Shown: one piece after another, positions 1-64,000 of the stretch
How the letters are laid out: each line of letters starts with the position of its first letter
How positions within the stretch are numbered: the first letter of the stretch is position 1
From: Fidelibacterota bacterium
GTDB taxonomy: Bacteria; Fidelibacterota; Marinisomatia; Marinisomatales; TCS55
Direction: 5' to 3'
DNA: 64,000 bases
Assembly (NCBI GenBank): GCA_965249165.1
Contig: OZ252221.1
Location: 945,347 to 1,009,346 of the forward strand
Made by a program: the position numbers and the translations under genes
The notes under the pieces: generated by a model
Database searches by the model: none
Seen by the model: the letters and a program-made list of their open reading frames with translations, nothing else
Told to the model about the DNA's origin: nothing

Positions 1-1
1 A

Positions 2-406
2 GACGTCCAAATCAATCTGACATTTCGGGATATCAAAAGTGAGATGGAGGCCTATGGCTTGACTCAAGAATCGCGGCGAACAGCTTTAACCATGGAAGGC
101 TTCAAATTCCTGTTCGACTATCACGGTTTTGTGCCTTTTGTCGGTCTTGCTTTAAGTTATGAACGGTTGAAAGTAAATGAAACTTCCACCTCCGGTCACC
201 TCGATTTCGGGGCATTCACCGGCCTCAAACCAGGACTCACCTTTGGATGGGATATCCGTCCGGACCGATTGCAGATATTCTACCTACGTACCTCCCTCCG
301 ATGGTTTCCGGACCTATCAGTCGATATGTCGGGCGGTGCCTTTCGATTTGATCAGATCGAGTTTAATTTTATTCAGTTGGTTATTCTACCTGAACGAATA
401 TTCTAA
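2..406 (+). CDS. C-terminal part of an outer-membrane beta-barrel-like protein (5' end outside window)
   Basis: The frame is open from base 2 to the stop at 404-406. It shows an alternating hydrophobic/polar strand pattern and a terminal ...PERIF aromatic residue, as in OMP C-termini. No family recognised. Confidence 0.35.
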   Translation, partial: DVQINLTFRDIKSEMEAYGLTQESRRTALTMEGFKFLFDYHGFVPFVGLALSYERLKVNETSTSGHLDFGAFTGLKPGLTFGWDIRPDRLQIFYLRTSLRWFPDLSVDMSGGAFRFDQIEFNFIQLVILPERIF

Positions 407-790
407 CTTTAACGGCGCACTGACACCTGACTATCATCAATATTCGCACAGCTTATCGTAGCTTGCTGTTATATTTAGTCTCTCCAAATAAAATAACTAT
501 GGTTTCTTCAATCCTAGAATGGCTAATAATCCTACCAGCGATAATCAATTTCGGCGTCATGGCCTTCGATGGGATCCGCGGACTGACAGTAGGCGATTAT
601 GTCCGTCCCAAAAACGAACCATATGCCGGACAACTAGGCCTCTGAAGCATATTGGTGGAAAAAATAGGTATCGATCTGTAATCCACAACAATGAAAATGA
701 CCTTTACCCTTTGGTTTCCCTCCAACTTACAGAGAAACCTCTTGAGAATTCCGATAATTCGTCGCACAGAAAGTAATAGCTAATCTACTA

Positions 791-1205
791 GGCAGCCAAT
801 CAACGCCTGACCCAGTCTTTAGTCATACAGGCGATAGAAAGAGCGCTCAACAAAAGAAGACCGGCTGGAGCGGTCATCTTTCATTCTGATCGGGGGAGTC
901 AATATGCCAGTCATGCCTTTCAAAGACTTCTTTCAGAGCACCAGATTAGACAGAGTATGAGTGGAAAAGGGAATTGTTATGACAATGCAATGGCCGAATC
1001 CTTCTTTAAGACCTTAAAGACCGAGCTGATCTACCAGAATAAGTATGAAACCAGACAAGAAGCAACACAAGACATATTTGAATATATAGAGGTGTTTTTT
1101 ACAACCACCAAAGGCTGCATTCAGTTTTAGAATACCGGACACCTATTGAATATGGAGAAATACACCATGTTGCTTAACTTTGACTCAACTTTTTTGACTA
1201 AGTCC
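791..1205 (+). mobile_element. Decayed 3' remnant of the IS3-family element found intact at 58558-59817 (transposase OrfB C-terminal part plus terminal inverted repeat)
   Basis: Nucleotide-level match to the reverse complement of 58558-58975. It encodes ...AIERALNKRRPAGAVIFHSDRGSQYASHAFQRLLSEHQIRQSMSGKGNCYDNAMAESFF.... An in-frame TAG lies near 1128. It ends with the same terminal repeat ACTTTTTTGACTAAGTCC at 1188-1205. Confidence 0.85.
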
Positions 1206-1680
1206 ATTTTGGCTCCATTCCCGTCATGGCTAAAACAATATTGGTACTGCCAATGAAGGCTTTGTGCTGGGCCAGGGTAGCTTTGATATGATAATAAAGT
1301 GTCAGCATATAAAATAGATGAAACCACCATTCGCTGACCTTTCCTAGAAAATAAGCTCCATCCAGGATGACCGCTGTCATGAATAATAGAGTTACGATCA
1401 TGGTGGGTGGGTATAGAGCACGTTTAATCCCCAATATACCTTTATAGAATTTATCTCCGATCTCCGGGTGGGACTGTGTGTATTCCTTTATGTTAACTCC
1501 TGTACCCACGAAGAAGAACATAACCAGTGTTTGGGTGGCAATGTAAATAATGCTCACTAAAAGATCCAGCGTGATATGGCTAGTGGCCCAGATATTGAAA
1601 TAATGGTTGATCCCAACAAACAGCAACCCTAATCCCGATAGGGCGACCAGCACGTATGATGTGATCATAAAGAAAAACAT
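1198..1680 (-). CDS. Hypothetical integral membrane protein (about 4 TM segments)
   Basis: 160-aa ORF with four long hydrophobic stretches. Its last codons and stop lie inside the IS3 remnant terminal repeat, so the native C-terminus may have been replaced. Confidence 0.5.
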   Translation of the reverse strand: MFFFMITSYVLVALSGLGLLFVGINHYFNIWATSHITLDLLVSIIYIATQTLVMFFFVGTGVNIKEYTQSHPEIGDKFYKGILGIKRALYPPTMIVTLLFMTAVILDGAYFLGKVSEWWFHLFYMLTLYYHIKATLAQHKAFIGSTNIVLAMTGMEPKWT

Positions 1681-1725
1681 TATAATGATCGAACGAATAG
1701 TTGGCTGATAGGATGAACCATCTGT

Positions 1726-2826
1726 TTACACGTTGAAATGAAAATAAATACAATCTCCATCTTCCACCGCGTAATCCTGCCCTTGCAGTTTGGCCAGACC
1801 GGCGTCCTGCACTGCTTTTTCGGATCCCAGCATCACTATGTCTTCATATTTGAATACTTCAGCCTTGATAAAACCCCGCTGAAAATCGGTGTGAACCTCT
1901 CCGGATGCTTCCAGAGCGGTGGTGCCTTTTCTTATCGTCCAAGCTCGAACCTCTTTTGGTCCCCCAGTAAAGAATGTTTCCAGTTCCAACAGCTTGAACC
2001 CGGCATGGATGAGCTTATGGAGCCCCGGTTCAGACAAATTGTATTCATTGAGGAACATTGATTGCTCATCATCTGCTAATAAAGCGATCTCTTGCTCCAG
2101 TTTTCCGCACAGTCGGATGGCTAAATTATCTTCCTGCTCTGCAAATCCAGCTAATTTTGCTACCAGCTCTCCCCGGTTTTTATGAGTGATCTCTTCTTCA
2201 TCCACATTAGCTACATACAATATTGGTTTGTGTGTCAGCAGCTGGAGCGAATAAAAAACAGCTGTTTCCTCTTCATTGTTCGGGAATGTTCGCGCCTGAT
2301 GGCCAGTGTTGCAGTGATCCAATAACCTTTGGATTAGGCTCAATATTAATTTTTCTGTTTTTCCACCAGCCTTAGCTGCTTTTTCTGCTTTGATAAGTTT
2401 TTTTCCCAGTGCTTCAATATCTGCCAACAGGAGCTCTGTCTTAATAAGTTTTGCATCCCGGATCGGGTCCACGCTGCTCTCTATGTGGGTTACATTTTCA
2501 TCTTCAAAACAACGCACTACATGGATGATAGCAGCCACTTGACGAATCTGCCCCAGGAATTGATTACCCAGACCAGACCCTTTGCTGGCACCTTGGACAA
2601 GTCCGGCAATGTCAGTGAATTCCACGGTGGCCGCCGTTATTTTATTCGGTTTAAAAATTGCAGCTATTTTTGGCAGTCTGGGATCAGGTAGTTTTACGAT
2701 ACCTACGTGTGGTTCAATGGTACAAAAGGGGTAATTCTCCGCCGGGACAGAGGAAACCGTAAGAGCATTAAAAATAGTAGATTTCCCCACATTGGGCAGT
2801 CCCACAATACCACAACGCAGCGCCAT
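1726..2826 (-). CDS. ychF: Ribosome-binding ATPase YchF (Obg-family GTPase fold)
   Basis: N-terminal GIVGLPNVGKSTIFNALT P-loop, 366 aa, C-terminal TGS-like ...DGDCIYFHFNV. Typical YchF length and motifs. Confidence 0.93.
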   Translation of the reverse strand: MALRCGIVGLPNVGKSTIFNALTVSSVPAENYPFCTIEPHVGIVKLPDPRLPKIAAIFKPNKITAATVEFTDIAGLVQGASKGSGLGNQFLGQIRQVAAIIHVVRCFEDENVTHIESSVDPIRDAKLIKTELLLADIEALGKKLIKAEKAAKAGGKTEKLILSLIQRLLDHCNTGHQARTFPNNEEETAVFYSLQLLTHKPILYVANVDEEEITHKNRGELVAKLAGFAEQEDNLAIRLCGKLEQEIALLADDEQSMFLNEYNLSEPGLHKLIHAGFKLLELETFFTGGPKEVRAWTIRKGTTALEASGEVHTDFQRGFIKAEVFKYEDIVMLGSEKAVQDAGLAKLQGQDYAVEDGDCIYFHFNV

Positions 2827-2848
2827 ATAATTGCAGTATAACTAGCGC

Positions 2849-3415
2849 TTAAAACGGATCAAGGGCGGGATCCATGCCGATATCCCAAACAAGTCTTTCA
2901 AACAATCCGACCTGTAGGTCTTTGGCAAAATAAATCGCCTTATTTTTTACTTTTAAGACTGCATCACCCCAGGCCATAAATGTAGGTCTGGTGATAAATT
3001 TACGAATATCGATCTCATAGATTATCTTTCTATGATAAGGCCGCACCTGTCCTTTAAACTTTAATTCTTTTACCCCTAATGCTCGGCCACGCCCATTGCC
3101 GCCAGTCCAGGATAGAAAAAACCCGATCAACTGCCAAAAACCATCCAATCCTAGACAACCAGGCATGACCGGATCATTTTTAAAATGACACTTAAAAAAC
3201 CAGTGTTCCGGATTTATGTCCAATTCAGCTTTTATATATCCGTTCCCGTATTTTCCGCCCTTTTTAGAAATATTTAATATACGGTCTACCATCAGCATGG
3301 GGGACTGTGGTAATTTCCCGTTCTTTTTACCGAAAATTTCTCCTTCGCTGATTTTTAACAGGTCCAGTTTCGAAAAAGAGGATTTGTTTGTTGCTTTTTT
3401 CGTATCCATAAGCAC
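2849..3415 (-). CDS. fabA: 3-hydroxyacyl-ACP dehydratase/isomerase FabA
   Basis: Strong match to the remembered FabA core: [53 protein letters not shown] (E. coli: [53 protein letters not shown]). Confidence 0.88.
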   Translation of the reverse strand: [188 protein letters not shown]

Positions 3416-3520
3416 TGAATTTAATAATGAAAATCATTTTACTCATAAATTCTTTTGTGTTCTTCGTTTGCTGGAGACGTAGTGTTCCCTAAATTCGCCG
3501 TTTAATAATTGGAGAAAAAT

Positions 3521-4303
3521 ATGTCTGATTGGGTTTTGATATTGGGCGGCTCCACCGGTCATGGCGGGGCCACCGCAAAACGCTTGGCACAGGATGGGTA
3601 TGGTATTATTGCTTTTCATTTTGACCGTGGCGAAGTCAAAAAGCAAGCGGAAGAGTTAAAAGCGGAAATCACCGCGATCACCGGTGGCAATTGTCACTAT
3701 TTCAATACCAATGCTGCTGCTACGGATACGATGGATGAATATATTCCCCAGATTGCAGAAATCACCGGCAATGTTCCCCTTAAACTTCTGCTCCATTCAA
3801 TCGCCTTTGGAACAACTACCAATTTTTTTGGGGAAACACCGGTAACGCAAAAACAAATGGATATGACCGTTCACGTAATGGGGAATTCACTTTTGTATTG
3901 GACCCAAAAATTACTTACTGCTAAACTACTTACTGCCGGATCGAGAATTCTGGGCCTGACTAGTGAAGGTAACTATGTTGCCATGGAAGGCTACGGCCCG
4001 GTAAGTGTGGCTAAAGTGGCCATGGAAGCCATCATTCGTCAGATTGGCTGGGAACTGGGACAATTTGGTATTACGGCAAACGCGGTGCAAGCCGGGGTGA
4101 CCCCAACCCGAGCTTTAACCAAGATCACAGATAATTGGGCAAGCTGGGTGGAAAGCACCAAAAAACGCAATCCTATGGGCCGCACCACTACTCCGGAAGA
4201 TGTAGCCAACACAATTTCTCTATTGCTGAAACCCGAAGCGGATTTTATTAATTGCTCGATTATATACTGTGACGGCGGCGAAAACCGATCAGGATCATTT
4301 TAA
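3521..4303 (+). CDS. Enoyl-[acyl-carrier-protein] reductase, FabL/FabI-like SDR
   Basis: Rossmann N-terminus LILGGSTGHGGATAKRLAQDG. Catalytic Tyr-x6-Lys (YGPVSVAK), which is the enoyl-ACP reductase signature rather than the classical SDR Y-x3-K. ATG at 3521 is preceded by GGAG; the ORF track's TTG at 3509 is a less likely start. Divergent from fabA. Confidence 0.7.
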   Translation: MSDWVLILGGSTGHGGATAKRLAQDGYGIIAFHFDRGEVKKQAEELKAEITAITGGNCHYFNTNAAATDTMDEYIPQIAEITGNVPLKLLLHSIAFGTTTNFFGETPVTQKQMDMTVHVMGNSLLYWTQKLLTAKLLTAGSRILGLTSEGNYVAMEGYGPVSVAKVAMEAIIRQIGWELGQFGITANAVQAGVTPTRALTKITDNWASWVESTKKRNPMGRTTTPEDVANTISLLLKPEADFINCSIIYCDGGENRSGSF

Positions 4304-4647
4304 GAAGGTTGAAATATTAGAAAAAATACCAAATTTGATGGTATCTGGCTCTCCGACAGACTAACCAATTCCTATAACTTTAATAATATCAAAAGACACT
4401 ATGGATTTTACATCCTTGGGTAAAGGTGTGTTGCTTCTTTAAATGTTAGAATAACATCATCCATCAAACATTACTGGTCGTAACCATTGCGCCAGGTTAA
4501 TTTGTTGTTTAGGGTCGTCCTAGTACCTGACCAGACGCAGCAAAACTATGCAAAATAATGTGAATTGCATGTGTTGATCTATCCTCAGATAACAGGTCAG
4601 AGTTTCATTACAGACCCACGGTAGTAAAAGAAAAAATTGGAATTCAT

Positions 4648-5910
4648 TTATCTATATAAGGGAAACTTGACCTGTTGATTGCGGGGTTCTTGCACCATAA
4701 AAATGAGCTGCAGTAAGCCAATGAACACCAACACACCCAGTATAATAAAGAGATTTCGAGTTCCAATAACAGGATCCAGAAGGCTGGCTCCCGCCACCAT
4801 TATTACAATGAACGGTGCCAGAAAGGTATCAATTAAAGCCATATAAGTTTTGCTGTCCCGGGTATCGGCAAATTCGTAAACCATGTTCATCGCCGAGGGC
4901 ATAAAACCGCCGTGTCCCAGACCCAGAAAAAGGAAAATGGCGTATACATGCAGCATAGATGCAGCAAAAATTGTGAATAGTATGGCTAAAAGATACCCGC
5001 TGAATGACAGTACGATAGCTAATTTATATCCTCGGCGGTCCCCAATTTTCCCGGCCCAGACACTGCCCAGACCAAAGGCTATAACCTGTAAAATGGTAAA
5101 AACACCTGCTTCACTGACATCAAAACGAAACAGCTCTTGAGTGTAAACTGCATAGAGGCTCATGGCTGGGAAGTGAGCCGTAATAAAAATACGGCCGAAC
5201 AAATAATATTTAAAGTTGTGATGGGAGCGTACAATCGCTTTTATTTCAAACCAAAATTCGGAGAGGGTCTTATAGGGCGTATCTGTCGGTTTACTATCTA
5301 TACGATATGGGATATACAATATTGTACCGATGACAATGGCTATTCCAAAAAATATAAATCCCCAACCAAAGTTTTTGGGAAATGGAATCACACTGTTCAA
5401 CAATACTTTTACCAATATACCACCAAGAAAACCGCCGAAACTGTTGAAGGCAAAAGATATGCCCAGATAATACCCCCGGCTTTCCCGTGGAAAAATATGG
5501 AATAGGAATTCTGTCCAGATGGGGATAACTATGCCAATTCCTAAACAATAAATTATAAAACAAATGTAATAATACAGCCATGCATAAGGACCAGTCGGGG
5601 CAAAAAATGCAAAAAGAAAACCGGCTAAAAAGATCGGTGGAAAGACAACACCGTGGACAGTAATTACTGCCTTTTTGATATCGCGAATATTTCGACCTAA
5701 GGCAGCAGAAAAAAGCATTGGTAGTGCCACCAGGATACTAAATAAACCAGCGATCGAGATAATAACACTATCCGGTGCATTTAGTTGTTTCAAAAACAGC
5801 GGTATGACTGCATAAGTGGAATGAAAAGCAATACCAATTCCCCAGCAGAGTTCATGAATGGAATTAAAAAACAGGTTTCGCTGCAATATGCGCCGCGAAA
5901 AATCATTCAT
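4648..5910 (-). CDS. MFS-type transporter (about 12 TM)
   Basis: 420 aa, uniformly hydrophobic with about 12 helices and short basic loops (GRNIRD, GDRRGYK) at the expected MFS loop positions. Confidence 0.65.
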   Translation of the reverse strand: MNDFSRRILQRNLFFNSIHELCWGIGIAFHSTYAVIPLFLKQLNAPDSVIISIAGLFSILVALPMLFSAALGRNIRDIKKAVITVHGVVFPPIFLAGFLFAFFAPTGPYAWLYYYICFIIYCLGIGIVIPIWTEFLFHIFPRESRGYYLGISFAFNSFGGFLGGILVKVLLNSVIPFPKNFGWGFIFFGIAIVIGTILYIPYRIDSKPTDTPYKTLSEFWFEIKAIVRSHHNFKYYLFGRIFITAHFPAMSLYAVYTQELFRFDVSEAGVFTILQVIAFGLGSVWAGKIGDRRGYKLAIVLSFSGYLLAILFTIFAASMLHVYAIFLFLGLGHGGFMPSAMNMVYEFADTRDSKTYMALIDTFLAPFIVIMVAGASLLDPVIGTRNLFIILGVLVFIGLLQLIFMVQEPRNQQVKFPLYR

Positions 5911-6805
5911 GGTTAAGCTGACGTTCTTGAGTTAACAGCACAATGGCAGCCAGGAGTATGACCGCTCCTGCAGTCTGTGCCGGAGACATTATCCGTCCAC
6001 GAATGAACCAATCAAAACAAATAGCCGATAAAGGCCAAAAAAGTTCATAAATAGTCGTGTGTGATGCTGGCAAGTTGTTTAGACCGTAATAGTATATGAA
6101 AAGCGCTACCGCTCCGGTTGATATAACAATTGTGCCCAGGGTGATCCATTGTGCGACTTGTAAGACTCCGATCGAAGACACATCTTGAATTCCAATTAAT
6201 ACTATACCCGTTAACAAAGCAGTCAGTGATAAACGAAGAGCAGTTACAGTTTGAAACGGCAATTTATTTAACACGTGTTTGCCCAGCACAGTCGAACTGC
6301 CCCAGCTGAATGCGGCCAGTAAAGCAAACAACGCTGCAATGGTAGTTTTATCATCCCATGTTGACATGGGTTTTATACCAAATGTAACCAGATAACCGCC
6401 GATCATGGCCAGCCCGGCCAGCACTAAGAAACGACGGTTTAGTTTTTCTCTCAATAGAACCGCAGCTAGAATTATAGCAAAGATAGGCTGAAATTTTTGT
6501 AGTAATACAACCACAGATAGATCAATATAATCAACATAAGCTAAGGCATTTGTATAGAAGAATGTCCCAAGCATTCCCCCACAGATACTGATCCACAGGA
6601 CAGATCCCCACCCGCGCTGGTTAAGTGTTTTGATGTCGGCCCAGCCGCGCACAAGAAAAGGCAGAAAAAGCAGAGCACCCAATCCATGTTCTAGCGCAAC
6701 GATTACGAAAGCGGATACATTAAATAGCTGCTGGCGCAGTATGCCATCTAGACTCCAAAGAATTGCTGCCAGAATCACAGCAAAGGGCGGAAGGTATCTT
6801 TTCAC
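5903..6805 (-). CDS. EamA/DMT-family transporter
   Basis: 300 aa, 10 predicted TM helices arranged as two 5-TM halves. N-terminus ...ILWSLDGILRQ... is typical of the EamA domain. Overlaps the downstream MFS gene by 8 nt. Confidence 0.7.
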   Translation of the reverse strand: MKRYLPPFAVILAAILWSLDGILRQQLFNVSAFVIVALEHGLGALLFLPFLVRGWADIKTLNQRGWGSVLWISICGGMLGTFFYTNALAYVDYIDLSVVVLLQKFQPIFAIILAAVLLREKLNRRFLVLAGLAMIGGYLVTFGIKPMSTWDDKTTIAALFALLAAFSWGSSTVLGKHVLNKLPFQTVTALRLSLTALLTGIVLIGIQDVSSIGVLQVAQWITLGTIVISTGAVALFIYYYGLNNLPASHTTIYELFWPLSAICFDWFIRGRIMSPAQTAGAVILLAAIVLLTQERQLNHE

Positions 6806-6853
6806 TGGTGGAAAATTAATGCAGTGGAAGTGCTTTTTATAATAGATAAACTG

Positions 6854-7411
6854 TTAGGCGGAGCCGCCTCGACCGGAAAATCCAGAGATATCCAAGCCGA
6901 AGGATTTTGTGGCTATATCCCACATGAATTTTTCCTCTGTGTTAAACACAAAATCAGCATTTGTATCCTGTAGAAGCCAATCGCCATTCTCAATCTCTGC
7001 TTCCAGTTGGTGGGTGCCCCACCCAGCATGGCCCAGCAACAGTTTGTATTTTTTGGGTCCTTTACCATCTGTAATTTCGCGGATAACCATTTTGTTGCTG
7101 GTGAGTGAAAAATCTTGACCGATACTAACCGTACTTTCTGATTTATAGTCCGCCGAGTGCAGTACAATGCCCCGCGTTACCAAAACCGGGCCGCCGAAAT
7201 ATATAGTTGGCACCAGTTTTAATATATCATTATCCTCTGGAAAAAAACCATTGAATAATTCTTGGATTTCCGGGGTTTCAAATGGTTTGTTGATCACAAA
7301 TCCTAGGGCGCCATCTGCATTGTGTTCACAAATAAATACAACCGAACGGCCAAAATATGGATCCTGCATATGCGGCATGGCGATGATGATCTGGTTTTTT
7401 AATGATCCCAT
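6854..7411 (-). CDS. YqgE/AlgH family protein (UPF0301)
   Basis: 185 aa; LKNQIIIAMPHMQDPYFGRSVVFICEHNADGALGFVINKP matches the conserved YqgE/AlgH N-terminal block. Confidence 0.85.
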   Translation of the reverse strand: MGSLKNQIIIAMPHMQDPYFGRSVVFICEHNADGALGFVINKPFETPEIQELFNGFFPEDNDILKLVPTIYFGGPVLVTRGIVLHSADYKSESTVSIGQDFSLTSNKMVIREITDGKGPKKYKLLLGHAGWGTHQLEAEIENGDWLLQDTNADFVFNTEEKFMWDIATKSFGLDISGFSGRGGSA

Positions 7412-7577
7412 TAATTAAATGTAATGCATATCCACTAGCAAAACAAGGCGAATGGCTGCCGCTCAATTGGCAGAAAGTAGCAAAACAATAAGCATAATAA
7501 GATAATTATAAATCGTTTTTATGAAAACGTTGAAAAAAGCGTTAAATTCCGGGCTGTCATCTTATAGATGAACTTTT

Positions 7578-10433
7578 ATGACTATGCAGGTTGATAAAAT
7601 CATTATTAAAGGCGCTCGCCAACACAATCTTAAAAATATAGATCTGGAGCTACCACGTAACAAATTGATTATCATAACTGGGTTGTCCGGATCGGGAAAA
7701 TCTTCGCTGGCGTTTGATACGATTTATGCGGAAGGTCAACGTCGATATGTGGAAAGTCTATCATCGTATGCCCGCCAGTTTTTAGGACTCATGGAAAAAC
7801 CGGATATGGATACTATTGAGGGATTATCCCCAGCCATATCTATTGAACAAAAATCTGCTGCGCGGAATCCCCGATCGACAGTAGGTACAGTTACAGAAAT
7901 ACATGATTATTTCCGGCTGTTATTTGCTCATATTGGTAAACCGCATTGTTGGGTTTGCGGCCGGCCCATCCAAAAGCAGACCGTTCAACAGATTGTTGAT
8001 ATTGTGAGCAAATTTCCGGTGGGGACCAAAATCTATATATTAGCGCCGGTGGTCCGGGGCCGCAAAGGGTTGCATAAAGGTGTTTTTGAAGAGATTAGAA
8101 AAGAGGGTTTTCTACGAACACGTGTGAATGGAAAAGTATGCAATATCAATGACAAGATTACTCTGGAAAGGAATAAAAAACATAGCATTGAAGTCGTTGT
8201 AGATCGGCTGGTGATAGAAAATGATTACCATGAACGACTTACAGAATCAATTGAATTGGCTCTGAAGATCGGCTCCGGTTTATTGATGATTCATGAACTA
8301 CCAAAAAAAGATCACTTATTTAGCGAACATTTTGCTTGTCCCCATTGCGAAGTATCAATGGAAGAACTGTCCCCGCGCATGTTTTCGTTCAATTCACCTT
8401 ATGGCGCCTGCCCCCACTGTGATGGTTTGGGAGCGCATTTAGAAATTGATCCTGAATTGGTTGTTCCCGATAAGACCAAGTCTATCATTCAGGGTGCCGT
8501 AGCACCGCTCGGGGAGCAACCCCGGGGAAATTGGTACGGTAGTATACTCAAAAGTCTGGCAAAACATTATCATTTTAATTTTACAACACCATGGGTCATG
8601 CTTGATCCCAATGTACGGGAGATATTATTGTTTGGTACCGGTAGCGAAAAAATGAAAATGACCTATTCTTCTGATCGCTGGACAGGAACTTACACCGGCG
8701 GCTGGGAAGGAGCCATTCCAAACTTAATGCGCAGGTACAAACAGACCAAATCTGCTCATATTCGGAAATGGATCGAACAATTTATGAGCATGCGCTCCTG
8801 TCCAGAGTGCGCTGGCGCCCGGTTACGCGTGGAAAGCCGGGCGGTATTAATTGATAATAAAAGCTTGGGTGAAGTATCTACTATGTCCATAGAGGACGCA
8901 CTTATATTTTTTGAAAATATCAAGCTGAGCAAGACCGAAAAACAAATTGCCGCACAAATTCTGAAGGAACTTATGAACAGGTTGAGTTTTCTGGTGAATG
9001 TTGGGTTGAGTTACTTGACTCTAGATCGTTCTGCTGTTACACTTTCCGGCGGTGAAGCTCAGCGTATTCGCTTGGCTACCCAGATCGGATCACAATTAGT
9101 CGGTGTCCTATATATTTTGGATGAACCATCCATTGGTCTCCATCCCCGAGATAACTCGCGGTTACTCAACACATTGAAAGCACTGCGGGATCAAGGTAAT
9201 AGTATTGTTGTTGTTGAGCATGATCAGGAAACAATGGAATCAGCTGATCATATTGTAGATCTGGGACCCGGTGCCGGAGAACATGGCGGTGAAGTGGTGT
9301 TTGTTGGCTCTCCGGAAGCTATTTTAAATGAAGCTAATTCAATTACGGGGCAATACTTGTCTGGGGAAAAATTTATTCCTATCCCGAAAAATCGCCGCCG
9401 TGGCAATGGTAAAAAACTGAAAATAACTGGTGCCTATGGTAATAATCTGCAACAGATTAATGCAGTGTTTCCCTTGGGAAAACTGACCGTGGTCACCGGT
9501 GTGTCCGGCAGCGGGAAAAGTACTCTGGTTAATGAAACTCTATTTCCCATCTTGCACAAAGAATTGAATAATGCTAGAGCGTATCCACTGCCTTATGATA
9601 CGATTGCAGGCTTGCAGTTTTTGGATAAAGTCGTCGCAATTGATCAAAAGCCGATCGGACGGACACCTCGTTCCAATCCCGCCACCTATACCGGTGTCTT
9701 TACCTTCATCAGGGATTTATTTACTCAACTCTCTGAATCAAAAATGCGCGGTTATAGACCGGGTCGCTTTTCTTTTAACGTCAAGGGCGGTCGCTGTGAA
9801 TCCTGTGCGGGTGACGGTATTATCAAAATTGAAATGAATTTTTTACCGGACGTGTACGTTACCTGTGAAGTTTGTAAAGGATCCCGTTACAATCGGGAGA
9901 CGTTGGAGATTAAATATAAGAGTAAAACCATTGCTGATGTATTGAATATGTCGGTGGAGGAGGCACTTAAGTTTTTTGAGAATATTCCAGCGATCAAAAA
10001 GAAATTAATTACTTTATATGAAGTAGGATTAGGATATATTCGCCTTGGTCAACAGGCTACAACTCTTTCCGGCGGCGAGGCCCAACGGGTGAAGCTGTCC
10101 ACCGAATTGTCTCGGGTCGGTAAAGACCGTTCGCTCTATATATTAGATGAACCAACCACCGGACTGCATTTTGAGGATGTCAATATGTTACTAGACGTAT
10201 TACAGCGTTTAGTGGATCGGGGTAATACAGTGATCGTAATTGAGCATAATTTGGATGTGATTAAATCTGCGGACTGGATCATTGATCTCGGTCCGGAAGG
10301 TGGTAATGGTGGCGGCCAAATCATATTTTCTGGAACGCCGGAAGATATAATTAAAGATAAACAGTCTTACACAGGTGTTTTCTTAAAACAAACATTAAAC
10401 GGTCACAAAAACGGACGAATGAAACGCAAATGA
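7578..10433 (+). CDS. uvrA: Excinuclease ABC subunit A
   Basis: 951 aa. Two ABC modules ([14 protein letters not shown]; [13 protein letters not shown]; two LSGGEAQR signatures) and zinc-finger Cys clusters (CPHCEVS...CPHCDG; CESCAGDG...CEVCKG). Confidence 0.97.
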
Positions 10434-12751
10434 AACATCCCCGGGAATTAAAACAAGTATTTCCCTATTGGGAGGTTACTAAAGACCTTATCGATCAATG
10501 TATTGACATAATGCTTAATCTACGGCAGAGCGGCCATCCCGGCGGATCCCGATCTAAAGTCCACGGCTTGATTGTAACAATGTTCTCCGGTGCCATGCGT
10601 TGGGACATTCGCGAGGCCGGCAAACGCTTTGCAGACCGTTTTGTATTGGTGGCTGGCCATACAAATCCAGTAGTGTATGCAACCTTGGCGGTATTGAATG
10701 AAGCATTACGGATTAAATACAGACAAACCAGGGATAGTAAATATGAACATACTAAAGGTGTAGATTTTCAATTGGTGTGGGAAGATCTGTTAACGCTGCG
10801 GCGCAGTGGCGGCTTACCAGGCCACGCCGAAATGGAAGGAAAAACACTTTTTTTCAAATTTAATACCGGTCCCAGCGGTCATGGCTCGCCCCCGGCCGCC
10901 GGAGAGGCCCTGGCTTTAAAACTTGCTCATGTACCAGAAGTTAAGGTCTTTGCTTTTGAGGGCGAGGGTGGTTTTTCCACTGGGGCGACCCACGAAATGA
11001 TGAATTCCGCGTGGGGACTTGGGTTAGGTAATCTGATTTATTTTATGGATTGGAATGATTTTGGAATAGATGACCGACCATTCAGCTCCATTATGTATGG
11101 AACGCCAGAGGACTGGTTTGGCTCCCACGGCTGGTATGTAACCGGGACTATGGATGGTGAAGATTGGGCATCATTGACTACAGCATATTATAGACTACTG
11201 GTTGCAGATGCCAAACCCGATCAACCCAAAGTGTTGTATGCCAGAATGCGTAAAGGGCGGGGTTACTATAAATATGATAATGCCAGTCATGGTTCTGCCC
11301 ATAAGCGAAATTCAGGATTGTTTTGGCAGACCAAAAGCGATTTTGCTAAAAAATATAATGTTGAATTTGAACACCATGGCAGTGTAGCTCCGGATACATG
11401 GGATGGCCAGCTCAATCAAGCTCGGTCAATGTTTGCAACGGTATTTTCAGTGCTGAAGACCAATCAGAAACTGGTGGATTACTTGGCAGATACACTGGTA
11501 GAAATTGGTGATAGCGTCCCCGATAGATTGGATCGTTGCCGCATTTCTGATGCAAATCCGGCCCTGGATAAGCACATTTTTAATGTGAATGAGTTACCAT
11601 CTGAACTGTTTGCTGCTCCGGAGGAAAAAGTACCAAACCGGGTGGGGTTCTCCAAATATGCCAGTTACATCAACTCCATGGTGGAGCAAAAATATGGTCG
11701 GCCGCTGGTCATTGCTATGAGTGCAGACCTAGCCGATTCAACGAACATTTCCGGGTTTGCGCAAGGCTGGTCCGGCCGTAAAGATTATGGTCTGTATAAT
11801 AAAGACTCGAATCTGGACAGCCCCCTAATGCCCCAGGGCATTACAGAATTTACTAATTCCGGTATGTTGGCGGGATTGGCTACTGTGAATTTCAGCGATG
11901 ATCCGTACACCAATTTCAACGGATTCTACGGTGCGATGAGCACATATGGCTCTTTCAGTTATTTGAAGTATGGCCCCATGCGATTATTCAGTCAGATTGC
12001 TCAGGATTCTGATCTGAAAATTGGCAAAATCATCTGGGTGGCCGGTCATTCCGGGCCCGAAACAGCTGAAGATAGTCGCACCCATTTTGGAATATTTGCG
12101 CCTGGAGTCACCCAGCTATTTCCGGAGGGACATATAGTAAATATTCACCCCTGGGAGCACAATGAGGTTGCCCCGGCATTAGCGGCGGCACTCAATACGG
12201 ACATACCCATTATCGGGTTGCATTTGACCCGACCCCCAGTGATGATACCTGATCGGAATGCTCTGGGCATGGCTTCTCATTTGGATGCAGCCAAAGGAGC
12301 CTATATCATTAAAAATTACGATAGTGACAAACCAAAGGAAGGTTTAGTCATCGTCCGGGGCACCAGTGCCACCAATTCTATTGTGGAATTATTGCCAAGA
12401 TTGCATAATAAAGGGCCAAATGTGAAAATCGTGTCTGCTATTTCCTGGATATTATTTCAGCTCCAGCCGCTGTCCTATCGTAACTCCATAATTGACAGAA
12501 ATGAGTGGCCCGATGCCATGGTTGTTACCAACAGCGCAAAACAGTTGATGTACAAATGGATGGCAAACAAGGTCGTGGAAGTATACTCCTTGTCTTCAGA
12601 TTGGGATAACCGCTGGCGTACTGGTGGATCTGTGGAAGAAATAGTGGATGAAGCTCATTTATCGCCCCATTGGGTCTGGGCGGGTATAAAAAAATTTGCT
12701 ACAGATAGGCCTGAACGACTAGCAACGATGAGCGAGGGGTTGCCCGTATAG
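10430..12751 (+). CDS. Transketolase-family thiamine-diphosphate enzyme (long form, 773 aa)
   Basis: N-terminal SGHPGGS motif, FEGEGGF(S)TG block and a central pyrimidine-binding-like region. ATGA overlap with the uvrA stop. Exact substrate unknown. Confidence 0.6.
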
Positions 12752-12836
12752 TACCCAAAAATTTGACGAGTCCCACTTCATTTTAGTACCTTCCAGGGCT
12801 GTAGAAAGACCATGTTCGATTATTTCATCCTTATTT

Positions 12837-13862
12837 ATGACTGAATACCATATCACAAATCCCATACCGCAAGAAGAGGATATCCTTGTTGAAAAATCTC
12901 TGCGTCCTAATAAATTTGATGAATTTATCGGGCAGCAGGAAGTAGTAAATAATCTTCAATTGTACATTGAAGCGGCGAATAACCGGAATGAATCCCTGGA
13001 CCATGTACTTTTGTTTGGTCCTCCCGGATTAGGGAAAACAACTCTGGCGAATATCATTTCCAAGGAGTTGAACGTCAGTTTGAAGCAGTCTTCCGGCCCT
13101 GTGATGGAACGTGCTGGTGACTTGGCGGGTATTTTGACCAACCTGCAAGGACGAGATGTATTTTTTATTGATGAGATACACCGTTTGAATTCTGTTGTGG
13201 AAGAATATCTTTATTCTGCTATGGAAGATTACCGGATCGAGATCATGATTGATAAGGGTCCCAGCGCCCGCAATGTACAGTTGAATGTGGAACCATTCAC
13301 GTTAATCGGAGCCACAACGCGCTTGGGGAATCTTACATCTCCGCTGCGGGATCGGTTTGGTGTGGTGTTGCGGGTTGATTTTTATAAACTTGATGATCTC
13401 TTTCAGATTATCCAGCGCTCGGCCAACATTTTACAGGTAGCAGTGGATGAACAGGGCACCTGGGAACTGGCTTGCCGAAGCAGAGGTACACCGCGGATCG
13501 CCAACCGTATTTTACGCCGGGCACGGGATTATGCCGAAGTTAAAGCAAATGGGTTGATCGATGTACGAGTAGCAAAAGCAGCACTGGATGGGATGGGGAT
13601 TGATAACCACGGTCTGGATGATATGGATCGTCGCATCTTAACAGCTCTAATCGAACAATTTAACGGCGGCCCGGTGGGAGTCAATTCTTTATCTGTGGCG
13701 GTGAGCGAAGACACCACAACCATTGAGGATGTATATGAACCATACCTGATCAAAGAAGGATTCATTCAGCGCACATCCCGGGGACGCATTGCCCAGGAAA
13801 AGACATTTAAACTGCTAAACAAACCATTTAACCAAGAAACACAACAAAGGTTGTTTAAATGA
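12837..13862 (+). CDS. ruvB: Holliday junction branch migration helicase RuvB
   Basis: [12 protein letters not shown]..., Walker [33 protein letters not shown] sensor block; 341 aa. Confidence 0.96.
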
Positions 13863-14911
13863 TAAATAAAAAGAAAAAATTTAAACTGACGGATTTTGAT
13901 TATCCATTGCCAGAAAAATATATCGCTCAGTACCCAGCCAAACGTCGGGACCTGTCCAAACTCATGATCATGGATAAAGAAACGGGAGAACTTGAGCATA
14001 GAATTTTTTCCAATATAACGAAATACTTCAGGAAAGATGATTTACTTATTCTTAACAACACAAAGGTGTTCCCGGCCCGCCTGTATGCCAGTAAAGACCG
14101 TACTGATGCAATAGTAGAAGTGTTTTTGCTCCGCGAATTGGAGAATGAGCTTTGGGAGGTTATGGTGCGCCCGGCCCGCAAGGTGCGGATTGGAAACAAA
14201 CTCATGTTTGCCAAAAATGTGTTTTGCGACGTTATCGATAACACCATCTCCGGCGGCAGAGTTGTCCGTTTTGAATATCCGGGTGATAATTTCTATTCAA
14301 TCATCGATCGTATCGGCACTTCGCCCCTTCCGACTTACATAAAGCGGCCCGCGGAGGCAAAAGATAAAGTCCGCTACCAAACTGTGTACGCTGATGAACG
14401 CGGCGCCGTCGCGGCACCCACTGCCGGGTTGCATTTTACTGCTGGATTGCTCAAACGGCTGGAAGCAAAAGGAGTGAATATTGCCTATGTAACCCTGCAT
14501 ATCAGTTTGGGTACATTCCGCCCGGTTCGGGTAGAAGATCTGAACCGCCACCAAATGGATTCAGAATACTTTGAAGTTAGTCCAAAAACTGCCTTGGCCA
14601 TCAATGAAACAAAACATAAACGCCGCAAAGTATACGCTACAGGTACTTCAACAGTCCGTGCCTTGGAAACAATAGCAGTGTCCGGTTTTCAGGTATCGCC
14701 AAGACGAGGCTGGACGGATAAATTTATTTATCCACCCTACAAATTCCGGATGGTAGATGGTATTATTACCAACTTTCACCAGCCAAAAAGTACCCTACTA
14801 ATGATGATTTCTGCCTTTTGTGACAGGGACAGAATGATGAAAGTATACCGCATCGCTAAAAAGAATAACTATCGCTTTTTAAGTTATGGCGATGCTATGT
14901 TTATCAAATAA
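13859..14911 (+). CDS. queA: S-adenosylmethionine:tRNA ribosyltransferase-isomerase QueA
   Basis: [19 protein letters not shown]..., [23 protein letters not shown] motifs; 350 aa; ATGA overlap with ruvB. Confidence 0.95.
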
Positions 14912-15579
14912 TGTCTGATTTACTTCAGGCCGGAGCGGTCATCACCGCAGCTGGATCTGGGGCACGGTTCGGAGAAAAAAAACAGTTCAAACTGCTGAGC
15001 CACCGCCACCTGTTTTTACATACCTTAACTCCTTTTTTGGACTGTACAGATATCCATGAGGTGGTCCTGGTTGTGCCAGCAGAGGACCTGGACAATATAA
15101 CCCGTGAACAGGCCTCATTTACAGTTGCAAAACCGGTCAAAATAGTAGCCGGCGCTCAGCACCGACAAGACTCTGTATTGAACGGTTGCAGGGCATTATC
15201 GGCGGATCTTGCCATCATCGTTGTTCACGATGCTGCGCGGCCTTTTGTCACGCCAGAATTGATCAAAGCCACTATAGATGGATGTATAGACGCTGACGGC
15301 TGTATTGCTGCTTTCCCCGTAAAAGATACGGTGAAGCAAGTGTTCGCTGGTTATATTCAACAAACGATTGACCGCAACACAATTTGGCTGGCGCAGACGC
15401 CCCAAACCTTTCACAGGGAAATGCTGATGAAGGCACTACGGCAGAACACAGGTGCGACCGATGAAGCATCCCTGGTGGAGGCCTTGGGGGGGTATATTCG
15501 GGTTGTAGCAGGACCATTCTCAAATTTCAAGATCACGACCAAAGAGGATTGGAAATTGGCGGAGAAAATGATCATATGA
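14911..15579 (+). CDS. ispD: 2-C-methyl-D-erythritol 4-phosphate cytidylyltransferase
   Basis: ITAAGSGARFG...KQF N-terminal motif, VHDAARPF, KITTKEDW C-terminal block; 222 aa; TAATG overlap with queA. Confidence 0.92.
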   Translation: MSDLLQAGAVITAAGSGARFGEKKQFKLLSHRHLFLHTLTPFLDCTDIHEVVLVVPAEDLDNITREQASFTVAKPVKIVAGAQHRQDSVLNGCRALSADLAIIVVHDAARPFVTPELIKATIDGCIDADGCIAAFPVKDTVKQVFAGYIQQTIDRNTIWLAQTPQTFHREMLMKALRQNTGATDEASLVEALGGYIRVVAGPFSNFKITTKEDWKLAEKMII

Positions 15580-16049
15580 TCAAGACAGGCATCGGTTACG
15601 ATGTTCACCCTCTGACAGCAAGGGAATCGCTCATCATTGGAGGTGTCAAAATCGACAGCCCAAAGGGGTCCGTGGGTCACTCTGATGGGGATGTGCTCCT
15701 TCATGCCATTGTAGATGCATTGTTGGGAGCGTCAAACCTGGGAGACATTGGCCAGCATTTTCCCAGCTCGGACAAGCGATGGAAAGGCAAGGAAAGCATC
15801 TATTTTTTAGCACACACCGCAGGGCTCGTCCGTAATGAAGGGTATGCAATAGACCATATTGATAGCACGGTTATTCTCGAAGAACCAAAACTGGTAGACC
15901 TAGTCCCAGAAATGATCCATAAGATCGCAAATACTCTCCAGGTGGACAAAGCTGCTGTCTCTATTAAAGCCACCACCACAGATAAAATGGGCTTCATTGG
16001 CCGGGGTGAGGGCCTCGGCGCGGTGGCCATCGCTACTGTTTCAAAGTAA
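15576..16049 (+). CDS. ispF: 2-C-methyl-D-erythritol 2,4-cyclodiphosphate synthase
   Basis: IGYDVH...GHSDGDVLLHAIVDALLGA...GDIGQHFP motifs. I chose the ATG at 15576 (ATGA overlap with the ispD stop) rather than the upstream ORF-track start at 15549. Confidence 0.93.
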   Translation: MIKTGIGYDVHPLTARESLIIGGVKIDSPKGSVGHSDGDVLLHAIVDALLGASNLGDIGQHFPSSDKRWKGKESIYFLAHTAGLVRNEGYAIDHIDSTVILEEPKLVDLVPEMIHKIANTLQVDKAAVSIKATTTDKMGFIGRGEGLGAVAIATVSK

Positions 16050-16159
16050 TGATTATCAATAATTGTGCCCTTTTATCATTCCCCCGTTACAGGGAAAAAT
16101 AAGGAAAAGGATCAAATGATCTCCCCAGTTATAGGGAAAAATCAAAGCGGGGTTCAACA

Positions 16160-17005
16160 TTGAATTCATTGTCCCTTAGGTCTCATGCTAAGGTGAATCT
16201 TGGTCTCCAAGTGCTGGGTAAGCGAAACGATGGTTATCATGAACTGCATACTATATTTCAAGAGTTGGAATTCCATGATACTGTTCATATGTCGATAAGT
16301 GACCAGGGATGTGAAATATCGTCCACCGGTCCGGCCTTTCCATTGGATGATTCCAACACGTGTAAAAAAGCGTATACCGCTGTTTGCTCACACTACTCCA
16401 TTGACCAGGGAATCAAAGTGAATATAGAGAAACACATTCCACAGCGATCCGGCCTTGGTGGAGGCTCCAGCAATGGCGCAGCAGTGATCAAGGGGATGAA
16501 TAAATTGTTTGACCTTGCGCTTGCAGCAAATGAAATGGAAACCCTGGCCGCTCCCGTTGGCGCAGATGGTCCTTTTTTCATTAAAGGCAGGACCCAACTA
16601 GGCGAAGGAATCGGTTCAAAACTAACCCCTATTCATCATCTACAAAACTATACTTTTTTATTGATTACCCCGCCTGTTTCCATTTCTACTATCTGGGCTT
16701 ATTCAGCTTTGAAAAAGGATTTGCAGAACAAAGTGAAAAAAGCTAAATTTGCCGACCTTTTAAGAAGGGATCCACTTCCTTTTGAGCTATTTAAGAATGA
16801 TTTTGAACGGATAGTGATTCCAGCACATCCAGAGATTGGTCAGATAAAAGATTCGTTGCTAATGAACGGAGCTCGATATGCCAGTCTGTCGGGTAGTGGT
16901 TCGACTGTGTTCGGAATGTTTGACGAAGAGGCTGCTGCTCGGGTGGCCGAGTCTGTTTTTCCGTCCGACTACCGAACCATCATTACCAGTCCAATTCACA
17001 GCTGA
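16160..17005 (+). CDS. ispE: 4-diphosphocytidyl-2-C-methyl-D-erythritol kinase
   Basis: AKVNLGLQVLGKRNDGYHEL..., GHMP-kinase motif IPQRSGLGGGSSNGAAV; 281 aa; TTG start. Confidence 0.9.
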   Translation: MNSLSLRSHAKVNLGLQVLGKRNDGYHELHTIFQELEFHDTVHMSISDQGCEISSTGPAFPLDDSNTCKKAYTAVCSHYSIDQGIKVNIEKHIPQRSGLGGGSSNGAAVIKGMNKLFDLALAANEMETLAAPVGADGPFFIKGRTQLGEGIGSKLTPIHHLQNYTFLLITPPVSISTIWAYSALKKDLQNKVKKAKFADLLRRDPLPFELFKNDFERIVIPAHPEIGQIKDSLLMNGARYASLSGSGSTVFGMFDEEAAARVAESVFPSDYRTIITSPIHS

Positions 17006-17024
17006 AATCTAATTCAAACACCCT

Positions 17025-17095
17025 TGGGGCGTCGTCTAATGGTAGGACACCGGGTTTTGGTCCCGGCAGTTGGGGTTCGAATCCCTGCGCCCCAG
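17025..17095 (+). tRNA. tRNA-Gln (anticodon TTG)
   Basis: Cloverleaf readable by eye. Acceptor TGGGGCG/CGCCCCA, anticodon stem CCGGG/CCCGG with loop TTTTGGT (anticodon TTG), T-loop GGTTCGAATCC. The 3' CCA is not encoded (sequence continues GCA). Confidence 0.85.
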
Positions 17096-17099
17096 CATA

Positions 17100-18047
17100 A
17101 TGAAAAGAAACAAATTAAAAATATTCACAGGCCGCAGTAATCCGGCACTAGGTCAGGCGATCGCTGATCATCTGGATGCGCCCCTTGGTGAAATTAACAT
17201 TAAAGATTTTGCCGATGGGGAGATCTGGATCAAATTCCAGGAAAATATCCGCAACCAGAATGTTTACATCGTCCAACCCACTAATGGACCAGCTAAAAAT
17301 ATATTAGAGTTGGTACTTATTTTGGATGCAGCGGTGCGAGCTTCAGCAAAAAGTGTGACTGCTGTCATTCCTTATTTCGGCTATGCCCGGCAGGATCGTA
17401 AAGATACTCCACGGGTGCCAATTTCTGCCCGGGTAATGGTTGATATGATTACAGCGGCCGGTGCGAATCGTATCGTTACTATGGATTTGCATTCAACACA
17501 GATTCAGGGCTTTGCCACCATCCCTTTCGATCATTTGTATAGCCGTATGGTACTTTTGGATCATATTAAAGCGTTGGGATTTGATCCGAAAAAATCAGCT
17601 GTGCTTTCACCTGATGTGGGTTCAGCACGTATGAGTCAAGCCTATGCTAAACGTCTGGGGATGCATTTTGCGTTGATTGACAAACGCCGTTATGCCCCGA
17701 ATGAAACAGAAGTCATACATCTCATTGGCGATCTGAAAGCAAAAGATGTGCTCATAATTGATGACATGATCGACACTGCAGGATCCACGGTTAATGCGGC
17801 AAATGCGGCAATGGACAACGGCGCGCAATCGGTTACAGCAGTTGCTACCCATGCATTGCTTTCTCCTCCGGCAGTAGAACGATTGGAAAATTCATCTATT
17901 ACGAAATTAGTTGTAACCGATACTGTAGCGATTCCGGAAGAGAAAAAAATAGCCAACATGCAGATAGTAACAGTCGCCAACATATTTGGTGAAGCTATTT
18001 ACCGTATTCACAAAGGTACATCGGTGAGCTCATTGTTCGAATTTTAA
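17100..18047 (+). CDS. prs: Ribose-phosphate pyrophosphokinase
   Basis: LKIFTGRSNPALGQAIA..., PYFGYARQDRK, DLHSTQIQGF, IIDDMIDTAGS motifs. The start was moved to the ATG at 17100 because the ORF-track start (17070) lies inside the tRNA. Confidence 0.94.
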   Translation: MKRNKLKIFTGRSNPALGQAIADHLDAPLGEINIKDFADGEIWIKFQENIRNQNVYIVQPTNGPAKNILELVLILDAAVRASAKSVTAVIPYFGYARQDRKDTPRVPISARVMVDMITAAGANRIVTMDLHSTQIQGFATIPFDHLYSRMVLLDHIKALGFDPKKSAVLSPDVGSARMSQAYAKRLGMHFALIDKRRYAPNETEVIHLIGDLKAKDVLIIDDMIDTAGSTVNAANAAMDNGAQSVTAVATHALLSPPAVERLENSSITKLVVTDTVAIPEEKKIANMQIVTVANIFGEAIYRIHKGTSVSSLFEF

Positions 18048-18057
18048 AGGAGAAAAA

Positions 18058-18747
18058 ATGGCAGATTATTATCAATTAAACGTCCAAAAAAGAGATGCAG
18101 TGGGTTCTGCAGCTGCCAAAGTGCTGCGACGCAATGGCAGTATACCGGCTAATTATTATTATAAAGATACAGATAATACGAACCTGCTTGTTGATGATAA
18201 GGAACTGTTCCATGCTCTACATTCCGGCCAACGCATATTTGCAGTTGAGCTGGGAGGAGATAAACAATATGTCATGATCAAGGAGATTCAATATCATCCG
18301 GTTACGGATATTGTAATGCATGTAGATTTTATGCGTATCCGCCGCGCGGAAAAAATAACTATTTCCGTTCCCATCCATTTGGAAGGTGATGCTCCGGGTG
18401 TGGTGGAAGGCGGTGTATTATCACAAATCATTATCGCACTGGATATTGAATGCTTACCAATAAATATCCCTGAATTTATACCGCTGGATATTAGCAATAT
18501 GGAAATGAAAAGTAGTGTTTCGGTTGCAGATATCAACATTAGTGGAGAAATAACCATCATCACTGCTTCGGAACAAGTAATCGCTACAATTGCACCACCC
18601 AAAGAAGAGGAAGCACCCAAACTTGAAGAAGTTAAAGGTGAAGAAGGTTTGGTAGAATCTGCAGTCGAAGATAGAGCGGAACCAGCTGCGGCAGTTGGTA
18701 AAGATACTGCCGATGATGGTGAGAAAGGTGCGGAAAACGCTGAATAA
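18058..18747 (+). CDS. rplY: 50S ribosomal protein L25 / general stress protein Ctc (long form)
   Basis: LRRNGSIPANYY...VMIKEIQYHPVTD.IMHVDF block plus an acidic C-terminal tail. It sits in the conserved prs-ctc-pth position. Confidence 0.88.
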   Translation: MADYYQLNVQKRDAVGSAAAKVLRRNGSIPANYYYKDTDNTNLLVDDKELFHALHSGQRIFAVELGGDKQYVMIKEIQYHPVTDIVMHVDFMRIRRAEKITISVPIHLEGDAPGVVEGGVLSQIIIALDIECLPINIPEFIPLDISNMEMKSSVSVADINISGEITIITASEQVIATIAPPKEEEAPKLEEVKGEEGLVESAVEDRAEPAAAVGKDTADDGEKGAENAE

Positions 18748-18749
18748 TT

Positions 18750-19304
18750 ATGAACGCGTTTGTGGGACTAGGAAATCCCGGACCGGAATATGCGAATACA
18801 AAGCACAACGCGGGTTTTTGGGTTGTGGACAAACTGGCGCAACGCTGGTCTATCCAGTTTCAGCCTGGGGAGGGATCCTTTGTCTTTGCTGAAACAACCG
18901 ATCGTACTGTTTTGCTCATGAAACCAACCACCGGGATGAATGCCAGCGGTGTTGCCGTAAAAAAGCTCATCGCTGATAATGATTTGGATATTTCCAAACT
19001 TTATGTAATTGTGGATGATGTGGATCTGCCATTGGGGACACTGCGGATCCGCCCCAAAGGTGGAGATGGCTGTCATCGGGGTGTGGAATCTGTGATCTAT
19101 AGTCTGGGGCAGACCGGATTTCCGCGGTTTCGATTTGGTGTTGCCGCCGCTGATCATAAACGGCCGGCAGAAGAATATGTGCTTAAACCATTTAATAAAA
19201 AGGATCAGTCCACTGCTGATCAGATGGTGCAAACGGCTGCCGATGCTGTGGAATACTGTTTGCGGGAGGGACTGAACCGCACGATGAATGAATATAATTC
19301 ATAA
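18750..19304 (+). CDS. pth: Peptidyl-tRNA hydrolase
   Basis: VGLGNPGPEYANTKHNAGFWV..., MNASG, DDVDLPLGTLRIRPKGG.GCHRG motifs; 184 aa. Confidence 0.94.
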   Translation: MNAFVGLGNPGPEYANTKHNAGFWVVDKLAQRWSIQFQPGEGSFVFAETTDRTVLLMKPTTGMNASGVAVKKLIADNDLDISKLYVIVDDVDLPLGTLRIRPKGGDGCHRGVESVIYSLGQTGFPRFRFGVAAADHKRPAEEYVLKPFNKKDQSTADQMVQTAADAVEYCLREGLNRTMNEYNS

Positions 19305-19313
19305 GGTTAATCA

Positions 19314-21443
19314 TTGGTTACAGATAATTTAATGATGTACGTGAATTTGGCTCTGGCCGCGGGTGTTTTGGCCCTATTTTTCTCCGGTTGGAAAACTGGC
19401 TGGATCAGTAAGCAGGATGAAGGTACAGACAAAATAAAAATGATCGGCGCGAATATTGCGGAAGGAGCCATGGCTTTCCTGAAGGTGGAATACAGGGTGT
19501 TAGCAGTATTTGTAGTAATCGTTGCCGCATTGCTGGCTTATACAAATGCAAGTAATCCAGAATCCAGTTCAATGATAGCTGTATCTTTCATCACCGGGGC
19601 GCTGTGTTCGGGGCTGGCTGGATTTATGGGTATGCGCGTGGCTACAAAAGCAAATTATAGAACAACTAATGCCGCCCAGACCGGTTTAGCGCCGGCATTG
19701 CATGTAGCGTTTACCGGCGGGTCGGTTATGGGTATAGCGGTCGTTGGATTGGGTGTTATCGGTTTAACCGGACTTTTTATTATATACGTGAACCAGGATT
19801 GGATCATTGGCAAGGTATTAAATGTGATTTCCGGTTTTTCTTTGGGGGCTTCATCCATTGCTCTATTTGCGCGGGTGGGTGGTGGTATATATACCAAAGC
19901 AGCTGATGTGGGTGCGGATCTCGTTGGAAAAGTAGAAGCCGGTATCCCCGAGGATCACCCTTTAAATCCTGCCACTATCGCTGATAATGTGGGTGATAAT
20001 GTGGGTGATGTTGCCGGAATGGGTGCCGACCTCTTTGAATCATATGTGGGGTCAATTATTGGCTCGATGGTATTAGGTGCAGTAATGGGATTAAATTTTG
20101 TATTATTACCTTTATACATTGCAGCTGCTGGAATATTAGTATCGATTCTGGGTACATTCATGGTATCTGTAAAAGAAGGTGGGAATCCCCAAAGGGCTTT
20201 GAATCAAGGTGAGTTCGGGAGCTCATTTATTATGATTGGTGTGATCTATTTCTTGATTCAAAATATTCTTCCATCCGATTTTGTTCAAGGTGGAGAAACA
20301 TTTACAAGCATGGGTGTATTCTGGGCAACCGTTATAGGTTTGTTTGCTGGATTGGGAATAGGGCTTATTACTGAGCACTACACCGGAACAGGAACATCAC
20401 CAGTTTTATTTATTACAAAACAATCTTTAACAGGTCCTGCCACAAATATTATTGCTGGATTAGGTGTAGGTATGCAATCCACAGCTATACCAATATTAAT
20501 TTTAGCCACCGCAATAATGGGTGCACATTATTTTGCTGGTCTATATGGCATTGCATTGGCGGCATTAGGCATGCTGGCAAATACGGGAATTCAGCTGGCT
20601 GTTGATGCGTATGGCCCTATTTCTGATAATGCAGGTGGTATCGCTGAGATGGCTGGACTACCTGCAGAAGTTCGTAAACGTACTGATAAACTGGATGCCG
20701 TTGGTAACACTACAGCTGCAATTGGTAAAGGATTTGCCATTGGTTCTGCGGCTCTGACCGCTTTGGCCCTTTTTGCTGCATATATGGTCCAAACTAACAT
20801 GACGGGTATTGATATTGCCAATCCCATGGTCATGGCGGGATTGTTTGTGGGTGGTATGCTGCCTTTTCTCTTTTCATCATTGGCAATGAATGCTGTGGGT
20901 CGCGCGGCCATGGCAATGATTGAAGAAGTACGCCGTCAATTTAGAAATATTCCGGAATTAAAGGCTGCGTTGGATATAATGAAAAATGGCGATGAATCTA
21001 CTTGGTCTGATGAAGATAAAGCTACGTATGAATTAGGATTGACGAAAGCTGAACACGGCCGCTGTGTTGAAATTTCTACACAGTCAGCAATTAAAGAAAT
21101 GGTGTTGCCGGGCATACTTGCAGTTACTTCGCCTGTTTTGGTTGGATTTGTTTTTGGTCCGGAAACTTTAGGAGGACTTTTAGCGGGTGTAACGGTATGT
21201 GGTGTACTTATGGCTATTTTCCAGTCTAATGCTGGAGGAGCCTGGGATAATGCTAAGAAAATGATTGAAGAAGGCGTGGAAGTAAATGGAGTCAGTCTCC
21301 AAAAAGGATCAGATGCTCACAAGGCTGCTGTGGTTGGTGATACAGTTGGTGATCCTTTTAAGGATACTTCCGGTCCGGCTTTGAATATATTAATAAAATT
21401 AATGTCAGTGGTGTCGCTAGTAATCGCACCACTGTTAGTTTAA
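19314..21443 (+). CDS. hppA: Membrane-integral pyrophosphatase (H+/Na+-translocating), K+-dependent subtype
   Basis: 709 aa, about 16 TM. Motifs [56 protein letters not shown]. The Ala in GNTTAA (rather than Lys) is the published K+-dependence determinant. Confidence 0.95.
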
Positions 21444-21452
21444 GGAGACACT

Positions 21453-21920
21453 ATGCGATATTATGAAACGTTATATATTCTGAACCCTAATTTCGAGCAG
21501 GAACGGGTAAATTCAATCACTAAGGAAATAGAAGACCAGGTTGGTAAAATCAGCAGTATCATCAATCACAAACCTTGGGGGAAAAAACGATTGGCGTATC
21601 CCGTTGAACAACATAAATATGGAAATTTTATGCTGTTACAATATGAATCAGATGAACCAAGAAGATTAGATGACTTTACTAATTTTATGAAATTGAACAA
21701 TTCAATTTTTCGTTTTCAAACAATTCGGTTGAATGAAAAACCGGAGAAAAGTGAAAGTGATGACACCGTGCCAAAAACGAATATGTCCGTCATGAATAAA
21801 AATGAACAGCGCAAGGAAGATATCACTCCTGATGTCAGCGTGGATGTAAAGGGAGAAAATGCAGAAGAAGCGCAAAAAGTGGCAACGGATGAACCGGCCC
21901 CAGAAGAAACGGCAGATTAA
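21453..21920 (+). CDS. rpsF: 30S ribosomal protein S6 with long acidic C-terminal extension
   Basis: MRYYETLYILNP...WGKKRLAYPV S6 core followed by a roughly 55-aa Glu/Asp/Lys-rich tail. Confidence 0.92.
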   Translation: MRYYETLYILNPNFEQERVNSITKEIEDQVGKISSIINHKPWGKKRLAYPVEQHKYGNFMLLQYESDEPRRLDDFTNFMKLNNSIFRFQTIRLNEKPEKSESDDTVPKTNMSVMNKNEQRKEDITPDVSVDVKGENAEEAQKVATDEPAPEETAD

Positions 21921-21938
21921 TTAAGAGGAGATGTAGAA

Positions 21939-22166
21939 ATGGCATTTATAAGTAGAAAGAAGTTCTGTTATTTCAAAGAAAATGGCATTACGGAAATTGA
22001 TTATAAAAATGTAGTACTGTTACGCCGATTTGTAACTGATCAGGGAAAGATTATGCCCCGCCGAGTGACAGGTACAAGCGCAAAAATGCACCGTAAATTA
22101 ATCAAGGCTATCAAACGGGCTCGTAATATTGCCTTATTGCCTTATTCTAATTTAACGGACAATTAA
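21939..22166 (+). CDS. rpsR: 30S ribosomal protein S18
   Basis: [50 protein letters not shown]; 75 aa. Confidence 0.95.
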
Positions 22167-22188
22167 TACAAACAAGGAATTTACACCC

Positions 22189-22632
22189 ATGGACGTTATT
22201 TTACTCCAAGATGTGACACCATTAGGGACAGCCGGTGACATAGTGAATGTTAAACCCGGATATGCCCGCAACTATCTATTTCCCCGCAGGTTGGCTTTGC
22301 GGGCATCGAAACGTAATTTAACCATCGCTGAAGAACAGAAGCGTAATGCTGAAAAACGTCATGCCCATGATAATAAAATGAGTACCAAGCTCGCTGAAGA
22401 ATTAAAAGATATGGAATTAACCTTTGAAGTGCAGGTAGGGGATGAAGAAAAAATGTTTGGGGCGGTGACCACCAAAGATATTCATAAAAAACTGGCGGAT
22501 AAAGAAATTGCTATAGAACGTTACCGCATTGTGTTAAATGAGCCAATCAAAGCGTTGGGCATCTACCATGTCCCGGTACGTATATCCTCAGACTTACAGC
22601 CGGAACTAAAAGTATACGTTATCAAAGCATGA
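22189..22632 (+). CDS. rplI: 50S ribosomal protein L9
   Basis: MDVILLQDV..LG.AGDIVNVKPGYARNYLFPRRLA; 147 aa; completes the rpsF-rpsR-rplI operon, with no ssb/priB between S6 and S18. Confidence 0.95.
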   Translation: MDVILLQDVTPLGTAGDIVNVKPGYARNYLFPRRLALRASKRNLTIAEEQKRNAEKRHAHDNKMSTKLAEELKDMELTFEVQVGDEEKMFGAVTTKDIHKKLADKEIAIERYRIVLNEPIKALGIYHVPVRISSDLQPELKVYVIKA

Positions 22633-22726
22633 TTAAATCCATTCCAATCATAACTCTATAATTATTTTACAGGGGTTATTATTTTAAAAGAACTCTTGCT
22701 GTACATAAGTACAGCCGCTATTTTCA

Positions 22727-24961
22727 GTGATCATGTTTGCGAAAGTTGCCTTTCCTATATCAAGCTATAAGCAGTTTATCTATTCAATCCCTACAGCATT
22801 GCAAAATAACGTTTCAGTTGGTGTACGAGTAAAAGCACCGTTTGGAAAACGCGTAGCTACCGGTATCATTGTATCCATGTCTGATACGGTCGAGTATTCT
22901 GGCCAGCTACGGGCAATTCAAGCTCTAGTAGATGACCAACCTGTTTTCGATGAACCATTATGGCAATTAGCATTATGGATGAGTGAATATTATTTTACAC
23001 CTATAGGTCAAGTTGTAAAGACCATATTACCCTCCAAACTGAACACAAAATACACTCCACCTCGACAACAAATAGTTGCGTTTAAAACATATGGGAATGA
23101 TAAAGAAAAATTAGCAACTCGGGCACCAAATCAACTGAAGGTGTTGGAATATCTCCACCGGCAAGATGATGCAGTATCTGTTGGCAGTTTACGCGCTATT
23201 GTCAGCAATCCGCACCAAGTTTGCAAAATTTTAGTGGGTAAAGATCTGATTGAAGTTGATACAGTAACCCACCTACCGGACACCACCGGGTTTACTTTTG
23301 CCCCTATTCACAAGGAAATTAATTTTACCAATGAACAAAAAACGGCCAATCAAAAGTTAATTTCCGCATTAACACAAAACACTTTTAATTCATTTATGCT
23401 TCATGGAGTTACTGGTAGCGGTAAAACAGAACTCTACATTGAATTGGTTAGGAATGCACTTGCTCTTGAACAAACCGCGATTGTTTTACTTCCGGAAATT
23501 TCTTTGACGCCCCAGATTGCAGGCCGTTTTCGGGCTGTGTTTGGCGATCGTGTAGCACTGTGGCATTCCAAGTTATCTAGTTCGGTCAGAGCCTGGACTT
23601 GGAAGCAAATCTGCGCCGGTGAATTTTACGTAGTGATCGGCGCTCGCAGTGCAATTTTCGCACCATTGCGGAACTTGGGTGCAGTTATTGTGGATGAAGA
23701 GCAAGAGCATTCCTACAAACAGGAATCACCGGCCCCCAGATATCATACCCGAGATGTAGCCTTAATGCGGGGAAAACTCCATCGTGCTGTAGTCGTGATG
23801 GCCAGCGCGACTCCAAGCTTAGAAAGCTATTATAATCAAATAAAAGAAAAACATACGTATTTGTACTTATCTGAACGATATGGTGGTATTCCTTATCCTC
23901 AGGTACATATTGTGGATATGATCAAGGAACAAGAAGAAACGGGAAAATATCAACATATTATCTCCGGTCTGTTGCAACATAAGATTGAGGATCGGCTGTC
24001 TAAAGGAGAACAAGTCATTATTTTGCAGAACCGCCGTGGTTTTTCACCCATAGTCCGCTGTGGGGACTGTGGCACGGTGGAAACATGTAATGATTGTGCG
24101 ATACCGTTAACGTATCATAGTTTTCAACGATTATTGAAATGTCACTTTTGTGGATTTGAGACAGCAAATGTTTTGACTACCTGTAACAATTGCAATAGCA
24201 TCAATATTAAACTATTGGGTATAGGTACGCAAAGAGTGGAAGATATAATTAAAAATACGTTCCAAGATGCCAGCATTACCCGAATCGACATTGATACATC
24301 GAGCCGTGGGGATGTTTTAGCAAAAACATTAGAGGATTTTGCTGCCGGGAAAATTCAAATTCTTATCGGAACGCAAATGATTGCCAAGGGTCTGGATTTT
24401 GACAAAACAACCTTGGTGGGTATCATTAACGGGGATACGGGTTTATTTCTCCCCGATTTCCGGTCCGGAGAAAAAGTATTTCAACTGCTATATCAAGCGG
24501 CCGGAAGATCGGGGAGGCGGACGCCCGGAGAAGTGGTTATTCAAACATATAACAGCGCCGACCCGGTATTAAAAAATGCCGCTAGACTTGATCTGAAAAC
24601 GTATTATAACATTGCCTTAAGCGAACGCCAAGAATTGTTGTATCCCCCCTTTTCCTGGCTCATACGGATAGAGTTGGAAGCTAATAAAAAAGATCGGATT
24701 ATAGCTGTTGCAAAACAAATCAGAACTAAACTCACCGCCCCATTTAAGGGTTTGACTATATTGGGGCCGGCTAATTGCTATCGGGAACGATTACGGGGCA
24801 AATATCGTATGCATATCATGTTAAAATCCGATAAAACACGGGATCGTAACGGCACAAAGCTACACCGGTACTTAAAACAGCAAATTGATGATGGCTTACT
24901 ACAGAAAATCCCCAGTGCTGTACACGTCAATATTGACGTCAATCCCGTATCGGTCTTATGA
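22727..24961 (+). CDS. priA: Primosomal protein N' (replication restart helicase PriA)
   Basis: Walker A HGVTGSGKTE, DEEQE box, Cys-rich zinc insertion (CGDCG...CNDC...CHFCG...CNNC), IGTQMIAKGLDF; 744 aa; GTG or ATG start within 22727-22733. Confidence 0.93.
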   Translation: MIMFAKVAFPISSYKQFIYSIPTALQNNVSVGVRVKAPFGKRVATGIIVSMSDTVEYSGQLRAIQALVDDQPVFDEPLWQLALWMSEYYFTPIGQVVKTILPSKLNTKYTPPRQQIVAFKTYGNDKEKLATRAPNQLKVLEYLHRQDDAVSVGSLRAIVSNPHQVCKILVGKDLIEVDTVTHLPDTTGFTFAPIHKEINFTNEQKTANQKLISALTQNTFNSFMLHGVTGSGKTELYIELVRNALALEQTAIVLLPEISLTPQIAGRFRAVFGDRVALWHSKLSSSVRAWTWKQICAGEFYVVIGARSAIFAPLRNLGAVIVDEEQEHSYKQESPAPRYHTRDVALMRGKLHRAVVVMASATPSLESYYNQIKEKHTYLYLSERYGGIPYPQVHIVDMIKEQEETGKYQHIISGLLQHKIEDRLSKGEQVIILQNRRGFSPIVRCGDCGTVETCNDCAIPLTYHSFQRLLKCHFCGFETANVLTTCNNCNSINIKLLGIGTQRVEDIIKNTFQDASITRIDIDTSSRGDVLAKTLEDFAAGKIQILIGTQMIAKGLDFDKTTLVGIINGDTGLFLPDFRSGEKVFQLLYQAAGRSGRRTPGEVVIQTYNSADPVLKNAARLDLKTYYNIALSERQELLYPPFSWLIRIELEANKKDRIIAVAKQIRTKLTAPFKGLTILGPANCYRERLRGKYRMHIMLKSDKTRDRNGTKLHRYLKQQIDDGLLQKIPSAVHVNIDVNPVSVL

Positions 24962-25857
24962 AGATCAACCATACCATTTTGTTGATCAGTCTCCTGAGCG
25001 GCAGTACGACCTATTCTGGATTACAGCATTGGTACTCCCCGCACCAGATCGCGGTCACCGGGGCCGGCGGGGCGGTATCGACTATTACCGCAGATGTCCT
25101 CAACCCCGCGGGTTTATGGAATCAGCCGAGACAATTAAGTGTTAGTTCTATCACCTATCCTGCTGATATTGCTGCCCAATCTCTGCACTTGGTTTTACCC
25201 GGAGTAAATGTTGTTAGAGCTTACAGTATCAGATATCTAAACTACGGTTTATTTGATGGGCGCGATGAATTAAATCAGGAAACAGATCAGTATATCGCCG
25301 CGGATACTTGGCTAAATTGGGCCGCGGCCGGGCAATCCCGGAAATGGCCGCTGTCATGGGGCCTAAGCAGCGGATTGTTCTATAGTGCCCTTGATGATAA
25401 GCAATCCATTTTACTTACATTTTCCTGCGGGTTGATAATGACATCTTCAGTACTGGATACAAAATTAGGTTTAAGTTTGGTCCATGCCGGTGTAGTACTT
25501 GAATCATATACTGGTTATAAAGAATCGTTGCCCACAGTTATTGTAGCTTCATTTGCGAAGGAGATGGCGTACCTGCCGTTGACTATCGCTGTGGATATTG
25601 AAAAACCATTAGAACAAAATAGAGTCACTACGCGCTTTGGGGGTATATTCACTTTGCCCCATAACTGGCAGATTAAGTTAGGGACCACTTCCAACAAGAT
25701 TGCCCAATCCATTAGTGAAAATGTCGCCAAAAATATTTTTATCGATACCGGTGCCGGAATCTCCTGGGCCTATGCCCGGTATAGTTTTGAATATAGTTTA
25801 TATCTCTATGGACCGGGAGGTTGGATATCGGGCGTAGCGATCAGTATCCGTTTTTAA
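24958..25857 (+). CDS. Putative outer-membrane beta-barrel protein (PorQ/PorV-like features)
   Basis: Signal-like N-terminus, GAGGAVST...NPAGL motif near the N-terminus, alternating strand pattern, C-terminal ...ISIRF. ATGA overlap with the priA stop. Family assignment is tentative. Confidence 0.5.
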   Translation: MKINHTILLISLLSGSTTYSGLQHWYSPHQIAVTGAGGAVSTITADVLNPAGLWNQPRQLSVSSITYPADIAAQSLHLVLPGVNVVRAYSIRYLNYGLFDGRDELNQETDQYIAADTWLNWAAAGQSRKWPLSWGLSSGLFYSALDDKQSILLTFSCGLIMTSSVLDTKLGLSLVHAGVVLESYTGYKESLPTVIVASFAKEMAYLPLTIAVDIEKPLEQNRVTTRFGGIFTLPHNWQIKLGTTSNKIAQSISENVAKNIFIDTGAGISWAYARYSFEYSLYLYGPGGWISGVAISIRF

Positions 25858-25860
25858 GAC

Positions 25861-28623
25861 GTGTATAGGATTTTTTGGTTCATATCATTCATTTTATTTT
25901 TTCCGTTATTTGCCCAAGAACTTGATATCAGTTACGACCTGGATTTATATTTCCATCCAATGATTGACCAGACCCCGGGCTACATCTCAGGGGTCAATCG
26001 AGTACGCATTGTAAATCAAACTAATACACTATTAACTGAGCTCTATTTTCTCAACCCCAGCAATCATTATTCTAAAACCGGAGACTCAGACTCGCCGACA
26101 TCTACAATCGATATAATCCGTGCTTCACATTTGGGCAGCGTTGCCGGTAACGATAGCAGTGTTCTAAATATAAAAGTAAATCCGCCCCTAGGCCCCGGTG
26201 AAACCGTGTTAGTAGATATCGCTTTTAAAACAAATTTTAGCCGCTGGCGGCACAGTGCCGTTCCTACGCAGGGTAAAGATGGCGATGTAGTTGTTTATAA
26301 CGGAATTTATTTTTTCCCCATACTACAATATTATTTTCCAGATGGCTGGCATCCGGATAAATATCGCGAGCATAAAAATCAGGTAACCAATTTGGCAACG
26401 TTTACCGCAACTATGACCATTCCGGAAGAATATTTAATGGGATCTTCCGCTACAGTAATTAATAAAAAAAATCTTGCCACTGGACATGACCAGTATGAAT
26501 TGACAGACCAATATTCACCGGGTTTCAGCATCGTTGTATCCAAACATTTGCGATCAACCCTGGCTTCAGTTTCCGGTGTTTCCCTAGAAGTTTTATATCC
26601 CCCGCATGAACAACCGCAGATCCCAAAGGTTTTCCATAGGTTGGAGCAATTAATCCCCTATTACAAAGAACACTTTGGTGCTCAACCGTTCGATAAACTT
26701 TTAATTAGTGTTGGATATTCGATTAATGCCCGTGCCATTTCTTTACCCAATCATATTATTTTTCAAGACCAGTTGGATTACAGTCAACTTTTGGACCATG
26801 AACTTGCGCACCAGTGGTTTGGTCATTCCCTGTTGTCGGGGTACGAAAATGAGCTATGGTTATGTGAATCACTGGCAGAATATGTTTCATGGTCTTTTAA
26901 CGCTGCGCAAAATGAGAAATCCAATGCATTTACTTTTACTGCACCATTACCTGATGTTAATATTTTGGATGACATTAAAGCAATGGACTCAGGTGACTGG
27001 GTGGAGCTCTTTCGAGAAATTGTGGGTGATAATAGTTTGCCACCGATGTACGAACCGGGAAAACAATTACGCTGGGAAGAGGCAGAAAGTGTTTACAGTA
27101 AATATATAGCAGGCAACTACGCATTGCAAACCCTGCAGGCTTCCATAGGAGATGCTGACATAAGCAGGATCTTAACTAATTATCGATTATTGCACAGTGG
27201 CTCCATTGCAAATTTGGAAGATCTAATCAGGGAGGTTGAAAATAATACTTCAACTGCAATAGCTAATAATTTTAGATTGGCTATTACAACCAGTCTTCGC
27301 CCGGATCTTAAAATAAATAAGATTGAATCTGTATATACCAAAAATCACACCTGGGAAAATCATATTCATACTTCATCTATTAGTAAATGGAGTGTGCCGG
27401 TGGACATGCTTACCGTTACTGAAAGCGGAGATACAACATTTTTGGAGCGGGTGTCATGGAATGATGAAACAACAATCACCTTGATAACAAAATCTCCAAT
27501 AATCCTAGCCGAACTGGATCCCCATAAACGTATGTTTGATGCAAATCGTTTTAATAATCGATGGCCGCGGCAAATTGGATTCCAACTGCGATATGGTTTA
27601 CCCACTTGGGAGACCTATCGATTAAGATATTATCCGCGGCTGCGTAAAGATTGGCAAGGTCATTGGCGTACCGGTGTGAAAATTTCCGGTGGAATCGGTA
27701 TCAATCTGATGCCCATTATGCCGGTATTTTACCAGAATTTATTTGACCTGGAATTGACTTTTTCCTATGGGTTACCATCCAAAAATTGGGGATTGGTGTT
27801 GAATTATAAAACGCCATTAAAATCTACGAATAATTTGTATTGGTCTTTTGCAGTCGGTTATGAATATCCCAAAAATTGGGGACAAATTGCTTTAGTTAAT
27901 TATTTTGGCGATACTGCCTATTTATCTGTCCATGGCAAGTCTTATTATTCCCGTTTAACATCCACATTGTCCATGACGGAGTACCTGGCAGCTAATCCCA
28001 ACGATTGGTGGAATGAGGGAAAAAGTTTAAAATTAAAAGAAGAGTGGCGCCTGTTTTATTATTCGGCAATGCAACGGTATTTTATTGAGATTCATGCCTT
28101 GGGAGGTTTTAAGGAGGATGCGCAATTTTTCAGTTTTGGTTTTGCTAGTGATTATGAATCCCATGCCTATTCTAACTTTATCCTGCGCGGGCATGCTGAA
28201 GGTGGTGTTGTTTGGGACCAGCGGGCCGGCAATGAATTGGTTTATAGATTGTTGTTTGTGCCGAAAATATGGCAGCACCGACAGGGAAGAATTCCACACT
28301 TCAGAGGTGTCGCCAATATAGAACAGGATTGGGTTAACAATATATTAAGTGGCGGGTTCAGTTTGGGCTATGAAACATCATATTTTGTCCGGTCGATGGT
28401 TTATATTGACATTGCTAAAATAAGCAATGCATCCGGTAGTTTTGGACAGCGCATTGACCAGTTAATAAATGATAAAGATCTGTATATTGCCGCTGGCATT
28501 GGTTTGGAAATGCAAACTATGATGGAAATTGGTCTTTATTTTCCTTTTTGGATATCCCATCCCGTATCTTACAGTCAGCACTTTGCTCCACGGGTATTAA
28601 TGCAATGGGGTTTTTATTTTTAA
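25861..28623 (+). CDS. Secreted M1-type (gluzincin) metallopeptidase-like domain fused to a C-terminal beta-barrel-like region
   Basis: Signal peptide FISFILFFPLFAQE. HELAH at 26797-26811 followed by Glu exactly 18 residues later (HELAHQWFGHSLLSGYENELWLCESLAEY), which is the M1 HEXXH-x18-E signature. The C-terminal roughly 350 aa are rich in aromatic/Gly strand-like repeats and end ...MQWGFYF. Confidence 0.65.
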   Translation: MYRIFWFISFILFFPLFAQELDISYDLDLYFHPMIDQTPGYISGVNRVRIVNQTNTLLTELYFLNPSNHYSKTGDSDSPTSTIDIIRASHLGSVAGNDSSVLNIKVNPPLGPGETVLVDIAFKTNFSRWRHSAVPTQGKDGDVVVYNGIYFFPILQYYFPDGWHPDKYREHKNQVTNLATFTATMTIPEEYLMGSSATVINKKNLATGHDQYELTDQYSPGFSIVVSKHLRSTLASVSGVSLEVLYPPHEQPQIPKVFHRLEQLIPYYKEHFGAQPFDKLLISVGYSINARAISLPNHIIFQDQLDYSQLLDHELAHQWFGHSLLSGYENELWLCESLAEYVSWSFNAAQNEKSNAFTFTAPLPDVNILDDIKAMDSGDWVELFREIVGDNSLPPMYEPGKQLRWEEAESVYSKYIAGNYALQTLQASIGDADISRILTNYRLLHSGSIANLEDLIREVENNTSTAIANNFRLAITTSLRPDLKINKIESVYTKNHTWENHIHTSSISKWSVPVDMLTVTESGDTTFLERVSWNDETTITLITKSPIILAELDPHKRMFDANRFNNRWPRQIGFQLRYGLPTWETYRLRYYPRLRKDWQGHWRTGVKISGGIGINLMPIMPVFYQNLFDLELTFSYGLPSKNWGLVLNYKTPLKSTNNLYWSFAVGYEYPKNWGQIALVNYFGDTAYLSVHGKSYYSRLTSTLSMTEYLAANPNDWWNEGKSLKLKEEWRLFYYSAMQRYFIEIHALGGFKEDAQFFSFGFASDYESHAYSNFILRGHAEGGVVWDQRAGNELVYRLLFVPKIWQHRQGRIPHFRGVANIEQDWVNNILSGGFSLGYETSYFVRSMVYIDIAKISNASGSFGQRIDQLINDKDLYIAAGIGLEMQTMMEIGLYFPFWISHPVSYSQHFAPRVLMQWGFYF

Positions 28624-28694
28624 GAAAAAAGGGTAAAATCCCTTCGGCTACAAAACTTGGAAAATGATCTAATATTCTTTATACTCTGTAGCTT

Positions 28695-30068
28695 ATGAAA
28701 CAAAATATTTTACTATTAACAGTTTTAAGTATTTTTTCTTTCAGCTGTACAGATGATGAAGTGCCGACTACAGATGATGAAGAGCCAACTGCTGTAGGTC
28801 GTGAAACATGGCAAATAGTCCAAGAAGATATTTTTGCGAACAATTGTATAACCTGCCACACTGAAGGCACAACTTTTGCCAACCAATCCAACCTTATTTT
28901 AGAATCTGATGTTGCCTATGATCAACTGATCAATCATCCAGTAGATAATGCCGCTGCTCTAGAAGACGGATTAGAGCGACTTGGCACCGATGGTTTAAGC
29001 AGCTTGTACAAAAGCTATTTATGGGAGAAAATCAATGCCCCTGATAAAGAACACTTTTATTCCGATCACTCCAACTATGGTTCACTAATGCCCCTGGGTC
29101 TGCCGGTTTTAACTAATGGACAGTTAGAATTTATACGGCAGTGGATTGTAGCGGGTGCGCCGGAAATAGGAATTGTCGCTGATTCCTCTGTATTAGCTGA
29201 TACAACTCGATTTGATGAAGTAGACTTTGCACCGCTACCACTGCCGGAAACAGGAGTACAAATTCATTTAGGTCCTTTTGAAGTGCCGCCTAATTATGAA
29301 CGGGAATTTTTGCACTATGTTGAGCTGGATACAACAGGTGATCTGTATGTTAATAAAGTGGAAATTACAATGCGCCCCGGCAGTCATCATTTTGTCTTGT
29401 ATACATTTAGAAATAATCTGCCTAGCGGACTAGAACCGGATCCGGGAGTGTATCGTGATTTAAGAGACCTAAACGGCGACCCTATCTGGGGTAATCTTGC
29501 AGCGATGTTCTACCACGATTTTTTTACTGGTACCCAATGGCAGTATATAAATAGAACCTATAGTAATGGATTAGCGCTTAAAATTGATGCTGATCAGGGT
29601 TTCGACCTTAATTCACATTATGTCAATCGATCGGATGAAGTAATGATGGGTGAAGTCTATACAAATCTCCATTTTGTGGATTCAACGGAAGTGGATCGTG
29701 TCGCCAAGATATTAAACTTGAATAATGGTGTTTTTGAACTACCGCCCAATGCAATCACCACCTTGGAAAAAACATTTTATTTTGATGAACGCAGACATAT
29801 TATCCAGCTATTTTCTCATGCTCATGAACACAATATTGAATTTGCTGTGGAAATAGCCAGTGGCAGCCGCGGTGGTAATCTTGTATATATTTCTTATGAT
29901 TGGGAACATCCACCCATATTAGAATTGGATCCACATCTTACACTTGAGCCGAGCGAAGGCTTACGTCTGATCGCTACCTATGATAACTGGACAAATAAAA
30001 CGCTTACTTTTGGGTTGTTGAGCGAAGATGAAATGATGATTCTGTTCGGTTACTACTACACTGATTAA
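28695..30068 (+). CDS. Lipoprotein with an N-terminal CxxCH (cytochrome-c/PSCyt-like) motif and a His-rich copper-monooxygenase-like C-terminal region
   Basis: Lipobox-like LSIFSFSC. CITCH at 28845-28859 in the context FANNCITCHTEG...L.L. Later motifs GSHHFVLY and FSHAHEHN resemble His clusters of PHM/DBH-type Cu sites. Tentative. Confidence 0.5.
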   Translation: MKQNILLLTVLSIFSFSCTDDEVPTTDDEEPTAVGRETWQIVQEDIFANNCITCHTEGTTFANQSNLILESDVAYDQLINHPVDNAAALEDGLERLGTDGLSSLYKSYLWEKINAPDKEHFYSDHSNYGSLMPLGLPVLTNGQLEFIRQWIVAGAPEIGIVADSSVLADTTRFDEVDFAPLPLPETGVQIHLGPFEVPPNYEREFLHYVELDTTGDLYVNKVEITMRPGSHHFVLYTFRNNLPSGLEPDPGVYRDLRDLNGDPIWGNLAAMFYHDFFTGTQWQYINRTYSNGLALKIDADQGFDLNSHYVNRSDEVMMGEVYTNLHFVDSTEVDRVAKILNLNNGVFELPPNAITTLEKTFYFDERRHIIQLFSHAHEHNIEFAVEIASGSRGGNLVYISYDWEHPPILELDPHLTLEPSEGLRLIATYDNWTNKTLTFGLLSEDEMMILFGYYYTD

Positions 30069-30136
30069 CCATCATAGCTACACTACGTTTATTTTCCCGG
30101 CAAGGGCTTTTAATAGTTTTCCTTTTTTCATTTACT

Positions 30137-31297
30137 TTGAGCCAAAATCAATTTCCTGTAATTATGGTCCATGGTTTTATGGGTTGGGGTCCGGATGAAA
30201 TGGCTGGGTATAACTACTGGGGTGGAAAGCATGATATTAAACAACATCTTATAGATCAAGGATACGACGTATATCTGGCCTCTGTTGGTCCAGTTTCCTC
30301 GAATTGGGACCGGGCAGTTGAATTGTATTACCAGATTAAAGGTGGTCAGGTGGATTATGGTAAATTTCATTCAGAGAAGTATGGAATCATTCAAAAACCT
30401 CCGGCTAAAAACTACCTAGGACTATATCCTAAATGGGATGCAGATCACCCGGTCCATATCATTGGCCATAGCATGGGTGGACAAACAGCACGTTTGCTGC
30501 AGTATTTGCTAGTGAACGTGATTAGCAGCGACTCAATTGGAATGGTTCCGGAAGAAAGTGAATTATTGGGACATTCAAAAACAGGCTGGATACACTCCAT
30601 TACTACTCTTTCTACACCGCACGATGGCAGTACCCTCTCCGATCTGGTATCAAAAACATTACCCTTTCTACAGGATTTTATTGGGTTGACTGCTGTTGTA
30701 GGAACTAACTTTTTTGATTTTGATTTACAGCAGTGGGGATTCCGAAAAGTAACCGATGAAACGTGGGCGTCTTATTTTAGGCGGATGCGGAAACATCCGG
30801 CCTGGGGAACCCACAATATCTGTGCTTGGGATGTCAGTTTGGCCGGAGCCCAGGAATTAAATACATTGGCAACAGCGGATCCAGCTGTGTATTATTTTTC
30901 ATTTACGACTTATAATACCAATTTAGATACCGCTAGTGGATATCATGTCCCGGCGGCGCAATCGATGCGTTTGATATTACGTGCCAATGCCAAGGTAATG
31001 GGCCGTATACCAGCTTACTGGCCCGATGGGAAGAGTACAGATTCCACCTGGTATCAAAATGATGGCATCGTGAACACCGTTTCCCAAATTGCTCCCACTT
31101 CCGGTCTAAATGGACCCGACCCAATTGCCGATTATCGACCTGGAGAGTTGCTTATTCCAGGACAATGGTATCATATTCGATCCGTTAATTTGGATCATAA
31201 AATGTTACTAGGACATGGTTTGAATGATAAACAAATGAATACAATCTTCGCATTGTTTTCAGATCATTGCGAATTATTGCAGTCGCTGCCAGAATAA
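30137..31297 (+). CDS. Triacylglycerol lipase / esterase (alpha/beta hydrolase, Geobacillus/Staphylococcus-type family I lipase-like)
   Basis: PVIMVHGFMGWG...YWGG...ASVGPVSSNWDRAVELYYQIKGG.VDYG and nucleophile elbow IIGHSMGGQTARLL closely parallel family I.5/I.6 lipases. TTG start. No signal peptide is visible in the available ORF. Confidence 0.75.
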   Translation: MSQNQFPVIMVHGFMGWGPDEMAGYNYWGGKHDIKQHLIDQGYDVYLASVGPVSSNWDRAVELYYQIKGGQVDYGKFHSEKYGIIQKPPAKNYLGLYPKWDADHPVHIIGHSMGGQTARLLQYLLVNVISSDSIGMVPEESELLGHSKTGWIHSITTLSTPHDGSTLSDLVSKTLPFLQDFIGLTAVVGTNFFDFDLQQWGFRKVTDETWASYFRRMRKHPAWGTHNICAWDVSLAGAQELNTLATADPAVYYFSFTTYNTNLDTASGYHVPAAQSMRLILRANAKVMGRIPAYWPDGKSTDSTWYQNDGIVNTVSQIAPTSGLNGPDPIADYRPGELLIPGQWYHIRSVNLDHKMLLGHGLNDKQMNTIFALFSDHCELLQSLPE

Positions 31298-31325
31298 AAT
31301 TACTCTTTTGAATTGGGTATTATAA

Positions 31326-31655
31326 ATGCTTGATATAAATGATTTTAAAAAAATAGAATTACGTGTGGGTACTATTTTGGAGGTTAATGACTTCCCGGAA
31401 GCGCAGTCCCCGGCGTATAAATTAAAAATTGATTTTGGCGGTTTCGGGATTAGACAATCTAGCGCGAAAATAACAGAACATTATCAACCGCAAGATCTTA
31501 TCAACCGCCAAATAGTAGCAGGTGTGAATTTTCCGGTGAAAAAGATTGCTAATTTCAACTCCGAAGTATTGGTTCTTGGTGTCGATGGAAACGAAAGAGG
31601 TATTATTCTACTAGATGTGGACCGACCCATTCAAAATGGTACTAAAATAAGTTAG
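31326..31655 (+). CDS. csaA: tRNA-binding (EMAP/CsaA-type OB-fold) protein
   Basis: 109 aa; F.KIELRVGTILEVNDFPEA..PAYKLKIDFG...SSAKIT is the CsaA/MetG-C-terminal-like tRNA-binding domain. Confidence 0.85.
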   Translation: MLDINDFKKIELRVGTILEVNDFPEAQSPAYKLKIDFGGFGIRQSSAKITEHYQPQDLINRQIVAGVNFPVKKIANFNSEVLVLGVDGNERGIILLDVDRPIQNGTKIS

Positions 31656-31665
31656 GTTTGAACAC

Positions 31666-31701
31666 TTGACAGGTAAAGCTATTATTTGTAATATACAAAT
31701 A
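31666..31701 (+). promoter_or_regulatory. Sigma-70-like promoter (TTGACA-17-TAATAT) with overlapping 8-3-8 palindrome, directly abutting the marR-family ATG
   Basis: TTGACA at 31666-31671, a 17-nt spacer, TAATAT at 31689-31694. Palindrome TATTTGTA-ATA-TACAAATA at 31683-31701. The ATG at 31701 lies only 6 nt after the -10 box. Confidence 0.45.
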
Positions 31702-32126
31702 TGGAATTTGGCGAACTTTTAAAATTAATTTTAGTGGATTTACAGCGCCTCTTCCGCTCTCAAATAATCCAGGGTAAACTGACCTTGCCGCAACTGTTGC
31801 TCATTTCCTCCATTCCGGATAATGGGATCGATATGACTACACTGGCGCAGCAGCTGGGGGTGGATAACAGCACGTTGACGCGATTGGTCGATATTCTTCT
31901 GAAAAGGCGGTGGGTCTTAAAGAAGAAAAGTAGTGTTGATCATCGTATAACGCTTTTATTTCTTACTCTGGATGGAGAAAAGATCCAGGATATGATTGAA
32001 GAACGTATTGACTACTTTGGTAATCAATTGTATAATGCGATTCCTCAAGCAGACCGCGACGAAGTAAAAGAAATCCTTTCTGCCTTCCAATGGCACCTGT
32101 CCAAAATATTTTTGAAGCAATCATAG
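31701..32126 (+). CDS. MarR-family transcriptional regulator
   Basis: 141 aa. Winged-helix pattern LTLPQLLLISSI.....MTTLAQQLGVDNSTLTRLVDILLKRRWV.K..S..D.R...L.LT..G. Confidence 0.8.
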   Translation: MEFGELLKLILVDLQRLFRSQIIQGKLTLPQLLLISSIPDNGIDMTTLAQQLGVDNSTLTRLVDILLKRRWVLKKKSSVDHRITLLFLTLDGEKIQDMIEERIDYFGNQLYNAIPQADRDEVKEILSAFQWHLSKIFLKQS

Positions 32127-32127
32127 C

Positions 32128-33198
32128 TTGTATAATACAATAATAATAAGCAAGTCGCTGCTGAACTGGTATTACAGCAATAAACGGGACCTACCTTGGC
32201 GACAGAATAAGGATCCCTATCGGATTTGGTTATCAGAAGTTATGTTGCAGCAAACGCAAGTTGAAACGGTTATACCGTATTTCAAACACTGGATTAAAGA
32301 ATATCCGAGCCTATCTAGTGTTATTCCGGCAACACAGGATCAACTTCTGAAATTGTGGGAGGGGTTGGGCTATTACGAACGTTGCCGTAATTTTTATACT
32401 GCTGTGCAGCAAGTCGTCACCGAGCACAATGGGATTGTTCCTTCTAAAAAAGATGTTTTTAGTCAATTACCCGGAGTTGGTCCGTACATTTCGGCAGCAG
32501 TGCTGTCGATTGCTTACGGGAAACAATATCCGGCATTGGATGGCAATGTAAAACGGGTAATATCGAGACTATTGCAGAAGAAACAAGATTCGGCCTATAA
32601 TCAAAAAGTTATAAAGAATTTTATAAAGCGGTTAATGGAAAATGTGTATCCGGGAGACGTGAACCAGGCACTGATGGATTTAGGTCGGTTGGTTTGTCGT
32701 CCAAATCAGGCTCGCTGTCTGGATTGTCCATTAATAGAACACTGCGGTGGTTATGCCTCGGGATTTCCGGAAAGTTATCCCCATCGGAGACTTAAAAAAA
32801 CTGTACACCAATATAAGGTCGTAGCCGGACTACTATGGCATGATGAGACGTTTTTAATTATGCAGCGCCAAAATAAGAATCATCTATATGGTCTGTGGGA
32901 ATTCCCCGGAGGTAAAATCAAAAAAAATGAATCGAAAGAAACTGCATTGCACAGAGAAATGTTGGAGGAATGTGGTATCAAAATTGCAATAGGAGCAGAA
33001 GTAGGCAGTATCAAACATGCGTATAGCCATTTTAGGATTCAGTTAACATTGTTTCATTGTTATCCAAAGAATGGATCCGTGTTAACAACTACTCAGCCCT
33101 ATCAATGGATTACACCAAGGGATGTCGAACAATATCCTTTTCCTAAAGCAAACCACAAATTATTTACACTCTTGAACAACCAGGGCTGGCGCAATTAG
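32128..33198 (+). CDS. mutY: A/G-specific adenine DNA glycosylase MutY (with C-terminal NUDIX-like domain)
   Basis: LLNWYYSNKRDLPWR...PY.IWLSEVMLQQTQV, HhH-GPD LPGVGPYISAAVLSIAYG, 4Fe-4S cluster C-x6-C-x2-C-x5-C (CRPNQARCLDCPLIEHC), NUDIX-like WEFPGGKI..NES...ALHREMLEE. Confidence 0.92.
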   Translation: MYNTIIISKSLLNWYYSNKRDLPWRQNKDPYRIWLSEVMLQQTQVETVIPYFKHWIKEYPSLSSVIPATQDQLLKLWEGLGYYERCRNFYTAVQQVVTEHNGIVPSKKDVFSQLPGVGPYISAAVLSIAYGKQYPALDGNVKRVISRLLQKKQDSAYNQKVIKNFIKRLMENVYPGDVNQALMDLGRLVCRPNQARCLDCPLIEHCGGYASGFPESYPHRRLKKTVHQYKVVAGLLWHDETFLIMQRQNKNHLYGLWEFPGGKIKKNESKETALHREMLEECGIKIAIGAEVGSIKHAYSHFRIQLTLFHCYPKNGSVLTTTQPYQWITPRDVEQYPFPKANHKLFTLLNNQGWRN

Positions 33199-33242
33199 CA
33201 CCTTCAATCTCTGATTTTATGACCCCTGCCGGTGTGTATGAT

Positions 33243-33313
33243 GGATATTGCAAGATCATGAACCAGCGGTCGTGGATAAAGCGTTGGCGGAACGTTACAT
33301 GACAAGAGTTTGA
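33243..33313 (+). pseudogene. Detached 3' fragment (last about 22 codons plus stop) of the kynurenine-3-monooxygenase-like gene
   Basis: Encodes LQDHEPAVVDKALAERYMTRV*, identical to the C-terminus of the 48669-49643 ORF. No upstream coding sequence. Confidence 0.85.
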
Positions 33314-33463
33314 TCTACTATGGGGTTTATGTTATTCGATGGTATTGTAAACCCTATTGCTTGCGCACATCATAAGCTGCGCTTGGTTTTTTACTCAATG
33401 GTGTTGTCCTCGATGGTATAGGCATCTCCACTCGTGCATTATTTCCTTAAATTTAACAAAATA

Positions 33464-33492
33464 TTGACGCCCTTTTCCAAAAGGGTTAAACT
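33464..33492 (+). promoter_or_regulatory. Sigma-70-like promoter (TTGACG-17-TAAACT) with an internal palindrome CCCTTTTCCAAAAGGG; duplicated in the right repeat arm
   Basis: -35 at 33464-33469 and -10 at 33487-33492. The spacer carries a perfect 7-2-7 palindrome. The mirror copy at 48559-48587 (minus strand) reads TTGACA-17-TAAACT with a 6-2-6 version of the palindrome. Confidence 0.4.
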
Positions 33493-33574
33493 ATTTCTTG
33501 CCTGTAAATTAGAGAATCTACTAACTGCTTTATCCTATATTATCTTATTTCACTTATTTCACCGAGTCGTATTG

Positions 33575-34117
33575 ATGAAATACAATCACGGAGTTCGAAT
33601 GAAATTTCTTAATGTTGTAGTTTTTCTGTTCTTGTTTAATCAGGTACTTCTGGCTGAAGAAAGCCAACTTCTGGCGGACTCTACTGCTGTCATTTCCAAC
33701 GATTCTTTAGGTGTAACCCGGTATTTAATCCAATTTCCAGAACCGGATTTTGAGGTTGTGCACTTAATCGATTCGATGATTGTTTCCATACCACTCACCG
33801 ATGGGGAGGGTGTTTTGGATGGACAGGAGCTGGATATTAATGCTATGTTGACGGAATGGGTGGGTTTGGTGGTGAGTTGGACTACACCCTGGGAAACGCC
33901 GGGGGGTGATGTAGATGATTTTTATATTACGGGCCGGGTGGATACGTCCACCAGTTGGTTGAGTGTGGATATTTCTCCGCTCTACGTTGCATTATATCAG
34001 GGGTATATTTACGATTATGGTTTTATGGTGAAGCTGGCGGATGAGATGGCCGGGCCACTCTACCTGCCGAATATCAATCAGTCTTTTATTACGGTTTATA
34101 GCAGTGATTTGGAGTAA
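33575..34117 (+). CDS. Small secreted protein of unknown function, first gene of the Rhs operon
   Basis: ATG at 33575 (MKYNHGVRMKFLNVVVFLFLFNQVLLAEES is a signal peptide). The same start region is conserved in the duplicate at 48498. The stop lies 3 nt before the Rhs ATG, and a GGAG inside its last codons serves the Rhs gene. The ORF-track start at 33434 is probably too far upstream. Confidence 0.7.
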   Translation: MKYNHGVRMKFLNVVVFLFLFNQVLLAEESQLLADSTAVISNDSLGVTRYLIQFPEPDFEVVHLIDSMIVSIPLTDGEGVLDGQELDINAMLTEWVGLVVSWTTPWETPGGDVDDFYITGRVDTSTSWLSVDISPLYVALYQGYIYDYGFMVKLADEMAGPLYLPNINQSFITVYSSDLE

Positions 34118-34120
34118 AAA

Positions 34121-37100
34121 ATGAGAATAATCAGTAAAACATTCACGAATTTTATAACCTGTTTTCTATTATCTGCAATGGTGCTCAATGGACAGGATGA
34201 CGACTTCGTGGCACCATTGAAGCTACCGGAATCATCCAGTAGAGATGACGACGGTTCATCGCCTAGTGCCGCACCGAACATAAAGACCTTTGCATTAGAC
34301 CCGAATTTAAAGGGGGCGGTGGGAAACAGCGTGAACCTTTTTAGTGGGGACGTAAATCTGCCGGTGAATCTTGTGTCTTTGCCGGGACTCAATGGATTGG
34401 GGGTGAATGTTACTGCTGTTTATAACAGTAATATTCAAAATCAAGTGGATACGTGGAATCTGACAGCCCCCACTGGTGTACTGGGCTTGGGTTGGAGTTT
34501 GGATTACCCGAAGATTGTGCGGAATCATAAAAATACGGGTACCCGCCATGATGATGAGTTTTATCTGCTGGCCGGTGGTTCGTCAACGCCATTGCTCAGA
34601 ACCGGCACATCTACTAATGGACAGACCTATTATTACCGGGTGAAGAACGACCCCAATCTTGAGATCCGCTACTATCAAGAAGACGCAGATGACACGAATG
34701 GAGACATGGGCTATTGGGAGGTGCTCACCGGCAATGGGATCACGCAGGTGTTTGGTAATACAGATGACTCCAAGCAATTGGGGATTCGCTGGAAGAACTG
34801 GATCGGCAGTAGTATTATTGCCACTAATCAGACCCAATTTGCAATCGTTTGGAATTTGTCCAGTATGCGGGACGATTGGGGAAACGCAATAAATTATGAT
34901 TACGAAAACGTAACCAATACAATAGGTGCCGGAGCAAACGCCAAGGAGTATACGGAGGCATCCTATCTGGGAGAGATACGGGACGTTTATAATCGCAAGG
35001 TGGTATTTAATTATGGGGAAAAATCAGCGGACGAAGAATATCAAGACCCCCATAAGGAGCAGGGCGAACCGGACGCCTACCAAGAACGGTATGAGACCCG
35101 GTATTTACACAATATCGAGGTATACTCTGATGCGAATGTCTCCGATGAACTCTTTTCCATTCATTTTAATTATAATTTTGTCGGCGCTGGTAATCTTCGG
35201 AAACGATTACTGGCGGCCATTTGGCAAACGAATGCCCGGATGGAGTCCCTTCCGCCTCTGAAGTTCACATATTATGCGACGGGTTATCACCGGGGCATGT
35301 TGAAAACAGTGACCTATACCCAGGGTGGTATTACTACCTATACTTATACATCCCAGGATATTTCTTCCGTTGGTGTGAGTGCTGATCGTGATCGTCATGT
35401 TTCCCGTCCCACAGGATATGTTGGGAAACCGGGGATTTTTGTGGGGCATGACTACGTGGTGCTCATTTGGGAGAACGCCAGCGGCACAATTAACCTGGAA
35501 ACGTATATATGGACCGGTCGTTGGGTGAAGACCTTGGATGAAACACTTGATATTGATGATGATTCTGATGCTACTGAATATGAGGTCTTTATCGGGGAGG
35601 ACTATTTTGCTTTGATAGAGAAATTTCATACAACTCAGGGAATAAAGCCAATCCACATATACCACAAAAAGGAGGGGTTAAAAGGGTGGTATTATTATAC
35701 CCACGATTTAATATCCAACCACAGTGGCTGTGCAGATGGTGGCGGAAACAATGAAAATAGAATGAACGTTGCTGTGGGTGATGATTTTATATCGGTTGTA
35801 TCGATAGAACACGGGCGGGAATATAGATTTCAATGGAATGCTCAAGGAGAAACTTGGAATTCTTATGTGAGTGATTGCCGCAACGGCGATGATACGGATG
35901 ATTTTTATGTAGCTGGAACGGGTAATTATTATTTTTTTCATAACGCAATTGGGTATGACAGAATATACTTTAGAAATCGGAATGAGTTGGGTAATTGGAC
36001 AAACAGCTCTTTTTATTTAGGAAGTAATACCTCTGATAACGGCGATTATTATCAGTCTTGGCATTCTGGATCCAGTTTTTTCGTTGGCTTAATTAGAGGG
36101 CATGCTGAAGTGGCCTATACCTGGGACGTGAATTTTCAGGGTTTTCAGCGACATAATTTAGGTTTCCAGGTTAATGACGTTTCACCCACCTTTATCAGAG
36201 GCTCTTTTGTTGGAATCTATGATTCTGGTCCGAATTCGTCTCAATTTATTCGATTTAACGGTTCTTATTGGTTAAATGAAACATTTCCTGGTTATGGCTT
36301 CACAATTGGTGAAGATTTTATGTTGACATCTGGAATCGGTGGAATCATTCGGCTGCTATACAATCCAAACCTGAATGATTATGAAGAGTTTGCAGCTGAT
36401 AATGGTGAATATTATGCATACCTTACTGGCCTAGCAGATCAACCTAAGGTTTCAAATAACTTTGTAGTTGCTTATCATTGTTGTGATGGTGACAATTCTG
36501 CTGGTATTTATGTTCTGTATCGATTTCCAGGTGATTTTGAGTTTAGTGAAATAGCAAATTTTCCGCAAACGTATTCTTCACCAAGAGTTGCCACCGGCTC
36601 CAACTATTTTATCATACAAAATGATGATTCGTATACTTCTCAATTTCATTTTGTTAAAAACGGTGCGCATGTTGCATCGGATGCAGGCTCCGATAACGGG
36701 AAATTTATACATTACTTTGATGAGTATGACTTTCCTGATCCTGTAGGAGCGAATACGGCGGTTGCTATTCGTTCAGGTAACGATGCTACTTTGTATAGAA
36801 TAGTCAATGACGACTTTCAAGGAGCGATCGGAGACGTAGTGGTCAGTACGATGGCCATGGACGATGGCTATAATTCAGTTTCAACCAGTTATGAGTTTCA
36901 ATATGGTGTATCGGATCCATCGGGGACAGTGGCCCAATACAACAAAGTCATCGTCTATCCCGGTGGTGATACACTGAACGGGTTTACGGAACATTATTTT
37001 TTCAATGGCCTGGAGACCGATGAAAGTGCAGCACCATTCCCCGCGGGTAGCAATGTTACCAATGCCGACTCCTATTATGGTTTAATGACTGGGCGACCGT

Positions 37101-40100
37101 ATAAAATAATCGCTAAAGATGCTAATGGCGAGGTGGTGTCCACCACCGAGAACTACTGGTTTGTCACCGAATTTGATATAGGCCCCCGTAAAATAGGTCA
37201 TTATACCCGCCAACGAAAACAAGTCAGTACCACCGATGGAATCACCAAGACGGTTGAAAGTACCTACGCTGAAAACAGTGGGTATTTAACCAGAACACAA
37301 ACGACCAATAGCAATGGCGATATTTTAACCAAGTCCTTTACGCATTTTAAGAATGCCTATGGGGATATTGACAATCTCAAGTCTCCGATAGTCAAAACGA
37401 TTACAAGAAACACCCGGAGCGGAACTGCAACCACCACATCCGCCACGGCCACCACCTGGAAGGAATGGTCACCAGGGAAATGGGCCCCCAATAAGACTTA
37501 TACCTGGAATGGGAATGGGAGTGTTATATTTAATTTTAGTGCCTGGAGCGGGAATGTTGAGCCACCATCAAGATGGCTTAAGGTGTCACAGGTATTGGAG
37601 CGCACGTCCTTTGGAGCAGTGCGAAGATCAGCAGATGTAGATAGTACTATTTCGTCCGTTATATTTGATCAGACCCATAAACGCCCTGTGGCTGTATTCA
37701 GTGCGGCGAATATTTCCGATAATTCCATTGGGAACGAGGCCGGGTACATTGGATTTGAAAGCGGGTATAGTACCAACAGTCATCCGGATAATGATTACTG
37801 GTCTATGCCTCCAGCCAATACATTTTCAACAGATGCCCATAGCGGGAAGTACAGCCGCAAGGTTATAGCCGGTACCCCCCGTTATGGACCCACCCGAGAT
37901 TTTCGACCGGATGACCAGTATGGAACCTATGTATTGTCTTGTTGGGTGAAAACAGAGGCGGGCTACAATTCATCGACAAACAGTAGCTTTAAACTCCATA
38001 CCAAACGAGATAGTGGGAATAACTCTCTCTATCCGAGTATAGCGGCGGCTTGGATTTCTATTCCGATTGATGACACCGATGGAAAATGGGAATACCTTGA
38101 AGTGGCGCTTGATCTGGGACGGGTTCGGGAATTGGGTGATATTCCCGCCAGTGAACTATTACGATTGCGGACGTTTACGGCCAATCAAGACCCCGATCAT
38201 TACTTTCTAGTGGATGACATCACCTTCCGGCCCCTTGATTCCGGTTTTTCTGCTACGATCATTGATCCTGAAACGCGTCGGGTCACAGCCCGGCTGGGGA
38301 ATAACGGCGAGACCATGCGCACGGTCTATGACGACTTTAACCGTCCGCTTGCCAGTATTGGTCCAGATGAACAGGTGAATGCCCTCACCATGCCCTACTA
38401 TTCCAGATATTACAATTGGGGTGTCCTTTCGGGCAGTTGGACTGAATATGATCCTGATGATCCAAACAGTGTATTATCGATCACGGCACAAAACGGCGGC
38501 ATTTATGATGGGTTTGATGATGGGGATGCAGATGGTTGGACCCTTGCACCTACAAGTCATTGGCAGGTGGAAGATGGAAAATTGAAAATAAATGCACATA
38601 GTGGTGACGAGACAGCGACGGCAGTGCTTGAGAGTTCCGGAGCGGAGGCTATGGCTGTATCCATCAGTGCAGCAGCCGAATTTAATGATTCATTGGGAGT
38701 TGTGGGCATGGCGGTGGGAGATTATTCTATTCGTTGTAACCTTATCGGTCCGGACTTTGCACGCTGGAGATTGTATCATGATGGTAACGCATTGGTCTCG
38801 GGTACCGGTCATGCATACGGTAGAAAGTGGACATTCATTATATCCCAGGGGATGATCCACTTTTTTGTGGATAGGGAGTTGAGATTAGAGTATGAGGATG
38901 CGAATGCTGTGGGCGGAGAGGTGGTCTTGTTTGCAGAACCATGGTACGGAGAAATGGCCGAATTTGACAATGTTTTGGTGATCCACGATCCGGTGGTGAG
39001 TCGGGTTTATTCTGATGGGATGGGCAAAACGATTCAATCGCAACGCTTGGATGGGGATGATATTATTTTATCCATGCCCTATTATGATGAAATGAACCGG
39101 GCAGCGGTGGGTTTTAAACCCATCAAGTTGGATAATCACGCCCTGGAATATAACTCGGACCTGGTGACCGCTTTTGATTGGGCTGCGGGGACATATACGG
39201 GTACGATGAATAATTTTCATCTGGCCGACAGTGGCTTTAACTATACGCGCTGGGAGTATGAAACCACGCCCTTAGCGCGGGTGGTAAAAGAGAGCCTTCC
39301 TGGAAGCGGCTTTCAAATCGGCAGCGGGAAAGAGATCAGCTATGAGTATTTGCCTGATCCGGGCGAGACATTTACGGGCATTAACTTCGACCCGGAAGAA
39401 CACACTATCCGCAAAATTGAAGATCCGGAGGGGGTTAAATCGGTGGTTGTAGAAGATAAACTGAACAAAACGCTGCTGAAGCAATTGGAAGATGAAGATA
39501 CACCGACAACCTATAGTTACAACGTTAAGGGACAAGTGGATACGATCTATCTACCGAATTATTTTGATTCGACTGTCCCCAGTAACGAGGAGTTTACAAT
39601 TGAGATGACCTACGATCATTTTGGGCGGCTGAAGAGCAAAGCCACCCCGGATGGTGGTACGGAGCGGTTTATCTATCACAACCGGAATGGGCAGTTGCGC
39701 TTTATGCAGGATGGTGTTGGCGATAATTTTAATAAGGTAAATTATTATAAATATGACCGGATCGGGCGCATCAAAGAAGCAGGACATTTTGCCTATAGCG
39801 GAAGTTTGAACAACCTCCAGGATGAAGCGAACACGATCCCGGATTACCCGACCAATGCCCCCACCTGGCGGAAGAAGTATTATTACGATCGGGCGGGTGA
39901 GACCGGATCCACCATCAATTATAAGGGTCGACTGTGGCGGATAGAAACGAATAATGATAATAGTAGTGATGTGGAGGTGGTAGAGACGTTCCGGTATAAT
40001 CGTGGGGGTGAGATTGTGGAAAAGGAGTTGCTGGTGAGCGATTATGACAGTACCCAGCACTATAGCACTAGCTACGAATACAATAATGTGGGCAATGTGA

Positions 40101-42220
40101 TTCAAATCGATTACCCGGATGATGAAACGATGGTCGCCTATACCTATAATCAGTTGGGTCAGCTAATATCTGTGGGGAATGATTCAGACTCCTACCGCTA
40201 CGCCATCTATATTTATAACCCGGATGGCAGCATTAATCGGGAAATCCTGTACCAAAGCGTAGGTTCATTGAGTCACAATTTTAGATATAACTCCCAGGGG
40301 CGCTTAGACGGAATCGGTCCCCAGGGTGGCTTTGGCTTCCATGAATCAATCGATTATTCCTATTCTGGAAATATAACTACCACCGGCATGGCCCTGGCGC
40401 AACAGGGTCCTGATACATTGGAAGGTGTGATTTATAATTACCGAACCAACTATACTTACGATGATCTGGGTCAACTGACCGGGGCAGTACACAATGATAA
40501 TGCCTTAACAGATTTGACGATGACCTACGATCCCAATGGGAATATTCTTACCCAGAACAATAGAACGTATAATTATATAAGCGGGACGAATAAAGTAAGG
40601 AACACCGATGGCAGCGGCAACGATTACACCTACAATGCCAATGGGAATATAACCAGGGCGAATCCAAAAAATATCCAACAGATCAGATACGATGCTTTTA
40701 CGCAAATGACCCGAAGGATTTTGACTAGTCGGAATATAACGTTCCAGTATGATGGCAGTAACCGCAGAGTATTTAGGAACCACCGTGTAAGAGTATATCC
40801 TCCGGGGGGAGGAGACAATCCGGTCATGAAGCAGAAATACCAAAAGGGACCATCGGAAGAAGCGGTGATCAAAGATCAGTATTCCGGTTTTTCTCCCGCT
40901 CAAGTGGAGTCAAAGATGATGGGCGCAATCACATGGATATACAATAATAAGCTCTATCTCCATGGTGAGAATGCGTATCCGTTGGTGGAGTACATCACCA
41001 GCACCAACGAATCGGAGACGAAGCAAGTGTATATCTACGGAGCCACGGGGTTGATCGCCACCCACCGAGACAGTACCACTTATACCATTATCAAAGACCA
41101 TCTGGGCAGTACCCGGCTGGTGCTGGACGAGGATTGGGCGGTGGTGAGCTGGTATGACTACGCGCCTTTTGGCAAGATCAGCCGCGGCGGAACCGGGACA
41201 AAGTTAAACTACCGCTACACCGGACAGGAAAGGGATGGTGCCACGGGGTTAATGAACTACCGCGCCCGAATGTACGACCCGGATTTAGGAAGATTTTATG
41301 CGGTGGATCCGGCAGGGCAGTTGGCCAGCCCTTACGCTTACGCCGGAAATAATCCCCTTATTATGGTGGACCCGGATGGGGAGTGGTTTTTTCTAATTCC
41401 CATGCTTTTTGGGGGCGCGGTGAATTATGCGATGTCAGATAATCCAACCTGGAAAGATTTTGCCATTGGTGCTGCACAAGGACTTCTAACTTATTATTCA
41501 GGTGGTGGTGGATTTGGGTTTTCAATGAATTCAGCAGCACAAGCAGGTTTAGACAAGTTTGCCATGAACACATTTGCGAGTATGGTTTGGGATGTGGGAT
41601 ATCGTAAATCTGGACTATCTGAACAGGTACAAAAAGAATTCGGCATGGGTTTTGACATTGCTTTTAACTTACTTGGCCCGGCAGCCATTGAAGGTGGATT
41701 GGCTAGTGCCGTTGGCCCTGCTGAAGGTGTAACATATGACGAAAGTATGACCTTAGAAGAAGTTCACGAAAAAGGGATGGTAAATTACCCTACAAAGAAA
41801 GCAGATATAGATTTAATGGAAGAAGGTGCGCATTTTGATGACACTGGTGCGGATTGGAAAAGAGGATACACAGTTTCTCATGGTGGTAAAACAGCATTTG
41901 TAAAAGAAAAGCCGGCTTATTTAAAGAAAAAAATTCTGGGTACTCATTATGGAACTTCAATAGGACCCAATACTGAAGATTTTACAAATGATCCTTTTTT
42001 TATTGGTTTGATTACAGGTGATGGTTATTTATCAGGTGGGATTAGTCATCAATCGAATACAAGAGCTTTGAACGCATTATTTGGCACATCCTTTTTACCG
42101 AGTCAAGTATTGGGTCAGAACTTTAACATTGGTTTTTATCAGTCTTTTATGGGGGCTGGGCATATGCCCTGGTCATTACAGCTGCATATGACTGGGAATT
42201 ATGTTAGGGCTTATGAATAG
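34121..42220 (+). CDS. Giant SpvB-N-terminal / Rhs (YD-repeat) polymorphic toxin, 2,699 aa, with C-terminal toxin tip
   Basis: - Signal-like N-terminus.
- SpvB-type block NLFSGDVNLPVNLVSLPGLNGLGVNVTAVYNS.
- Two jelly-roll-like inserts (about 37740-38240 and 38490-38990).
- Many YD repeats (YTYNQLGQL, YTYDDLGQL, MTYDPNGNI, YTYNANGNI...).
- Rhs core end: DHLGSTRLVLDE...YDYAPFGK...YRYTGQERDGATGLMNYRARMYDPDLGRFYAVDP...NNPLIMVDPDGEW (DPxGE at about 41370-41384).
- A 278-aa tip follows the core. Confidence 0.93.
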   Translation: MRIISKTFTNFITCFLLSAMVLNGQDDDFVAPLKLPESSSRDDDGSSPSAAPNIKTFALDPNLKGAVGNSVNLFSGDVNLPVNLVSLPGLNGLGVNVTAVYNSNIQNQVDTWNLTAPTGVLGLGWSLDYPKIVRNHKNTGTRHDDEFYLLAGGSSTPLLRTGTSTNGQTYYYRVKNDPNLEIRYYQEDADDTNGDMGYWEVLTGNGITQVFGNTDDSKQLGIRWKNWIGSSIIATNQTQFAIVWNLSSMRDDWGNAINYDYENVTNTIGAGANAKEYTEASYLGEIRDVYNRKVVFNYGEKSADEEYQDPHKEQGEPDAYQERYETRYLHNIEVYSDANVSDELFSIHFNYNFVGAGNLRKRLLAAIWQTNARMESLPPLKFTYYATGYHRGMLKTVTYTQGGITTYTYTSQDISSVGVSADRDRHVSRPTGYVGKPGIFVGHDYVVLIWENASGTINLETYIWTGRWVKTLDETLDIDDDSDATEYEVFIGEDYFALIEKFHTTQGIKPIHIYHKKEGLKGWYYYTHDLISNHSGCADGGGNNENRMNVAVGDDFISVVSIEHGREYRFQWNAQGETWNSYVSDCRNGDDTDDFYVAGTGNYYFFHNAIGYDRIYFRNRNELGNWTNSSFYLGSNTSDNGDYYQSWHSGSSFFVGLIRGHAEVAYTWDVNFQGFQRHNLGFQVNDVSPTFIRGSFVGIYDSGPNSSQFIRFNGSYWLNETFPGYGFTIGEDFMLTSGIGGIIRLLYNPNLNDYEEFAADNGEYYAYLTGLADQPKVSNNFVVAYHCCDGDNSAGIYVLYRFPGDFEFSEIANFPQTYSSPRVATGSNYFIIQNDDSYTSQFHFVKNGAHVASDAGSDNGKFIHYFDEYDFPDPVGANTAVAIRSGNDATLYRIVNDDFQGAIGDVVVSTMAMDDGYNSVSTSYEFQYGVSDPSGTVAQYNKVIVYPGGDTLNGFTEHYFFNGLETDESAAPFPAGSNVTNADSYYGLMTGRPYKIIAKDANGEVVSTTENYWFVTEFDIGPRKIGHYTRQRKQVSTTDGITKTVESTYAENSGYLTRTQTTNSNGDILTKSFTHFKNAYGDIDNLKSPIVKTITRNTRSGTATTTSATATTWKEWSPGKWAPNKTYTWNGNGSVIFNFSAWSGNVEPPSRWLKVSQVLERTSFGAVRRSADVDSTISSVIFDQTHKRPVAVFSAANISDNSIGNEAGYIGFESGYSTNSHPDNDYWSMPPANTFSTDAHSGKYSRKVIAGTPRYGPTRDFRPDDQYGTYVLSCWVKTEAGYNSSTNSSFKLHTKRDSGNNSLYPSIAAAWISIPIDDTDGKWEYLEVALDLGRVRELGDIPASELLRLRTFTANQDPDHYFLVDDITFRPLDSGFSATIIDPETRRVTARLGNNGETMRTVYDDFNRPLASIGPDEQVNALTMPYYSRYYNWGVLSGSWTEYDPDDPNSVLSITAQNGGIYDGFDDGDADGWTLAPTSHWQVEDGKLKINAHSGDETATAVLESSGAEAMAVSISAAAEFNDSLGVVGMAVGDYSIRCNLIGPDFARWRLYHDGNALVSGTGHAYGRKWTFIISQGMIHFFVDRELRLEYEDANAVGGEVVLFAEPWYGEMAEFDNVLVIHDPVVSRVYSDGMGKTIQSQRLDGDDIILSMPYYDEMNRAAVGFKPIKLDNHALEYNSDLVTAFDWAAGTYTGTMNNFHLADSGFNYTRWEYETTPLARVVKESLPGSGFQIGSGKEISYEYLPDPGETFTGINFDPEEHTIRKIEDPEGVKSVVVEDKLNKTLLKQLEDEDTPTTYSYNVKGQVDTIYLPNYFDSTVPSNEEFTIEMTYDHFGRLKSKATPDGGTERFIYHNRNGQLRFMQDGVGDNFNKVNYYKYDRIGRIKEAGHFAYSGSLNNLQDEANTIPDYPTNAPTWRKKYYYDRAGETGSTINYKGRLWRIETNNDNSSDVEVVETFRYNRGGEIVEKELLVSDYDSTQHYSTSYEYNNVGNVIQIDYPDDETMVAYTYNQLGQLISVGNDSDSYRYAIYIYNPDGSINREILYQSVGSLSHNFRYNSQGRLDGIGPQGGFGFHESIDYSYSGNITTTGMALAQQGPDTLEGVIYNYRTNYTYDDLGQLTGAVHNDNALTDLTMTYDPNGNILTQNNRTYNYISGTNKVRNTDGSGNDYTYNANGNITRANPKNIQQIRYDAFTQMTRRILTSRNITFQYDGSNRRVFRNHRVRVYPPGGGDNPVMKQKYQKGPSEEAVIKDQYSGFSPAQVESKMMGAITWIYNNKLYLHGENAYPLVEYITSTNESETKQVYIYGATGLIATHRDSTTYTIIKDHLGSTRLVLDEDWAVVSWYDYAPFGKISRGGTGTKLNYRYTGQERDGATGLMNYRARMYDPDLGRFYAVDPAGQLASPYAYAGNNPLIMVDPDGEWFFLIPMLFGGAVNYAMSDNPTWKDFAIGAAQGLLTYYSGGGGFGFSMNSAAQAGLDKFAMNTFASMVWDVGYRKSGLSEQVQKEFGMGFDIAFNLLGPAAIEGGLASAVGPAEGVTYDESMTLEEVHEKGMVNYPTKKADIDLMEEGAHFDDTGADWKRGYTVSHGGKTAFVKEKPAYLKKKILGTHYGTSIGPNTEDFTNDPFFIGLITGDGYLSGGISHQSNTRALNALFGTSFLPSQVLGQNFNIGFYQSFMGAGHMPWSLQLHMTGNYVRAYE

Positions 42221-42245
42221 TGATACAACTCATTGTTGACTGCTT

Positions 42246-42674
42246 ATGAAAAGGAAAATCTTATTGGGTATTGTTATGATTGAAATATGTGGCATTCTTG
42301 GATGTTTTTATGTTTATCCATTTTATGTAAGAAAGGAAATAAAAGGTGATTATATTTATGGAGTCTATGGAGATCAAAATGAAAGTGATTCATTACGTCA
42401 TAGTTTCATTTTTGCAGAATCAAAAGAATCATTCCAATGGACAAGACATAAATATGAGCCAATGAGGCCAGATGAACACTACATTTTTATAGGTGATTCA
42501 ATTAAAGTACTATCGAGTATACCTGTTAAACTGAGAATAAAAAGGGTAAAAATTGACGGAACTACTTATACCAGATATAGATATCCAAATAAATTTTCAA
42601 TGGATGGACCAGTGGATATATATGTGAGAAATAAGATCATAAAATTTATGCACGTAGAGAGATTCAATGAATAA
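42246..42674 (+). CDS. Putative cognate immunity lipoprotein 1 (family paralogue, leader type A)
   Basis: Lies immediately downstream of the Rhs stop. N-terminal hydrophobic leader ending ILGC (lipobox-like). Conserved core HYIFIGDS..VL...PVK..I..VKIDGTTYTRYRYP....DGP.DIYVRN..IKFM shared by six paralogues. Confidence 0.65.
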   Translation: MKRKILLGIVMIEICGILGCFYVYPFYVRKEIKGDYIYGVYGDQNESDSLRHSFIFAESKESFQWTRHKYEPMRPDEHYIFIGDSIKVLSSIPVKLRIKRVKIDGTTYTRYRYPNKFSMDGPVDIYVRNKIIKFMHVERFNE

Positions 42675-42740
42675 CTCTGTTGGATTTGCTCCGGTTTAGT
42701 TGCCATCTTAATTTTTTTGACTAGTAAATTTGACAAAAAA

Positions 42741-43036
42741 ATAGTCGGCACTCATTACGGGGTGTCGATAGGACCCAATACTGAAGATTTTACAAATGAT
42801 CCTCTTCTTAAGGGTTTGTTTACCGGTAATGGTTATTTATCAGGTGGAATTAGTCATCAATCGAATACAAGAGCTTTGAACGCATTATTTGGCACATCCT
42901 TTTTACCGAGTCAAGTATTGGGTCAAAACTGCTCATGGCTTTTATCAATCTTTTTTTGGAGCTGGGCATATGCCCTGGTCATTACAGCTGCATATGTATG
43001 GGAATTATGCTAGGGCTTATGAGTAATACAACTAAT
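42741..43036 (+). pseudogene. Orphan toxin-tip copy 1, 5'-truncated and frameshifted
   Basis: Homology to the main tip starts at ...KKIVGTHYGVSIGPNTEDFTNDP. The frame is lost after ...SQVLGQN (indel relative to the other copies), but the original stop context GCTTATGAGTAA is retained at 43025-43036. Confidence 0.75.
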
Positions 43037-43048
43037 TGAGGACTTCTT

Positions 43049-43495
43049 ATGAGAATGCAAATTTTATTTCTTACTGGTATGATTGGAACCTGTGTCTTTT
43101 TTGGATGTTTTCCTCCATTTTTTAGAATGTATGAAATAAAAGATGATTATGTTCATATAACACAATATATAGATAAAAGTGATTCAGTAAATCACTACTA
43201 CTATTACTATTTTGCGGAGTCAGAAAAAACACTCCAAGATGAAGGATATAGAAAGTACATGGAGCCAAATAGTTATACTATTTTTATAGGTGATTCAGTA
43301 GAAGTACTCTTGAGCTTACCTTTTAAACCAAAAATAAGAACGGTAAAAATTGACGGTACTACTTATACTAGACATCGATGTCCGAAAAAAATTTTTACCG
43401 GAATGGATGGACCATTAGATATATATGTAAGAAACAATACCATAAAATTTATGCGAATAAAGTTATTTGCAGAAGGGATGGGACCACAACGGTAA
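43049..43495 (+). CDS. Putative immunity lipoprotein 2 (leader type B)
   Basis: Leader MRMQILFLTGMIGTCVFFGC. Same conserved core as the other paralogues. The C-terminus ...KLFAEGMGPQR overlaps the next toxin-tip ORF. Confidence 0.6.
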   Translation: MRMQILFLTGMIGTCVFFGCFPPFFRMYEIKDDYVHITQYIDKSDSVNHYYYYYFAESEKTLQDEGYRKYMEPNSYTIFIGDSVEVLLSLPFKPKIRTVKIDGTTYTRHRCPKKIFTGMDGPLDIYVRNNTIKFMRIKLFAEGMGPQR

Positions 43496-43952
43496 AACAT
43501 TAGATCAAATTCACAAAGAAGGAATGAAAGGTTACAATGAAAAATATGTAGAATACATGGTAGAAGGTTTTCACTTTAATCAAACTGGTGCGGATTGGAA
43601 GAGAGGATACACAGTTTCTCATGATGGTAAAACAGCTTATGTAAAAGAAAAGACAGCTTATAGAGGTCTAGGGACTCATTATGGAACTTCAACATTACCA
43701 AATACTAAAGATTTTACAAATGATCCTTTTCTTAAGGGTTTGTTTACCGGTGATGGTTATTTATCACGCGGCATTAGTCATCAATCGAATACAAGAGCAT
43801 TAAACGCATTATTTGGCACATCCTTTTTACCGAGTCAAGTATTGGGGCAAAACTTTAACATTGGTTTTTATCAGTCATTTATGGGAGCTGGGCATATGCC
43901 CTGGTCTCTACAGCTGCATATGTATGGGAATTATCATAGGGCTTATGAGTGA
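43467..43952 (+). CDS. Orphan toxin-tip copy 2 (intact 161-codon ORF, no Rhs core or secretion part)
   Basis: Aligns with main tip residues ...TLEEVHEKGM... to the C-terminal ...NY.RAYE. The ORF-track start is a TTG, and it is uncertain whether the copy is translated independently. Confidence 0.55.
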   Translation: MQKGWDHNGKTLDQIHKEGMKGYNEKYVEYMVEGFHFNQTGADWKRGYTVSHDGKTAYVKEKTAYRGLGTHYGTSTLPNTKDFTNDPFLKGLFTGDGYLSRGISHQSNTRALNALFGTSFLPSQVLGQNFNIGFYQSFMGAGHMPWSLQLHMYGNYHRAYE

Positions 43953-43974
43953 TACAACTAATTGAGGACTACTT

Positions 43975-44430
43975 ATGAAAAAGCGAATCTTATTGGGTAT
44001 TGTTATGATTGAAATATGTGGTATTCTGGGGTGTTTTTATCCATTTTATAAAACATATGAAATAAAAGATGATTATGTTCATATAATAAGATATGAAGAT
44101 CAAAGTGATTCAGTAGATCACTACTACTATTACTATTTTGCGGAATCAGAAAAACCACTCCAGAATCCAATAGATAGAAACAACCTAATGAAGCCAAATA
44201 GATATACCATTTTTATAGGTGATTCAGTAGAAGTACTCTTGAGCTTACCTTTTAAACCAAAAATAAGAACGGTAAAAATTGACGGCACTGCTTATACTAG
44301 ATATAGATATTCAGATGATTTTCATGGACGAGTGGATGTTAATGGACGATTGGATGTTTATATGAGAAATAATACTATTAAATTTATGCGAATAAAGTTA
44401 TTTGCAGAAGGGATGGGACCACAACGGTAA
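43975..44430 (+). CDS. Putative immunity lipoprotein 3 (leader type A)
   Basis: Leader MKKRILLGIVMIEICGILGC. The N-terminal half differs from paralogues 1, 2 and 4, while the C-terminal part is near-identical to paralogue 2. Confidence 0.6.
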   Translation: MKKRILLGIVMIEICGILGCFYPFYKTYEIKDDYVHIIRYEDQSDSVDHYYYYYFAESEKPLQNPIDRNNLMKPNRYTIFIGDSVEVLLSLPFKPKIRTVKIDGTAYTRYRYSDDFHGRVDVNGRLDVYMRNNTIKFMRIKLFAEGMGPQR

Positions 44431-44887
44431 AACATTAGATCAAATTCACAAAGAAGGAATGAAAGGTTACAATGAAAAATATGTAGAATACATGGTAGAA
44501 GGTTTTCACTTTAATCAAACTGGTGCGGATTGGAAGAGAGGATACACAGTTTCTCATGATGGTAAAACAGCTTATGTAAAAGAAAAGACAGCTTATAGAG
44601 GTCTAGGGACTCATTATGGAACTTCAACATTACCAAATACTAAAGATTTTACAAATGATCCTTTTCTTAAGGGTTTGTTCACCGGTGATGGTTATTTATC
44701 ACGCGGCATTAGTCATCAATCGAATACAAGAGCTTTGAACGCATTATTTGGCACATCCTTTTTACCGAGTCAAGTATTGGGCCAAAACTTTAACATTGGT
44801 TTTTATCAGTCTTTTATGGGGGCTGGGCATATGCCCTGGTCATTACAGCTGCATATGTATGGGAATTATCATAGGGCTTATGAGTGA
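44402..44887 (+). CDS. Orphan toxin-tip copy 3 (protein identical to copy 2)
   Basis: 161-aa translation identical to 43467-43952. I counted 8 nucleotide differences between the two copies, and all are synonymous. Confidence 0.55.
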   Translation: MQKGWDHNGKTLDQIHKEGMKGYNEKYVEYMVEGFHFNQTGADWKRGYTVSHDGKTAYVKEKTAYRGLGTHYGTSTLPNTKDFTNDPFLKGLFTGDGYLSRGISHQSNTRALNALFGTSFLPSQVLGQNFNIGFYQSFMGAGHMPWSLQLHMYGNYHRAYE

Positions 44888-44909
44888 TACAACTAATTGT
44901 TGACTGCTT

Positions 44910-45359
44910 ATGAGAAGCCAAATCTTATTTCTTACTGCAATGATCGCAACCTGTGTTATTTGTGGGTGTATTTACCCGTTTTCTGTAAGAAAAGAAATAA
45001 AAGATGATTTTGTTTATGTAGCACGCTATGATAAAGATCAAAATATAAGTGACTCATTATATAACTATCACGAATATTATTTTGCAGAATCAAAAAAAGC
45101 ACTTCAGGGTTCAAGAATTGGATATAGATATGACCCAATGGAGCCCAATAGACACTACATTTTTATAGGTGATTCAGTAGAAATACTCTTAAGGATACCT
45201 ATTAAACCGATAATAAAAACAGTAAAAATTCTCGGCATTACTTATACTAGATATCGATATTTATTAATTGATCCTATTGATGGACCATTAGATATATATG
45301 TGAGAAATAAGATCATAAAATTTATGCGAGTAAAGTTATTTGCAGAAGGGAGGATATAA
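44910..45359 (+). CDS. Putative immunity lipoprotein 4 (leader type B)
   Basis: Leader MRSQILFLTAMIATCVICGC; conserved family core; ends ...KLFAEGRI. Confidence 0.6.
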   Translation: MRSQILFLTAMIATCVICGCIYPFSVRKEIKDDFVYVARYDKDQNISDSLYNYHEYYFAESKKALQGSRIGYRYDPMEPNRHYIFIGDSVEILLRIPIKPIIKTVKILGITYTRYRYLLIDPIDGPLDIYVRNKIIKFMRVKLFAEGRI

Positions 45360-45436
45360 CATATGACGAAAGTATGACCTTAGAAGAAGTTCACGAAAAA
45401 GGGATGGTAAATTACATTTAAAGTGAAGCATATAAA

Positions 45437-45832
45437 ATGGAAGAAGGTGCGCACTTTGATCGAACTGATGTCGATTGGAAGAGAGGATACACAGTTTCTC
45501 ATGATGGTAAAACAGCATTTATAAAAGAAAAGACGGCTTATAGAGGTCTAGGTACTCATTATGGAGCGTCGATAGGACCCAATACTGAAAATTTTAAAAA
45601 TGATCATCTTCTTAAGGGTTTGTTTACAGGTGATGGTTATTTATCACGTGGGATTAGTCATCAATCGAATACAAGAGCTTTGAACGCATTATTTGGCACA
45701 TCCTTTTTACCGAGTCAAGTATTGGGCCAAAACTTTAACATTGGGTTTTATCAGTCTTTTATGGGGGCTGGGCATATGCCCTGGTCACTACAGCTTCATA
45801 TGTATGGGAATTATCATAGGGCTTATGAGTGA
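45437..45832 (+). CDS. Orphan toxin-tip copy 4 (131-codon ORF from an internal ATG; upstream homologous part interrupted by a stop)
   Basis: Homology to the main tip begins at about 45353 (TYDESMTLEEVHEKGMVNY). An in-frame TAA sits at 45419-45421. The ORF resumes at MEEGAHFD... and runs to the conserved ...NYHRAYE. Confidence 0.5.
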   Translation: MEEGAHFDRTDVDWKRGYTVSHDGKTAFIKEKTAYRGLGTHYGASIGPNTENFKNDHLLKGLFTGDGYLSRGISHQSNTRALNALFGTSFLPSQVLGQNFNIGFYQSFMGAGHMPWSLQLHMYGNYHRAYE

Positions 45833-45854
45833 TACAACTCATTGAGGACTACTT

Positions 45855-46301
45855 ATGAAAAAGCGAATCTTATTGGTTATTGTTATGATTGAAATGTGTG
45901 GCATTCTTGGATGTTTTTATGTTTATCCATTTTATGTAAGAAAGGAAATAAAAGGTGACTATATTTGTAAAGCATATTATAATGTACCACATTATACAGA
46001 TAAAATTGAAAGTAACTTAGATATTCAATATTTCTATTTTGCAGAATCAAAAGAATTATTACAGAATGCAGAATATAAATATGAGCCAATGAACCCAAAT
46101 AACCACTACATTTTTATAGGTGATTCAGTAGAAGTACTCTCGATTATACCGGTTAAACCGAAAATAAAAAGGGTAAAAATTGACGGGACTACTTATAATA
46201 GATATAGATATCCATATGAATTTGCAATGGAAGGACCAGTGGATATATATGTGAGAAATAAGATCATAAAATTTATGCACGTAGAGATATTTACAGAATA
46301 A
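45855..46301 (+). CDS. Putative immunity lipoprotein 5 (leader type A, closest to paralogue 1)
   Basis: Leader MKKRILLVIVMIEMCGILGC. The C-terminus ...IKFMHVEIFTE and the downstream sequence (CTCTGTTGGACTTGCTCCGGTTTAGTTG...) mirror those of paralogue 1. Confidence 0.6.
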   Translation: MKKRILLVIVMIEMCGILGCFYVYPFYVRKEIKGDYICKAYYNVPHYTDKIESNLDIQYFYFAESKELLQNAEYKYEPMNPNNHYIFIGDSVEVLSIIPVKPKIKRVKIDGTTYNRYRYPYEFAMEGPVDIYVRNKIIKFMHVEIFTE

Positions 46302-46408
46302 CTCTGTTGGACTTGCTCCGGTTTAGTTGTCATCTTAATTTTCTTGACTAACAAATAGGTAGATCGTTTGAAGATGACAACTAACTTATCGCTGGCGCTA
46401 AAATAGGA

Positions 46409-46885
46409 ATGGTTACAATGGGAAGGCAAATCTTATTCCTTATTGTTATGATTGCAATGTGTGTTATTGTTGGATGTATTCCTCAATATTATGTTTGGAT
46501 ACCCCAAGAAATAAAAGATGATTATGTTTATATAATACCTTATACAGAGCAAGATGAAGATCAAACTAAAAGTGACTCATCATTTCAATTTTTCTATTTT
46601 GCAGAATCAAAAGAATCAATACCATCGGAAATTAAATCACAATATGGAATATTGAGCTATGACCCAATGGATCCGAATAGCCACTATATTTTTATAGGTG
46701 ATTCATTCGAAGTACTCTCAAATATGCCTGTTAAACCGGAAATACAAACGGTAACAATTGATGGAACTACTTATACTGTATATCGATATTCAAGTGAATT
46801 TACTGGTAAAATGGATGGACCATTGAATATATATGTGAGAAATAATACCATAGAATTTATGCGCATAATGTTATTTGTAAGATAA
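46409..46885 (+). CDS. Putative immunity lipoprotein 6 (most divergent paralogue; no toxin tip upstream)
   Basis: Leader ...GRQILFLIVMIAMCVIVGC. Conserved core HYIFIGDSFEVLSNMPVKPEIQTVTIDGTTYTVYRY...DGPLNIYVRNNTIEFMRI. Confidence 0.6.
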   Translation: MVTMGRQILFLIVMIAMCVIVGCIPQYYVWIPQEIKDDYVYIIPYTEQDEDQTKSDSSFQFFYFAESKESIPSEIKSQYGILSYDPMDPNSHYIFIGDSFEVLSNMPVKPEIQTVTIDGTTYTVYRYSSEFTGKMDGPLNIYVRNNTIEFMRIMLFVR

Positions 46886-48031
46886 CTCTGTTGATATTTG
46901 CGGGTATACATTATCATTTTATTACGATCAATATGACTTACAACATTTGGATCAACTGGTGTCTGTGGGGAATGATTCAGACTCCTACCGCTACGCCATC
47001 TATATTTATAACCCGGATGGCAGCATCAATCGGGAAATCCTTTACCAAAGCGTAGGTTCATTGAGTCACAATTTTACCTATAACTCCCAGGGGCGCTTAA
47101 AGTTAATCAATCATTCCGATATTAGTTTTGGGATCCGGGAGAGCATTACCTATACATCCGGGGGCAATATCGACTCCACCGTGATAACTCTTGGTCGGAA
47201 TGGCGGCGGTGGCGGTGGCGGAAATGATGATAGTTCGGAGGACAATACTATCCCCGAACTATATTTTTATGATTATACCACTAACTATACTTACGATGAT
47301 CTGGGTCAGTTGACCGGGGCAGTACACAATGATAATGCCCTAGCAGATTTGACGATGACCTACGACCCCAATGGGAATATTCTCACCCAGAACAATAGAA
47401 CGTATAATTATATAAGCGGGACGAATAAAGTAAAGAACACCGATGGCAGCGGCAACGACTACACCTACAATGCCAATGGGAATATAACCAGGGCGAATCC
47501 AAAAAATATCCAACAGATCAGATACGATGCTTTTACGCAAATGACCCGAAGGATTTTGACTAGTCGGAATATAACGTTCCAGTATGATGGCAGTAACCGC
47601 AGAGTATTTAGGAACCACCGTGTAAGAGTATATCCTCCGGGGGGAGGAGACAATCCGGTCATGAAGCAGAAATACCAAAAAGGACCATCGGAAGAAGCGG
47701 TGATCAAAGATCAGTATTCCGGTTTTTCTCCCGCTCAAGTGGAGTCAAAGATGATGGGCGCAATCACATGGATATACAATAATAAGCTCTACCTCCATGG
47801 TGAGAATGAGTATCCGTTAGTGGAGTACATCACCAGCACCAACGAATCGGAGACGAAGCAAGTGTATATCTACGGAGCCACGGGGTTGATCGCCACCCAC
47901 CGAGACAGTACCACTTATACCATCATCAAAGACCATCTGGGCAGTACCCGGCTGGTGCTGGACGAGGATTGGGCGGTGGTGAGCTGGTATGACTATGCGC
48001 CTTTTGGCAAGATCAGCCGCAGCGGAACCGT
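46881..48031 (+). pseudogene. Orphan Rhs core fragment (duplicate of main-gene residues about 2005-2363) lacking N-terminus, core end and toxin tip
   Basis: Near-identical to 40150-41190 except for a replaced patch (about 47095-47280, including a GGC/GGT-encoded Gly run). Homology stops at ...PFGKISR(S/G)GT at about 48031. The ORF then reads through antisense sequence of the small-protein gene to a stop at 48143. Confidence 0.85.
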
Positions 48032-48036
48032 GGAAT

Positions 48037-48498
48037 TTACGCGATATTACGTTGGTACGTCCAAGCAAATACGTAAAGCATACGGAGAAGCGGAGAAATA
48101 TCCACACTCAGCCAACTGGCTGACGTATCCACCGTGCCAGTAATATAAAAATCATCTACATCACCCCCCGGCATTTCCCAGGGCGCAGTCCAACTTACCA
48201 CCGAACCAACCCATTCCGTCAGCATAGCATTAATATCCAGCTCTTGTCCATCCAAAACACCACCTCCATCGGTGAGTGGTATCGAGACAATCATCGAATC
48301 GATTAAGTGTACAATCTCAAAATCCGGTTCCGGAAATTGGATTAAATACCGGGTTACACCCAAAGAATCGTTGGAAATAACAGTGGAGGACTCAGCAAGG
48401 AGCTGGCTTTCTTCAGCCATAAGCGCCTGACTAAACAACAACAGAAAAACTACAACATGAAGACACTTCATTTTAATTCCATGATTGTGTTTCATCAA
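48037..48498 (-). pseudogene. 3'-truncated duplicate of the small secreted-protein gene (right repeat arm)
   Basis: The first roughly 135 codons parallel 33575-33981 (MMKHNHGIKMKCLHVVVFLLLFSQALMAEESQLL...SVDISPL). The tail LRMLYVFAWTYQRNIA is unrelated and overlaps the orphan rhs fragment. Confidence 0.75.
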
Positions 48499-48743
48499 TA
48501 CGACTCGAGAAAATATGCTAAAGAAGTTAGTAGATTCTCTAATTTACAGGCAAGAGATAGTTTAACCCTTTTGGAAAAGGATGTCAATATTTTGTTAAAT
48601 TTAAGGAAATAATGCACGAGTGGAGATGCCACGATTATACCATCGAATAACAGAAACCGCATAGTAGATCAAACTCTTGTCATGTAACGTTCCGCCAACG
48701 CTTTATCCACCACCGCTGGTTCATGATCTTGCAATATCTTATC
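48089..48743 (-). repeat. Right arm of the large inverted repeat (partner 33243-33981)
   Basis: See the left arm. The inner boundary is at the shared ...GAGTGTGGATATTTCTCCGCT. The outer boundary lies inside the 3' end of the monooxygenase gene. Confidence 0.9.
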
Positions 48744-49643
48744 CAGGATATTAAACTGCTCCGCCCCCTTTTCATAGACCTCTGCATAGGGCAGTTGATG
48801 GAATGACACCATGGAATACCTGGGTAAAAAATCATCCGGGAAGAATTGTTCCATCTTCAGTTCCAATTCCCGCCGTTTTTTATAGTAGGGGTCGTTTACA
48901 TGATCTCGCATTTCGATGTAATTCTCAAGAGCCATATTGGCAATGGCGTGACCATTTTTCACTTGTTGTCTGGAGAATTCAGAGAGAATGGTTATCCAGT
49001 TATCCCCGTATTCATCCATAAGTCCATTCAGGATGGTGCAGTCCTGGAAAGAGGCATTCATCCCTTGGCCAAAGAAAGGCACCACCGCATGGGCAGCATC
49101 TCCCAAAAGGACGGCTTTGTCCTCCACATGCCAGGGATCGCAGTACACAGACCCCAAATGACCGGTTGGATTGGTTTGAAATTCAGAGACCAAATCAGAC
49201 AGGAGCGGAATGGTATCGGAAAAATATTCTTCAAATAATTGCAGGATATCGCTCTTCGTCCGCACCGTAGCAAAGCTGGTCCCCCCGATCATAGGGAAGA
49301 ACAGAGTGCAAGTAAAGGAACGATCCATATTGGGCAGAGCAATGAGCATAAATTGCCCCCGGGGCCAAATATGGAGGGCATAGGGTTCCATCTGAAAATC
49401 ACCATCCCTTGCCGGTAGGATGGTCAATTCCTTATAACCGTGGTCCAACGGTTTGTATGTATACTTCAGACTTCCTTTTTCGACCATGGCATCCCGAACG
49501 ACCAAAGCGGAACCATCAACACCCAGCACCAGATCAAATGGAATGATATGCTCGTGCCCTGAAATTTTGTCAAATACTTTCAGTTGATTTTGATCAAAAT
49601 TCACACCGGTACATTGATGTTCAATTTTAGAAATTAGAGACAT
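48669..49643 (-). pseudogene. Kynurenine 3-monooxygenase-like FAD monooxygenase, 5'-truncated (N-terminal FAD-binding part missing)
   Basis: The 324-aa ORF aligns from about the middle third of KMO onward (DGSALVVRD; HGYKELTI; ALHIWPRGQFMLIALPNMDRSFTCTLFFP; LLGDAAHAVVPFFGQGMNASFQD). The N-terminal GxGxxG Rossmann segment (about 130 aa in remembered homologues) is absent. The ORF begins exactly where the AT-rich island starts. Confidence 0.7.
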
Positions 49644-49684
49644 AACTGATTTTATTTAATAGATTCACCATTCTGAAAAAAATA

Positions 49685-50524
49685 TTAATTATTTTTTTGA
49701 GCAATTCCGACTAAAAGACTTCCAAGATTAAAAACATTTGATAAACGATATGAAATTCTATTAATAATAGGCTGTTTAATACGTATTTGTCCCCATACAT
49801 GATGATTATTTGGATAGGGGGAAAGTAATTTCATTTTCATATCAACAATCTCAAATAATTTCTTCATGGATTTATAAGAATAAGCTCTCATATGTCTTAC
49901 AGGTTGTATGCAACCATAATCTTTTGAAATTATTGGAGATATCTTTCGGAAACTTGAAATAAGAGAATTATGATTAGGAACTTCAAAATGTAATAGACCG
50001 CCAGGTCGTAATGCATTAATGATATCTTTTAATAAATCTTTAGGGTTTTCAAAATGTTCCAAAACTTGACAGGCATAGATTAAATCAAAACATTCTTTAT
50101 AGTCCGAAATTTTATTATTCTTTATTGGAATATTCTGTTTCTGTCCCCAATCTAACCATTTTCGATTAATTTCTAAACCAATCCAGGAAATATCATTATC
50201 TTTAAATGTGCTATAACAAATACCTGGTCCACTTCCTATTTCCATTACATTTTTTAATGGACTCCCCTTGAATTTTTCATAAAAATAAATGCGGTTTTTA
50301 CATTTTTCACTAGCTATTATTTTACATCCATTAAAAGTATTTAATAACATTGATAAATTTTCATCAAGTGAAGGTGTTGTATCAGAGTCAATTTCTCTAT
50401 GAATTATTTCTGGACAGTAAAACATGTTACAAATTTTGCACGAAATAATTTTTTGATTAGACCAAACAAATGAGGTTAAACGTGTTTTTTCATCGCAAAT
50501 GGGGCATGGAATTAAAAAATTCAT
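49685..50524 (-). CDS. Class I SAM-dependent methyltransferase with N-terminal Cys4 zinc-ribbon-like motif
   Basis: CPICDE...CKICN at the N-terminus, SAM motif I VMEIGSGPG, post-I/II blocks FDLIYACQVLEHF and LRPGGLLHFEVPN. Confidence 0.75.
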   Translation of the reverse strand: MNFLIPCPICDEKTRLTSFVWSNQKIISCKICNMFYCPEIIHREIDSDTTPSLDENLSMLLNTFNGCKIIASEKCKNRIYFYEKFKGSPLKNVMEIGSGPGICYSTFKDNDISWIGLEINRKWLDWGQKQNIPIKNNKISDYKECFDLIYACQVLEHFENPKDLLKDIINALRPGGLLHFEVPNHNSLISSFRKISPIISKDYGCIQPVRHMRAYSYKSMKKLFEIVDMKMKLLSPYPNNHHVWGQIRIKQPIINRISYRLSNVFNLGSLLVGIAQKNN

Positions 50525-50600
50525 TATTTTATTTTTCTATTAAGCAGTTTTTATAATCATTAATTATATTTCAAAATCATTTATCACATTTATTTTAGCT

Positions 50601-51090
50601 TAACTATCATCAGATTTGTTTTTAATCTTTTTTGAGCCATAAAACTCGGGCATTATTTTATTGCCTTCTAGTGAAATACCCCATCCCGTAATAATTTGAA
50701 AAAATGTTATAAATAGTATTTTTATATCCAAAAAAAATTATTCTGTACATAATATATATCATAGTCTGATTTTTCTTCCCAAGATATCTTATTTCTTCCT
50801 TTTATCTGAGCTAAGCCTGTTATTCACAGGATTTATCAGATGACGTTGGTTTTGATAGTCATTGAAACGATCTTTATATTTAATCAGCAATGGTCGTGGT
50901 CCTACTAAACTCATATCTCCTTTAAGTACATTAAATAAAGCAGGGAGCTCATATAGACTTGTTCTCCTTAATAAATTACCTATAATTGTTATTCTCATTT
51001 CATCATGTTTAGAACTTAATGATACTCCTTTTCTCATTGTTCTAAATTTATATATAGTGAATTCACTAGATAGTTTACAAACGAACTTGC
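50601..51090 (-). pseudogene. Bacterial sugar transferase (polyprenyl-phosphate hexose-1-P transferase family) remnant: N-terminally truncated and frameshifted
   Basis: [12 protein letters not shown]...[35 protein letters not shown] is the family core. After about 50800 the expected continuation ([38 protein letters not shown]) is in another frame. The N-terminal TM/first block is missing because the upstream gene abuts it. Confidence 0.7.
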
Positions 51091-51998
51091 TTAAATAGTA
51101 TCAGATAACCTGACATTAATAAAATCTATAATAAAATTATTAATAATTCCTGAAGATTTTACTGGATTATCTTCAGGAATTACAATACCAGCCTTTTCTT
51201 TTTCTAAAAGAGTTTTTTGCCATCCACTGTAATTAATCATGACTGGTTTTCCAGCAGATAAACCATCAAAAAATTTATTAGCAGAATTATAATTCAGTTC
51301 TTCTATTGGGATTGTAAAAGATGAAACCAGCGTAGCTCTATTAATCAAATTAGGCAATTCTTTCTTACTTATTGGATTAACAATAAACAAATTATTACCT
51401 AATACATTTAATTGTTTTGAATATTTAATAATATGTGATTTTTCTTTCCCTTTTCCAGCCAATAAAAATTTGACATTCTTATTTATTTTCAACGTTTCAT
51501 AAGCTATATCAACTAAATAGCTCATACCATTGACTTTCCCAATTGCACCAGCGTATAAAATAAACGGAGAATCTCCTATCATTTTTAAAACTTTATTAAG
51601 TTCTTTATGGTCAAGATTTTCATTATCTACTTTTAAAGATCCAAAGTTTGGTATTGTAACGATTTTCTTACTTTCAATTCCTTTTTTTATTAGATACTTT
51701 TTCATATCGATAGAAAGAACAATAATTTTTTCAGATACTAAGAAGGATTGAAAAATTAATAAAAACAATAATCCGCTTATAAAATCCCATTTTATGAGAA
51801 TATAGGACAGGTAACCAGTAAACTTTAATTCCATTTTCAATTGAAAAATGATTTTTATTTTTCTTATTATCTTTCTGTGATGTGATCATGCGTACATCAT
51901 GACCATCTCTAACAAGTCTTATGGCTAGTTCAAAAAGATCGAGTAGAGCCATGAGTATTTGGTGTGTTGAAATATTGATGTAAATAAATTATTTTCAT
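51091..51998 (-). pseudogene. GT4-family (GT-B) glycosyltransferase split by at least two frameshifts
   Basis: Three consecutive pieces lie in different frames. These are MKIIYLHQYFNTPNTHGSTRSF (from 51998), ...LFELAIRLVRDGHDVRMIT... (ORF 51731-51952), and the C-terminal half with the EX7E-like region (ORF 51091-51840). Confidence 0.7.
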
Positions 51999-52028
51999 CA
52001 GAATAATAAATAAATTTTTCCAGCATCA

Positions 52029-52763
52029 TTATATAAGAAAAAAATCAATAAATCTATATAATTTATTTACACTAATCACTTGTTCGTTTATCCATTTATA
52101 AGTTTTTTCATCCCCTCTCTTAAAGATTTTGATACTTTCCATCCAATTTTTTCAAAATACAAATTGTTATCTGAGTTTCTCCCTCTAACTCCTTCTGGAC
52201 CAGAAACATTATTAATTTTTATTTTTTTCAGAAATATTAATAACCATTTCTGCTAAACTATTAATATTTATCATTTTTTCAGAACCAATGTTAACTGGAC
52301 CAGTAAATTTTGATTGTACTAATCTTCTAATAGCCTCAATACATTCATCTATATATAAAAATGATCTCGTTTGTTTGCCATCACCCCAAATTTCTATGGA
52401 AGTATTATTTTTAGCCTCAGCAACTTTTCTACATATAGCAGCTGGTGCTTTTTCTTTCCCTCCTGTCCATGTGCCTTGTGGGCCAAAAATATTATGAAAG
52501 CGAGCTATACGCACATTTAGTTTATAATTCCTAGAGTAAGAAAGGTATAATCTTTCACTAAATAATTTTTCCCAGCCATATTCACTATCTGGGTTAGCTG
52601 GATATGCAGAGTCTTCAGAACATTTAGGATTAGCTGGATCAGTTTGATGATATTCAGGATATTTAAGATCCACTCCTCTTACCCAGGAACCTTCTTTTTT
52701 AAGTCTTTTAACTAAATGACTGCCAATAAACCCTCCTGCACCGCATACTAATATTTTTTTCAT
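52029..52763 (-). pseudogene. NAD-dependent sugar epimerase (GDP-mannose-3,5-epimerase-like) with internal in-frame deletion and two 3' frameshifts
   Basis: N-terminus KILVCGAGGFIGSHLVKRLKKEGSWVRGVDLKYPEY jumps directly to HQTDPANPKCSEDSAYPANPDSEYGWEKLF, so about 95 aa of the Rossmann/catalytic core expected between these blocks are absent. After ...NISEKN the conserved tail (NVSGPEGVRGRNSDNNLYFEKIGW..., then KTYKWINEQ) continues in two other frames, each shift at an A-run. Confidence 0.7.
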
Positions 52764-53584
52764 TTTAGTTCCTTGATAATACTTTTTATTCCTTCTTCTA
52801 ATGAAATTTTAGGCTCCCAAAAATTTAATATATAGGGATTTTGTTTATTTCTTTTGTCTTGTTGAACCATATCTTTAGTCTTAGCTGGAACAACCTTAAC
52901 ATCCTCGAATTGAGAAGCAACTATATTTGCTATATCTAATATAGATATCCATTCAAAGCTTGTAATATGATAATCTTTTATTTTATCCAATTTTTGAAAA
53001 TTTTGACTCAATATGTATAAGCATCTTGAACAGTCTTCAACATGTAGAAATTGTCTTAATTCTTGACCATCTGTCATCATATCAATAATTCCTGTTTTTT
53101 GAGCTTTTATAATAAAATCAGTGATGACATGTGCTTTTTCTAAATTGTGTTCTACACCATAAACATTCCAAAATTTCACGGCTAAACCATTCATTGTATT
53201 AACATATCTTTCACCAATTGCTTTCGCCACTCCGTAAGGTGAATAACTCATATTTGACATCTGGCTAGAAGCGAAGATAAACGGTTTATTATGTTTTTTT
53301 AATGCAGAAAATGTATTGCTCATTATCTTAACATTATTATCAAAGAAATCAAAACTATGCTGATATTTTGAAAGATATCTTGAACCACCAACGTCAAAAG
53401 CTAAGAAGAATACAAAATCACTTTTTTGAATATAATCTGATAATAAAACATTATTATTTATTCTTAAATCTTCTTCTTCATTATTCACTATATCAAATTC
53501 GAATATTTGATTCCCTTGGTCTTTTAAATATTTACATAATGGAGAGCCGATTTGGCCTGATGACCCTAAAACAAGATATTTCAT
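52760..53584 (-). CDS. NAD-dependent epimerase/dehydratase family protein
   Basis: LVLGSSGQIGSPL Rossmann motif and catalytic YGVAK (Y-x3-K); 274 aa; overlaps the downstream gene by 4 nt. Confidence 0.7.
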   Translation of the reverse strand: MKYLVLGSSGQIGSPLCKYLKDQGNQIFEFDIVNNEEEDLRINNNVLLSDYIQKSDFVFFLAFDVGGSRYLSKYQHSFDFFDNNVKIMSNTFSALKKHNKPFIFASSQMSNMSYSPYGVAKAIGERYVNTMNGLAVKFWNVYGVEHNLEKAHVITDFIIKAQKTGIIDMMTDGQELRQFLHVEDCSRCLYILSQNFQKLDKIKDYHITSFEWISILDIANIVASQFEDVKVVPAKTKDMVQQDKRNKQNPYILNFWEPKISLEEGIKSIIKELK

Positions 53585-53615
53585 AGTTTAATTCAATTTC
53601 ATTAAGGATTAAATG

Positions 53616-54491
53616 CTAATTTTTATAAACAGTCTTAAAATATTTATGAATTTTTCTTTTAATCGTTAATATAATTCTCCAAAAATAATTTGTGGATAAC
53701 GCTGAATAAATTATTCTAGGGAATCTAGGATTTTTAATGCCATATTCATCTAATAGCTTATTTGCATCTCTTAATGAAAAGGCAGACCAGTAACCGCCAA
53801 CCAATTTAAAATTTCTCTCACATTCAACATGAAAAGATTCTTCTCTTTTTAATGGATAATCATGATTTTGATGGATTATTGTGATCAATTCTGTTGCATC
53901 TATTACAGGAATTTTATTTGATCTTGCCTTATATACTAACCAACTATCAAATCCAGGCCTGCCAACTACAAAAGGTGGTGGACCAAATAAATAATCTTTT
54001 CTAAATATCCAATAATCTATTCCTGACATTCCATGAAGTTTCCCTTCAAATGGTAATCTATTAATTAATTTTTGAAACCACATACCTTGACTATCAAACT
54101 TAATAGCCTCTCTTACATCAAGGTCCCAACGGCGTCCTACCATTAAAAATGGGTTTTTCTCAAGCAAAATACATACTTTATTAATAGTTTTTACAAAGTC
54201 GTTTGATAAAATAATATCTGCATTAACCTGAGCAACAATATCAAATTTTGCATATTCTTTTATTTTTTCAAAAACACCATCAATTAATGGAGTTCCAAAT
54301 TCATTTGTTTTCACATCCGTTATTAAATCAACATGCAATTCGTTTGCTATCTTTTTAGTAGTACCTTCCTCATCTTCAAATAAAATAATTTGAACTTCAG
54401 GTTTAATATGTTTCCAGCTTCTAATAGCATTTTGCTGAATAATATCAAAAGGTCCAGTGAAGGGCCTTGGATTACTAAATATTGTGATCAT
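53616..54491 (-). CDS. Hypothetical protein, possibly a GT-A-like glycosyltransferase
   Basis: 291 aa, soluble, sits between the polymerase-like and epimerase genes. The N-terminal beta-alpha-beta pattern and the acidic NADIIL block are suggestive only. Confidence 0.4.
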   Translation of the reverse strand: MITIFSNPRPFTGPFDIIQQNAIRSWKHIKPEVQIILFEDEEGTTKKIANELHVDLITDVKTNEFGTPLIDGVFEKIKEYAKFDIVAQVNADIILSNDFVKTINKVCILLEKNPFLMVGRRWDLDVREAIKFDSQGMWFQKLINRLPFEGKLHGMSGIDYWIFRKDYLFGPPPFVVGRPGFDSWLVYKARSNKIPVIDATELITIIHQNHDYPLKREESFHVECERNFKLVGGYWSAFSLRDANKLLDEYGIKNPRFPRIIYSALSTNYFWRIILTIKRKIHKYFKTVYKN

Positions 54492-54534
54492 CTATTATCT
54501 CACGAATTATTTAATATATACTATCAACTTGTTT

Positions 54535-55782
54535 TTATTTATATCTTTGAAAAATAAATAAAAATGAAAATACTATTATCCATGTCATTATAATACTATT
54601 ATAAATAAAAATACTTATTACTGGCGAATATAAAATAAATGCATAAAAAGACGTTAATGGAAATAACCAAAATATATTATTATTTAAAGTTTTATTAAAT
54701 GTTACAGTAGATAAAAACCCCATTATCATTCCCATCAATAATGTCCCAAATAATGAAAAATCATTTATTAAACCCCTAAGAGATGAATAAACATTGGTAA
54801 AGTATAAATTATAAATATGAGTATGATTATAAAAACCAAGTTTTCTTTCCATTAAATTCAATAAATCAAATGGACCAGCAAAAGTTGACATACCCAGAGT
54901 ATAATCAATATTATAATTATAAGTAACCCAAGTCGTAAATGCAGATAAATAACCAAAAAAGTATAATTTCATTCTTCCAATAATTAAATCAGTAAACATT
55001 TCTCCACCAGCCAAACGAATCCAATCAAGAGCGACAAACAAGAGGATAAAAAGGCTTCCAGCTATTATTAGAAAAACAAATGTTTTTTTATTTAATAATT
55101 TCTTCAAGTTATCATTGGTAGCAACTCTAGAGCCAATATATGCTGCTAACCAAACAACAATAGCTAAAAGAATTGTTGTTCGCACTGTTTCAATTGTCCC
55201 TTTTAATACAGCTATCATTAATGGTGATAAATAAAGTAAAGTTTCTTTTTTAGTTCTGGAAATTCCGTATCCTATTCCACCAAACATTGCAGCAGGAAAT
55301 ACCCAATAAATGAAAAATTTTATATAAATGGGTAAAATAAGTAATTCATTATATCTTTCAGCAGAAATTTGATTTGGTAAAATAAGAAAACTAATAAAAC
55401 TATAATCTAGATTAAATCTAGATATAGTATAAATGAGCATTAAAACAAGTCCAATAATTGATAAAATGGAACTTATAATTGTACCAGATTTTACCAAACT
55501 AGAAAACTTTATAATTTCTGCTGATTGGCTATTTGCTTCTATCTTGTTTTCTGAAATAGCAAATAAGGAACCTATCCCAACAGACATGCAAATCGCAAAA
55601 ATAATCCAAATACCAAAAGCTGGGATATAATACTCAGGTGTAAAAACTATAGGACAAATAATAAAAAAGAACCATAGGAGAGAAAAAAATGCACCTGGAG
55701 CAAGCCAAGACTTATGAATCTTTCTAAGAAAGCATGCGGTTATAAATAATAAAATAAGTGGAAGGATAATTTGGTTATTCAT
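54535..55782 (-). CDS. Polytopic membrane protein, O-antigen/EPS polymerase-like (Wzy/EpsG-type)
   Basis: 415 aa with at least 10 hydrophobic helices and one larger loop. Located next to the flippase-like gene in a glycan cluster. No diagnostic motif, as is usual for Wzy. Confidence 0.5.
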   Translation of the reverse strand: MNNQIILPLILLFITACFLRKIHKSWLAPGAFFSLLWFFFIICPIVFTPEYYIPAFGIWIIFAICMSVGIGSLFAISENKIEANSQSAEIIKFSSLVKSGTIISSILSIIGLVLMLIYTISRFNLDYSFISFLILPNQISAERYNELLILPIYIKFFIYWVFPAAMFGGIGYGISRTKKETLLYLSPLMIAVLKGTIETVRTTILLAIVVWLAAYIGSRVATNDNLKKLLNKKTFVFLIIAGSLFILLFVALDWIRLAGGEMFTDLIIGRMKLYFFGYLSAFTTWVTYNYNIDYTLGMSTFAGPFDLLNLMERKLGFYNHTHIYNLYFTNVYSSLRGLINDFSLFGTLLMGMIMGFLSTVTFNKTLNNNIFWLFPLTSFYAFILYSPVISIFIYNSIIMTWIIVFSFLFIFQRYK

Positions 55783-55787
55783 CTAAT

Positions 55788-57032
55788 TTAATGTCTTAGC
55801 CAAAGAGCTCTTGAGGCAATAGTAGAGAGTAGTAAATAGATAATTCCAGATGCAACTGATGTATAAGCAGTAGCTAGGATACCATATTTTGGTAGAAAAA
55901 TATTATTTCCAATTATTGTAATAATTGCTGAAACCAATATAAATAATAACATTGTTCCTGATTTTTCTTTTAACTCTAATGGCTTATGAATTAGAAGTGC
56001 ATACTGCCAGATAAATCCACTTAATACAATTGGAATTAAAATAGGGGAGAGAGAATCATCAAGTTCGGGGAAAATAGATAGTATTAAATTAAAAATGTTA
56101 GTTTTGAAAGGAATAAATAATATTAAAAGTATTGCTAAAGCTGATGCTTGTAAAAATAAGCTCTGTTTAAGCACGTCTTTTGCTTCTTTAATATTATTAT
56201 TATTCCAAAGATTCATAATTCTTGGATGCACTGCTAGTGTCAAAGGAAATAAAATTATCGAAAACATCCTTGTAAACACTTCAACATATCCAGCATAAGA
56301 GCCCATTATATCAGACCCTAAATAATATTCAACAAAATATCTTTCCATAAAACGCAGTGACAGACTTATAACAAACCAAAAAGAAAGAGGGACTCCATAT
56401 TGCATTAAAGGTTGTATCGTCTTTAATGAAAAATTGAGTTTTTTAATAGTTTTATATTTCCTTTTTAATACTATAATAATAAATGGAGTGGAGTATGCTA
56501 CTATTAATCCTTTAATCATGTTGAAATGTATTGGATTGAAAACATTTAATAAAATTAAAGGAACAACAACTGAAAGAATGGCTTGTAAAATATTTAATTT
56601 CAAAACCATGCTTGGATTTTGTTTTGATTGAAAATAATTCGATGAAATAGTAAAGCCACCTATTGAAATAGCTAAAATCCACAAAACTAATGGATTAGAA
56701 TAATGTGGAAATTCAAAATATTGAAAACCGCTAATTATTATAAGACTTACAAAGCTCGCTATTATTGAACCACCAATAATATTATCAGATACATTATTAT
56801 TGTTTTTCATTTTTATATAATATCTAACAATCGATTGCCCCAACCATCCAAATGAAAAAGCTGAGCACATATTTACAAATGAAAATAATAAACTATAACG
56901 ACCATACTCTTTAGGCCCTAAAATATTAAAAAATAATACTATTGATAATAATCCTGTTAATCCAGGGGTTATTTTAGCAACCAGATAAGAAAAATAATCT
57001 TTTAATATTGGTAAATTTGTTTTTGTAATCAT
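55788..57032 (-). CDS. Polysaccharide/oligosaccharide flippase (MOP/PST family, Wzx-like)
   Basis: 414 aa, about 12 TM. N-terminal pattern ...LVAKITPGLTGLLSIVLFFNILGPKEYGRYSLLFS... is typical of PST-family flippases. Confidence 0.6.
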   Translation of the reverse strand: MITKTNLPILKDYFSYLVAKITPGLTGLLSIVLFFNILGPKEYGRYSLLFSFVNMCSAFSFGWLGQSIVRYYIKMKNNNNVSDNIIGGSIIASFVSLIIISGFQYFEFPHYSNPLVLWILAISIGGFTISSNYFQSKQNPSMVLKLNILQAILSVVVPLILLNVFNPIHFNMIKGLIVAYSTPFIIIVLKRKYKTIKKLNFSLKTIQPLMQYGVPLSFWFVISLSLRFMERYFVEYYLGSDIMGSYAGYVEVFTRMFSIILFPLTLAVHPRIMNLWNNNNIKEAKDVLKQSLFLQASALAILLILFIPFKTNIFNLILSIFPELDDSLSPILIPIVLSGFIWQYALLIHKPLELKEKSGTMLLFILVSAIITIIGNNIFLPKYGILATAYTSVASGIIYLLLSTIASRALWLRH

Positions 57033-57208
57033 TGAGGTTTTTGTAAAATTTTTTAAAGTGAAGAATTATCGACATCAATTTTATAATATCTTTGATATAG
57101 TCATAAGAATAATTAATTATAAAATTTGATTAAAGATTGATAATGGCTTGACCTAATATAATGTAAATATAATTATTGAATAATTTGTATAAACATAGTA
57201 ATAATGAT

Positions 57209-58441
57209 TTAGTTATCTAAATCATATTGTCCATACTCATCTGTTTTTAATACATAAATATCGTATAATCCTTTCCCATAAGATTTTGTAGACCCAACTA
57301 GGATTAGATCCTTTATACAAGTTTCTTTAACAGCCCAACCCCAGTCAGACTCTCCTCCTTCAAAGCCAACATTCCACAATTCCTGCCCTTGCTGATCAAT
57401 TTTTATAAGATATATATCCTCATTATCCCCTTCATTCGTTTGATAATATGTTGTTGTACCAATTATTATTGCACCACCATCAAATGTAGGAGTGGAGGAC
57501 CAACGAGTATATCCATGACTACTTCCATTATAAATAGCAGACCACTGCATATTGCCGTCATAGTCAATTTTAATTACCTGGGGATCAAACCAACCATTGC
57601 CCCGGGAATTAGTGGCAGCGCATATTAAATATCCTGACGGATATGCTGGATGTATTGAATATGCTATTTCATCATAAGCCCCGGAAGAACCAAATGTCTT
57701 TTCCCAAATCATATTACCAAGGGAATCAGTCTTTATTAAATATATATCTTTACCAGCTTCATCATAATAATCTTTTGATCCAACCACCAAAAGCGAACCA
57801 TCATTTAATTCTTCTACATCGTATCCTATTTCATGATTTAATACACCAATCCCTTTTCGCCATATAGTATTACCTTGATTATCAATTTTTTGAAGCCAGA
57901 AGTCATGATTGCCATTACTTATACCAGGCGAATTAGTAAATCCTACTAAAACAAAATTTCCACTCATAGTTTCAATTATCTCATACGCTTTATCAAGATT
58001 TGATCCGCCATATATTTGATCCCATTCAAAATTACCATAATGGTCTACTTTAACTACATAAACATCATTTCCGCCACCATAAGAAGATGAATATCCTGCG
58101 GCAATGAAACCTCCATTCATACATTGCTTGACAGAATAAAATTCTTCATTTCCAGCGCCTCCATAATTTTTTTCCCACTCTCCAAAACCATCTTCATCTG
58201 TTTTAATAATTACTGCATCTTTAGTCCTATCTGATCGATACTCTTTAGATCCGCAGATAATGATGCCACCATCAAATGTTTCATCTATACCATATCCATA
58301 ATCATAAAAATCTGTCCCATATGTTCTCATGAAGCCTGATCCAGTTATATCTCCATTGACATATGTGACTATTCTCTCGCATGATAGAAAAATCATAGAA
58401 AGTATAATAATACTTGTTAATTGTTTATTATTTATATTCAT
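57209..58441 (-). CDS. Lipoprotein with six to eight beta-propeller-type sequence repeats
   Basis: Lipobox-like IFLSC. A roughly 50-aa repeat recurs: GY....T.DGG.I..G.......D..IIK.D..GN..W.K.YGG. Confidence 0.55.
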   Translation of the reverse strand: MNINNKQLTSIIILSMIFLSCERIVTYVNGDITGSGFMRTYGTDFYDYGYGIDETFDGGIIICGSKEYRSDRTKDAVIIKTDEDGFGEWEKNYGGAGNEEFYSVKQCMNGGFIAAGYSSSYGGGNDVYVVKVDHYGNFEWDQIYGGSNLDKAYEIIETMSGNFVLVGFTNSPGISNGNHDFWLQKIDNQGNTIWRKGIGVLNHEIGYDVEELNDGSLLVVGSKDYYDEAGKDIYLIKTDSLGNMIWEKTFGSSGAYDEIAYSIHPAYPSGYLICAATNSRGNGWFDPQVIKIDYDGNMQWSAIYNGSSHGYTRWSSTPTFDGGAIIIGTTTYYQTNEGDNEDIYLIKIDQQGQELWNVGFEGGESDWGWAVKETCIKDLILVGSTKSYGKGLYDIYVLKTDEYGQYDLDN

Positions 58442-58585
58442 TATTAATTAAAATTAATATTTCTTTTAAATTAATGGTTTTAAACCCTTTTAAACTAAAT
58501 AATAATTTTGATATATACTTAACGTTCATATATCTATTCAAAGTCCAACCAAGAGACGGACTTAGTCAAAAAAGTTGAGTCAAAG

Positions 58586-59449
58586 TTAAGCAACATGGTG
58601 TAATTCTCCATATTCAATAGGTGTCTGGTATCCCAAGGCTGAATGTAGCCTTTGGCGGTTGAAAAACACCTCTATGTATTCAAATATGTCTTGTGTTGCT
58701 TCTTGTCTAGTTTCATACGTATTCTGGTAGATCAGCTCTGTCTTTAAGGTCTTAAAGAATGATTCGGCCATTGCATTGTCATAACAATTCCCTTTTCCAC
58801 TCATACTCTGTCTAATCTGGTGCTCTGAAAGAAGTCTTTGAAAGGCATGACTGGCATATTGACTCCCCCGATCAGAATGAAAGATGACCGCTCCAGCCGG
58901 TCTTCTCTTGTTGAGCGCTCTTTTCATCGCCTGTATGACTAAAGACTGGGTCAGGCGTTGATGCACTGCCCAGCCAATAATCTCCCTGTTATAGGTGTCC
59001 ATCACTTGAGCGGAATACAGCCAACCCTCATTCGTATCAATATAAGTAATGTCTCCAACCCAGAGCTTATCCGGACCATCCACTCCAAAGCATTGACCCA
59101 CTAGATCCGGGGCAACCGGTAGCTGGTGAGTTGAATCAGTCGTGGCTTTAAACTGCCGCTGGGTTTTCGCCACGAGTCCATTGGCTCTCATCAGCCTGGC
59201 CACTCTCGCTTGAGAACAGGATAGGGACTGTCTGTTTAAGACCGGGGTGATCCTCGGACTCCCGTAAACACACTGATTCAGCCAATACACATCCTTGATC
59301 TTCTCCAGTAGAAACTCGTTCTCGTGCGCCCTCTTGCTCTGACTGCCCTTTCTCCACCGGTAGTAGCCCGCAGTGGTCACACCAAACATGGCGCAGAAGG
59401 TCTGAACCTTGTGGGTCTGCTTATGCTGATCGATAAACTCAAACTTCAT
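58586..59449 (-). CDS. IS3 transposase OrfB (DDE/rve integrase-core domain)
   Basis: ...LWVGDITYI...HSDRGSQYAS...GNCYDNAMAESFFKTLKTE... carries the DDE(35)E catalytic pattern of the rve domain. It is probably expressed as an OrfAB fusion. Confidence 0.9.
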   Translation of the reverse strand: MKFEFIDQHKQTHKVQTFCAMFGVTTAGYYRWRKGSQSKRAHENEFLLEKIKDVYWLNQCVYGSPRITPVLNRQSLSCSQARVARLMRANGLVAKTQRQFKATTDSTHQLPVAPDLVGQCFGVDGPDKLWVGDITYIDTNEGWLYSAQVMDTYNREIIGWAVHQRLTQSLVIQAMKRALNKRRPAGAVIFHSDRGSQYASHAFQRLLSEHQIRQSMSGKGNCYDNAMAESFFKTLKTELIYQNTYETRQEATQDIFEYIEVFFNRQRLHSALGYQTPIEYGELHHVA

Positions 59450-59748
59450 CGGCTTGTCTGTGAAAATATGCCCATGACTTTTTTTAAAATGTCTCGCTCT
59501 TCCTGCACCAACTCCAGGGCTCGCTTTAACCGCCGCATTTCCGCTTCATATTCCAGCACTTTACCATTACCCGGGAAACCGTGCCTGGAATCTGCTAAAA
59601 AGATTCGCTTCCATTTGTGGAGCGTATTTTGACTGACCCCAAGATCTCTGCACACTTTGGCCACACTTTGATGCTTTTCCAGTATCAACTTCAGGGCAGA
59701 TACCTTAAAATCACGATCATAGGTCTTCCTTATTCTTTTGTTTTCCAT
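59446..59748 (-). CDS. IS3 transposase OrfA (helix-turn-helix part)
   Basis: MENKRIRKTYDRDFKVSALKLILEKHQSVAKVCRDLGVSQNTLHKWKR.... I chose the ATG at 59748, inside the element. The longer ORF-track version starts outside the terminal repeat. Confidence 0.85.
   Translation of the reverse strand: MENKRIRKTYDRDFKVSALKLILEKHQSVAKVCRDLGVSQNTLHKWKRIFLADSRHGFPGNGKVLEYEAEMRRLKRALELVQEERDILKKVMGIFSQTSR
59478..59485 (-). promoter_or_regulatory. Programmed -1 ribosomal frameshift site (A AAA AAA G) of the IS3 transposase
   Basis: On the minus strand TTA AAA AAA GTC lies in the orfA frame. The -1 frame is open from here (KKSHGHIFTDKP) into the orfB ATG at 59449. Confidence 0.65.
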
Positions 59749-59899
59749 TTCGATTCCTTTCCACTTTTGCATATTAATTAGGTGCTTAACTTTATGTGGA
59801 CTTTTTTGACTAAGTCCAGCTATTCGTAGCAATTCGATTAATAAATATTGACGGTAGTCAGAAAAATCATTGATTAGAAGTGTTAAAAAAGAAACCCTA

Positions 59900-60110
59900 T
59901 TCGGACGGGTACGGAGAAGTCGATGGAAGTTACTTTGGTGCGGGCAGACAGTGAGGAATACATGGACATGGTGCAAAAGGAAAAGTAGTAGTATCCGGTT
60001 TGTCTAAACACCACGGGAAGATATATACCTAAGCAGTGCTCAATGTTTTTTGAACCACTCTGCAAGGCATATTATCAAAAAGGAGAAATTGTCTTCCTGA
60101 CGCGCTTATT
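59900..60110 (+). pseudogene. Decayed fragment of an IS1595-family (ISXO2-like DDE) transposase
   Basis: Reads GEVDGSYFGAGRQ*GIHGHGAKGKVVVSGLSKHHGKIYT*AV...TLQGI..KGEIVF. This resembles the remembered block EVDE.YFGG.RKG.RGRGA.GK..V.G...R.GKV....V......L......V..GS.V.TD, but it contains in-frame stops. Confidence 0.4.
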
Positions 60111-60185
60111 TGATGAAAAAGAATTTAAAGCTATGATCGCTAATATTGAGGAACTGCTGACTGCAAACATTCAACCGTAATACTT

Positions 60186-61991
60186 TTACGGCTGGCCAGA
60201 AACAATATCTACCAAGCGCAGGATATCAGCAACGGTCAGCTCATTATCGAAGTCCACATCGGCTGCGCAAAATTCAGTTCCATCATAAGTATCATTTCCT
60301 AAAATAAGAATTAGGAGATTGTACACATCAAACATATTAATAATCTGGTCATTAGTAATATCGCCCAAAACGAATTCACCACCAGTGGTAGAAGTGGTAA
60401 TGTCAGCTGCGGTTGATGTGGAATCATTGGCCAGGAGTCTTGTTACGCAATGATACTGATAGGATTGGCCGCATATTAAGTCATAATCTGTAAAGGATCC
60501 CAATCCGGATGAGATCGAGGCGTGGGCCAGCCCATTGCGACTGATGTCAATCACAAAATCGGATATGGGATCACCCCCAAACAACATGGTGGGATCGGTC
60601 CAACTCAACACCACTTCGAACCCATTGGACATGTCCATCTGCAGCTCGGTCACTGGGTTAGGATCCAGAGAATCCGCACTCATGGGCCTTCCATCAATAA
60701 ACTGTACATCTGTATTATTGGGGTCAAGCCAGTCTTTTAGTCTTTGTGTTTCACTGGGATCAGAATCCCAAGAATAGGATAGCTTTCCATATGTCATATC
60801 TAGTTGATCACAATAGGGTAAACTTGGATCATATATTGAAGGTCCAGTTAAATCACCAACAATTTGATAGTTGCTGTTAAATAATGGCGAGCCGGATGAA
60901 CCATGTTCCATAGTTCCATCAGTAAAACTTACTAGCCAATGTGTATCATAATATGATGTAGCTGAACCCGCTGCATAAGATATTTTCTTAATATCACTTG
61001 ATGGATGGTGTATTCCAGTATTGCCACTACTTGGATCAATTCTTGACCAACCGGAATAAAAAACATCATAATCCGATGGAATGGTCTCATTGTTGACCTC
61101 AAGCAAAGCAAAATCAGAAAAGAAATTCATCGCTCTTACAATCATACCCTGTACTGTTTCGTCTGTAGGACCGTCTTGGTTTGCACAACCAGGACTCTCA
61201 TAATTAAACATTATTATCCAATTCAGTTGGTCGCCTGGTTGATGTCCAAAATAACTGACACAATGTTCTGCTGTCAGAAAATATTGTATATCTTCATTTT
61301 CTGCATTATTGATCAATGCGCCAGAACACAAACGCGTATTATCTGCAAGCAATAACATCCCCACGGATCGCTTTTGGTCGTACCAATCAGACCACTCCGG
61401 ACAATTCACATTATTGTTACAAGATTCTGAATCTCCATAATCGAAGATATTCCTGTAATCATGAACTACAAAGGCTATTTCCAGCAATTCTCCCGTTATA
61501 CCGGGTGGCATATACAGTTCAATAATAATACTTTCACCTTGCACAGGTTGTGTGGAAAATTCACCGTTTGGTTTGTTATTGTAGTCTGTAAATGCGCCGA
61601 TGGTATGGGTTTCTGTATCGTTGTAGATGAATAGTTTTGCGCCAGCAGGTAATTGGTAATTGCTGTAAACAAGGCTAATGGAATATGCGCCAGCAGAACG
61701 AATCTTTATTCGCCAAAGCCTGTCACCATTATCCAGATCTTCCCATAAGCCGGAGTTGTTCAGGTTCAATTGTGTAGGATGGGCATAGGCAAATCGCATC
61801 GGTGTTTCTATGGGTGCTAAGGCATCTTCCATTATTAACGAATCCACATTCACAACCGGCATGGTTGCCACCGGTATTGCACTCCTATTTAAACCCTGGC
61901 TGATCCCATAAGGCGTTTCTCTTGTACTGACTTGTGCCCATACGACAGTGAACAGTACTATTATTCCACAAAATATGGATGATCGTTTCAT
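60186..61991 (-). CDS. Secreted trypsin-fold serine endopeptidase (lysyl/glutamyl-endopeptidase-like) with Ig/FN3-like spacer and C-terminal dockerin-like module
   Basis: Signal peptide MKRSSIFCGIIVLFTVVWAQ. Catalytic His context FLTAEHC, Ser context EHGSSGSPLFN. The C-terminus carries two Ca-loop-like segments, GDITNDQIINMFDV and DVDFDNELTVADILRLVD. Confidence 0.75.
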   Translation of the reverse strand: MKRSSIFCGIIVLFTVVWAQVSTRETPYGISQGLNRSAIPVATMPVVNVDSLIMEDALAPIETPMRFAYAHPTQLNLNNSGLWEDLDNGDRLWRIKIRSAGAYSISLVYSNYQLPAGAKLFIYNDTETHTIGAFTDYNNKPNGEFSTQPVQGESIIIELYMPPGITGELLEIAFVVHDYRNIFDYGDSESCNNNVNCPEWSDWYDQKRSVGMLLLADNTRLCSGALINNAENEDIQYFLTAEHCVSYFGHQPGDQLNWIIMFNYESPGCANQDGPTDETVQGMIVRAMNFFSDFALLEVNNETIPSDYDVFYSGWSRIDPSSGNTGIHHPSSDIKKISYAAGSATSYYDTHWLVSFTDGTMEHGSSGSPLFNSNYQIVGDLTGPSIYDPSLPYCDQLDMTYGKLSYSWDSDPSETQRLKDWLDPNNTDVQFIDGRPMSADSLDPNPVTELQMDMSNGFEVVLSWTDPTMLFGGDPISDFVIDISRNGLAHASISSGLGSFTDYDLICGQSYQYHCVTRLLANDSTSTAADITTSTTGGEFVLGDITNDQIINMFDVYNLLILILGNDTYDGTEFCAADVDFDNELTVADILRLVDIVSGQP

Positions 61992-62765
61992 TTTATTATC
62001 CTCATAGTTCGGTTAGGTACTACTTGCTCCGGCTGCCGGGGTTCATTTCCTCGCTTTTTGTGCTTTTCTGGTCTTTTTTGATCTAAAAGGACGCACCTTT
62101 TCTCTGTTTATGCTTTTGACAGTAAATAATCTACTTTGAAAATATCGTTCAGCATACAATTAAGGTTAAATCGCCATTCATTTCAATCCCAAGGTTTTCG
62201 CGACTGTTCTCCGGTATTCCAGTTTTTCTTTTGGGTAAACAAAAGGATATAAATATGAACTGAAGGATAAACATCACTATACTCCGTTCTTTTCCGCCGA
62301 AATGCGGTTGAACCCTGTGAGCCCTGCTAATGTCATATACTTTCCCCGCAGCTCATCTGAAACTCCTTGCTACATAGGCTTTCTCAAATACTTGACTAAC
62401 AAAACAAACGGCATTATCTTTTACTGTCATTCTATAAATTGACATAAATGTATTACCCGGAAAACAATATTGATCATCAAATACCGCTTCCCAGGTCAGA
62501 CCATTATAGTGATACACGAATCCACCTGACCTGTGAAAAAATATCATTAAAATTTGTCCTTCTGTTTCAGATCAATCATGTTTTACCGCCACTATTACGG
62601 ATATTTTTGTTTTTTTCAATATAGTCAATTGTTATAGTAAAAAATTTATATATACAATATCTTTATCAATATTCATCTAAATCTTTGTAATTGTACCTTC
62701 CGTTTGTTTTTGGAGATTCATCAGTAAGTATATAGAATCCACTTGTCTAATAAAACTGTAATTAA

Positions 62766-63137
62766 TTGGTATATTCACAATCAGAATCAACACCCTTTGC
62801 AAAAACAATGATGGAAAATATTATTCAACTTTTCGTTGAGAATCCCGTATACCTAGCCGCAGCGGCTGTATTGGCCCTGATTATCATTATTGGCGTGATT
62901 CGTAAATTCATGAAATTGGTGCTTGTTGCCGCCGCTGTATTTGTCTTATACATTGCCTATATGGTGTGGACAGACCAGGAAGTGGATGTGAACCGTATCA
63001 AAGAAGATGTTCAATCGGCCAGTGAGGCTTTGTCAGAAAAAGTTGACGAAATGAAAGAATCCTTTAAGGAAAAAGTCGATGAAACAGTCCAGGATCAATT
63101 AGAAGAAAAAGTAGAGGAGTTAACTGAACATAAATAA
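62766..63137 (+). CDS. Small membrane-anchored protein with acidic coiled-coil tail
   Basis: 123 aa. Two hydrophobic helices (YLAAAAVLALIIIIGVI; LVLVAAAVFVLYIAYMVW) are followed by a repetitive EKVDE...KEKVDE...EEKVEE tail. The start codon is uncertain. Confidence 0.45.
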   Translation: MVYSQSESTPFAKTMMENIIQLFVENPVYLAAAAVLALIIIIGVIRKFMKLVLVAAAVFVLYIAYMVWTDQEVDVNRIKEDVQSASEALSEKVDEMKESFKEKVDETVQDQLEEKVEELTEHK

Positions 63138-63410
63138 TTGTTTTGCCCAGGTGGATGGTCAATTGCTTCACAAGCCTCTAAATCATTCCCATATTGCTGT
63201 TCATTTTTTTAAAAACCCCCTGAATGATCTTGAGTTATACAACGAAAGAAATGATTGAACGGTTTATCAACATTGGAAAGGTAATTATATCATTATGTTT
63301 AAAACAGATATATCGGAACATAAGATAATCCTTACCATCGGCAACCTACTCAAGCGATGGTTGCAGCTGCTAAATTATCCCGCGTGCATTTTTCCGTCAC
63401 CCCAAATTCA

Positions 63411-64000
63411 TTAATAATTGCCCAAAAAAGCAGCACCGTATACTCCCGCAGAGTCCCCAAGTTTATTTTGTACGATGGGCGTTAATACCTTTTCGCTAAA
63501 AGTTTCTTTGTACACTGCTTCTTTTCCTTCCGTATACAGCAGGTCAATTTTAGAAAGTCCGCCCCCCATTACGATAATATCCGGATCTATGATGTCAATC
63601 ACATGACTTAATGCCCGCCCAAAATTAAGCATAAACCGTTCTTTCCATTCCGGTTGAGCTTTATATAAACCATTATCGATTATATCGGTAACCATATGTC
63701 TGTCACCACTTAATTCGAGCCATTCTTTTTCCAGAGCGGGACCACTGATATACGCTTCAGTACAGCCATGATTACCGCAATAACAAGTGCGGCCTTCGGG
63801 ATAGAGGACATGGTGTCCCCATTCCCCAGCAATATTATTCAGACCGCTGTGAATTTTACTATTGATGACCAGTCCTCCACCGACACCGGTACCCATAATT
63901 ACACCAAAAACAAAATGATAACCAACCCCGGCCCCTAATATAACCTCCGCTAAAGCAAAACAGTTGGCATCATTTTCCATATGAATGGGCAAATTAAATG
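63411..64000 (-). CDS. ROK-family sugar kinase (N-acetylglucosamine/glucose kinase-like), 5' end outside window
   Basis: NDANCFALAE, GTGVGGG, ROK zinc motif GEWGHH...CYCGNHGCTEAYISG. The reading frame stays open to the window edge upstream of the ORF-track start. Confidence 0.85.
   Translation of the reverse strand, partial: FNLPIHMENDANCFALAEVILGAGVGYHFVFGVIMGTGVGGGLVINSKIHSGLNNIAGEWGHHVLYPEGRTCYCGNHGCTEAYISGPALEKEWLELSGDRHMVTDIIDNGLYKAQPEWKERFMLNFGRALSHVIDIIDPDIIVMGGGLSKIDLLYTEGKEAVYKETFSEKVLTPIVQNKLGDSAGVYGAAFLGNY

Follow-up and report, generated by a model that had tools for sequence, protein, structure and literature searches.

Orphan toxin-immunity modules downstream of rhs and CDI genes arise through C-terminal displacement (Poole 2011, PMC3150448; Koskiniemi 2014, PMC3967940), and Jackson 2009, as cited in PMC5361080, likewise derives Rhs/CDI orphan modules from this process. 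The rhs locus described here, located in a 64,000-nucleotide stretch of a Fidelibacterota genome that was analysed as a whole (the window), resembles these modules in that the main rhs core ends in DPxG, is followed by a variable toxin and has a small gene immediately 3'. It also has same-strand downstream toxin fragments, promoter-less and export-less, each with its own small gene, as well as an orphan core fragment. However, there are several important differences. The orphan tips and the main tip are members of one family, the orphan tips lack upstream core-encoding homology, and they recur with a regular period of ~935 nt, each tip being fused directly to the 3' end of the preceding small gene.

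A second group of related loci is associated with type VII secretion, where esaG and tipC form strings of recombining immunity paralogues and tspA toxin fragments lie within a tsaI immunity cluster, an arrangement interpreted as a repertoire of immunity to variant toxins (Garrett et al. 2022, PMC9484751). The present locus shares with them one polymorphic toxin family set against many non-identical tandem immunity paralogues, mosaic paralogues with conserved blocks that serve as crossover sites and, as in the tsaI cluster with its fragments of a second tspA copy, toxin fragments inside the immunity array. It differs in that the toxin is an Rhs protein and not an LXG/T7SS substrate (the host is probably diderm), in that almost every immunity gene has a tip fragment before it as opposed to one fragment in a cluster, and in that the immunity proteins are predicted lipoproteins. 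Also similar in their tandem arrangement are homogeneous polyimmunity loci, defined as at least four paralogues of one immunity family in tandem on the same strand and proposed to be a pre-emptive backup against non-kin toxins. Among the immunity families in the survey that described them, Imm65 is the only one made up of lipoproteins (Zhang et al. 2012, PMC3482391). Unlike those loci, the present array is attached to its own toxin gene, has interleaved toxin fragments and is built from an immunity family outside the catalogued Imm families.

Finally, immunity arrays of the Vibrio cholerae T6SS are built by sequential effector displacement, in which old immunity genes stay downstream of the incoming module and the 3' end of the old effector can follow, and they are argued to stem from horizontal acquisition and not from duplication (Kirchberger et al. 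2017, PMC5361080). The junction of I1, its flank and the half tip T2 (Table 1) resembles such a displacement event. In the present locus, the regular period, the shared junctions and the matching dS of tip and immunity gene additionally point to whole-unit amplification. Given these published loci (PMC3482391, PMC9484751, PMC5361080), the original prediction that a conserved toxin with diversifying immunity is the reverse of the usual picture was overstated. The locus type is already known, and it is the toxin and immunity families building this array that are described in no database.

Anatomy of the rhs locus and its tandem array

The main gene is a genuine Rhs toxin gene. Its product has, in order, an N-terminal signal peptide, an SpvB-like domain (25.7 bits), DUF6443 (40.2 bits), YD repeats (TIGR01643, 35.8 bits), the Rhs core (TIGR03696, 75.4 bits against a cut-off of 32.5 bits) and a C-terminal toxin region, the boundary to which is the ...MVDPDGEW motif that terminates the core domain. 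This toxin region has two parts, a Gly/Ala-rich pre-tip domain that is present in a single copy and absent from the array repeats, and the 165-aa tip. Both P0018, a distant homologue, and P0015, which carries another tip and is encoded elsewhere on this 2.14-Mb contig, retain the pre-tip domain. The gene 5' of rhs, whose product has no match in Pfam or NCBIfam, stops 4 nt ahead of the rhs start codon, and the two genes are probably transcribed together. The entire rhs locus is enclosed by an inverted repeat consisting of three inverted pairs that are 88-97% complementary. In its left arm lie the remains of the 3' end of an FAD-binding gene, intergenic DNA and the first two-thirds of the gene located 5' of rhs, the protein of which resembles minus-strand ORFs at 48037-48662. 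The orphan rhs core fragment has no tip and is broken off at ~48088, where the right arm starts. The GC content of the array is 34% versus about 40-48% across the remaining window.

Table 1. Features of the rhs locus (positions in the window)
Feature	Position	Strand	Description
Left inverted-repeat arm	33244-33981	.	Inverted repeat of ~740 bp
Gene 5' of rhs	33434-34117	+	227 aa; internal signal-like hydrophobic stretch
Main rhs gene	34121-42220	+	2699 aa; identified by domain matches
RHS repeat-associated core domain	41159-41380	+	aa 2347-2420; TIGR03696
Pre-tip domain	41381-41722	+	aa 2421-2534; Gly/Ala-rich, moderately hydrophobic
T1	41723-42220	+	165-aa end of main toxin
I1	42246-42674	+	142 aa; predicted lipoprotein; own stop codon; ~60-nt 3' flank common to I5
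T2	42741-43026	+	Half tip, 5'-truncated; C-terminal ~95 aa, from KKIVGTHYG
I2	43049-43495	+	148 aa; canonical lipobox; end LFAEGMGPQR; overlaps T3 frame
T3	43467/43473-43952	+	Orphan tip; T1 homology from TL(D/E) onward; no Rhs shell
I3	43975-44430	+	151 aa; internal 18-nt tandem duplication
T4	44402/44408-44887	+	Orphan tip; same protein as T3
I4	44910-45359	+	149 aa; canonical lipobox; end LFAEGRI
T5	45350-45832	+	Orphan tip, T1 type; first 59 nt identical to T1
I5	45855-46301	+	148 aa; nearest to I1 (73-75% aa, 85.5% nt identity)
I6	46409-46885	+	155-158 aa; canonical lipobox
Orphan rhs core fragment	46947-48143	+	92-95% identical to main-gene 40151-40730; YD repeat match
Right inverted-repeat arm	48089-48738	.	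Truncated inverted copy of rhs-upstream gene and its upstream region

As originally predicted, the tip of the main gene recurs four times downstream, interleaved with paralogous small genes. These copies are seen as direct-repeat families over 41.7-46.9 kb with a start-to-start spacing of 808-945 nt, and a full unit of tip plus small gene has a period of 924-945 nt. Two of the four downstream tips are broken. T2 is decayed, with its 5' part missing and a frameshift near 42930 after which the shifted frame still encodes ...GFYQSFFGAGHMPWSLQLHMYGNYARAYE, and T5 has an in-frame TAA at 45419-45421 followed by an ATG at 45437. T3 and T4 are 98% identical in nucleotides and 100% in protein, and TTG is their only possible start codon. 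The description of the array as containing a single toxin domain was too strong, as there are at least three tip alleles: T1 and T3 are only 76% identical, with a heavy difference in the first 47 codons (dN 0.42), and P0015 is a third allele. I6, the sixth small-gene paralogue, indeed has no upstream tip.

The spacer and the junctions differ in part from what had been described. A conserved spacer does precede the small genes, but it occurs in two variants, ATTGAGGACT(A/T)CTT 5' of I2, I3 and I5, and ATTGTTGACTGCTT, which lacks GAGGA, 5' of I1 and I4. The GAGGA motif is of little weight given that a Shine-Dalgarno-like motif is present in just 7 of the window's 36 genes. Likewise, I2, I3 and I4 do end in LFAEG, but each following tip is read in another frame, so that these AEG codons are not those of PAEG in the main gene. 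Relative to the main gene there is a 5-nt insertion at the I4/T5 junction and a net loss of 2 nt at I2/T3, and the I4 stop codon is the TAA at which the exact T5/T1 identity begins. Since a distant family member in another organism has the C-terminus ...LFNDGP, AEG may belong to the small gene itself. The small-gene 3' end and the tip 5' edge have GC(A/T)GAAGG microhomology in common, and an origin of the junctions by unequal crossover at such short microhomology is reasonable.

Repeats are hard to assemble, and the longest exact repeat in the array, far above chance, is 300 nt (43445 = 44380). A single toxin-immunity pair, or its strain variants, wrongly strung together by the assembler is nevertheless a very improbable source of the array. 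Hundreds of differences separate the copies, and their distribution over codon positions is typical of real evolution. Moreover, there are three distinct junction types, each flanked by unique sequence, that recur elsewhere on the contig in genes coding for P0014, P0002 and P0011. In addition, an independent assembly of another organism exhibits the same interleaved order (see below).

Divergence, selection and recombination

Tip and immunity gene have diverged together as units in three of the six unit pairs, where dS is equal for both. For units 1/5 the dS is 0.166 for the tip and 0.158 for the immunity gene (dN 0.084 and 0.159), for units 1/3 it is 0.349 and 0.374 (dN 0.160 and 0.310), and for units 3/5 it is 0.264 and 0.306 (dN 0.062 and 0.279). 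Thus, at equal dS the small genes gain 2-4.5 times more amino-acid changes, in agreement with the earlier view that the tip is the more conserved partner. Purifying selection acts on the tips and is strong in their last third, whereas their first third is variable. Specifically, the last 65 codons of T3, T4 and T5 contain no nonsynonymous and about 11 synonymous substitutions (binomial P about 3e-8, assuming 79% nonsynonymous sites), and pN/pS over GTHYG..GQN is about 0.25-0.34 in 8 of 10 tip pairs, the broken T2 included (0.74 for T1-T5 and 0 for T3-T4). A His (position 75) and a Cys/Ser (position 108) are among the tip residues that the lineages have in common, and the putative nucleophile position is Ser in this genome and Cys in all three foreign copies.

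All six small genes are intact, coding for proteins of 142-158 aa that have lipoprotein-type leaders and are 48-75% identical to each other, and at least four more intact paralogues are present elsewhere on the contig. Glu occupies the hydrophobic core of the leader in 7 of the 10 paralogues, which fail a strict PROSITE-style lipobox rule. For the small genes, overall dN/dS values are 0.5-1.35. Dividing mean dN by mean dS gives 0.92 for the N-terminal half and 0.68 for the C-terminal core, and local peaks of 1.5-2.5 are located in variable loops. Such values near 1 fit relaxed constraint as well as diversifying selection. The array could be an expansion by unequal crossover that brought no benefit, with extra small genes drifting under relaxed constraint and extra tips decaying. 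The small-gene dN/dS of 0.7-1.0, the two broken tips and the great rarity of both families, which implies few known competitors with this toxin, are congruent with such drift. We nonetheless consider it improbable because all six ORFs are open despite about 12-15% divergence per lineage, whereas each would stay open with only a 1-8% chance in neutral simulation, and because the length of every one of the 14 gap blocks in the nucleotide alignment is divisible by 3. The lipobox Cys, invariant in 13 of 13 aligned family sequences, several further invariant motifs, the intact paralogues elsewhere on the contig and the arrays of the same families in another lineage also argue against drift. The immunity genes are maintained by selection.

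Sliding-window nearest neighbours bear out the description of the small genes as mosaic paralogues with two leader types. For example, I3 combines a leader 98% identical to the I5 leader with a core that matches I2, and the additional paralogue P0014 is identical to I5 over its first ~118 residues and has an I4-type tail. The tips are also affected. The 300-nt exact tract runs across the I/T junctions, so that the 5' part of T4 lies within a stretch identical to the I2/T3 junction, and the 3' part of T4 is nearer to T5. T1 shares exact tracts of 59-92 nt with T4/T5.

These tracts, together with purifying selection on the orphan tips and the experimental precedent of orphan activation through recombination (PMC3967940), raise the prospect that orphan tips, like Salmonella rhs orphans, are periodically recombined into the main gene and stay functional for this reason, each event changing the toxin allele together with the immunity gene behind it. 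In that case the array would be a device for toxin variation and not mainly an immunity stockpile. We regard this as unlikely. There is no Rhs-core homology 5' of the orphan tips, so a swap into the main gene is only possible inside the tip and would delete I1, leaving the cell exposed to its siblings. For the same reason the variable N-terminal third of T3/T4 is immovable by homologous recombination, the exchangeable last third is nearly the same protein in all copies such that a swap changes little, and T5 and T2 carry a stop codon and a frameshift, respectively.

Conserved pairing and the proposed immunity repertoire

Neither the tip family nor the small-gene family has a match in Pfam, NCBIfam or the PDB, both are extremely rare, and no related strain of this organism was found. 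Structure models of the tip (pLDDT 38) and of the I proteins (pLDDT 50) were too poor for use. Distant tip homologues occur in two other organisms, and in both a lipoprotein-type small gene directly follows the tip, which supports a toxin-immunity pairing. In the first (L004, GCA_017973835.1), a 1.46-kb contig has the order tip, small gene, half tip, small gene as in the array. Here the tip (78 bits) is followed after 2 nt by a 144-aa lipoprotein that aligns with the I profile over the full length (19.5 bits), and the half tip (47 bits) is overlapped by an I-family lipoprotein (23 bits). In the second (L001), two lipoproteins encoded in tandem come after the orphan tip P0018. They are related to each other (BLASTP 3e-7) and match the I profile weakly (hhalign P = 0.0019, 83 collinear columns). 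The linkage of tip and lipoprotein is thus conserved in three lineages, clearly in one of the other two and weakly in the second, with distances from a 20-nt overlap to a 25-nt gap.

The small lipoproteins could instead be accessory factors, for example partners in toxin export, tethering or activation, as they match no immunity family and lipoprotein immunity proteins were rare in the 2012 polymorphic-toxin survey (PMC3482391). This appears slightly less probable than neutral expansion, since a small gene directly after the tip in three lineages occupies the canonical immunity position, and since ten diverging copies, or persistence beside broken or absent tips as for I6, are not expected of accessory factors.

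Our preferred explanation, which we consider probable, is that the locus is a homogeneous array of orphan toxin/immunity units that unequal crossover and gene conversion continually reshape and that functions as an immunity stockpile. One tip-plus-immunity unit would have been joined head to tail at GC(A/T)GAAGG, linking the immunity-gene 3' end to the tip 5' edge, and the array would later have been enlarged, contracted and reshuffled through unequal homologous crossover and gene conversion, for which the conserved ~280 nt at the 3' end of the tip, as well as blocks conserved within the immunity genes, may have provided the homology tracts. At least one classical displacement event may account for the half tip T2 after I1, the presumed immunity partner of T1, which retains its natural stop codon and flank. 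Toxin delivery would be by the main gene only, and the orphan tips would be silent remnants or recombination handles, whose functional appearance would reflect descent from expressed alleles and exchange with them. The strong purifying selection on these supposedly silent tips is unlike what is predicted for simple silent remnants. Of the two functional ideas raised originally, stockpiling is preferred over dosage amplification, which does not fit downstream copies that are diverged, lack Rhs shell and export signal, and are broken in two of four cases.

Under the stockpile explanation, the intact and diverging immunity genes would constitute a repertoire against several alleles of this toxin family in relatives. 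The small genes are predicted to encode envelope-anchored lipoproteins that would neutralise the tip outside the cytoplasm. If they do so, the toxin would act in the periplasm or on the cell envelope.

Domain content and surroundings of the main rhs gene

The main rhs gene encodes a 2699-aa protein and, in the ORF list drawn from the raw sequence, is trailed by a dense run of short same-strand genes. Its Rhs shell repeats match the NCBIfam YD-repeat model TIGR01643 at 35.8 bits (cut-off 15.8), the match to Pfam RHS_repeat being weak (15.5 bits, under its cut-off), and the NCBIfam RHS repeat-associated core domain TIGR03696 is placed at aa 2347-2420 (75.4 bits), ending exactly at ...MVDPDGEW. 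The core end reads ...NNPLIMVDPDGEW, contains a DPxG motif and is followed by a variable C-terminal region of 279 aa that matches no known family; a pre-tip domain rich in Gly and Ala (aa 2421-2534) makes up its first part and a 165-aa toxin tip the rest. The N-terminus is a signal-peptide-like stretch followed by an SpvB-like domain, and Pfam also detects DUF6443. By its domain content, the main gene is a predicted Rhs/YD-repeat polymorphic toxin. As regards signs of type VI secretion (T6SS) delivery, a PAAR domain is absent from the main gene, which lies among housekeeping genes such as uvrA, ruvB, priA and mutY.

Several additional features surround this locus. A 227-aa gene of no known family ends 4 nt ahead of the rhs start codon; it is duplicated in an inverted repeat and could serve the Rhs system as an accessory factor. 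The inverted repeat itself (~740 bp, 88-97% identical) brackets the entire rhs locus. It comprises the final ~70 nt of a FAD-binding gene, intergenic sequence and two-thirds, from the 5' end, of the gene that precedes rhs, and its right-hand copy is truncated at its contact with an orphan rhs core fragment. The arrangement resembles a scar left by an inversion or inverted duplication at a 'rearrangement hot spot'. Farther downstream, a very low-GC block (27-29% vs ~43%) carries genes for glycosyltransferases, epimerases/dehydratases and a polysaccharide flippase-like protein, is adjoined by an IS3-family transposase pair, and is probably a horizontally acquired surface-polysaccharide island. 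Upstream of the locus, a 920-aa protein has an M1 peptidase domain and a long C-terminal region whose ...WGFYF end resembles an outer-membrane beta-barrel signal, which hints at a diderm host.

Coordinates of features in the window
Feature	Position (nt)	Remarks
920-aa M1 peptidase-domain protein	25861-28623	
Inverted repeat, left copy	33244-33981	
227-aa gene	33434-34117	
Main rhs gene	34121-42220	
Tip T1	41723-42220	main-gene end
Tip T2	42741-43026	C-terminal ~95 aa alone, frameshift near 42930
Tip T3	to 43952	98% nt identity with T4, protein identical
Tip T4	to 44887	98% nt identity with T3, protein identical
Tip T5	45350-45832	in-frame TAA at 45419-45421
Tandem duplication in small gene I3	44324-44358	18 nt, 1.9 copies
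Tip-less rhs core fragment	46947-48143	
Inverted repeat, right copy	48089-48738	
Low-GC block and adjoining IS3-family transposase pair	~50000-58500 and 58586-59976	

The tandem tip/small-gene array

The original prediction of a tandem array of toxin tips and small genes downstream of rhs is borne out by repeats, translation in the tip frame and nucleotide alignment. Direct-repeat families occupy 41.7-46.9 kb with a start-to-start spacing of 808-945 nt and a full-unit period of 924-945 nt, and exact repeats reach a length of 300 nt (43445 = 44380); Tandem Repeats Finder was run with a maximum period of 500, which is below the 935-nt array unit. The tip copies, defined by translation in the tip frame together with nucleotide alignment, repeat the tip alone and do not include the pre-tip domain. 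The orphan copies T2-T5 all lack the Rhs shell, TTG is the sole start available to T3 and T4, and a paralogous small gene of lipoprotein type follows each of them. They are thus same-strand downstream toxin fragments without start or export signals, each paired with a small gene, as in orphan rhs-CT/rhsI modules. The first of the presumed immunity genes, I1, starts 25 nt past the main-gene stop codon, as is typical for an immunity gene. All six small genes (I1-I6) are intact, and their proteins are 48-75% identical. The six form a same-strand tandem string of one putative immunity family, as in homogeneous polyimmunity loci with their four or more paralogues, and at least four more members are encoded elsewhere on the contig.

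Core-encoding sequence was not found upstream of the orphan tips, where homology to the main gene starts inside the tip or at its edge and the preceding sequence is the 3' end of an I gene; downstream of the main gene, core homology occurs only in the tip-less fragment. Switching of orphan tips into the main gene is a possible role for these copies, but one constrained by this absence of upstream homology and by the fact that a deletion would cost the cell I1.

Certain details of the predicted array did not hold up. The spacer said to be conserved and to contain GAGGA exists in two variants, with GAGGA in only one of them, and we rejected this motif as a meaningful ribosome-binding site since Shine-Dalgarno motifs are uncommon in this organism, any such motif being present in just 7 of the 36 genes of the window. 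The LFAEG ends proposed to run into the next tip are indeed there in I2-I4, but the following tip lies in another reading frame. A programmed frameshift fusing an I gene to the next tip was likewise rejected, given the +1 frame of the tip and the absence of a slippery or stalling motif. Matches to sigma-70-like promoters within the array are rarer than in shuffled sequence and were discarded, and an Rfam search gave no match.

Divergence, selection and recombination within the array

The recurring tips had been described as one toxin domain. They are not one toxin, as T1 and T3 share 76% identity and differ over their first 47 codons with a dN of 0.42 and a dS of 0.73. The last 65 tip codons are almost fixed across copies. 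Specifically, the last third of T3, T4 and T5 shows no nonsynonymous and ~11 synonymous substitutions (pairwise counts 7, 10 and 5), an outcome with a neutral probability of ~3e-8 if ~79% of sites are nonsynonymous. The broken T2 also has a pN/pS of ~0.3, and its shifted frame still encodes the family C-terminus. Purifying selection thus acts on the tips, which indicates that expressed alleles are the source of the tip copies or continue to exchange sequence with them.

The small genes present the opposite profile. Their overall dN/dS is 0.5-1.35, the ratio of mean dN to mean dS is 0.92 for the N-terminal half against 0.68 for the C-terminal core, and local windows of 1.5-2.5 occur in three variable loops, at alignment columns 41-50, 76-85 and 131-140. 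All six ORFs are open, with a chance of 1-8% for each in a neutral simulation, and all 14 gap blocks in their alignment are multiples of three. The small genes are clearly maintained. In I3, an 18-nt tandem duplication adds ...VDVNGR... to a variable protein loop.

Divergence of tip and small gene between units (a unit being a tip plus the small gene after it)
Units	dS tip	dS small gene	dN tip	dN small gene
1 vs 5	0.166	0.158	0.084	0.159
1 vs 3	0.349	0.374	0.160	0.310
3 vs 5	0.264	0.306	0.062	0.279

When whole units are compared in these three pairs, dS is alike in tip and small gene, whereas protein change in the small gene is 2-4.5 times that of the tip. This indicates that whole units were duplicated and then came under separate selective regimes. 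Pairs that involve unit 4 have unmatched dS, T3-type sequence having recently replaced the 5' part of T4, as recorded in the 300-nt exact tract. Dosage amplification, one of the two explanations offered in the original prediction, does not fit copies that are diverged, lack the Rhs shell and are broken in two of four cases. An assembly artefact that expanded a single pair is very unlikely, given that the differences show a codon-position pattern, that the junctions are distinct and that a short foreign contig, L004, provides an independent example.

Evidence for recombination between paralogues is observed in nearest-neighbour switches, in a mosaic protein and in the 300-nt exact tract. By sliding-window nearest neighbours, I3 combines a leader 98% identical to the I5 leader with a core that tracks I2. 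The leader of I2, in turn, falls with I4, and I1 follows I5 along its entire length. The mosaic is P0014, a small protein encoded elsewhere on the same contig, which matches I5 over ~118 residues and then has an I4-type tail.

Three junction types join small genes to the sequence that follows. In type (a), I1 and I5 retain a natural stop codon and have a ~60-nt flank in common. At I1 this flank leads into the half tip T2, and the same I-flank/half-tip junction recurs in P0002 and P0011, both from elsewhere on the contig; the I1/flank/T2 arrangement looks like a displacement event. In type (b), at I4/T5, TGCAGAAGG + GAGGA + TATAACATATG... aligns to main-gene TGCTGAAGG + TGTAACATATG..., and type (c), at I2/T3 and I3/T4, has the start GCAGAAGGGA in common with type (b). 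Types (b) and (c) fit one join at a GC(A/T)GAAGG microhomology and subsequent unequal crossover between homologous stretches. The tips are now out of frame at these junctions through small indels. A distant member of the small-gene family has the C-terminus ...LFNDGP, and thus the AEG end is possibly native to the small gene.

Half tips of ~96-103 aa in two distant lineages begin at the same residue, each with its own start codon: K-K-I-V-G-T-H here (T2, P0002 and P0011; TTG) and K-R-L-P-S-T-H in L004 (937-1227; ATG). P0011 is an intact half tip in this genome. The common start could mark a domain boundary, a recombination hot spot at the Lys/A-rich run or a real small gene. We regard it as improbable that the C-terminal half of the tip is anything beyond a remnant, whether as cassette borders for the shuffling of immunity lipoproteins or as expressed small proteins (decoys or regulators). 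If true, either version would mean that the toxin represents a family of envelope-acting enzymes not described before, with a His / Cys-or-Ser pair.

Foreign relatives and meaning of the array

In word-indexed searches of 5.8 billion proteins, the tip and small-gene family is confined to the 2,141,427-bp contig of this genome. Besides the further I paralogues, this contig has two additional half tips outside the window and a third toxin allele, carried there by a 742-aa rhs fragment. A word-indexed search with the full 283-aa toxin region gave zero matches, self matches being absent too. Exhaustive HMMER of 1.84 billion representatives with the tip profile returned four matches only, two of them foreign (P0018 and P0017). 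Single-sequence and profile searches found no relatives of the tip or small-gene family in Pfam, NCBIfam or PDB, the I and tip profiles had no match among GTDB representative genomes and JGI metagenome contigs, and no related strain for a comparison of copy number was found in genome or metagenome scans.

L004 (GCA_017973835.1, 1463 bp) encodes, in order, a tip (78 bits), a 144-aa predicted lipoprotein that aligns end to end with the I profile (19.5 bits), a half tip (47 bits) and a second predicted lipoprotein of the I family (23 bits). Identity is 47% between its tips and 31% between its small proteins, so that as in this genome there is more divergence in the small gene than in the tip. On the JGI metagenome contig L001, P0018 is an orphan toxin region with a pre-tip domain and tip, followed by two tandem lipoprotein-type genes (lipoboxes LSNC and VTGC) that are related to each other (BLASTP 3e-7). 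Plain HMMER did not link these lipoproteins to the I family, and the weak signal comes from profile-profile comparison only (hhalign P = 0.0019, 83 collinear columns). Three contigs with the L001 arrangement show no difference across the genes in common. The strongest sign that the small proteins are the putative immunity partners of the toxin is this linkage of tip and lipoprotein-type gene, for which the match is clear in L004 and only weak in L001. L001 (1-3562 and 7401-8907) also carries a second paralogous secreted/lipoprotein-like family (194-284 aa, motif ...KGN(Y/F)LV..., no Pfam match). With its decayed fragment of an rhs core and an orphan toxin of another kind (6620-7369), it is a heterogeneous orphan/polyimmunity region in another organism.

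Tip residues invariant in the three lineages are His75, Pro82, Tyr102, Gly106, Asn117, Gly121, Leu125, Pro126, Gln128, Phe138, Gln140, Ser141, Gly144 and Gly146, plus three others. T1 position 108 (window ~42044-42046), which adjoins conserved His/Gln, is Ser in all tip copies of this genome and Cys in the three foreign copies (P0018 and both L004 tips); this may represent a nucleophile swap or be a sign of a different local toxin action. All 13 small-protein sequences aligned across the three lineages keep the lipobox Cys; 3 of the 10 paralogues of this genome pass a strict PROSITE-style lipobox pattern, and the other seven fail solely by Glu at -7. AlphaFold models are weak, with a mean pLDDT of 38 for the tip and of 50 for the I protein (above 60 at residues ~80-138 only), and Foldseek of the weak I-protein model against PDB gave nothing under E = 0.6.

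Overall, we propose that a homogeneous orphan toxin/immunity array trails an Rhs toxin whose C-terminal tip would act outside the cytoplasm, as inferred from its lipoprotein-type partner. Units would be gained, lost and reshuffled through homology tracts, namely the tip's conserved 3' ~280 nt and conserved small-gene blocks, and the intact, diverging immunity genes would provide a repertoire against several alleles of the toxin family in relatives. Such a locus had been predicted to reverse the usual polymorphic-toxin picture, but each architectural element has a precedent and the general picture is unchanged. Orphan Rhs toxin-immunity modules (PMC3150448, PMC3967940) and homogeneous polyimmunity loci (PMC3482391) were already described, as were recombining strings of esaG and tipC immunity paralogues, tspA toxin fragments within a tsaI cluster (PMC9484751) and Vibrio immunity arrays that arose by displacement (PMC5361080). 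New here are the toxin and immunity families themselves, the lack of core homology in the orphans, a regular head-to-tail tip-immunity unit, and the same layout again in another lineage.

With several close toxin tips and six putative immunity paralogues of 48-75% identity, a single 5-kb stretch holds a natural specificity series, and thus a ready-made matrix for the residues that set toxin-immunity specificity and for the speed of specificity drift after duplication. A partner that is a predicted lipoprotein points to a target in the cell envelope. Finally, same-family toxin-immunity arrays with interleaved toxin fragments can form in Rhs loci without core homology, by a route that would lead from a microhomology join to unequal crossover.

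Follow-up and report, generated by a model that had tools for sequence, protein, structure and literature searches.

A probable polymorphic Rhs toxin locus in a Marinimicrobia genome, with a rare terminal domain and duplicated cassettes of toxin and signal-bearing immunity genes

The 64-kb stretch of a Marinimicrobia genome (SAR406, FCB group, diderm) analysed here (the window) contains what is probably a polymorphic Rhs toxin locus, with a rare tip that would act periplasmically, signal-bearing immunity proteins and duplicated cassettes (Table 1). The genome is that of an uncultured marine bacterium, and its UvrA has 80–83% identity to Marinimicrobia/Neomarinimicrobiota MAGs. The toxin and immunity families are new ones within a well-known kind of system, and the toxin, being paired with lipoprotein-type immunity genes, is most likely a new representative of a known class, that of contact-dependent toxins acting on the envelope.

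The Rhs protein has a Sec-type signal-like N-terminus and an SpvB/TcB-like N-terminal region (SpvB match, aa 116–304; Pfam), followed by DUF6443 (aa 1626–1743; Pfam), YD repeats (YD_repeat_2x; NCBIfam) and an Rhs_assc_core match (TIGR03696, aa 2347–2420, E 3.7e-21; NCBIfam). The segment MVDPDGEW occupies aa 2415–2422 (first nucleotide 41363), and by analogy with known Rhs proteins the tip would be freed through autoproteolysis by the core. A second full-length Rhs protein of the same genome (P0016, 2711 aa) retains the same tip. The YD repeats, the core with DPxG…DPxG, the variable C-terminal tip with an immunity gene directly after it, and the downstream orphan tip/immunity cassettes and orphan core fragment are all like those of Rhs/YD-repeat polymorphic systems with orphan arrays, such as Rhs of Enterobacteria and WapA of Bacillus (Zhang et al. 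2012; PMC3482391). The locus departs from these in that its tip and immunity families lie outside Pfam and NCBIfam, its N-terminus combines a Sec-type leader with an SpvB-like region and is not PAAR/VgrG-linked, and its host belongs to the Marinimicrobia. No PAAR, VgrG, TcA or TPS partner and no T6SS context was found within the window, and a full-text literature search found no single paper combining Marinimicrobia, Rhs and toxin.

Table 1. Features of the Rhs locus, in window coordinates
Coordinates	Strand	Feature	Basis or remarks
33434–34117	+	Small, apparently secreted protein encoded immediately 5′ of the Rhs gene	Weak DNRLRE-domain match
34121–42220	+	Rhs/YD-repeat protein, 2699 aa	ORF call; Pfam/NCBIfam matches
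41159–41380	+	Rhs-associated core; autoproteolysis-type motif YDPDLGRF…VDPAG…MVDPDGE, the cocoon/tip boundary	TIGR03696
41387–41725	+	Pre-toxin segment FFLIPMLF…GPAE, aa 2423–2535, 113 aa	Composition, hydropathy, motif statistics
41726–42220	+	Toxin domain, aa 2536–2699 (nt 41726–42217), 164 aa; rare unannotated family	Invariant columns, codons, selection, GC
42246–42674	+	I1, immunity candidate, 142 aa, leader MKRKILLGIVMIEICGILG then C	ORF; presumed cognate of the expressed tip
42717–43013	+	Orphan toxin copy, truncated, frameshifted	In frame from GTHYG to LGQN
43049–43495	+	I2, immunity paralogue, 148 aa, …CVFFG then C	Strict lipobox pass
43467–43952	+	Orphan toxin cassette without linker or Rhs core	Main-gene homology from 43497 (TLDQ)
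43975–44430	+	I3, immunity paralogue, 151 aa, …ILG then C	
44402–44887	+	Orphan toxin cassette	Protein identical to 43467 copy (dN 0, dS 0.10)
44910–45359	+	I4, immunity paralogue, 149 aa, …VICG then C	Strict lipobox pass
45357–45832	+	Orphan toxin cassette, 85% identical to main	ORF from 45437, DNA homology from 45357
45855–46301	+	I5, immunity paralogue, 148 aa, …ILG then C	75% identical to I1
46409–46885	+	I6, immunity paralogue, 158 aa (155 from second Met), …VIVG then C	Strict lipobox pass
46947–48143	+	Orphan Rhs core fragment, 398 aa	
48037–48498	-	Inverted partial copy of upstream gene	86.5% over 592 bp

Beyond MVDPDGEW the tip is bipartite, as the initial annotation had it, with a Gly/Ala/Phe-rich segment of 113 aa preceding a terminal domain of 164 aa. 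All of the peptide strings quoted earlier are found in the ORF, and the Gly-rich segment is present, but its in-frame start is 41387 and not 41385. The terminal domain was also correctly described as having no recognised signature: the tip matches no Pfam or NCBIfam family at E<=1 (nuclease, deaminase and ART signatures included), all family members searched against Pfam at E<=10 gave nothing relevant, and PDB profile searches gave no match in one case and noise only in another (E>=0.48). Two AlphaFold2 models are both unusable (pLDDT 35.5 and 41.1), and Foldseek with the better of them returned noise only. The domain appears to lie outside any described family detectable by sequence. It is also rare: when 1.84 billion representative proteins were scanned exhaustively with HMMER, only four representative clusters had it, two of them from this genome. 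The clusters come from this genome, from a JGI metagenome and from a single NCBI MAG, three lineages in all. Word-indexed searches returned only genome-internal matches and one distant homologue, P0014.

The four pieces singled out earlier as conserved (including GTHYG.S..PNT, DGYLS and HMPWSLQLHM) are indeed conserved in the main and downstream orphan copies. Invariant positions include His2609 (nt 41945–41947), Asn2651, LPxQ (2659–2662), FxQS (2672–2675) and GxG (2678–2680); none of the invariant columns of the family alignment is acidic. His2609 is in a predicted strand and is followed 10–13 residues later by [D/N]-F, whose spacing varies and which MAFFT aligns inconsistently, and then, 33 residues after the His and at a helix start, by position 2642 (nt 42044–42046). 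This is Ser in the window copies (AGT in 5/5) and Cys in the outside lineages (TGT in 3/3); the helix residue His2643 is Gln in one of the latter (L084). Our best, and speculative, guess from this candidate His/[DN]/Cys(Ser) triad, which is based on seven sequences from three lineages, is that the conservation pattern hints at a Cys/Ser–His hydrolase or acyl-transferase whose residue order may be a permuted version of that in papain/NlpC-P60-like enzymes; because both AlphaFold models are unusable, such chemistry is something we can only infer. Circularly permuted papain-like and NlpC-P60 enzymes (LRAT/H-Rev107, YiiX/YaeF and PPPDE) likewise have a strand His (G-x-H-[YVS]-[GNA]), a D or N about 11 residues later and a Cys at a helix N-terminus, and a lipid or cell-wall substrate would suit periplasmic immunity. 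The toxin family differs from them in its lack of any match to NlpC/P60, LRAT and other papain-like Pfam models even at E<=10, in its unusable models, in a His-to-Cys spacing of only 33 residues, and in the Ser found here, which is unusual among papain-like enzymes in place of the nucleophile Cys. With Ser at the presumed nucleophile position, residue 2642 could be non-catalytic, and we treat the resemblance as a lead and not as a classification.

The six downstream paralogues have the Gly-Cys leaders reported for them (ILGC, FFGC, ILGC, ICGC, ILGC and IVGC). Each has a K/R within the first seven residues and a hydrophobic stretch, and the Gly-Cys is invariant, located at residues 19–20 except in the last paralogue, I6 (22–23), which also has no preceding toxin fragment. 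Half of the leaders (3/6) pass a strict PROSITE-style lipobox rule and the other three have Glu in the hydrophobic region; the hydrophobic stretch extends beyond the Cys, and the leaders could instead be uncleaved N-in signal anchors. Whether lipoprotein or N-in signal-anchored, the mature part of about 120 aa is predicted to face the periplasm. Searches of the immunity proteins against Pfam and NCBIfam gave sub-threshold noise only. A leader is present in 13/13 family members (nine in this genome and two in each of the outside lineages L084 and L001), and none is cytoplasmic; the outside leaders end in YFCGC and INGC (L084) and in VTGC and LSNC (L001), one with Asn at -1. An HMM of the window paralogues matches both L084 lipoprotein ORFs (E 2.5e-6 and 3.7e-5, among 112 ORFs), and with an iterated HMM the pair of ORFs that immediately follow P0014 are the best remaining matches (E 8.4e-5 and 4.2e-3). 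The toxin and immunity families are adjacent in 3/3 lineages.

An extracytoplasmic site is the best reading because the toxin is followed by proteins with lipobox leaders in all three lineages. Extracytoplasmic action had been proposed from the window genes, and it is both the most economical inference and one strengthened by the same signal/lipobox family following the toxin in L084 and L001. With the immunity bodies periplasmic, the toxin is most likely bound and neutralised in the periplasm. Its action is most likely also exerted from that side of the target cell's envelope, with the cell wall, membrane lipid or lipid-linked precursors as candidates for what it attacks. Immunity proteins with signal/lipobox leaders are a standard indicator of an envelope target, as for the periplasm-acting T6SS effectors and immunities (Tae/Tai amidases, Tge/Tgi muramidases and Tle/Tli lipases). 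Unlike those systems, the locus has no recognisable T6SS or T7SS for delivery, and its proteins have zero sequence similarity to Tae/Tge/Tle/TelC-type effectors and immunities in Pfam and NCBIfam. In PMC12419801, TelC/TipC is a periplasm-acting effector/immunity pair, and the lipocone tips (Min-Wnt, CapCone and prok-TelC) resemble the present one in having immunity proteins that are all TM proteins or lipoproteins and a predicted periplasmic action, on lipid head groups. However, the lipocone superfamily residues given there (His in H2, Glu in H3 and Asp in H4) have no counterpart in the toxin family, whose only helix His (His2643) is Gln in L084 and which has no match at E<=10 to the lipocone Pfam families named there (DUF2279, DUF2238 and DUF4056).

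Toxin and next gene form a cassette with a period of ~930 bp, and there are about five repeats of this toxin/immunity unit, with 78–85% DNA identity. Because the unit is so repeated and recurs in two unrelated assemblies, the pattern is not chance. DNA homology of the orphans starts exactly at the linker/toxin junction, and GC content is 45.8% in Rhs, 44% in the linker, 37% in the toxin and 29–31% in the immunity genes. The orphan core fragment has 97% DNA identity to 40431–41195 and ends before the core motif. The 5′ part of the gene directly upstream of Rhs recurs inverted at 48074–48646, and this inverted copy and 33410–33994 bracket the entire Rhs/cassette locus. The C-terminal part of the toxin has dN/dS of 0.02–0.43, orphans included (dS 0.14–0.31); this half is under purifying selection and its function is maintained. 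Mature parts of the immunity proteins have dN/dS of 0.5–1.25. Cassette duplication probably produced the array, in which orphan toxin fragments stand among six immunity paralogues that are diverging. The array would provide a reserve of tips to switch to and protect against relatives' variants.

The linker had been likened to a glycine zipper or membrane-insertion segment, which its sequence does not support. It is weakly hydrophobic (G 16%, A 14%, F 10%; net charge -4), and no 19-residue stretch of the tip has a Kyte-Doolittle mean above 1.06, short of the ~1.6 expected of a TM helix on the classical scale. The motif [GAS]xxxGxxx[GAS] occurs three times, where composition alone predicts 2.2 (p ~0.38), and is not kept in the one distant linker homologue; P0014 aligns across 96% of the tip, linker included. 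Orphan cassettes in the window have no linker, their homology to the main gene beginning at 41730–41750. The linker appears to travel with the toxin family, and may aid packaging, or passage or tethering at the target envelope. These observations bear on whether the tip is membrane-permeabilising (a pore or ionophore), the linker and the near-uncharged, helix-rich C-terminal 55 residues inserting into the inner membrane and dissipating its potential like Tse5-CT, with the lipoproteins blocking insertion from the periplasmic side. We consider this unlikely, since neither a TM-grade segment nor an above-chance zipper is present, the linker is missing from the orphan cassettes and the immunity-paired unit, and the invariant His and Cys/Ser within an otherwise variable half look catalytic. 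In its favour are a linker that is 30% Gly+Ala, the absence of charged residues from ALNALFGTSFLPSQVLGQNFNIGFYQSFMGAGHMPWSLQLHMTGNY, a tip with no enzymatic signature in Pfam, NCBIfam or PDB, and the precedent of glycine-zipper depolarising toxins (PMC12744356). A further precedent is Tse5 (RhsP1 of Pseudomonas aeruginosa; PMC9637101, PMC10684867), a pore-forming Rhs tip that is also small-residue-rich and without enzymatic signature. However, Tse5-CT behaves like a transmembrane protein and is countered by Tsi5, an inner-membrane immunity protein with two TM helices (PMC9637101), whereas the tip here has no segment of TM hydropathy and the immunity has an N-terminal leader only. It is very unlikely that the toxin acts in the cytoplasm, with the Gly-rich segment translocating it across the inner membrane (cf. 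Tde1 GxxxG and CdiA-CT entry domains) and lipoproteins catching it in the periplasm ahead of entry. Inner-membrane translocation of Tde1 does need its glycine-zipper region (PMC10240207), and the linker is conserved along with the toxin in P0014, but its GxxxG content is at chance level, nuclease, deaminase and ART signatures were not found, and none of the 13 immunity-family members lacks a leader.

If anything less probable again is a decaying or inactivated toxin, its nucleophile Cys replaced by Ser and the array a relic held by gene conversion and not by function. The uniform AGT codons in the window where outside copies have TGT, one frameshifted cassette, one N-terminally truncated cassette and one immunity gene without a toxin partner would fit such decay, but the tip is intact in two full-length Rhs genes, every other invariant position is retained, purifying selection on the toxin C-terminal part is seen at dS up to 0.31, and nine immunity paralogues have been kept and are diverging. 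Least probable of all is a role that is not antibacterial, the Rhs protein being directed against eukaryotes, either as an adhesin or as a BC cocoon of the Tc-toxin type, and the lipoproteins unrelated envelope proteins. The SpvB/TcB-like N-terminal region and the absence of T6SS, PAAR and VgrG context from the window are consistent with this; however, the window also has no TcA-like gene, the toxin and lipoprotein families are adjacent in three lineages, and a tandem orphan toxin/immunity array is a hallmark of interbacterial polymorphic toxins (PMC3482391).

The main gene encodes a Rhs protein in which both the YD/Rhs repeats (TIGR01643 YD_repeat_2x, E 7e-9, 35.8 bits against a cutoff of 15.8) and the Rhs-associated core (TIGR03696 at aa 2347–2420, E 3.7e-21, 75.4 bits against a cutoff of 32.5) are recognised by NCBIfam, with the core match stopping exactly before the tip, the segment C-terminal to the MVDPDGEW motif. 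The core terminates …YDPDLGRFYAVDPAG…MVDPDGEW, i.e. with DPxG…DPxG directly ahead of the variable tip. Pfam searches with the full-length protein add a SpvB/TcB-like region (aa 116–304, 25.7 bits against a cutoff of 22), DUF6443 and a weak DUF6531 match, and the N-terminus resembles a Sec signal. With repeats, a core and variable tip, and downstream immunity-type genes together with orphan cassettes, the locus has the make-up of a Rhs/YD polymorphic toxin system, and it follows the standard logic of such systems throughout, with no departure seen. A T6SS-delivered Rhs effector was rejected, as the full-length protein has no PAAR/prePAAR N-terminus or other T6SS marker in Pfam and no VgrG, EagR or T6SS gene adjoins it; the neighbours are housekeeping genes (UvrA, RuvB, QueA, IspD, PriA, H+-PPase, ribosomal proteins and a MutY-like protein). 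The neighbouring UvrA is 80–83% identical to proteins of Marinimicrobia/Ca. Neomarinimicrobiota MAGs, which places the host in this FCB-group phylum; we take the phylum to be diderm. Unannotated Rhs tips are very common; here the toxin and immunity families are new, the Rhs polymorphic toxin framework is well known, and the host is unusual. The strings quoted in the initial annotation are all present, although the start that it gave for the tip segment (41385) is two bases out of frame, the in-frame position being 41387.

Coordinates of the features of the Rhs locus, counted from the start of the window
Feature	Nucleotides	Strand	Protein	Remark
Inverted repeat, near copy	33410–33994	+		86.5% identical to far copy over 592 bp
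Main Rhs ORF	34121–42220	+	2699 aa	
MVDPDGEW motif	from 41363	+	aa 2415–2422	
Linker	41387–41725	+	aa 2423–2535 (113 aa)	FFLIPMLF…GPAE
Toxin domain	41726–42217	+	last 164 aa	
Immunity gene I1	from 42246			
Orphan toxin copy	from 42717			frameshifted
Immunity gene I2	from 43049			
Orphan toxin copy	43467–43952			readable; 43467–43495 overlaps the preceding immunity gene
Immunity gene I3	from 43975			
Orphan toxin copy	44402–44887			readable; 44402–44430 overlaps the preceding immunity gene
Immunity gene I4	from 44910			
Orphan toxin copy	from 45437			readable
Immunity gene I5	from 45855			
Immunity gene I6	from 46409			
Orphan Rhs core fragment	46947–48143	+	398 aa	DNA 97% identical to 40431–41195 and 94% to 40151–40306
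ORF in far inverted repeat	48037–48498	-		
Inverted repeat, far copy	48074–48646	-		

The six small ORFs 3′ of the Rhs gene (I1–I6, 142–158 aa, I1 being the presumed cognate of the main tip) belong to one family, with 48–75% identity to the first member. Between them lie toxin-domain-only copies, three readable and one frameshifted, which are 77–85% identical to the main copy; the array consists of ~930 bp repeats with four toxin-domain copies and six paralogous small ORFs. The orphans (toxin copies that have neither linker nor Rhs core) match the main gene in DNA from 41730–41750, exactly at the linker/toxin junction, onwards through the immunity gene. At this point GC also falls, from 45.8% in the Rhs body and 44% in the linker to 37% in the toxin domain and 29–31% in the immunity genes. 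Because the two coincide, the mobile module is the toxin domain with its immunity gene, and the linker is part of the constant region in the window's genome, outside that module.

The orphan toxins ahead of I3 and I4 are identical as proteins (dN 0, dS 0.10), and I3 and I4 themselves diverge markedly (pairwise dN 0.26); either toxin and immunity variants do not correspond one-to-one, or the toxins have been homogenised by gene conversion. These two orphan ORFs read from a TTG start and overlap the preceding immunity 3′ ends by 29 nt, where the immunity genes encode an extension …FAEGMGPQR. The orphan toxin ORFs are probably silent cassettes and not expressed genes. A promoter and terminator scan of the locus gave a number of sites not above that in shuffled sequence.

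Relatives of the toxin domain are few. A word-indexed protein search of 5.8 billion clusters returned only two fragments, both from the same 2.14-Mb contig, and word-indexed searches started from the domain, from the immunity alignment or from an alignment of the whole tip gave only genome-internal matches plus P0014. In an exhaustive HMMER search, 1.84 billion representatives yielded four clusters, two of which (P0011, an orphan Rhs fragment of 742 aa whose tip is a variant, and P0012, a fragment) are from the same genome as the window. The other two represent outside lineages: P0014 (303 aa, E 1.5e-6), on JGI metagenome contigs L001–L003 of 31% GC within an array made up of orphan tips and small ORFs with leaders, and P0013 (96 aa, E 2.7e-7), on a 1.46-kb contig (L084, 33% GC) of GCA_017973835.1. 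Scans of metagenome contigs (two) and genome contigs (one) with family alignments matched patterns and confirmed no relative, the GTDB representative set used for contig scanning being without the window's own genome. The initial annotation held that the terminal domain carries no known signature and that both families might be undescribed, and each proposal is borne out: no family was found by Pfam or NCBIfam for the tip, the orphans or the immunity proteins, PDB sequence-profile searches, run with two alignments, had no match with E below 0.48, and the tip had no tblastn match in 72,556 plasmids. Within its own genome the system is expanded, with two full-length Rhs genes in all (the second, P0016, is 2711 aa with a tip near-identical to the main tip) and at least nine immunity paralogues. 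The 2.14-Mb contig also has another frameshifted toxin fragment, and three of the nine immunity paralogues lie on it outside the window (the members outside the window are P0016, P0011, P0002, P0006, P0007 and P0010); these extra members indicate at least one further locus of the Rhs system in the genome.

All six immunity proteins in the window have a K or R within the first seven residues and a hydrophobic stretch before an invariant Gly-Cys, at residues 19–20 in I1–I5 and 22–23 in I6. The proposal that these are lipoprotein-type leaders stands for the Gly-Cys, although under a strict lipobox rule (PROSITE PS51257-like: positively charged n-region, uncharged h-region, [LVI][ASTVI][GAS]-C, Cys at 15–35) I2, I4 and I6 pass and I1, I3 and I5 fail, solely through Glu13 in the h-region. 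The leaders could also be uncleaved N-in signal anchors, as hydrophobic and aromatic residues run on past the Cys. With the K/R-rich N-terminus inside, the body would be periplasmic under either topology. An N-terminal leader is present in 13 of 13 family members seen, ending in G-C in twelve and N-C in one. The association extends to the outside lineages. On the L084 contig the toxin occurs twice, each time ahead of a small ORF whose leader is of the lipobox type (YFCGC, INGC), and an HMM built from the mature parts of the genome's nine paralogues matches both ORFs (E 2.5e-6 and 3.7e-5 among 112 ORFs). Once the L084 members are included, two L001 ORFs directly 3′ of P0014 are the top remaining matches (E 8.4e-5 and 4.2e-3); before that, an hhalign comparison of the immunity alignment with individual L001 lipoproteins had given no significant match. 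Motifs common to the family are [FY]F[AD][EQ]S, HY[IV]F[IL][GN]D…L.S[LI]P.KP and …[VI][YF][VI][KR]N. It is mainly because this leader-bearing family accompanies the toxin that we infer an extracytoplasmic site of action, and the co-occurrence across lineages strengthens the same prediction made in the initial annotation.

The linker (G 16%, A 14%, F 10%, net charge -4) gives no support to the glycine zipper or membrane-insertion segment that had been suggested. The classical threshold for a transmembrane segment is a 19-residue Kyte-Doolittle mean of about 1.6 or more; the tip reaches at most 1.06, in the windows that begin at its residues 6 and 96 (counting Met2415 as 1). The motif [GAS]xxxGxxx[GAS] occurs three times in the linker compared with 2.2 ± 1.4 in 2000 shuffles (p 0.38), and the positions are not kept in P0014. 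With low hydropathy, and zipper motifs at chance level and in unconserved positions, both a transmembrane segment and a glycine zipper are unsupported. The linker is nonetheless real and specific. It precedes the toxin domain in both lineages whose upstream region is visible, and P0014 aligns across 96% of the whole tip, linker included (…FGIGAAMSILTYASAGG…SAAEAGFTKA…AWDVTYEKTG…FGPAVFE…). Candidate roles are packing within the cocoon, passage or tethering at the target envelope, and translocation like that proposed for the GxxxG region of Tde1 (PMC10240207). We note that L001 (JGI 3300049396, Ga0499492_0083) is itself an orphan-tip array, in which the tip at 6620–7369 starts …FMFVDPDGEFFLLAVAAVLGGS…, a Gly/Ala-rich hydrophobic segment after the Rhs motif, continues with a GPNTCGLAV Cys motif, and is followed by leader-bearing ORFs of 230–270 aa, from a family with several copies on this contig. 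Tips of this Rhs clade may generally have a Gly/Ala-rich beginning after DPDGE.

Across seven sequences from three lineages the invariant residues of the toxin domain are His2609, Tyr2636, Gly2640, Asn2651, Gly2655, Leu-Pro-x-Gln 2659–2662, Phe-x-Gln-Ser 2672–2675, Gly-x-Gly 2678–2680, Ser2685, Asn2693 and Tyr2698; no Asp or Glu is invariant in the alignment. A [D/N]-F pair lies 10–13 residues past His2609 in all four lineage representatives, with Asp2620 at this place in the main tip. At position 2642 the three outside sequences all have Cys (TGT), and the five window copies all have Ser (AGT). Several known active sites were tried and dropped: an HNH or 'SHH'-type nuclease (L084 has Gln for the His of SHQ), a C-X5-R phosphatase loop (its Arg is unconserved), an alpha/beta-hydrolase nucleophile elbow G-x-S-x-G (the +2 residue is Gln or Asn), and a zinc-ligand triad of His, His and His, Glu or Asp (L084 has Tyr in third place). 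Lipocone proteins have a core of four helices in which His (H2), Glu (H3) and Asp (H4) are conserved (PMC12419801); membership fails, with no invariant Asp/Glu and with the helix His2643 replaced by Gln in L084, a change that also makes His2643 not essential. AlphaFold2 models from alignments of three and six sequences are unusable in view of their pLDDT (35.5 and 41.1), and Foldseek of the better one against PDB gave noise (best E 0.37, TM<0.25). Position 2642 is directly ahead of the sole helix that both low-confidence models predict.

In these low-confidence models, a strand His, a polar residue about 11 later and a Cys or Ser at a helix N-terminus are like the arrangement in permuted papain-like/NlpC-P60 enzymes (LRAT, YiiX, PPPDE), whose substrates are lipids or peptides of the cell wall. 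No papain-like/NlpC-P60 Pfam family matched any of six members at E≤10, and there was no PDB profile match. Our best guess, of low confidence, is that the domain would be a Cys/Ser-His hydrolase with the wall or lipid as its substrate. The natural Cys-to-Ser exchange falls at the best catalytic candidate and could be read as inactivation of the toxin, a reading weakened by purifying selection and by the two intact full-length Rhs genes. In the C-terminal part of the toxin domain dN/dS is 0.02–0.43 (dS up to 0.31, orphans included), and these values indicate that the domain is under constraint. The ratio is ~0.55 in the N-terminal part and 0.5–1.25 in the immunity mature regions, and variation is thus concentrated where toxin-immunity contact would be expected.

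Three other readings concern where and on what the toxin acts, and each has lost ground. A pore former like Tse5-CT is weakened by the tip, which has low hydropathy and no TM-grade segment, by cassettes that lack the linker, and by immunity proteins that have a single N-terminal leader and no membrane-spanning body, whereas Tsi5, the Tse5 immunity protein, has two TM regions (PMC9637101); hydropathy and immunity topology both speak against a Tse5-like tip. The reading as a cytoplasmic toxin carried by a translocation linker loses weight because none of the immunity proteins is leaderless. An anti-eukaryotic Tc-like role is likewise weakened, both by the immunity array and by the lack of a TcA-like partner gene within the 64-kb window. 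Extracytoplasmic action thus remains the preferred reading. In its fullest form it would combine a new periplasm-side catalytic fold or chemistry (perhaps a minimal permuted Cys/His hydrolase with Ser in place of the nucleophile), lipoprotein immunity of a new fold, and a dedicated linker that carries the domain across the target's outer envelope or tethers it there after Sec-exported, T6SS-independent Rhs delivery, in a free-living marine phylum; we regard this combination as unlikely.

If extracytoplasmic action is borne out, the polymorphic-toxin catalogue would gain two new families, one of envelope-targeting toxins and one of immunity proteins, and Marinimicrobia/SAR406, an abundant uncultured ocean lineage, would be investing in contact-dependent antagonism; a full-text literature search found no paper naming Marinimicrobia, Rhs and toxin together. 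The Cys-to-Ser exchange offers a ready-made mechanism experiment, and the six diverging immunity paralogues, set against toxins varying mainly in their N-terminal half, provide a compact system for toxin-immunity specificity.

Elsewhere in the window, an IS element with an rve-type integrase (HTH_21 + rve; ORF 58586–59449, minus strand) sits at about 58.6–59.4 kb, and a 418-bp inverted partial copy of 94.7% identity is found close to the left end (788–1205 against 58558–58973). Beside this element, minus-strand genes at about 50000–58500 make up an island of very low GC (26–31%, compared with about 42% in other parts) with polysaccharide-biosynthesis genes (group-1 glycosyltransferase, NAD-epimerase, Polysacc_synt flippase and methyltransferase), probably a surface-glycan cluster gained by horizontal transfer. 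The borders of the Rhs locus have a repeat structure of their own. The array is closed by an orphan Rhs core fragment, which is without a tip as it breaks off ahead of the core motif, and an inverted repeat flanks the entire Rhs/cassette locus. The repeat spans the promoter-proximal part of a small secreted-looking gene upstream of the Rhs ORF (with a weak DNRLRE-domain match), and the ORF in its far copy abuts the end of the orphan core fragment. The arrangement looks like the scar of an inversion or of recombination between two Rhs loci.

Follow-up and report, generated by a model that had tools for sequence, protein, structure and literature searches.

A tandem array of Rhs toxin tips and immunity genes and its probable concerted evolution with two sister loci

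In this study, we analysed a 64,000-nt stretch of DNA from a Fidelibacterota bacterium (hereafter the window) that includes the 3' end of an Rhs polymorphic-toxin locus, where one toxin tip family and a lipoprotein-type immunity gene have been amplified in tandem. Our preferred reading, to which we give a probability of roughly 60%, is that the Rhs tips and immunity genes form an array in concerted evolution and constitute a silent arsenal that is policed through exchange with Rhs-linked copies. The window's array evolves in concert with two sister loci of the same genome, units are gained or lost by unequal crossing-over, and short gene-conversion tracts carry patches between tips, including those linked to Rhs genes. 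Orphan tips would carry sequence that was filtered by selection while on, or copied from, a secreted Rhs protein, and we infer that the exclusively silent differences between two of them (c2 and c3) exist because of this filtering. The orphans would form an arsenal of variant cassettes and immunity genes that do not work independently, and single orphans may die, as in the case of c1. The initial annotation of the region had proposed that the orphan tips are selectively maintained; purifying selection on the C-terminal core of the tip is borne out, its attribution to the orphans as orphans is not.

Organization of the Rhs locus and its orphan tips

The full-length Rhs gene of the ORF list (34121-42220, + strand) encodes 2699 aa. 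Its Rhs-associated core ends at about 41380 with ...NPLIMVDPDGEW; next come a hydrophobic, Gly-rich stretch and the toxin tip (41717-42217). A profile scan of the translated segment 41201-42217 matched Rhs_assc_core (TIGR03696, E = 5.8e-20) at residues 3-60, and in the full-length Rhs protein the core domain ends just 5' of the toxin. The main tip contains a 50-aa conserved block (GISHQSNT...LQLHM; 42038-42187, + strand) with the motifs HQ, LP[ST]QV and F[YW]QS[FL][YM]G[AS]G, which are common to both distant relatives described below (P0005 and P0006). The last ~60 tip codons are the conserved core of the family and are presumably catalytic.

Downstream, the orphan tips c1-c4 are arranged on the + strand, repeating about every 935 nt. 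They are truncated tips that lack the delivery part, and each is followed by its own immunity-like ORF. Core-encoding homology was not retained, as c1-c4 start within the toxin domain at one of two junction types (J1, J2). The first orphan, c1 (42717-43013), is dead; it carries a 2-nt deletion and replacement changes in the conserved block (QNCSW...) and is joined at a poly-A run (..SKFDKKIVGTHYG; J1). Its deletion is also present in C_c1, a copy at another locus of the genome (locus C), and the differences between these two copies are distributed 7/5/12 by ancestral codon position. Orphan c2 (43467-43952) comprises 161 codons from a TTG, and c3 (44402-44887) encodes the identical protein; neither has Rhs core sequence. 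In c4 (45350-45832; family D12), the 85 nt at the 5' end match positions 41723-41807 of the main gene at 87% identity; an in-frame TAA comes next, and from the ATG at 45437 a frame of 131 codons is open. The junction at which an immunity gene 3' end is fused at ..KLFAEG is shared by c2, c3, c4 and, at a further locus (locus B), a remnant that follows c4, and the c1-type junction by c1, C_c1 and the locus B tip B_o0. Among the orphans in the region, core sequence is kept solely by a fragment at 46947-48143 (+ strand; ORF list, families D9 and D10), which shares 92-98% identity with parts of 40150-41198 and has no tip of the main-tip family.

The immunity-like genes all lie on the + strand. imm0 (42246-42674, 142 aa), with a lipoprotein-type signal (..ILGC), starts 25 nt past the Rhs stop. 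The last codons of imm1 (43049-43495, 148 aa; ..KLFAEGMGPQR) run into tip-derived sequence and thereby form junction type J2. They are followed by imm2 (43975-44430, 151 aa; GAGGA 9 nt upstream of its ATG) and imm3 (44910-45359, 149 aa), which share just 58% identity although the tips 5' of each encode one identical protein, then by imm4 (45855-46301) and finally by imm5 (46409-46885), which has no upstream tip and whose protein is identical to its locus C counterpart. In 11/11 immunity paralogues, a hydrophobic signal with an invariant G-C lipobox was predicted at the N-terminus, which gives these proteins the appearance of exported lipoproteins. We infer the roles of toxin and immunity protein solely from their position and the context of the family. 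Two further candidates were considered and rejected: a programmed frameshift that would join immunity gene and tip, since the overlap has no slippery heptamer, and an alternative-frame ORF within the block (43813-43965 and its repeats), whose protein is not conserved between the copies.

As far as the searches reach, the toxin/immunity pair appears to be an almost unique, very rare family. The tip matched no Pfam or NCBIfam entry, scans of tip and immunity proteins gave nothing beyond the Rhs core, and a PDB profile search with the tip returned nothing meaningful. AlphaFold2 modelling from a 6-sequence alignment reached a mean pLDDT of 40.9. A HMMER scan of 1.84 billion representative proteins with the tip yielded four matches, one from the genome itself (P0003), one probably also from it (P0004) and only two distant relatives (P0005 and P0006, 41-42% identity); the toxin relative P0006 (L013) is followed 3' by a homologous small ORF pair, like imm0. 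Among 5.8 billion proteins, searches with c2 and with the immunity profile returned own-genome proteins alone. No match to the tip alignment or the immunity alignment was found in 185,579 species genomes, and the JGI metagenome scan and the scan of 60 related genomes were likewise negative. If characterised, this toxin family would be new biochemistry.

Silent differences and selection on the tip core

Orphans c2 and c3 are 486 nt each and encode one 161-aa protein. As the initial annotation had reported, they differ at eight positions and all eight differences are synonymous; our recount returned exactly the same codon pairs and revealed no overlooked non-synonymous change. The differences (43745, 43799, 43802, 43847, 43877, 43886, 43907 and 43908 in c2) are at third codon positions in seven cases, and the eighth is a silent CTA/TTA change at a first position. 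They are unevenly distributed, the first 278 nt having none and the final 208 nt having eight (Fisher p = 0.001), and all fall within 164 nt, 3' of a run of perfect identity of 300 nt (43445-43744 = 44380-44679, + strand) that covers the immunity 3' end and the 5' part of the tip. By its sequence, 43445-43744 appears to be a segment that was recently homogenised or duplicated. The array units U1 and U2 are 100% identical over alignment columns 781-983.

The identical 300 nt, together with the near-identity of loci A (the window's array) and B, make recent duplication or homogenisation part of the story. One could therefore ask whether selection is needed at all, the silent-only pattern being due to chance after a very recent duplication, or to an assembly or polishing artefact. 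Under neutral mutation of the c2/c3 sequence, however, the probability that 8/8 differences are synonymous is between 3e-6 (kappa 1) and 8e-5 (kappa 8). Moreover, sequencing errors ignore codon position, whereas these differences are at third positions or, in the eighth case, silent, and the adjoining immunity genes have a dN/dS of about 1 at similar dS. Judged on the sequence, we regard an explanation without selection as extremely improbable.

The conserved block is identical at the protein level in the main tip (42038-42187), c2 (43770-43919), c3 (44705-44854) and c4 (45650-45799). Its proposed invariance is thus correct within the window, but does not extend to the whole genome, as a displaced locus B copy carries an L->F and a locus C copy an R->K substitution. 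In the C part of the tip, dN is 0 at a dS of 0.06-0.27 among c2, c3 and c4, and over a dS range of 0.06-0.35 the dN/dS of this part is 0-0.3; the immunity genes have a dN/dS of about 0.5-1.5 (dS 0.2-0.7). Between c2 and c4, non-synonymous changes are found at 9/78 sites of the N part versus 0/141 sites of the C part (p = 7e-5). The core dN/dS is 0-0.3 while the neighbouring immunity genes reach values around 1 at equal dS, and we conclude that the core is truly under purifying selection.

Gene conversion and exchange among three loci

The 2.14-Mb genome harbors three loci with this tip family, with 13 tip copies: locus A, locus B, whose sister array lies 514 kb from that of the window, and locus C. 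Over 4,061 nt (42137-46197), arrays A and B are identical save for five synonymous sites, all in c2. The identity begins at 42137 within the conserved block of the tip and ends within imm4 (46197/46198). The five sites are confined to 88 nt (43799-43886, + strand), with no difference in the other ~3,970 nt (clustering P = 5e-7), and represent a discrete gene-conversion tract; at 5/5 of them, c2 of locus B has the c3 state. Since the two arrays were last identical, their divergence amounts to one conversion event and zero point substitutions, and conversion here is faster than point mutation. No donor for the tract version in the window's c2 was found in the genome, where the best copy is 95.9% identical over 121 nt, and for 4/5 silent variants specific to c2 the genome holds no donor. 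These variants arose either in the c2 lineage, which would point to selection on the orphan, or in an unsampled strain.

The arrays also differ in copy number, as locus B has an extra unit (imm00 and o0). The tip of this unit, B_o0, is chimeric: its 5' junction is of the c1 type, whereas its 3' end matches the main tip of locus A exactly. It also carries the L->F substitution in the block. The last 350 nt are the same in the main tips of A and B, and the Rhs-linked tip of locus C is a mix of main-like and c4-like or orphan-like states. Sliding-window identity among the units reveals a mosaic pattern, mosaic sharing exceeds chance in 10/21 unit pairs (p <= 0.004, permutation of polymorphic sites), and the four-gamete test requires a minimum of five recombination events in 279 nt (Rm = 5). 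The suggestion that array members undergo gene conversion is thus confirmed by the five-site A/B tract, the permutation test and Rm. The patchy sharing of variants that had led to it is well supported for whole units and only weakly for the eight c2/c3 sites: within the window, five of these are private to c2, one is private to c3, one is shared by c1 and c2, and one by c2 and c4.

Frameshifted c1-type orphans persist in 3/3 loci with one common 2-nt deletion, and the dead C_c1 is identical to intact copies across 49 nt downstream of its frameshift. Together with the speed of conversion, the persistence of dead orphans and the identical stretch in C_c1 indicate that silent-only divergence can stem from Rhs-linked copies or be policed by way of them. 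The transfers that can be seen are orphan-to-orphan conversion and mosaic Rhs-linked tips; a transfer from an orphan to a full-length expressed Rhs gene was not caught directly. Because c2-c4 have no Rhs core sequence, a swap into the main gene must use homology inside the toxin domain, and on the 5' side this homology is short (85 nt at 87% in c4, about 70% in c2 and c3).

Alternatively, the orphans might be young fossils, i.e. tips that were until lately active and Rhs-linked, here or in another strain, and were displaced by C-terminal displacement or horizontal transfer and have not yet decayed. The silent-only differences would then predate the demotion, and nothing would maintain the orphans now. 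The dead c1-type copies, the in-frame TAA in the 5' part of c4 and the block substitution of B_o0 are in line with such a history, as is the main-type tip 3' end that occupies an orphan position at locus B, and from the close similarity of the A and B arrays it follows that the present arrangement is very young. The literature model of Jackson et al. (2009), to the extent that it is related in PMC5727410 and PMC5361080, also agrees. The common junction types, however, fit tandem duplication of already-truncated units better than repeated displacements, although conversion could spread junctions too, and the demonstrated active conversion of orphans argues that they were not simply left alone. 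We consider this history possible but doubtful.

Expression signals and comparison with known systems

The initial annotation had offered two uses for the orphans, recombination into the main gene or expression in their own right. The former is favoured by the mosaic Rhs-linked tips and the extra unit of locus B, the latter is disfavoured. If the orphans were expressed from array or internal promoters and internal starts, comparable to the Salmonella orphan Rhs-CT that behaves like a type II TA module, selection would act on them directly. The frames of c2 and c3 are open from the junction on (161 codons), c4 starts with an ATG, and in a three-copy tree the C-part substitutions private to c2, c3 or c4 are all silent (about nine synonymous, none non-synonymous). 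On the + strand between units, the one terminator-like site lies inside imm3, and therefore the array is probably co-transcribed. Precedents for own expression exist in Salmonella (PMC7043789) and S. alvi (PMC5727410). On the other hand, no SD-like motif was found upstream of the TTG of c2 and c3 or the ATG of c4, while such motifs are present at the Rhs gene and at imm1, imm2 and imm4 (GAGGA). Promoter-like sites in the region are not in excess (19 vs 31.6 +/- 5.6 expected from shuffled sequence), and terminator-like sites are not above chance. Furthermore, a TA-like orphan would call for a cytoplasmic immunity protein, but 11/11 paralogues have a predicted export signal of the lipobox type. 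As this lipoprotein signal is kept throughout, the toxin probably acts outside the cytoplasm, and a leaderless cytoplasmic fragment would reach neither its target nor its immunity protein. Finally, the identical c2 and c3 proteins adjoin immunity genes that differ considerably (58% identity), and frameshifted orphans are tolerated in 3/3 loci. Own expression is therefore improbable. As a separate observation, promoter-like sites are located at 43510-43538 and 44445-44473; sites of this kind are fewer here than in shuffled sequence.

The genes of pilin antigenic variation in Neisseria, pilE and pilS, are a known case of silent cassettes, in which truncated copies with variable segments between conserved ones are used via short non-reciprocal conversion tracts. 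The array resembles this system in its truncated tip copies without evident expression signals and in the short conversion tracts between copies. It differs in that the variable cargo here needs an immunity gene that moves along with it or already covers it. It is tempting to speculate that the core-less tips are cassettes dedicated to changes of toxin specificity, with the orphans selected as a pilS-like reservoir. Silent tips would then provide variable N-terminal segments to expressed Rhs genes via short conversion, the invariant C-terminal core would serve as catalytic module and 3' homology arm and the DWKRGYTVSH stretch as 5' arm, and any switch would be self-safe because all archived lipoprotein immunity alleles would be co-transcribed. 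If true, this would represent a pilS-like mechanism for interbacterial toxins, but we regard it as unlikely.

Under selection, orphan Rhs tips have been found to enter the main gene by recombination (PMC3967940), and Rhs toxin domains experience purifying selection together with rapid recombination (PMC5727410). Like the Rhs displacement loci (Jackson et al., 2009; Poole et al., 2011, PMC3150448; Koskiniemi et al., 2014, PMC3967940), the locus described here combines a DPxGxW-type core end, a variable, putatively toxic C-terminus and an adjacent small immunity-like gene with unsecreted truncated tips and their own immunity-like genes downstream, and orphan and main copies recombine. In contrast to those loci, c1-c4 have no Rhs core and start in the toxin domain, so that the recombination homology lies within the toxin, every orphan belongs to one toxin family instead of unrelated toxins, and the units form a regular ~935-nt tandem repeat that is common to three loci in a 2.1-Mb genome. 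In Snodgrassella alvi, orphan Rhs toxin domains with immunity genes likewise occur in long arrays, but these hold many toxin types, and many of the orphan toxins are transcribed and are toxic when expressed (Steele et al., 2017, PMC5727410); the present array consists of variants of a single, very rare family known from sequence alone.

Mosaic arrays of immunity genes with remnants of tip 3' ends are also known from the T6SS of V. cholerae, where successive replacement generates immunity arrays, sometimes with a displaced effector 3' end downstream (Kirchberger et al., 2017, PMC5361080). Those arrays are mosaic by GENECONV-type tests and contain different immunity types acquired via horizontal transfer (PMC5361080), whereas all units described here are paralogues within one family, which diversifies and homogenises in situ. 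The orphan Rhs-CT of Salmonella is similarly a shell-less tip whose maintenance calls for explanation. Internal promoters were shown for it, its CTG start has a ribosome-binding site and its immunity protein is cytoplasmic (Starsta et al., 2020, PMC7043789); here, in contrast, neither an SD-like motif at the orphan starts nor an excess of promoter-like sites was found, and the immunity proteins resemble exported lipoproteins.

The persistence of orphan toxin modules was posed as an open question (PMC7043789). The locus provides an unusually clean within-genome snapshot, in which two 4-kb sister arrays are one conversion tract apart, dead and intact orphans occur side by side, and a core dN/dS near 0 is paired with an immunity dN/dS near 1. 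This snapshot implies that silent-only orphan divergence can come from concerted evolution with selected copies; by itself, such divergence is no proof of orphan use. In summary, the silent-only differences between the spare tips are best accounted for by constant copying among them together with selection on the toxin core, as is ordinary at Rhs toxin loci.

Silent differences and exchange among three loci

The orphan toxin tips c2 (43467-43952) and c3 (44402-44887) are 486 nt each and encode an identical 161-aa protein. They differ at eight positions, all synonymous, and direct comparison returned exactly the codon pairs listed in the initial annotation. Considering all single-base changes of the c2/c3 sequence, the synonymous share expected under neutrality is 20% (kappa 1) to 30% (kappa 8), and the probability that eight of eight changes are synonymous is 3e-6 and 8e-5, respectively. 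A chance outcome of recent duplication, which had been considered earlier, is ruled out by these values, and it is extremely improbable that the silent-only pattern reflects chance or artefact. Their placement is skewed. Over 300 nt (43445-43744 = 44380-44679), from the 3' end of the immunity gene upstream through tip nucleotides 1-278, the two copies match perfectly, and all eight differences lie within 164 nt 3' of this run (Fisher p = 0.001). Within the window, c2 carries the change at seven sites (five private, one shared with orphan c1, 42717-43013, and one with orphan c4, 45350-45832), and the remaining change is private to c3.

The 2.14-Mb single-contig genome (C1) harbors 13 copies of the tip in three Rhs loci. 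Locus A lies in the window. Locus B, 514 kb from A, has an Rhs body 99.8% identical to that of A (window 33492-40306), and brief stretches of divergence occur at 40300-40457, 41258-41307 and 41708-41857. Locus C, on the opposite strand, encodes a 742-aa Rhs fragment bearing a tip of this family, together with an orphan that is frameshifted. Over 4,061 nt (42137-46197; C1:1501282-1505342 in B) the arrays of A and B are identical except for five of the eight c2/c3 sites (43799, 43802, 43847, 43877 and 43886), which span 88 nt; equally tight clustering of five random sites has P = 5e-7. In locus B, c2 is in the c3 state at all five, therefore its c2 and c3 differ at only three sites. The simplest explanation is that c2 of B was converted by its neighbor c3 over a short tract; alternatively, c2 of A may have been converted by a donor absent from this genome. 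Under either reading the 4-kb arrays are separated by one conversion event and zero point substitutions, and conversion here outpaces point substitution.

Other signs of exchange were observed. On its left side, the identity between A and B stops within the conserved block of the tip. Locus B contains one extra unit with a chimeric tip (B_o0): its 5' junction is of the c1 type and its 3' end is that of the main tip of A, the product that an unequal crossover would give. In locus C, the Rhs-linked tip combines main-like states with c4-like or orphan-like ones. A GENECONV-style permutation of polymorphic sites in seven aligned units gave p <= 0.004 in 10 of 21 pairs, with tract positions varying from pair to pair, and the four-gamete test indicated at least five recombination events in 279 nt. 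Gene conversion between array members, as proposed initially, was thus confirmed. The proposed patchy sharing of variants holds for whole units, but is weak for the eight c2/c3 sites, five being private to c2.

Inverted repeats of ~570 nt (33421-33994 and 48074-48630; 87% identity) bracket the whole Rhs locus of the window and contain the start of a small secreted-protein gene located upstream of the Rhs gene; the gene recurs, truncated and inverted, as ORF 48037-48498 (-). An orphan Rhs core fragment (46947-48143) terminates in ...GTVEFTRYYVGTSKQIRKAYGEAEK, a tail that is also C-terminal in two locus C ORFs of 315 and 322 aa (C1:76464-78840, -), pointing to another putative shared rearrangement junction. 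Locus C (C1:62000-93500, -) is a third and larger Rhs region. Its full-length gene is split (357 + 2412 aa), and it carries six or more additional orphan tips, which belong to other toxin types and are accompanied by candidate immunity genes. Overall, Rhs arrays occupy a large share of the 2.1-Mb genome.

Purifying selection on the tip core

The previously noted invariant block was recovered as 50 amino acids (GISHQ...LQLHM) that the main tip (42038-42187) shares unchanged with c2, c3 and c4. In Nei-Gojobori estimates for the last 59 codons (C part), dN was 0 at dS 0.06-0.27 among c2, c3 and c4, bearing out the proposed maintenance at the protein level, and dN/dS was 0.07-0.32 against Rhs-linked tips. 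It reached 0.2-1.6 in the preceding 34 codons and 0.3-0.7 in the middle zone of the tip. Between c2 and c4, replacement changes were counted at 9 of 78 N-part sites and at 0 of 141 C-part sites (p = 7e-5), and silent changes are evenly spread. Purifying selection on the tip core is therefore solid. The block overlaps the motifs HQ, LP[ST]QV and F[YW]QS..G.G, common to the only two distant relatives of the family; therefore it is the conserved and presumably catalytic core.

Selection on the orphan tips themselves is not shown by these data. Orphans of the c1 type are frameshifted in all three loci, with a common 2-nt deletion, and their differences per codon position (7/5/12) are near neutral. 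At equivalent positions of arrays that are 92.6% identical, c4 of locus A is intact and C_c1, the c1-type orphan of locus C, is dead. Downstream of the frameshift C_c1 equals the intact copies along 49 nt, a stretch in which protein-level selection on this copy is impossible; therefore conversion alone can keep the block 'conserved'. B_o0 has an L->F change in the block. One observation points the other way: for four silent variants of c2 no donor was found in the genome, and these originated under constraint within the c2 lineage or else in a strain outside the sample. The initial interpretation, that orphan tips are recombined into the main gene or expressed, is thus partly supported: core selection and exchange stand, and selection on orphans as such is not shown. 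That the orphan tips are simply young fossils is possible, though rather unlikely.

Immunity genes and expression signals

The immunity genes evolve at dN/dS of about 0.5-1.5 (dS 0.2-0.7), yet in all of them the frame is open and the G-C lipobox invariant. In the six immunity-like genes of the window (42246-46885), dN/dS is close to 1 across the N-terminal half of the mature protein, while the frames, the lipobox and conserved motifs (FAES, IFIGDS, YRY, DIYVRN) stay intact, a combination that suggests diversifying selection rather than decay. In imm1, imm2 and imm3 (43445-43495, 44380-44430 and 45330-45359) the stop codon and spacer are absent. Their ORFs extend (..KLFAEG...) into sequence from the ..GPAEGVTYDE.. 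segment of the toxin and overlap the frame of the next tip by 29 nt, a junction type present at c2, c3 and c4 and also, in locus B, at a remnant that follows c4.

Independent expression of the orphan tips seems improbable. GGAG or GAGGA precedes the Rhs gene, imm1, imm2 and imm4, but nothing comparable was found before the TTG of c2 and c3 or the ATG of c4. Promoter-like sites are fewer in the array than in shuffled sequence, and between units the only plus-strand terminator-like site was one within imm3; transcription probably continues from the Rhs gene through the array. The immunity proteins resemble exported lipoproteins, therefore the toxin's site of action is probably outside the cytoplasm, and a fragment lacking a leader would serve no purpose inside the cell. 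Moreover, the immunity genes after c2 and c3 are only 58% identical, though the tips encode one protein, a mismatch that could be tolerated only with silent tips.

A rare family in a known class of arrays

The toxin family is extremely rare. Among 1.84 billion representatives it had four matches, at least one of them (P0003, 742 aa, encoded in locus C) the genome's own and another (P0004, matching c1) probably so. Outside this genome, no member of the tip/immunity family was found in 185,579 species genomes, JGI metagenomes or 60 relatives. Of the toxin's distant relatives, only P0006 (303 aa, 42% identity; L013:3647-5640, JGI metagenome contig Ga0499492_0083) is sizeable. It shares the Gly-rich hydrophobic pre-toxin stretch and is itself core-less. 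Two small ORFs with homology to the immunity family come after it, and its surroundings are an array of small unannotated genes that includes another Rhs-CT orphan (6623-7369).

Orphan Rhs and CdiA tips with immunity genes are well established, as are their origin by C-terminal displacement and the recombination that recruits them again (PMC3150448, PMC3967940; Jackson 2009, as cited in PMC5727410). Immunity arrays carrying displaced effector 3' ends were described (PMC5361080). The question of orphan maintenance was posed in PMC7043789, with the same two answers as in the initial annotation. The locus belongs to this known class; however, its orphans lack any core sequence, and a single, extremely rare toxin family is amplified and shared across three loci. 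We favor, with a probability of roughly 0.6, concerted evolution of a silent tip/immunity arsenal, in which the Rhs-linked copies would impose purifying selection on the core and exchange would pass the selected sequence to the silent tips.
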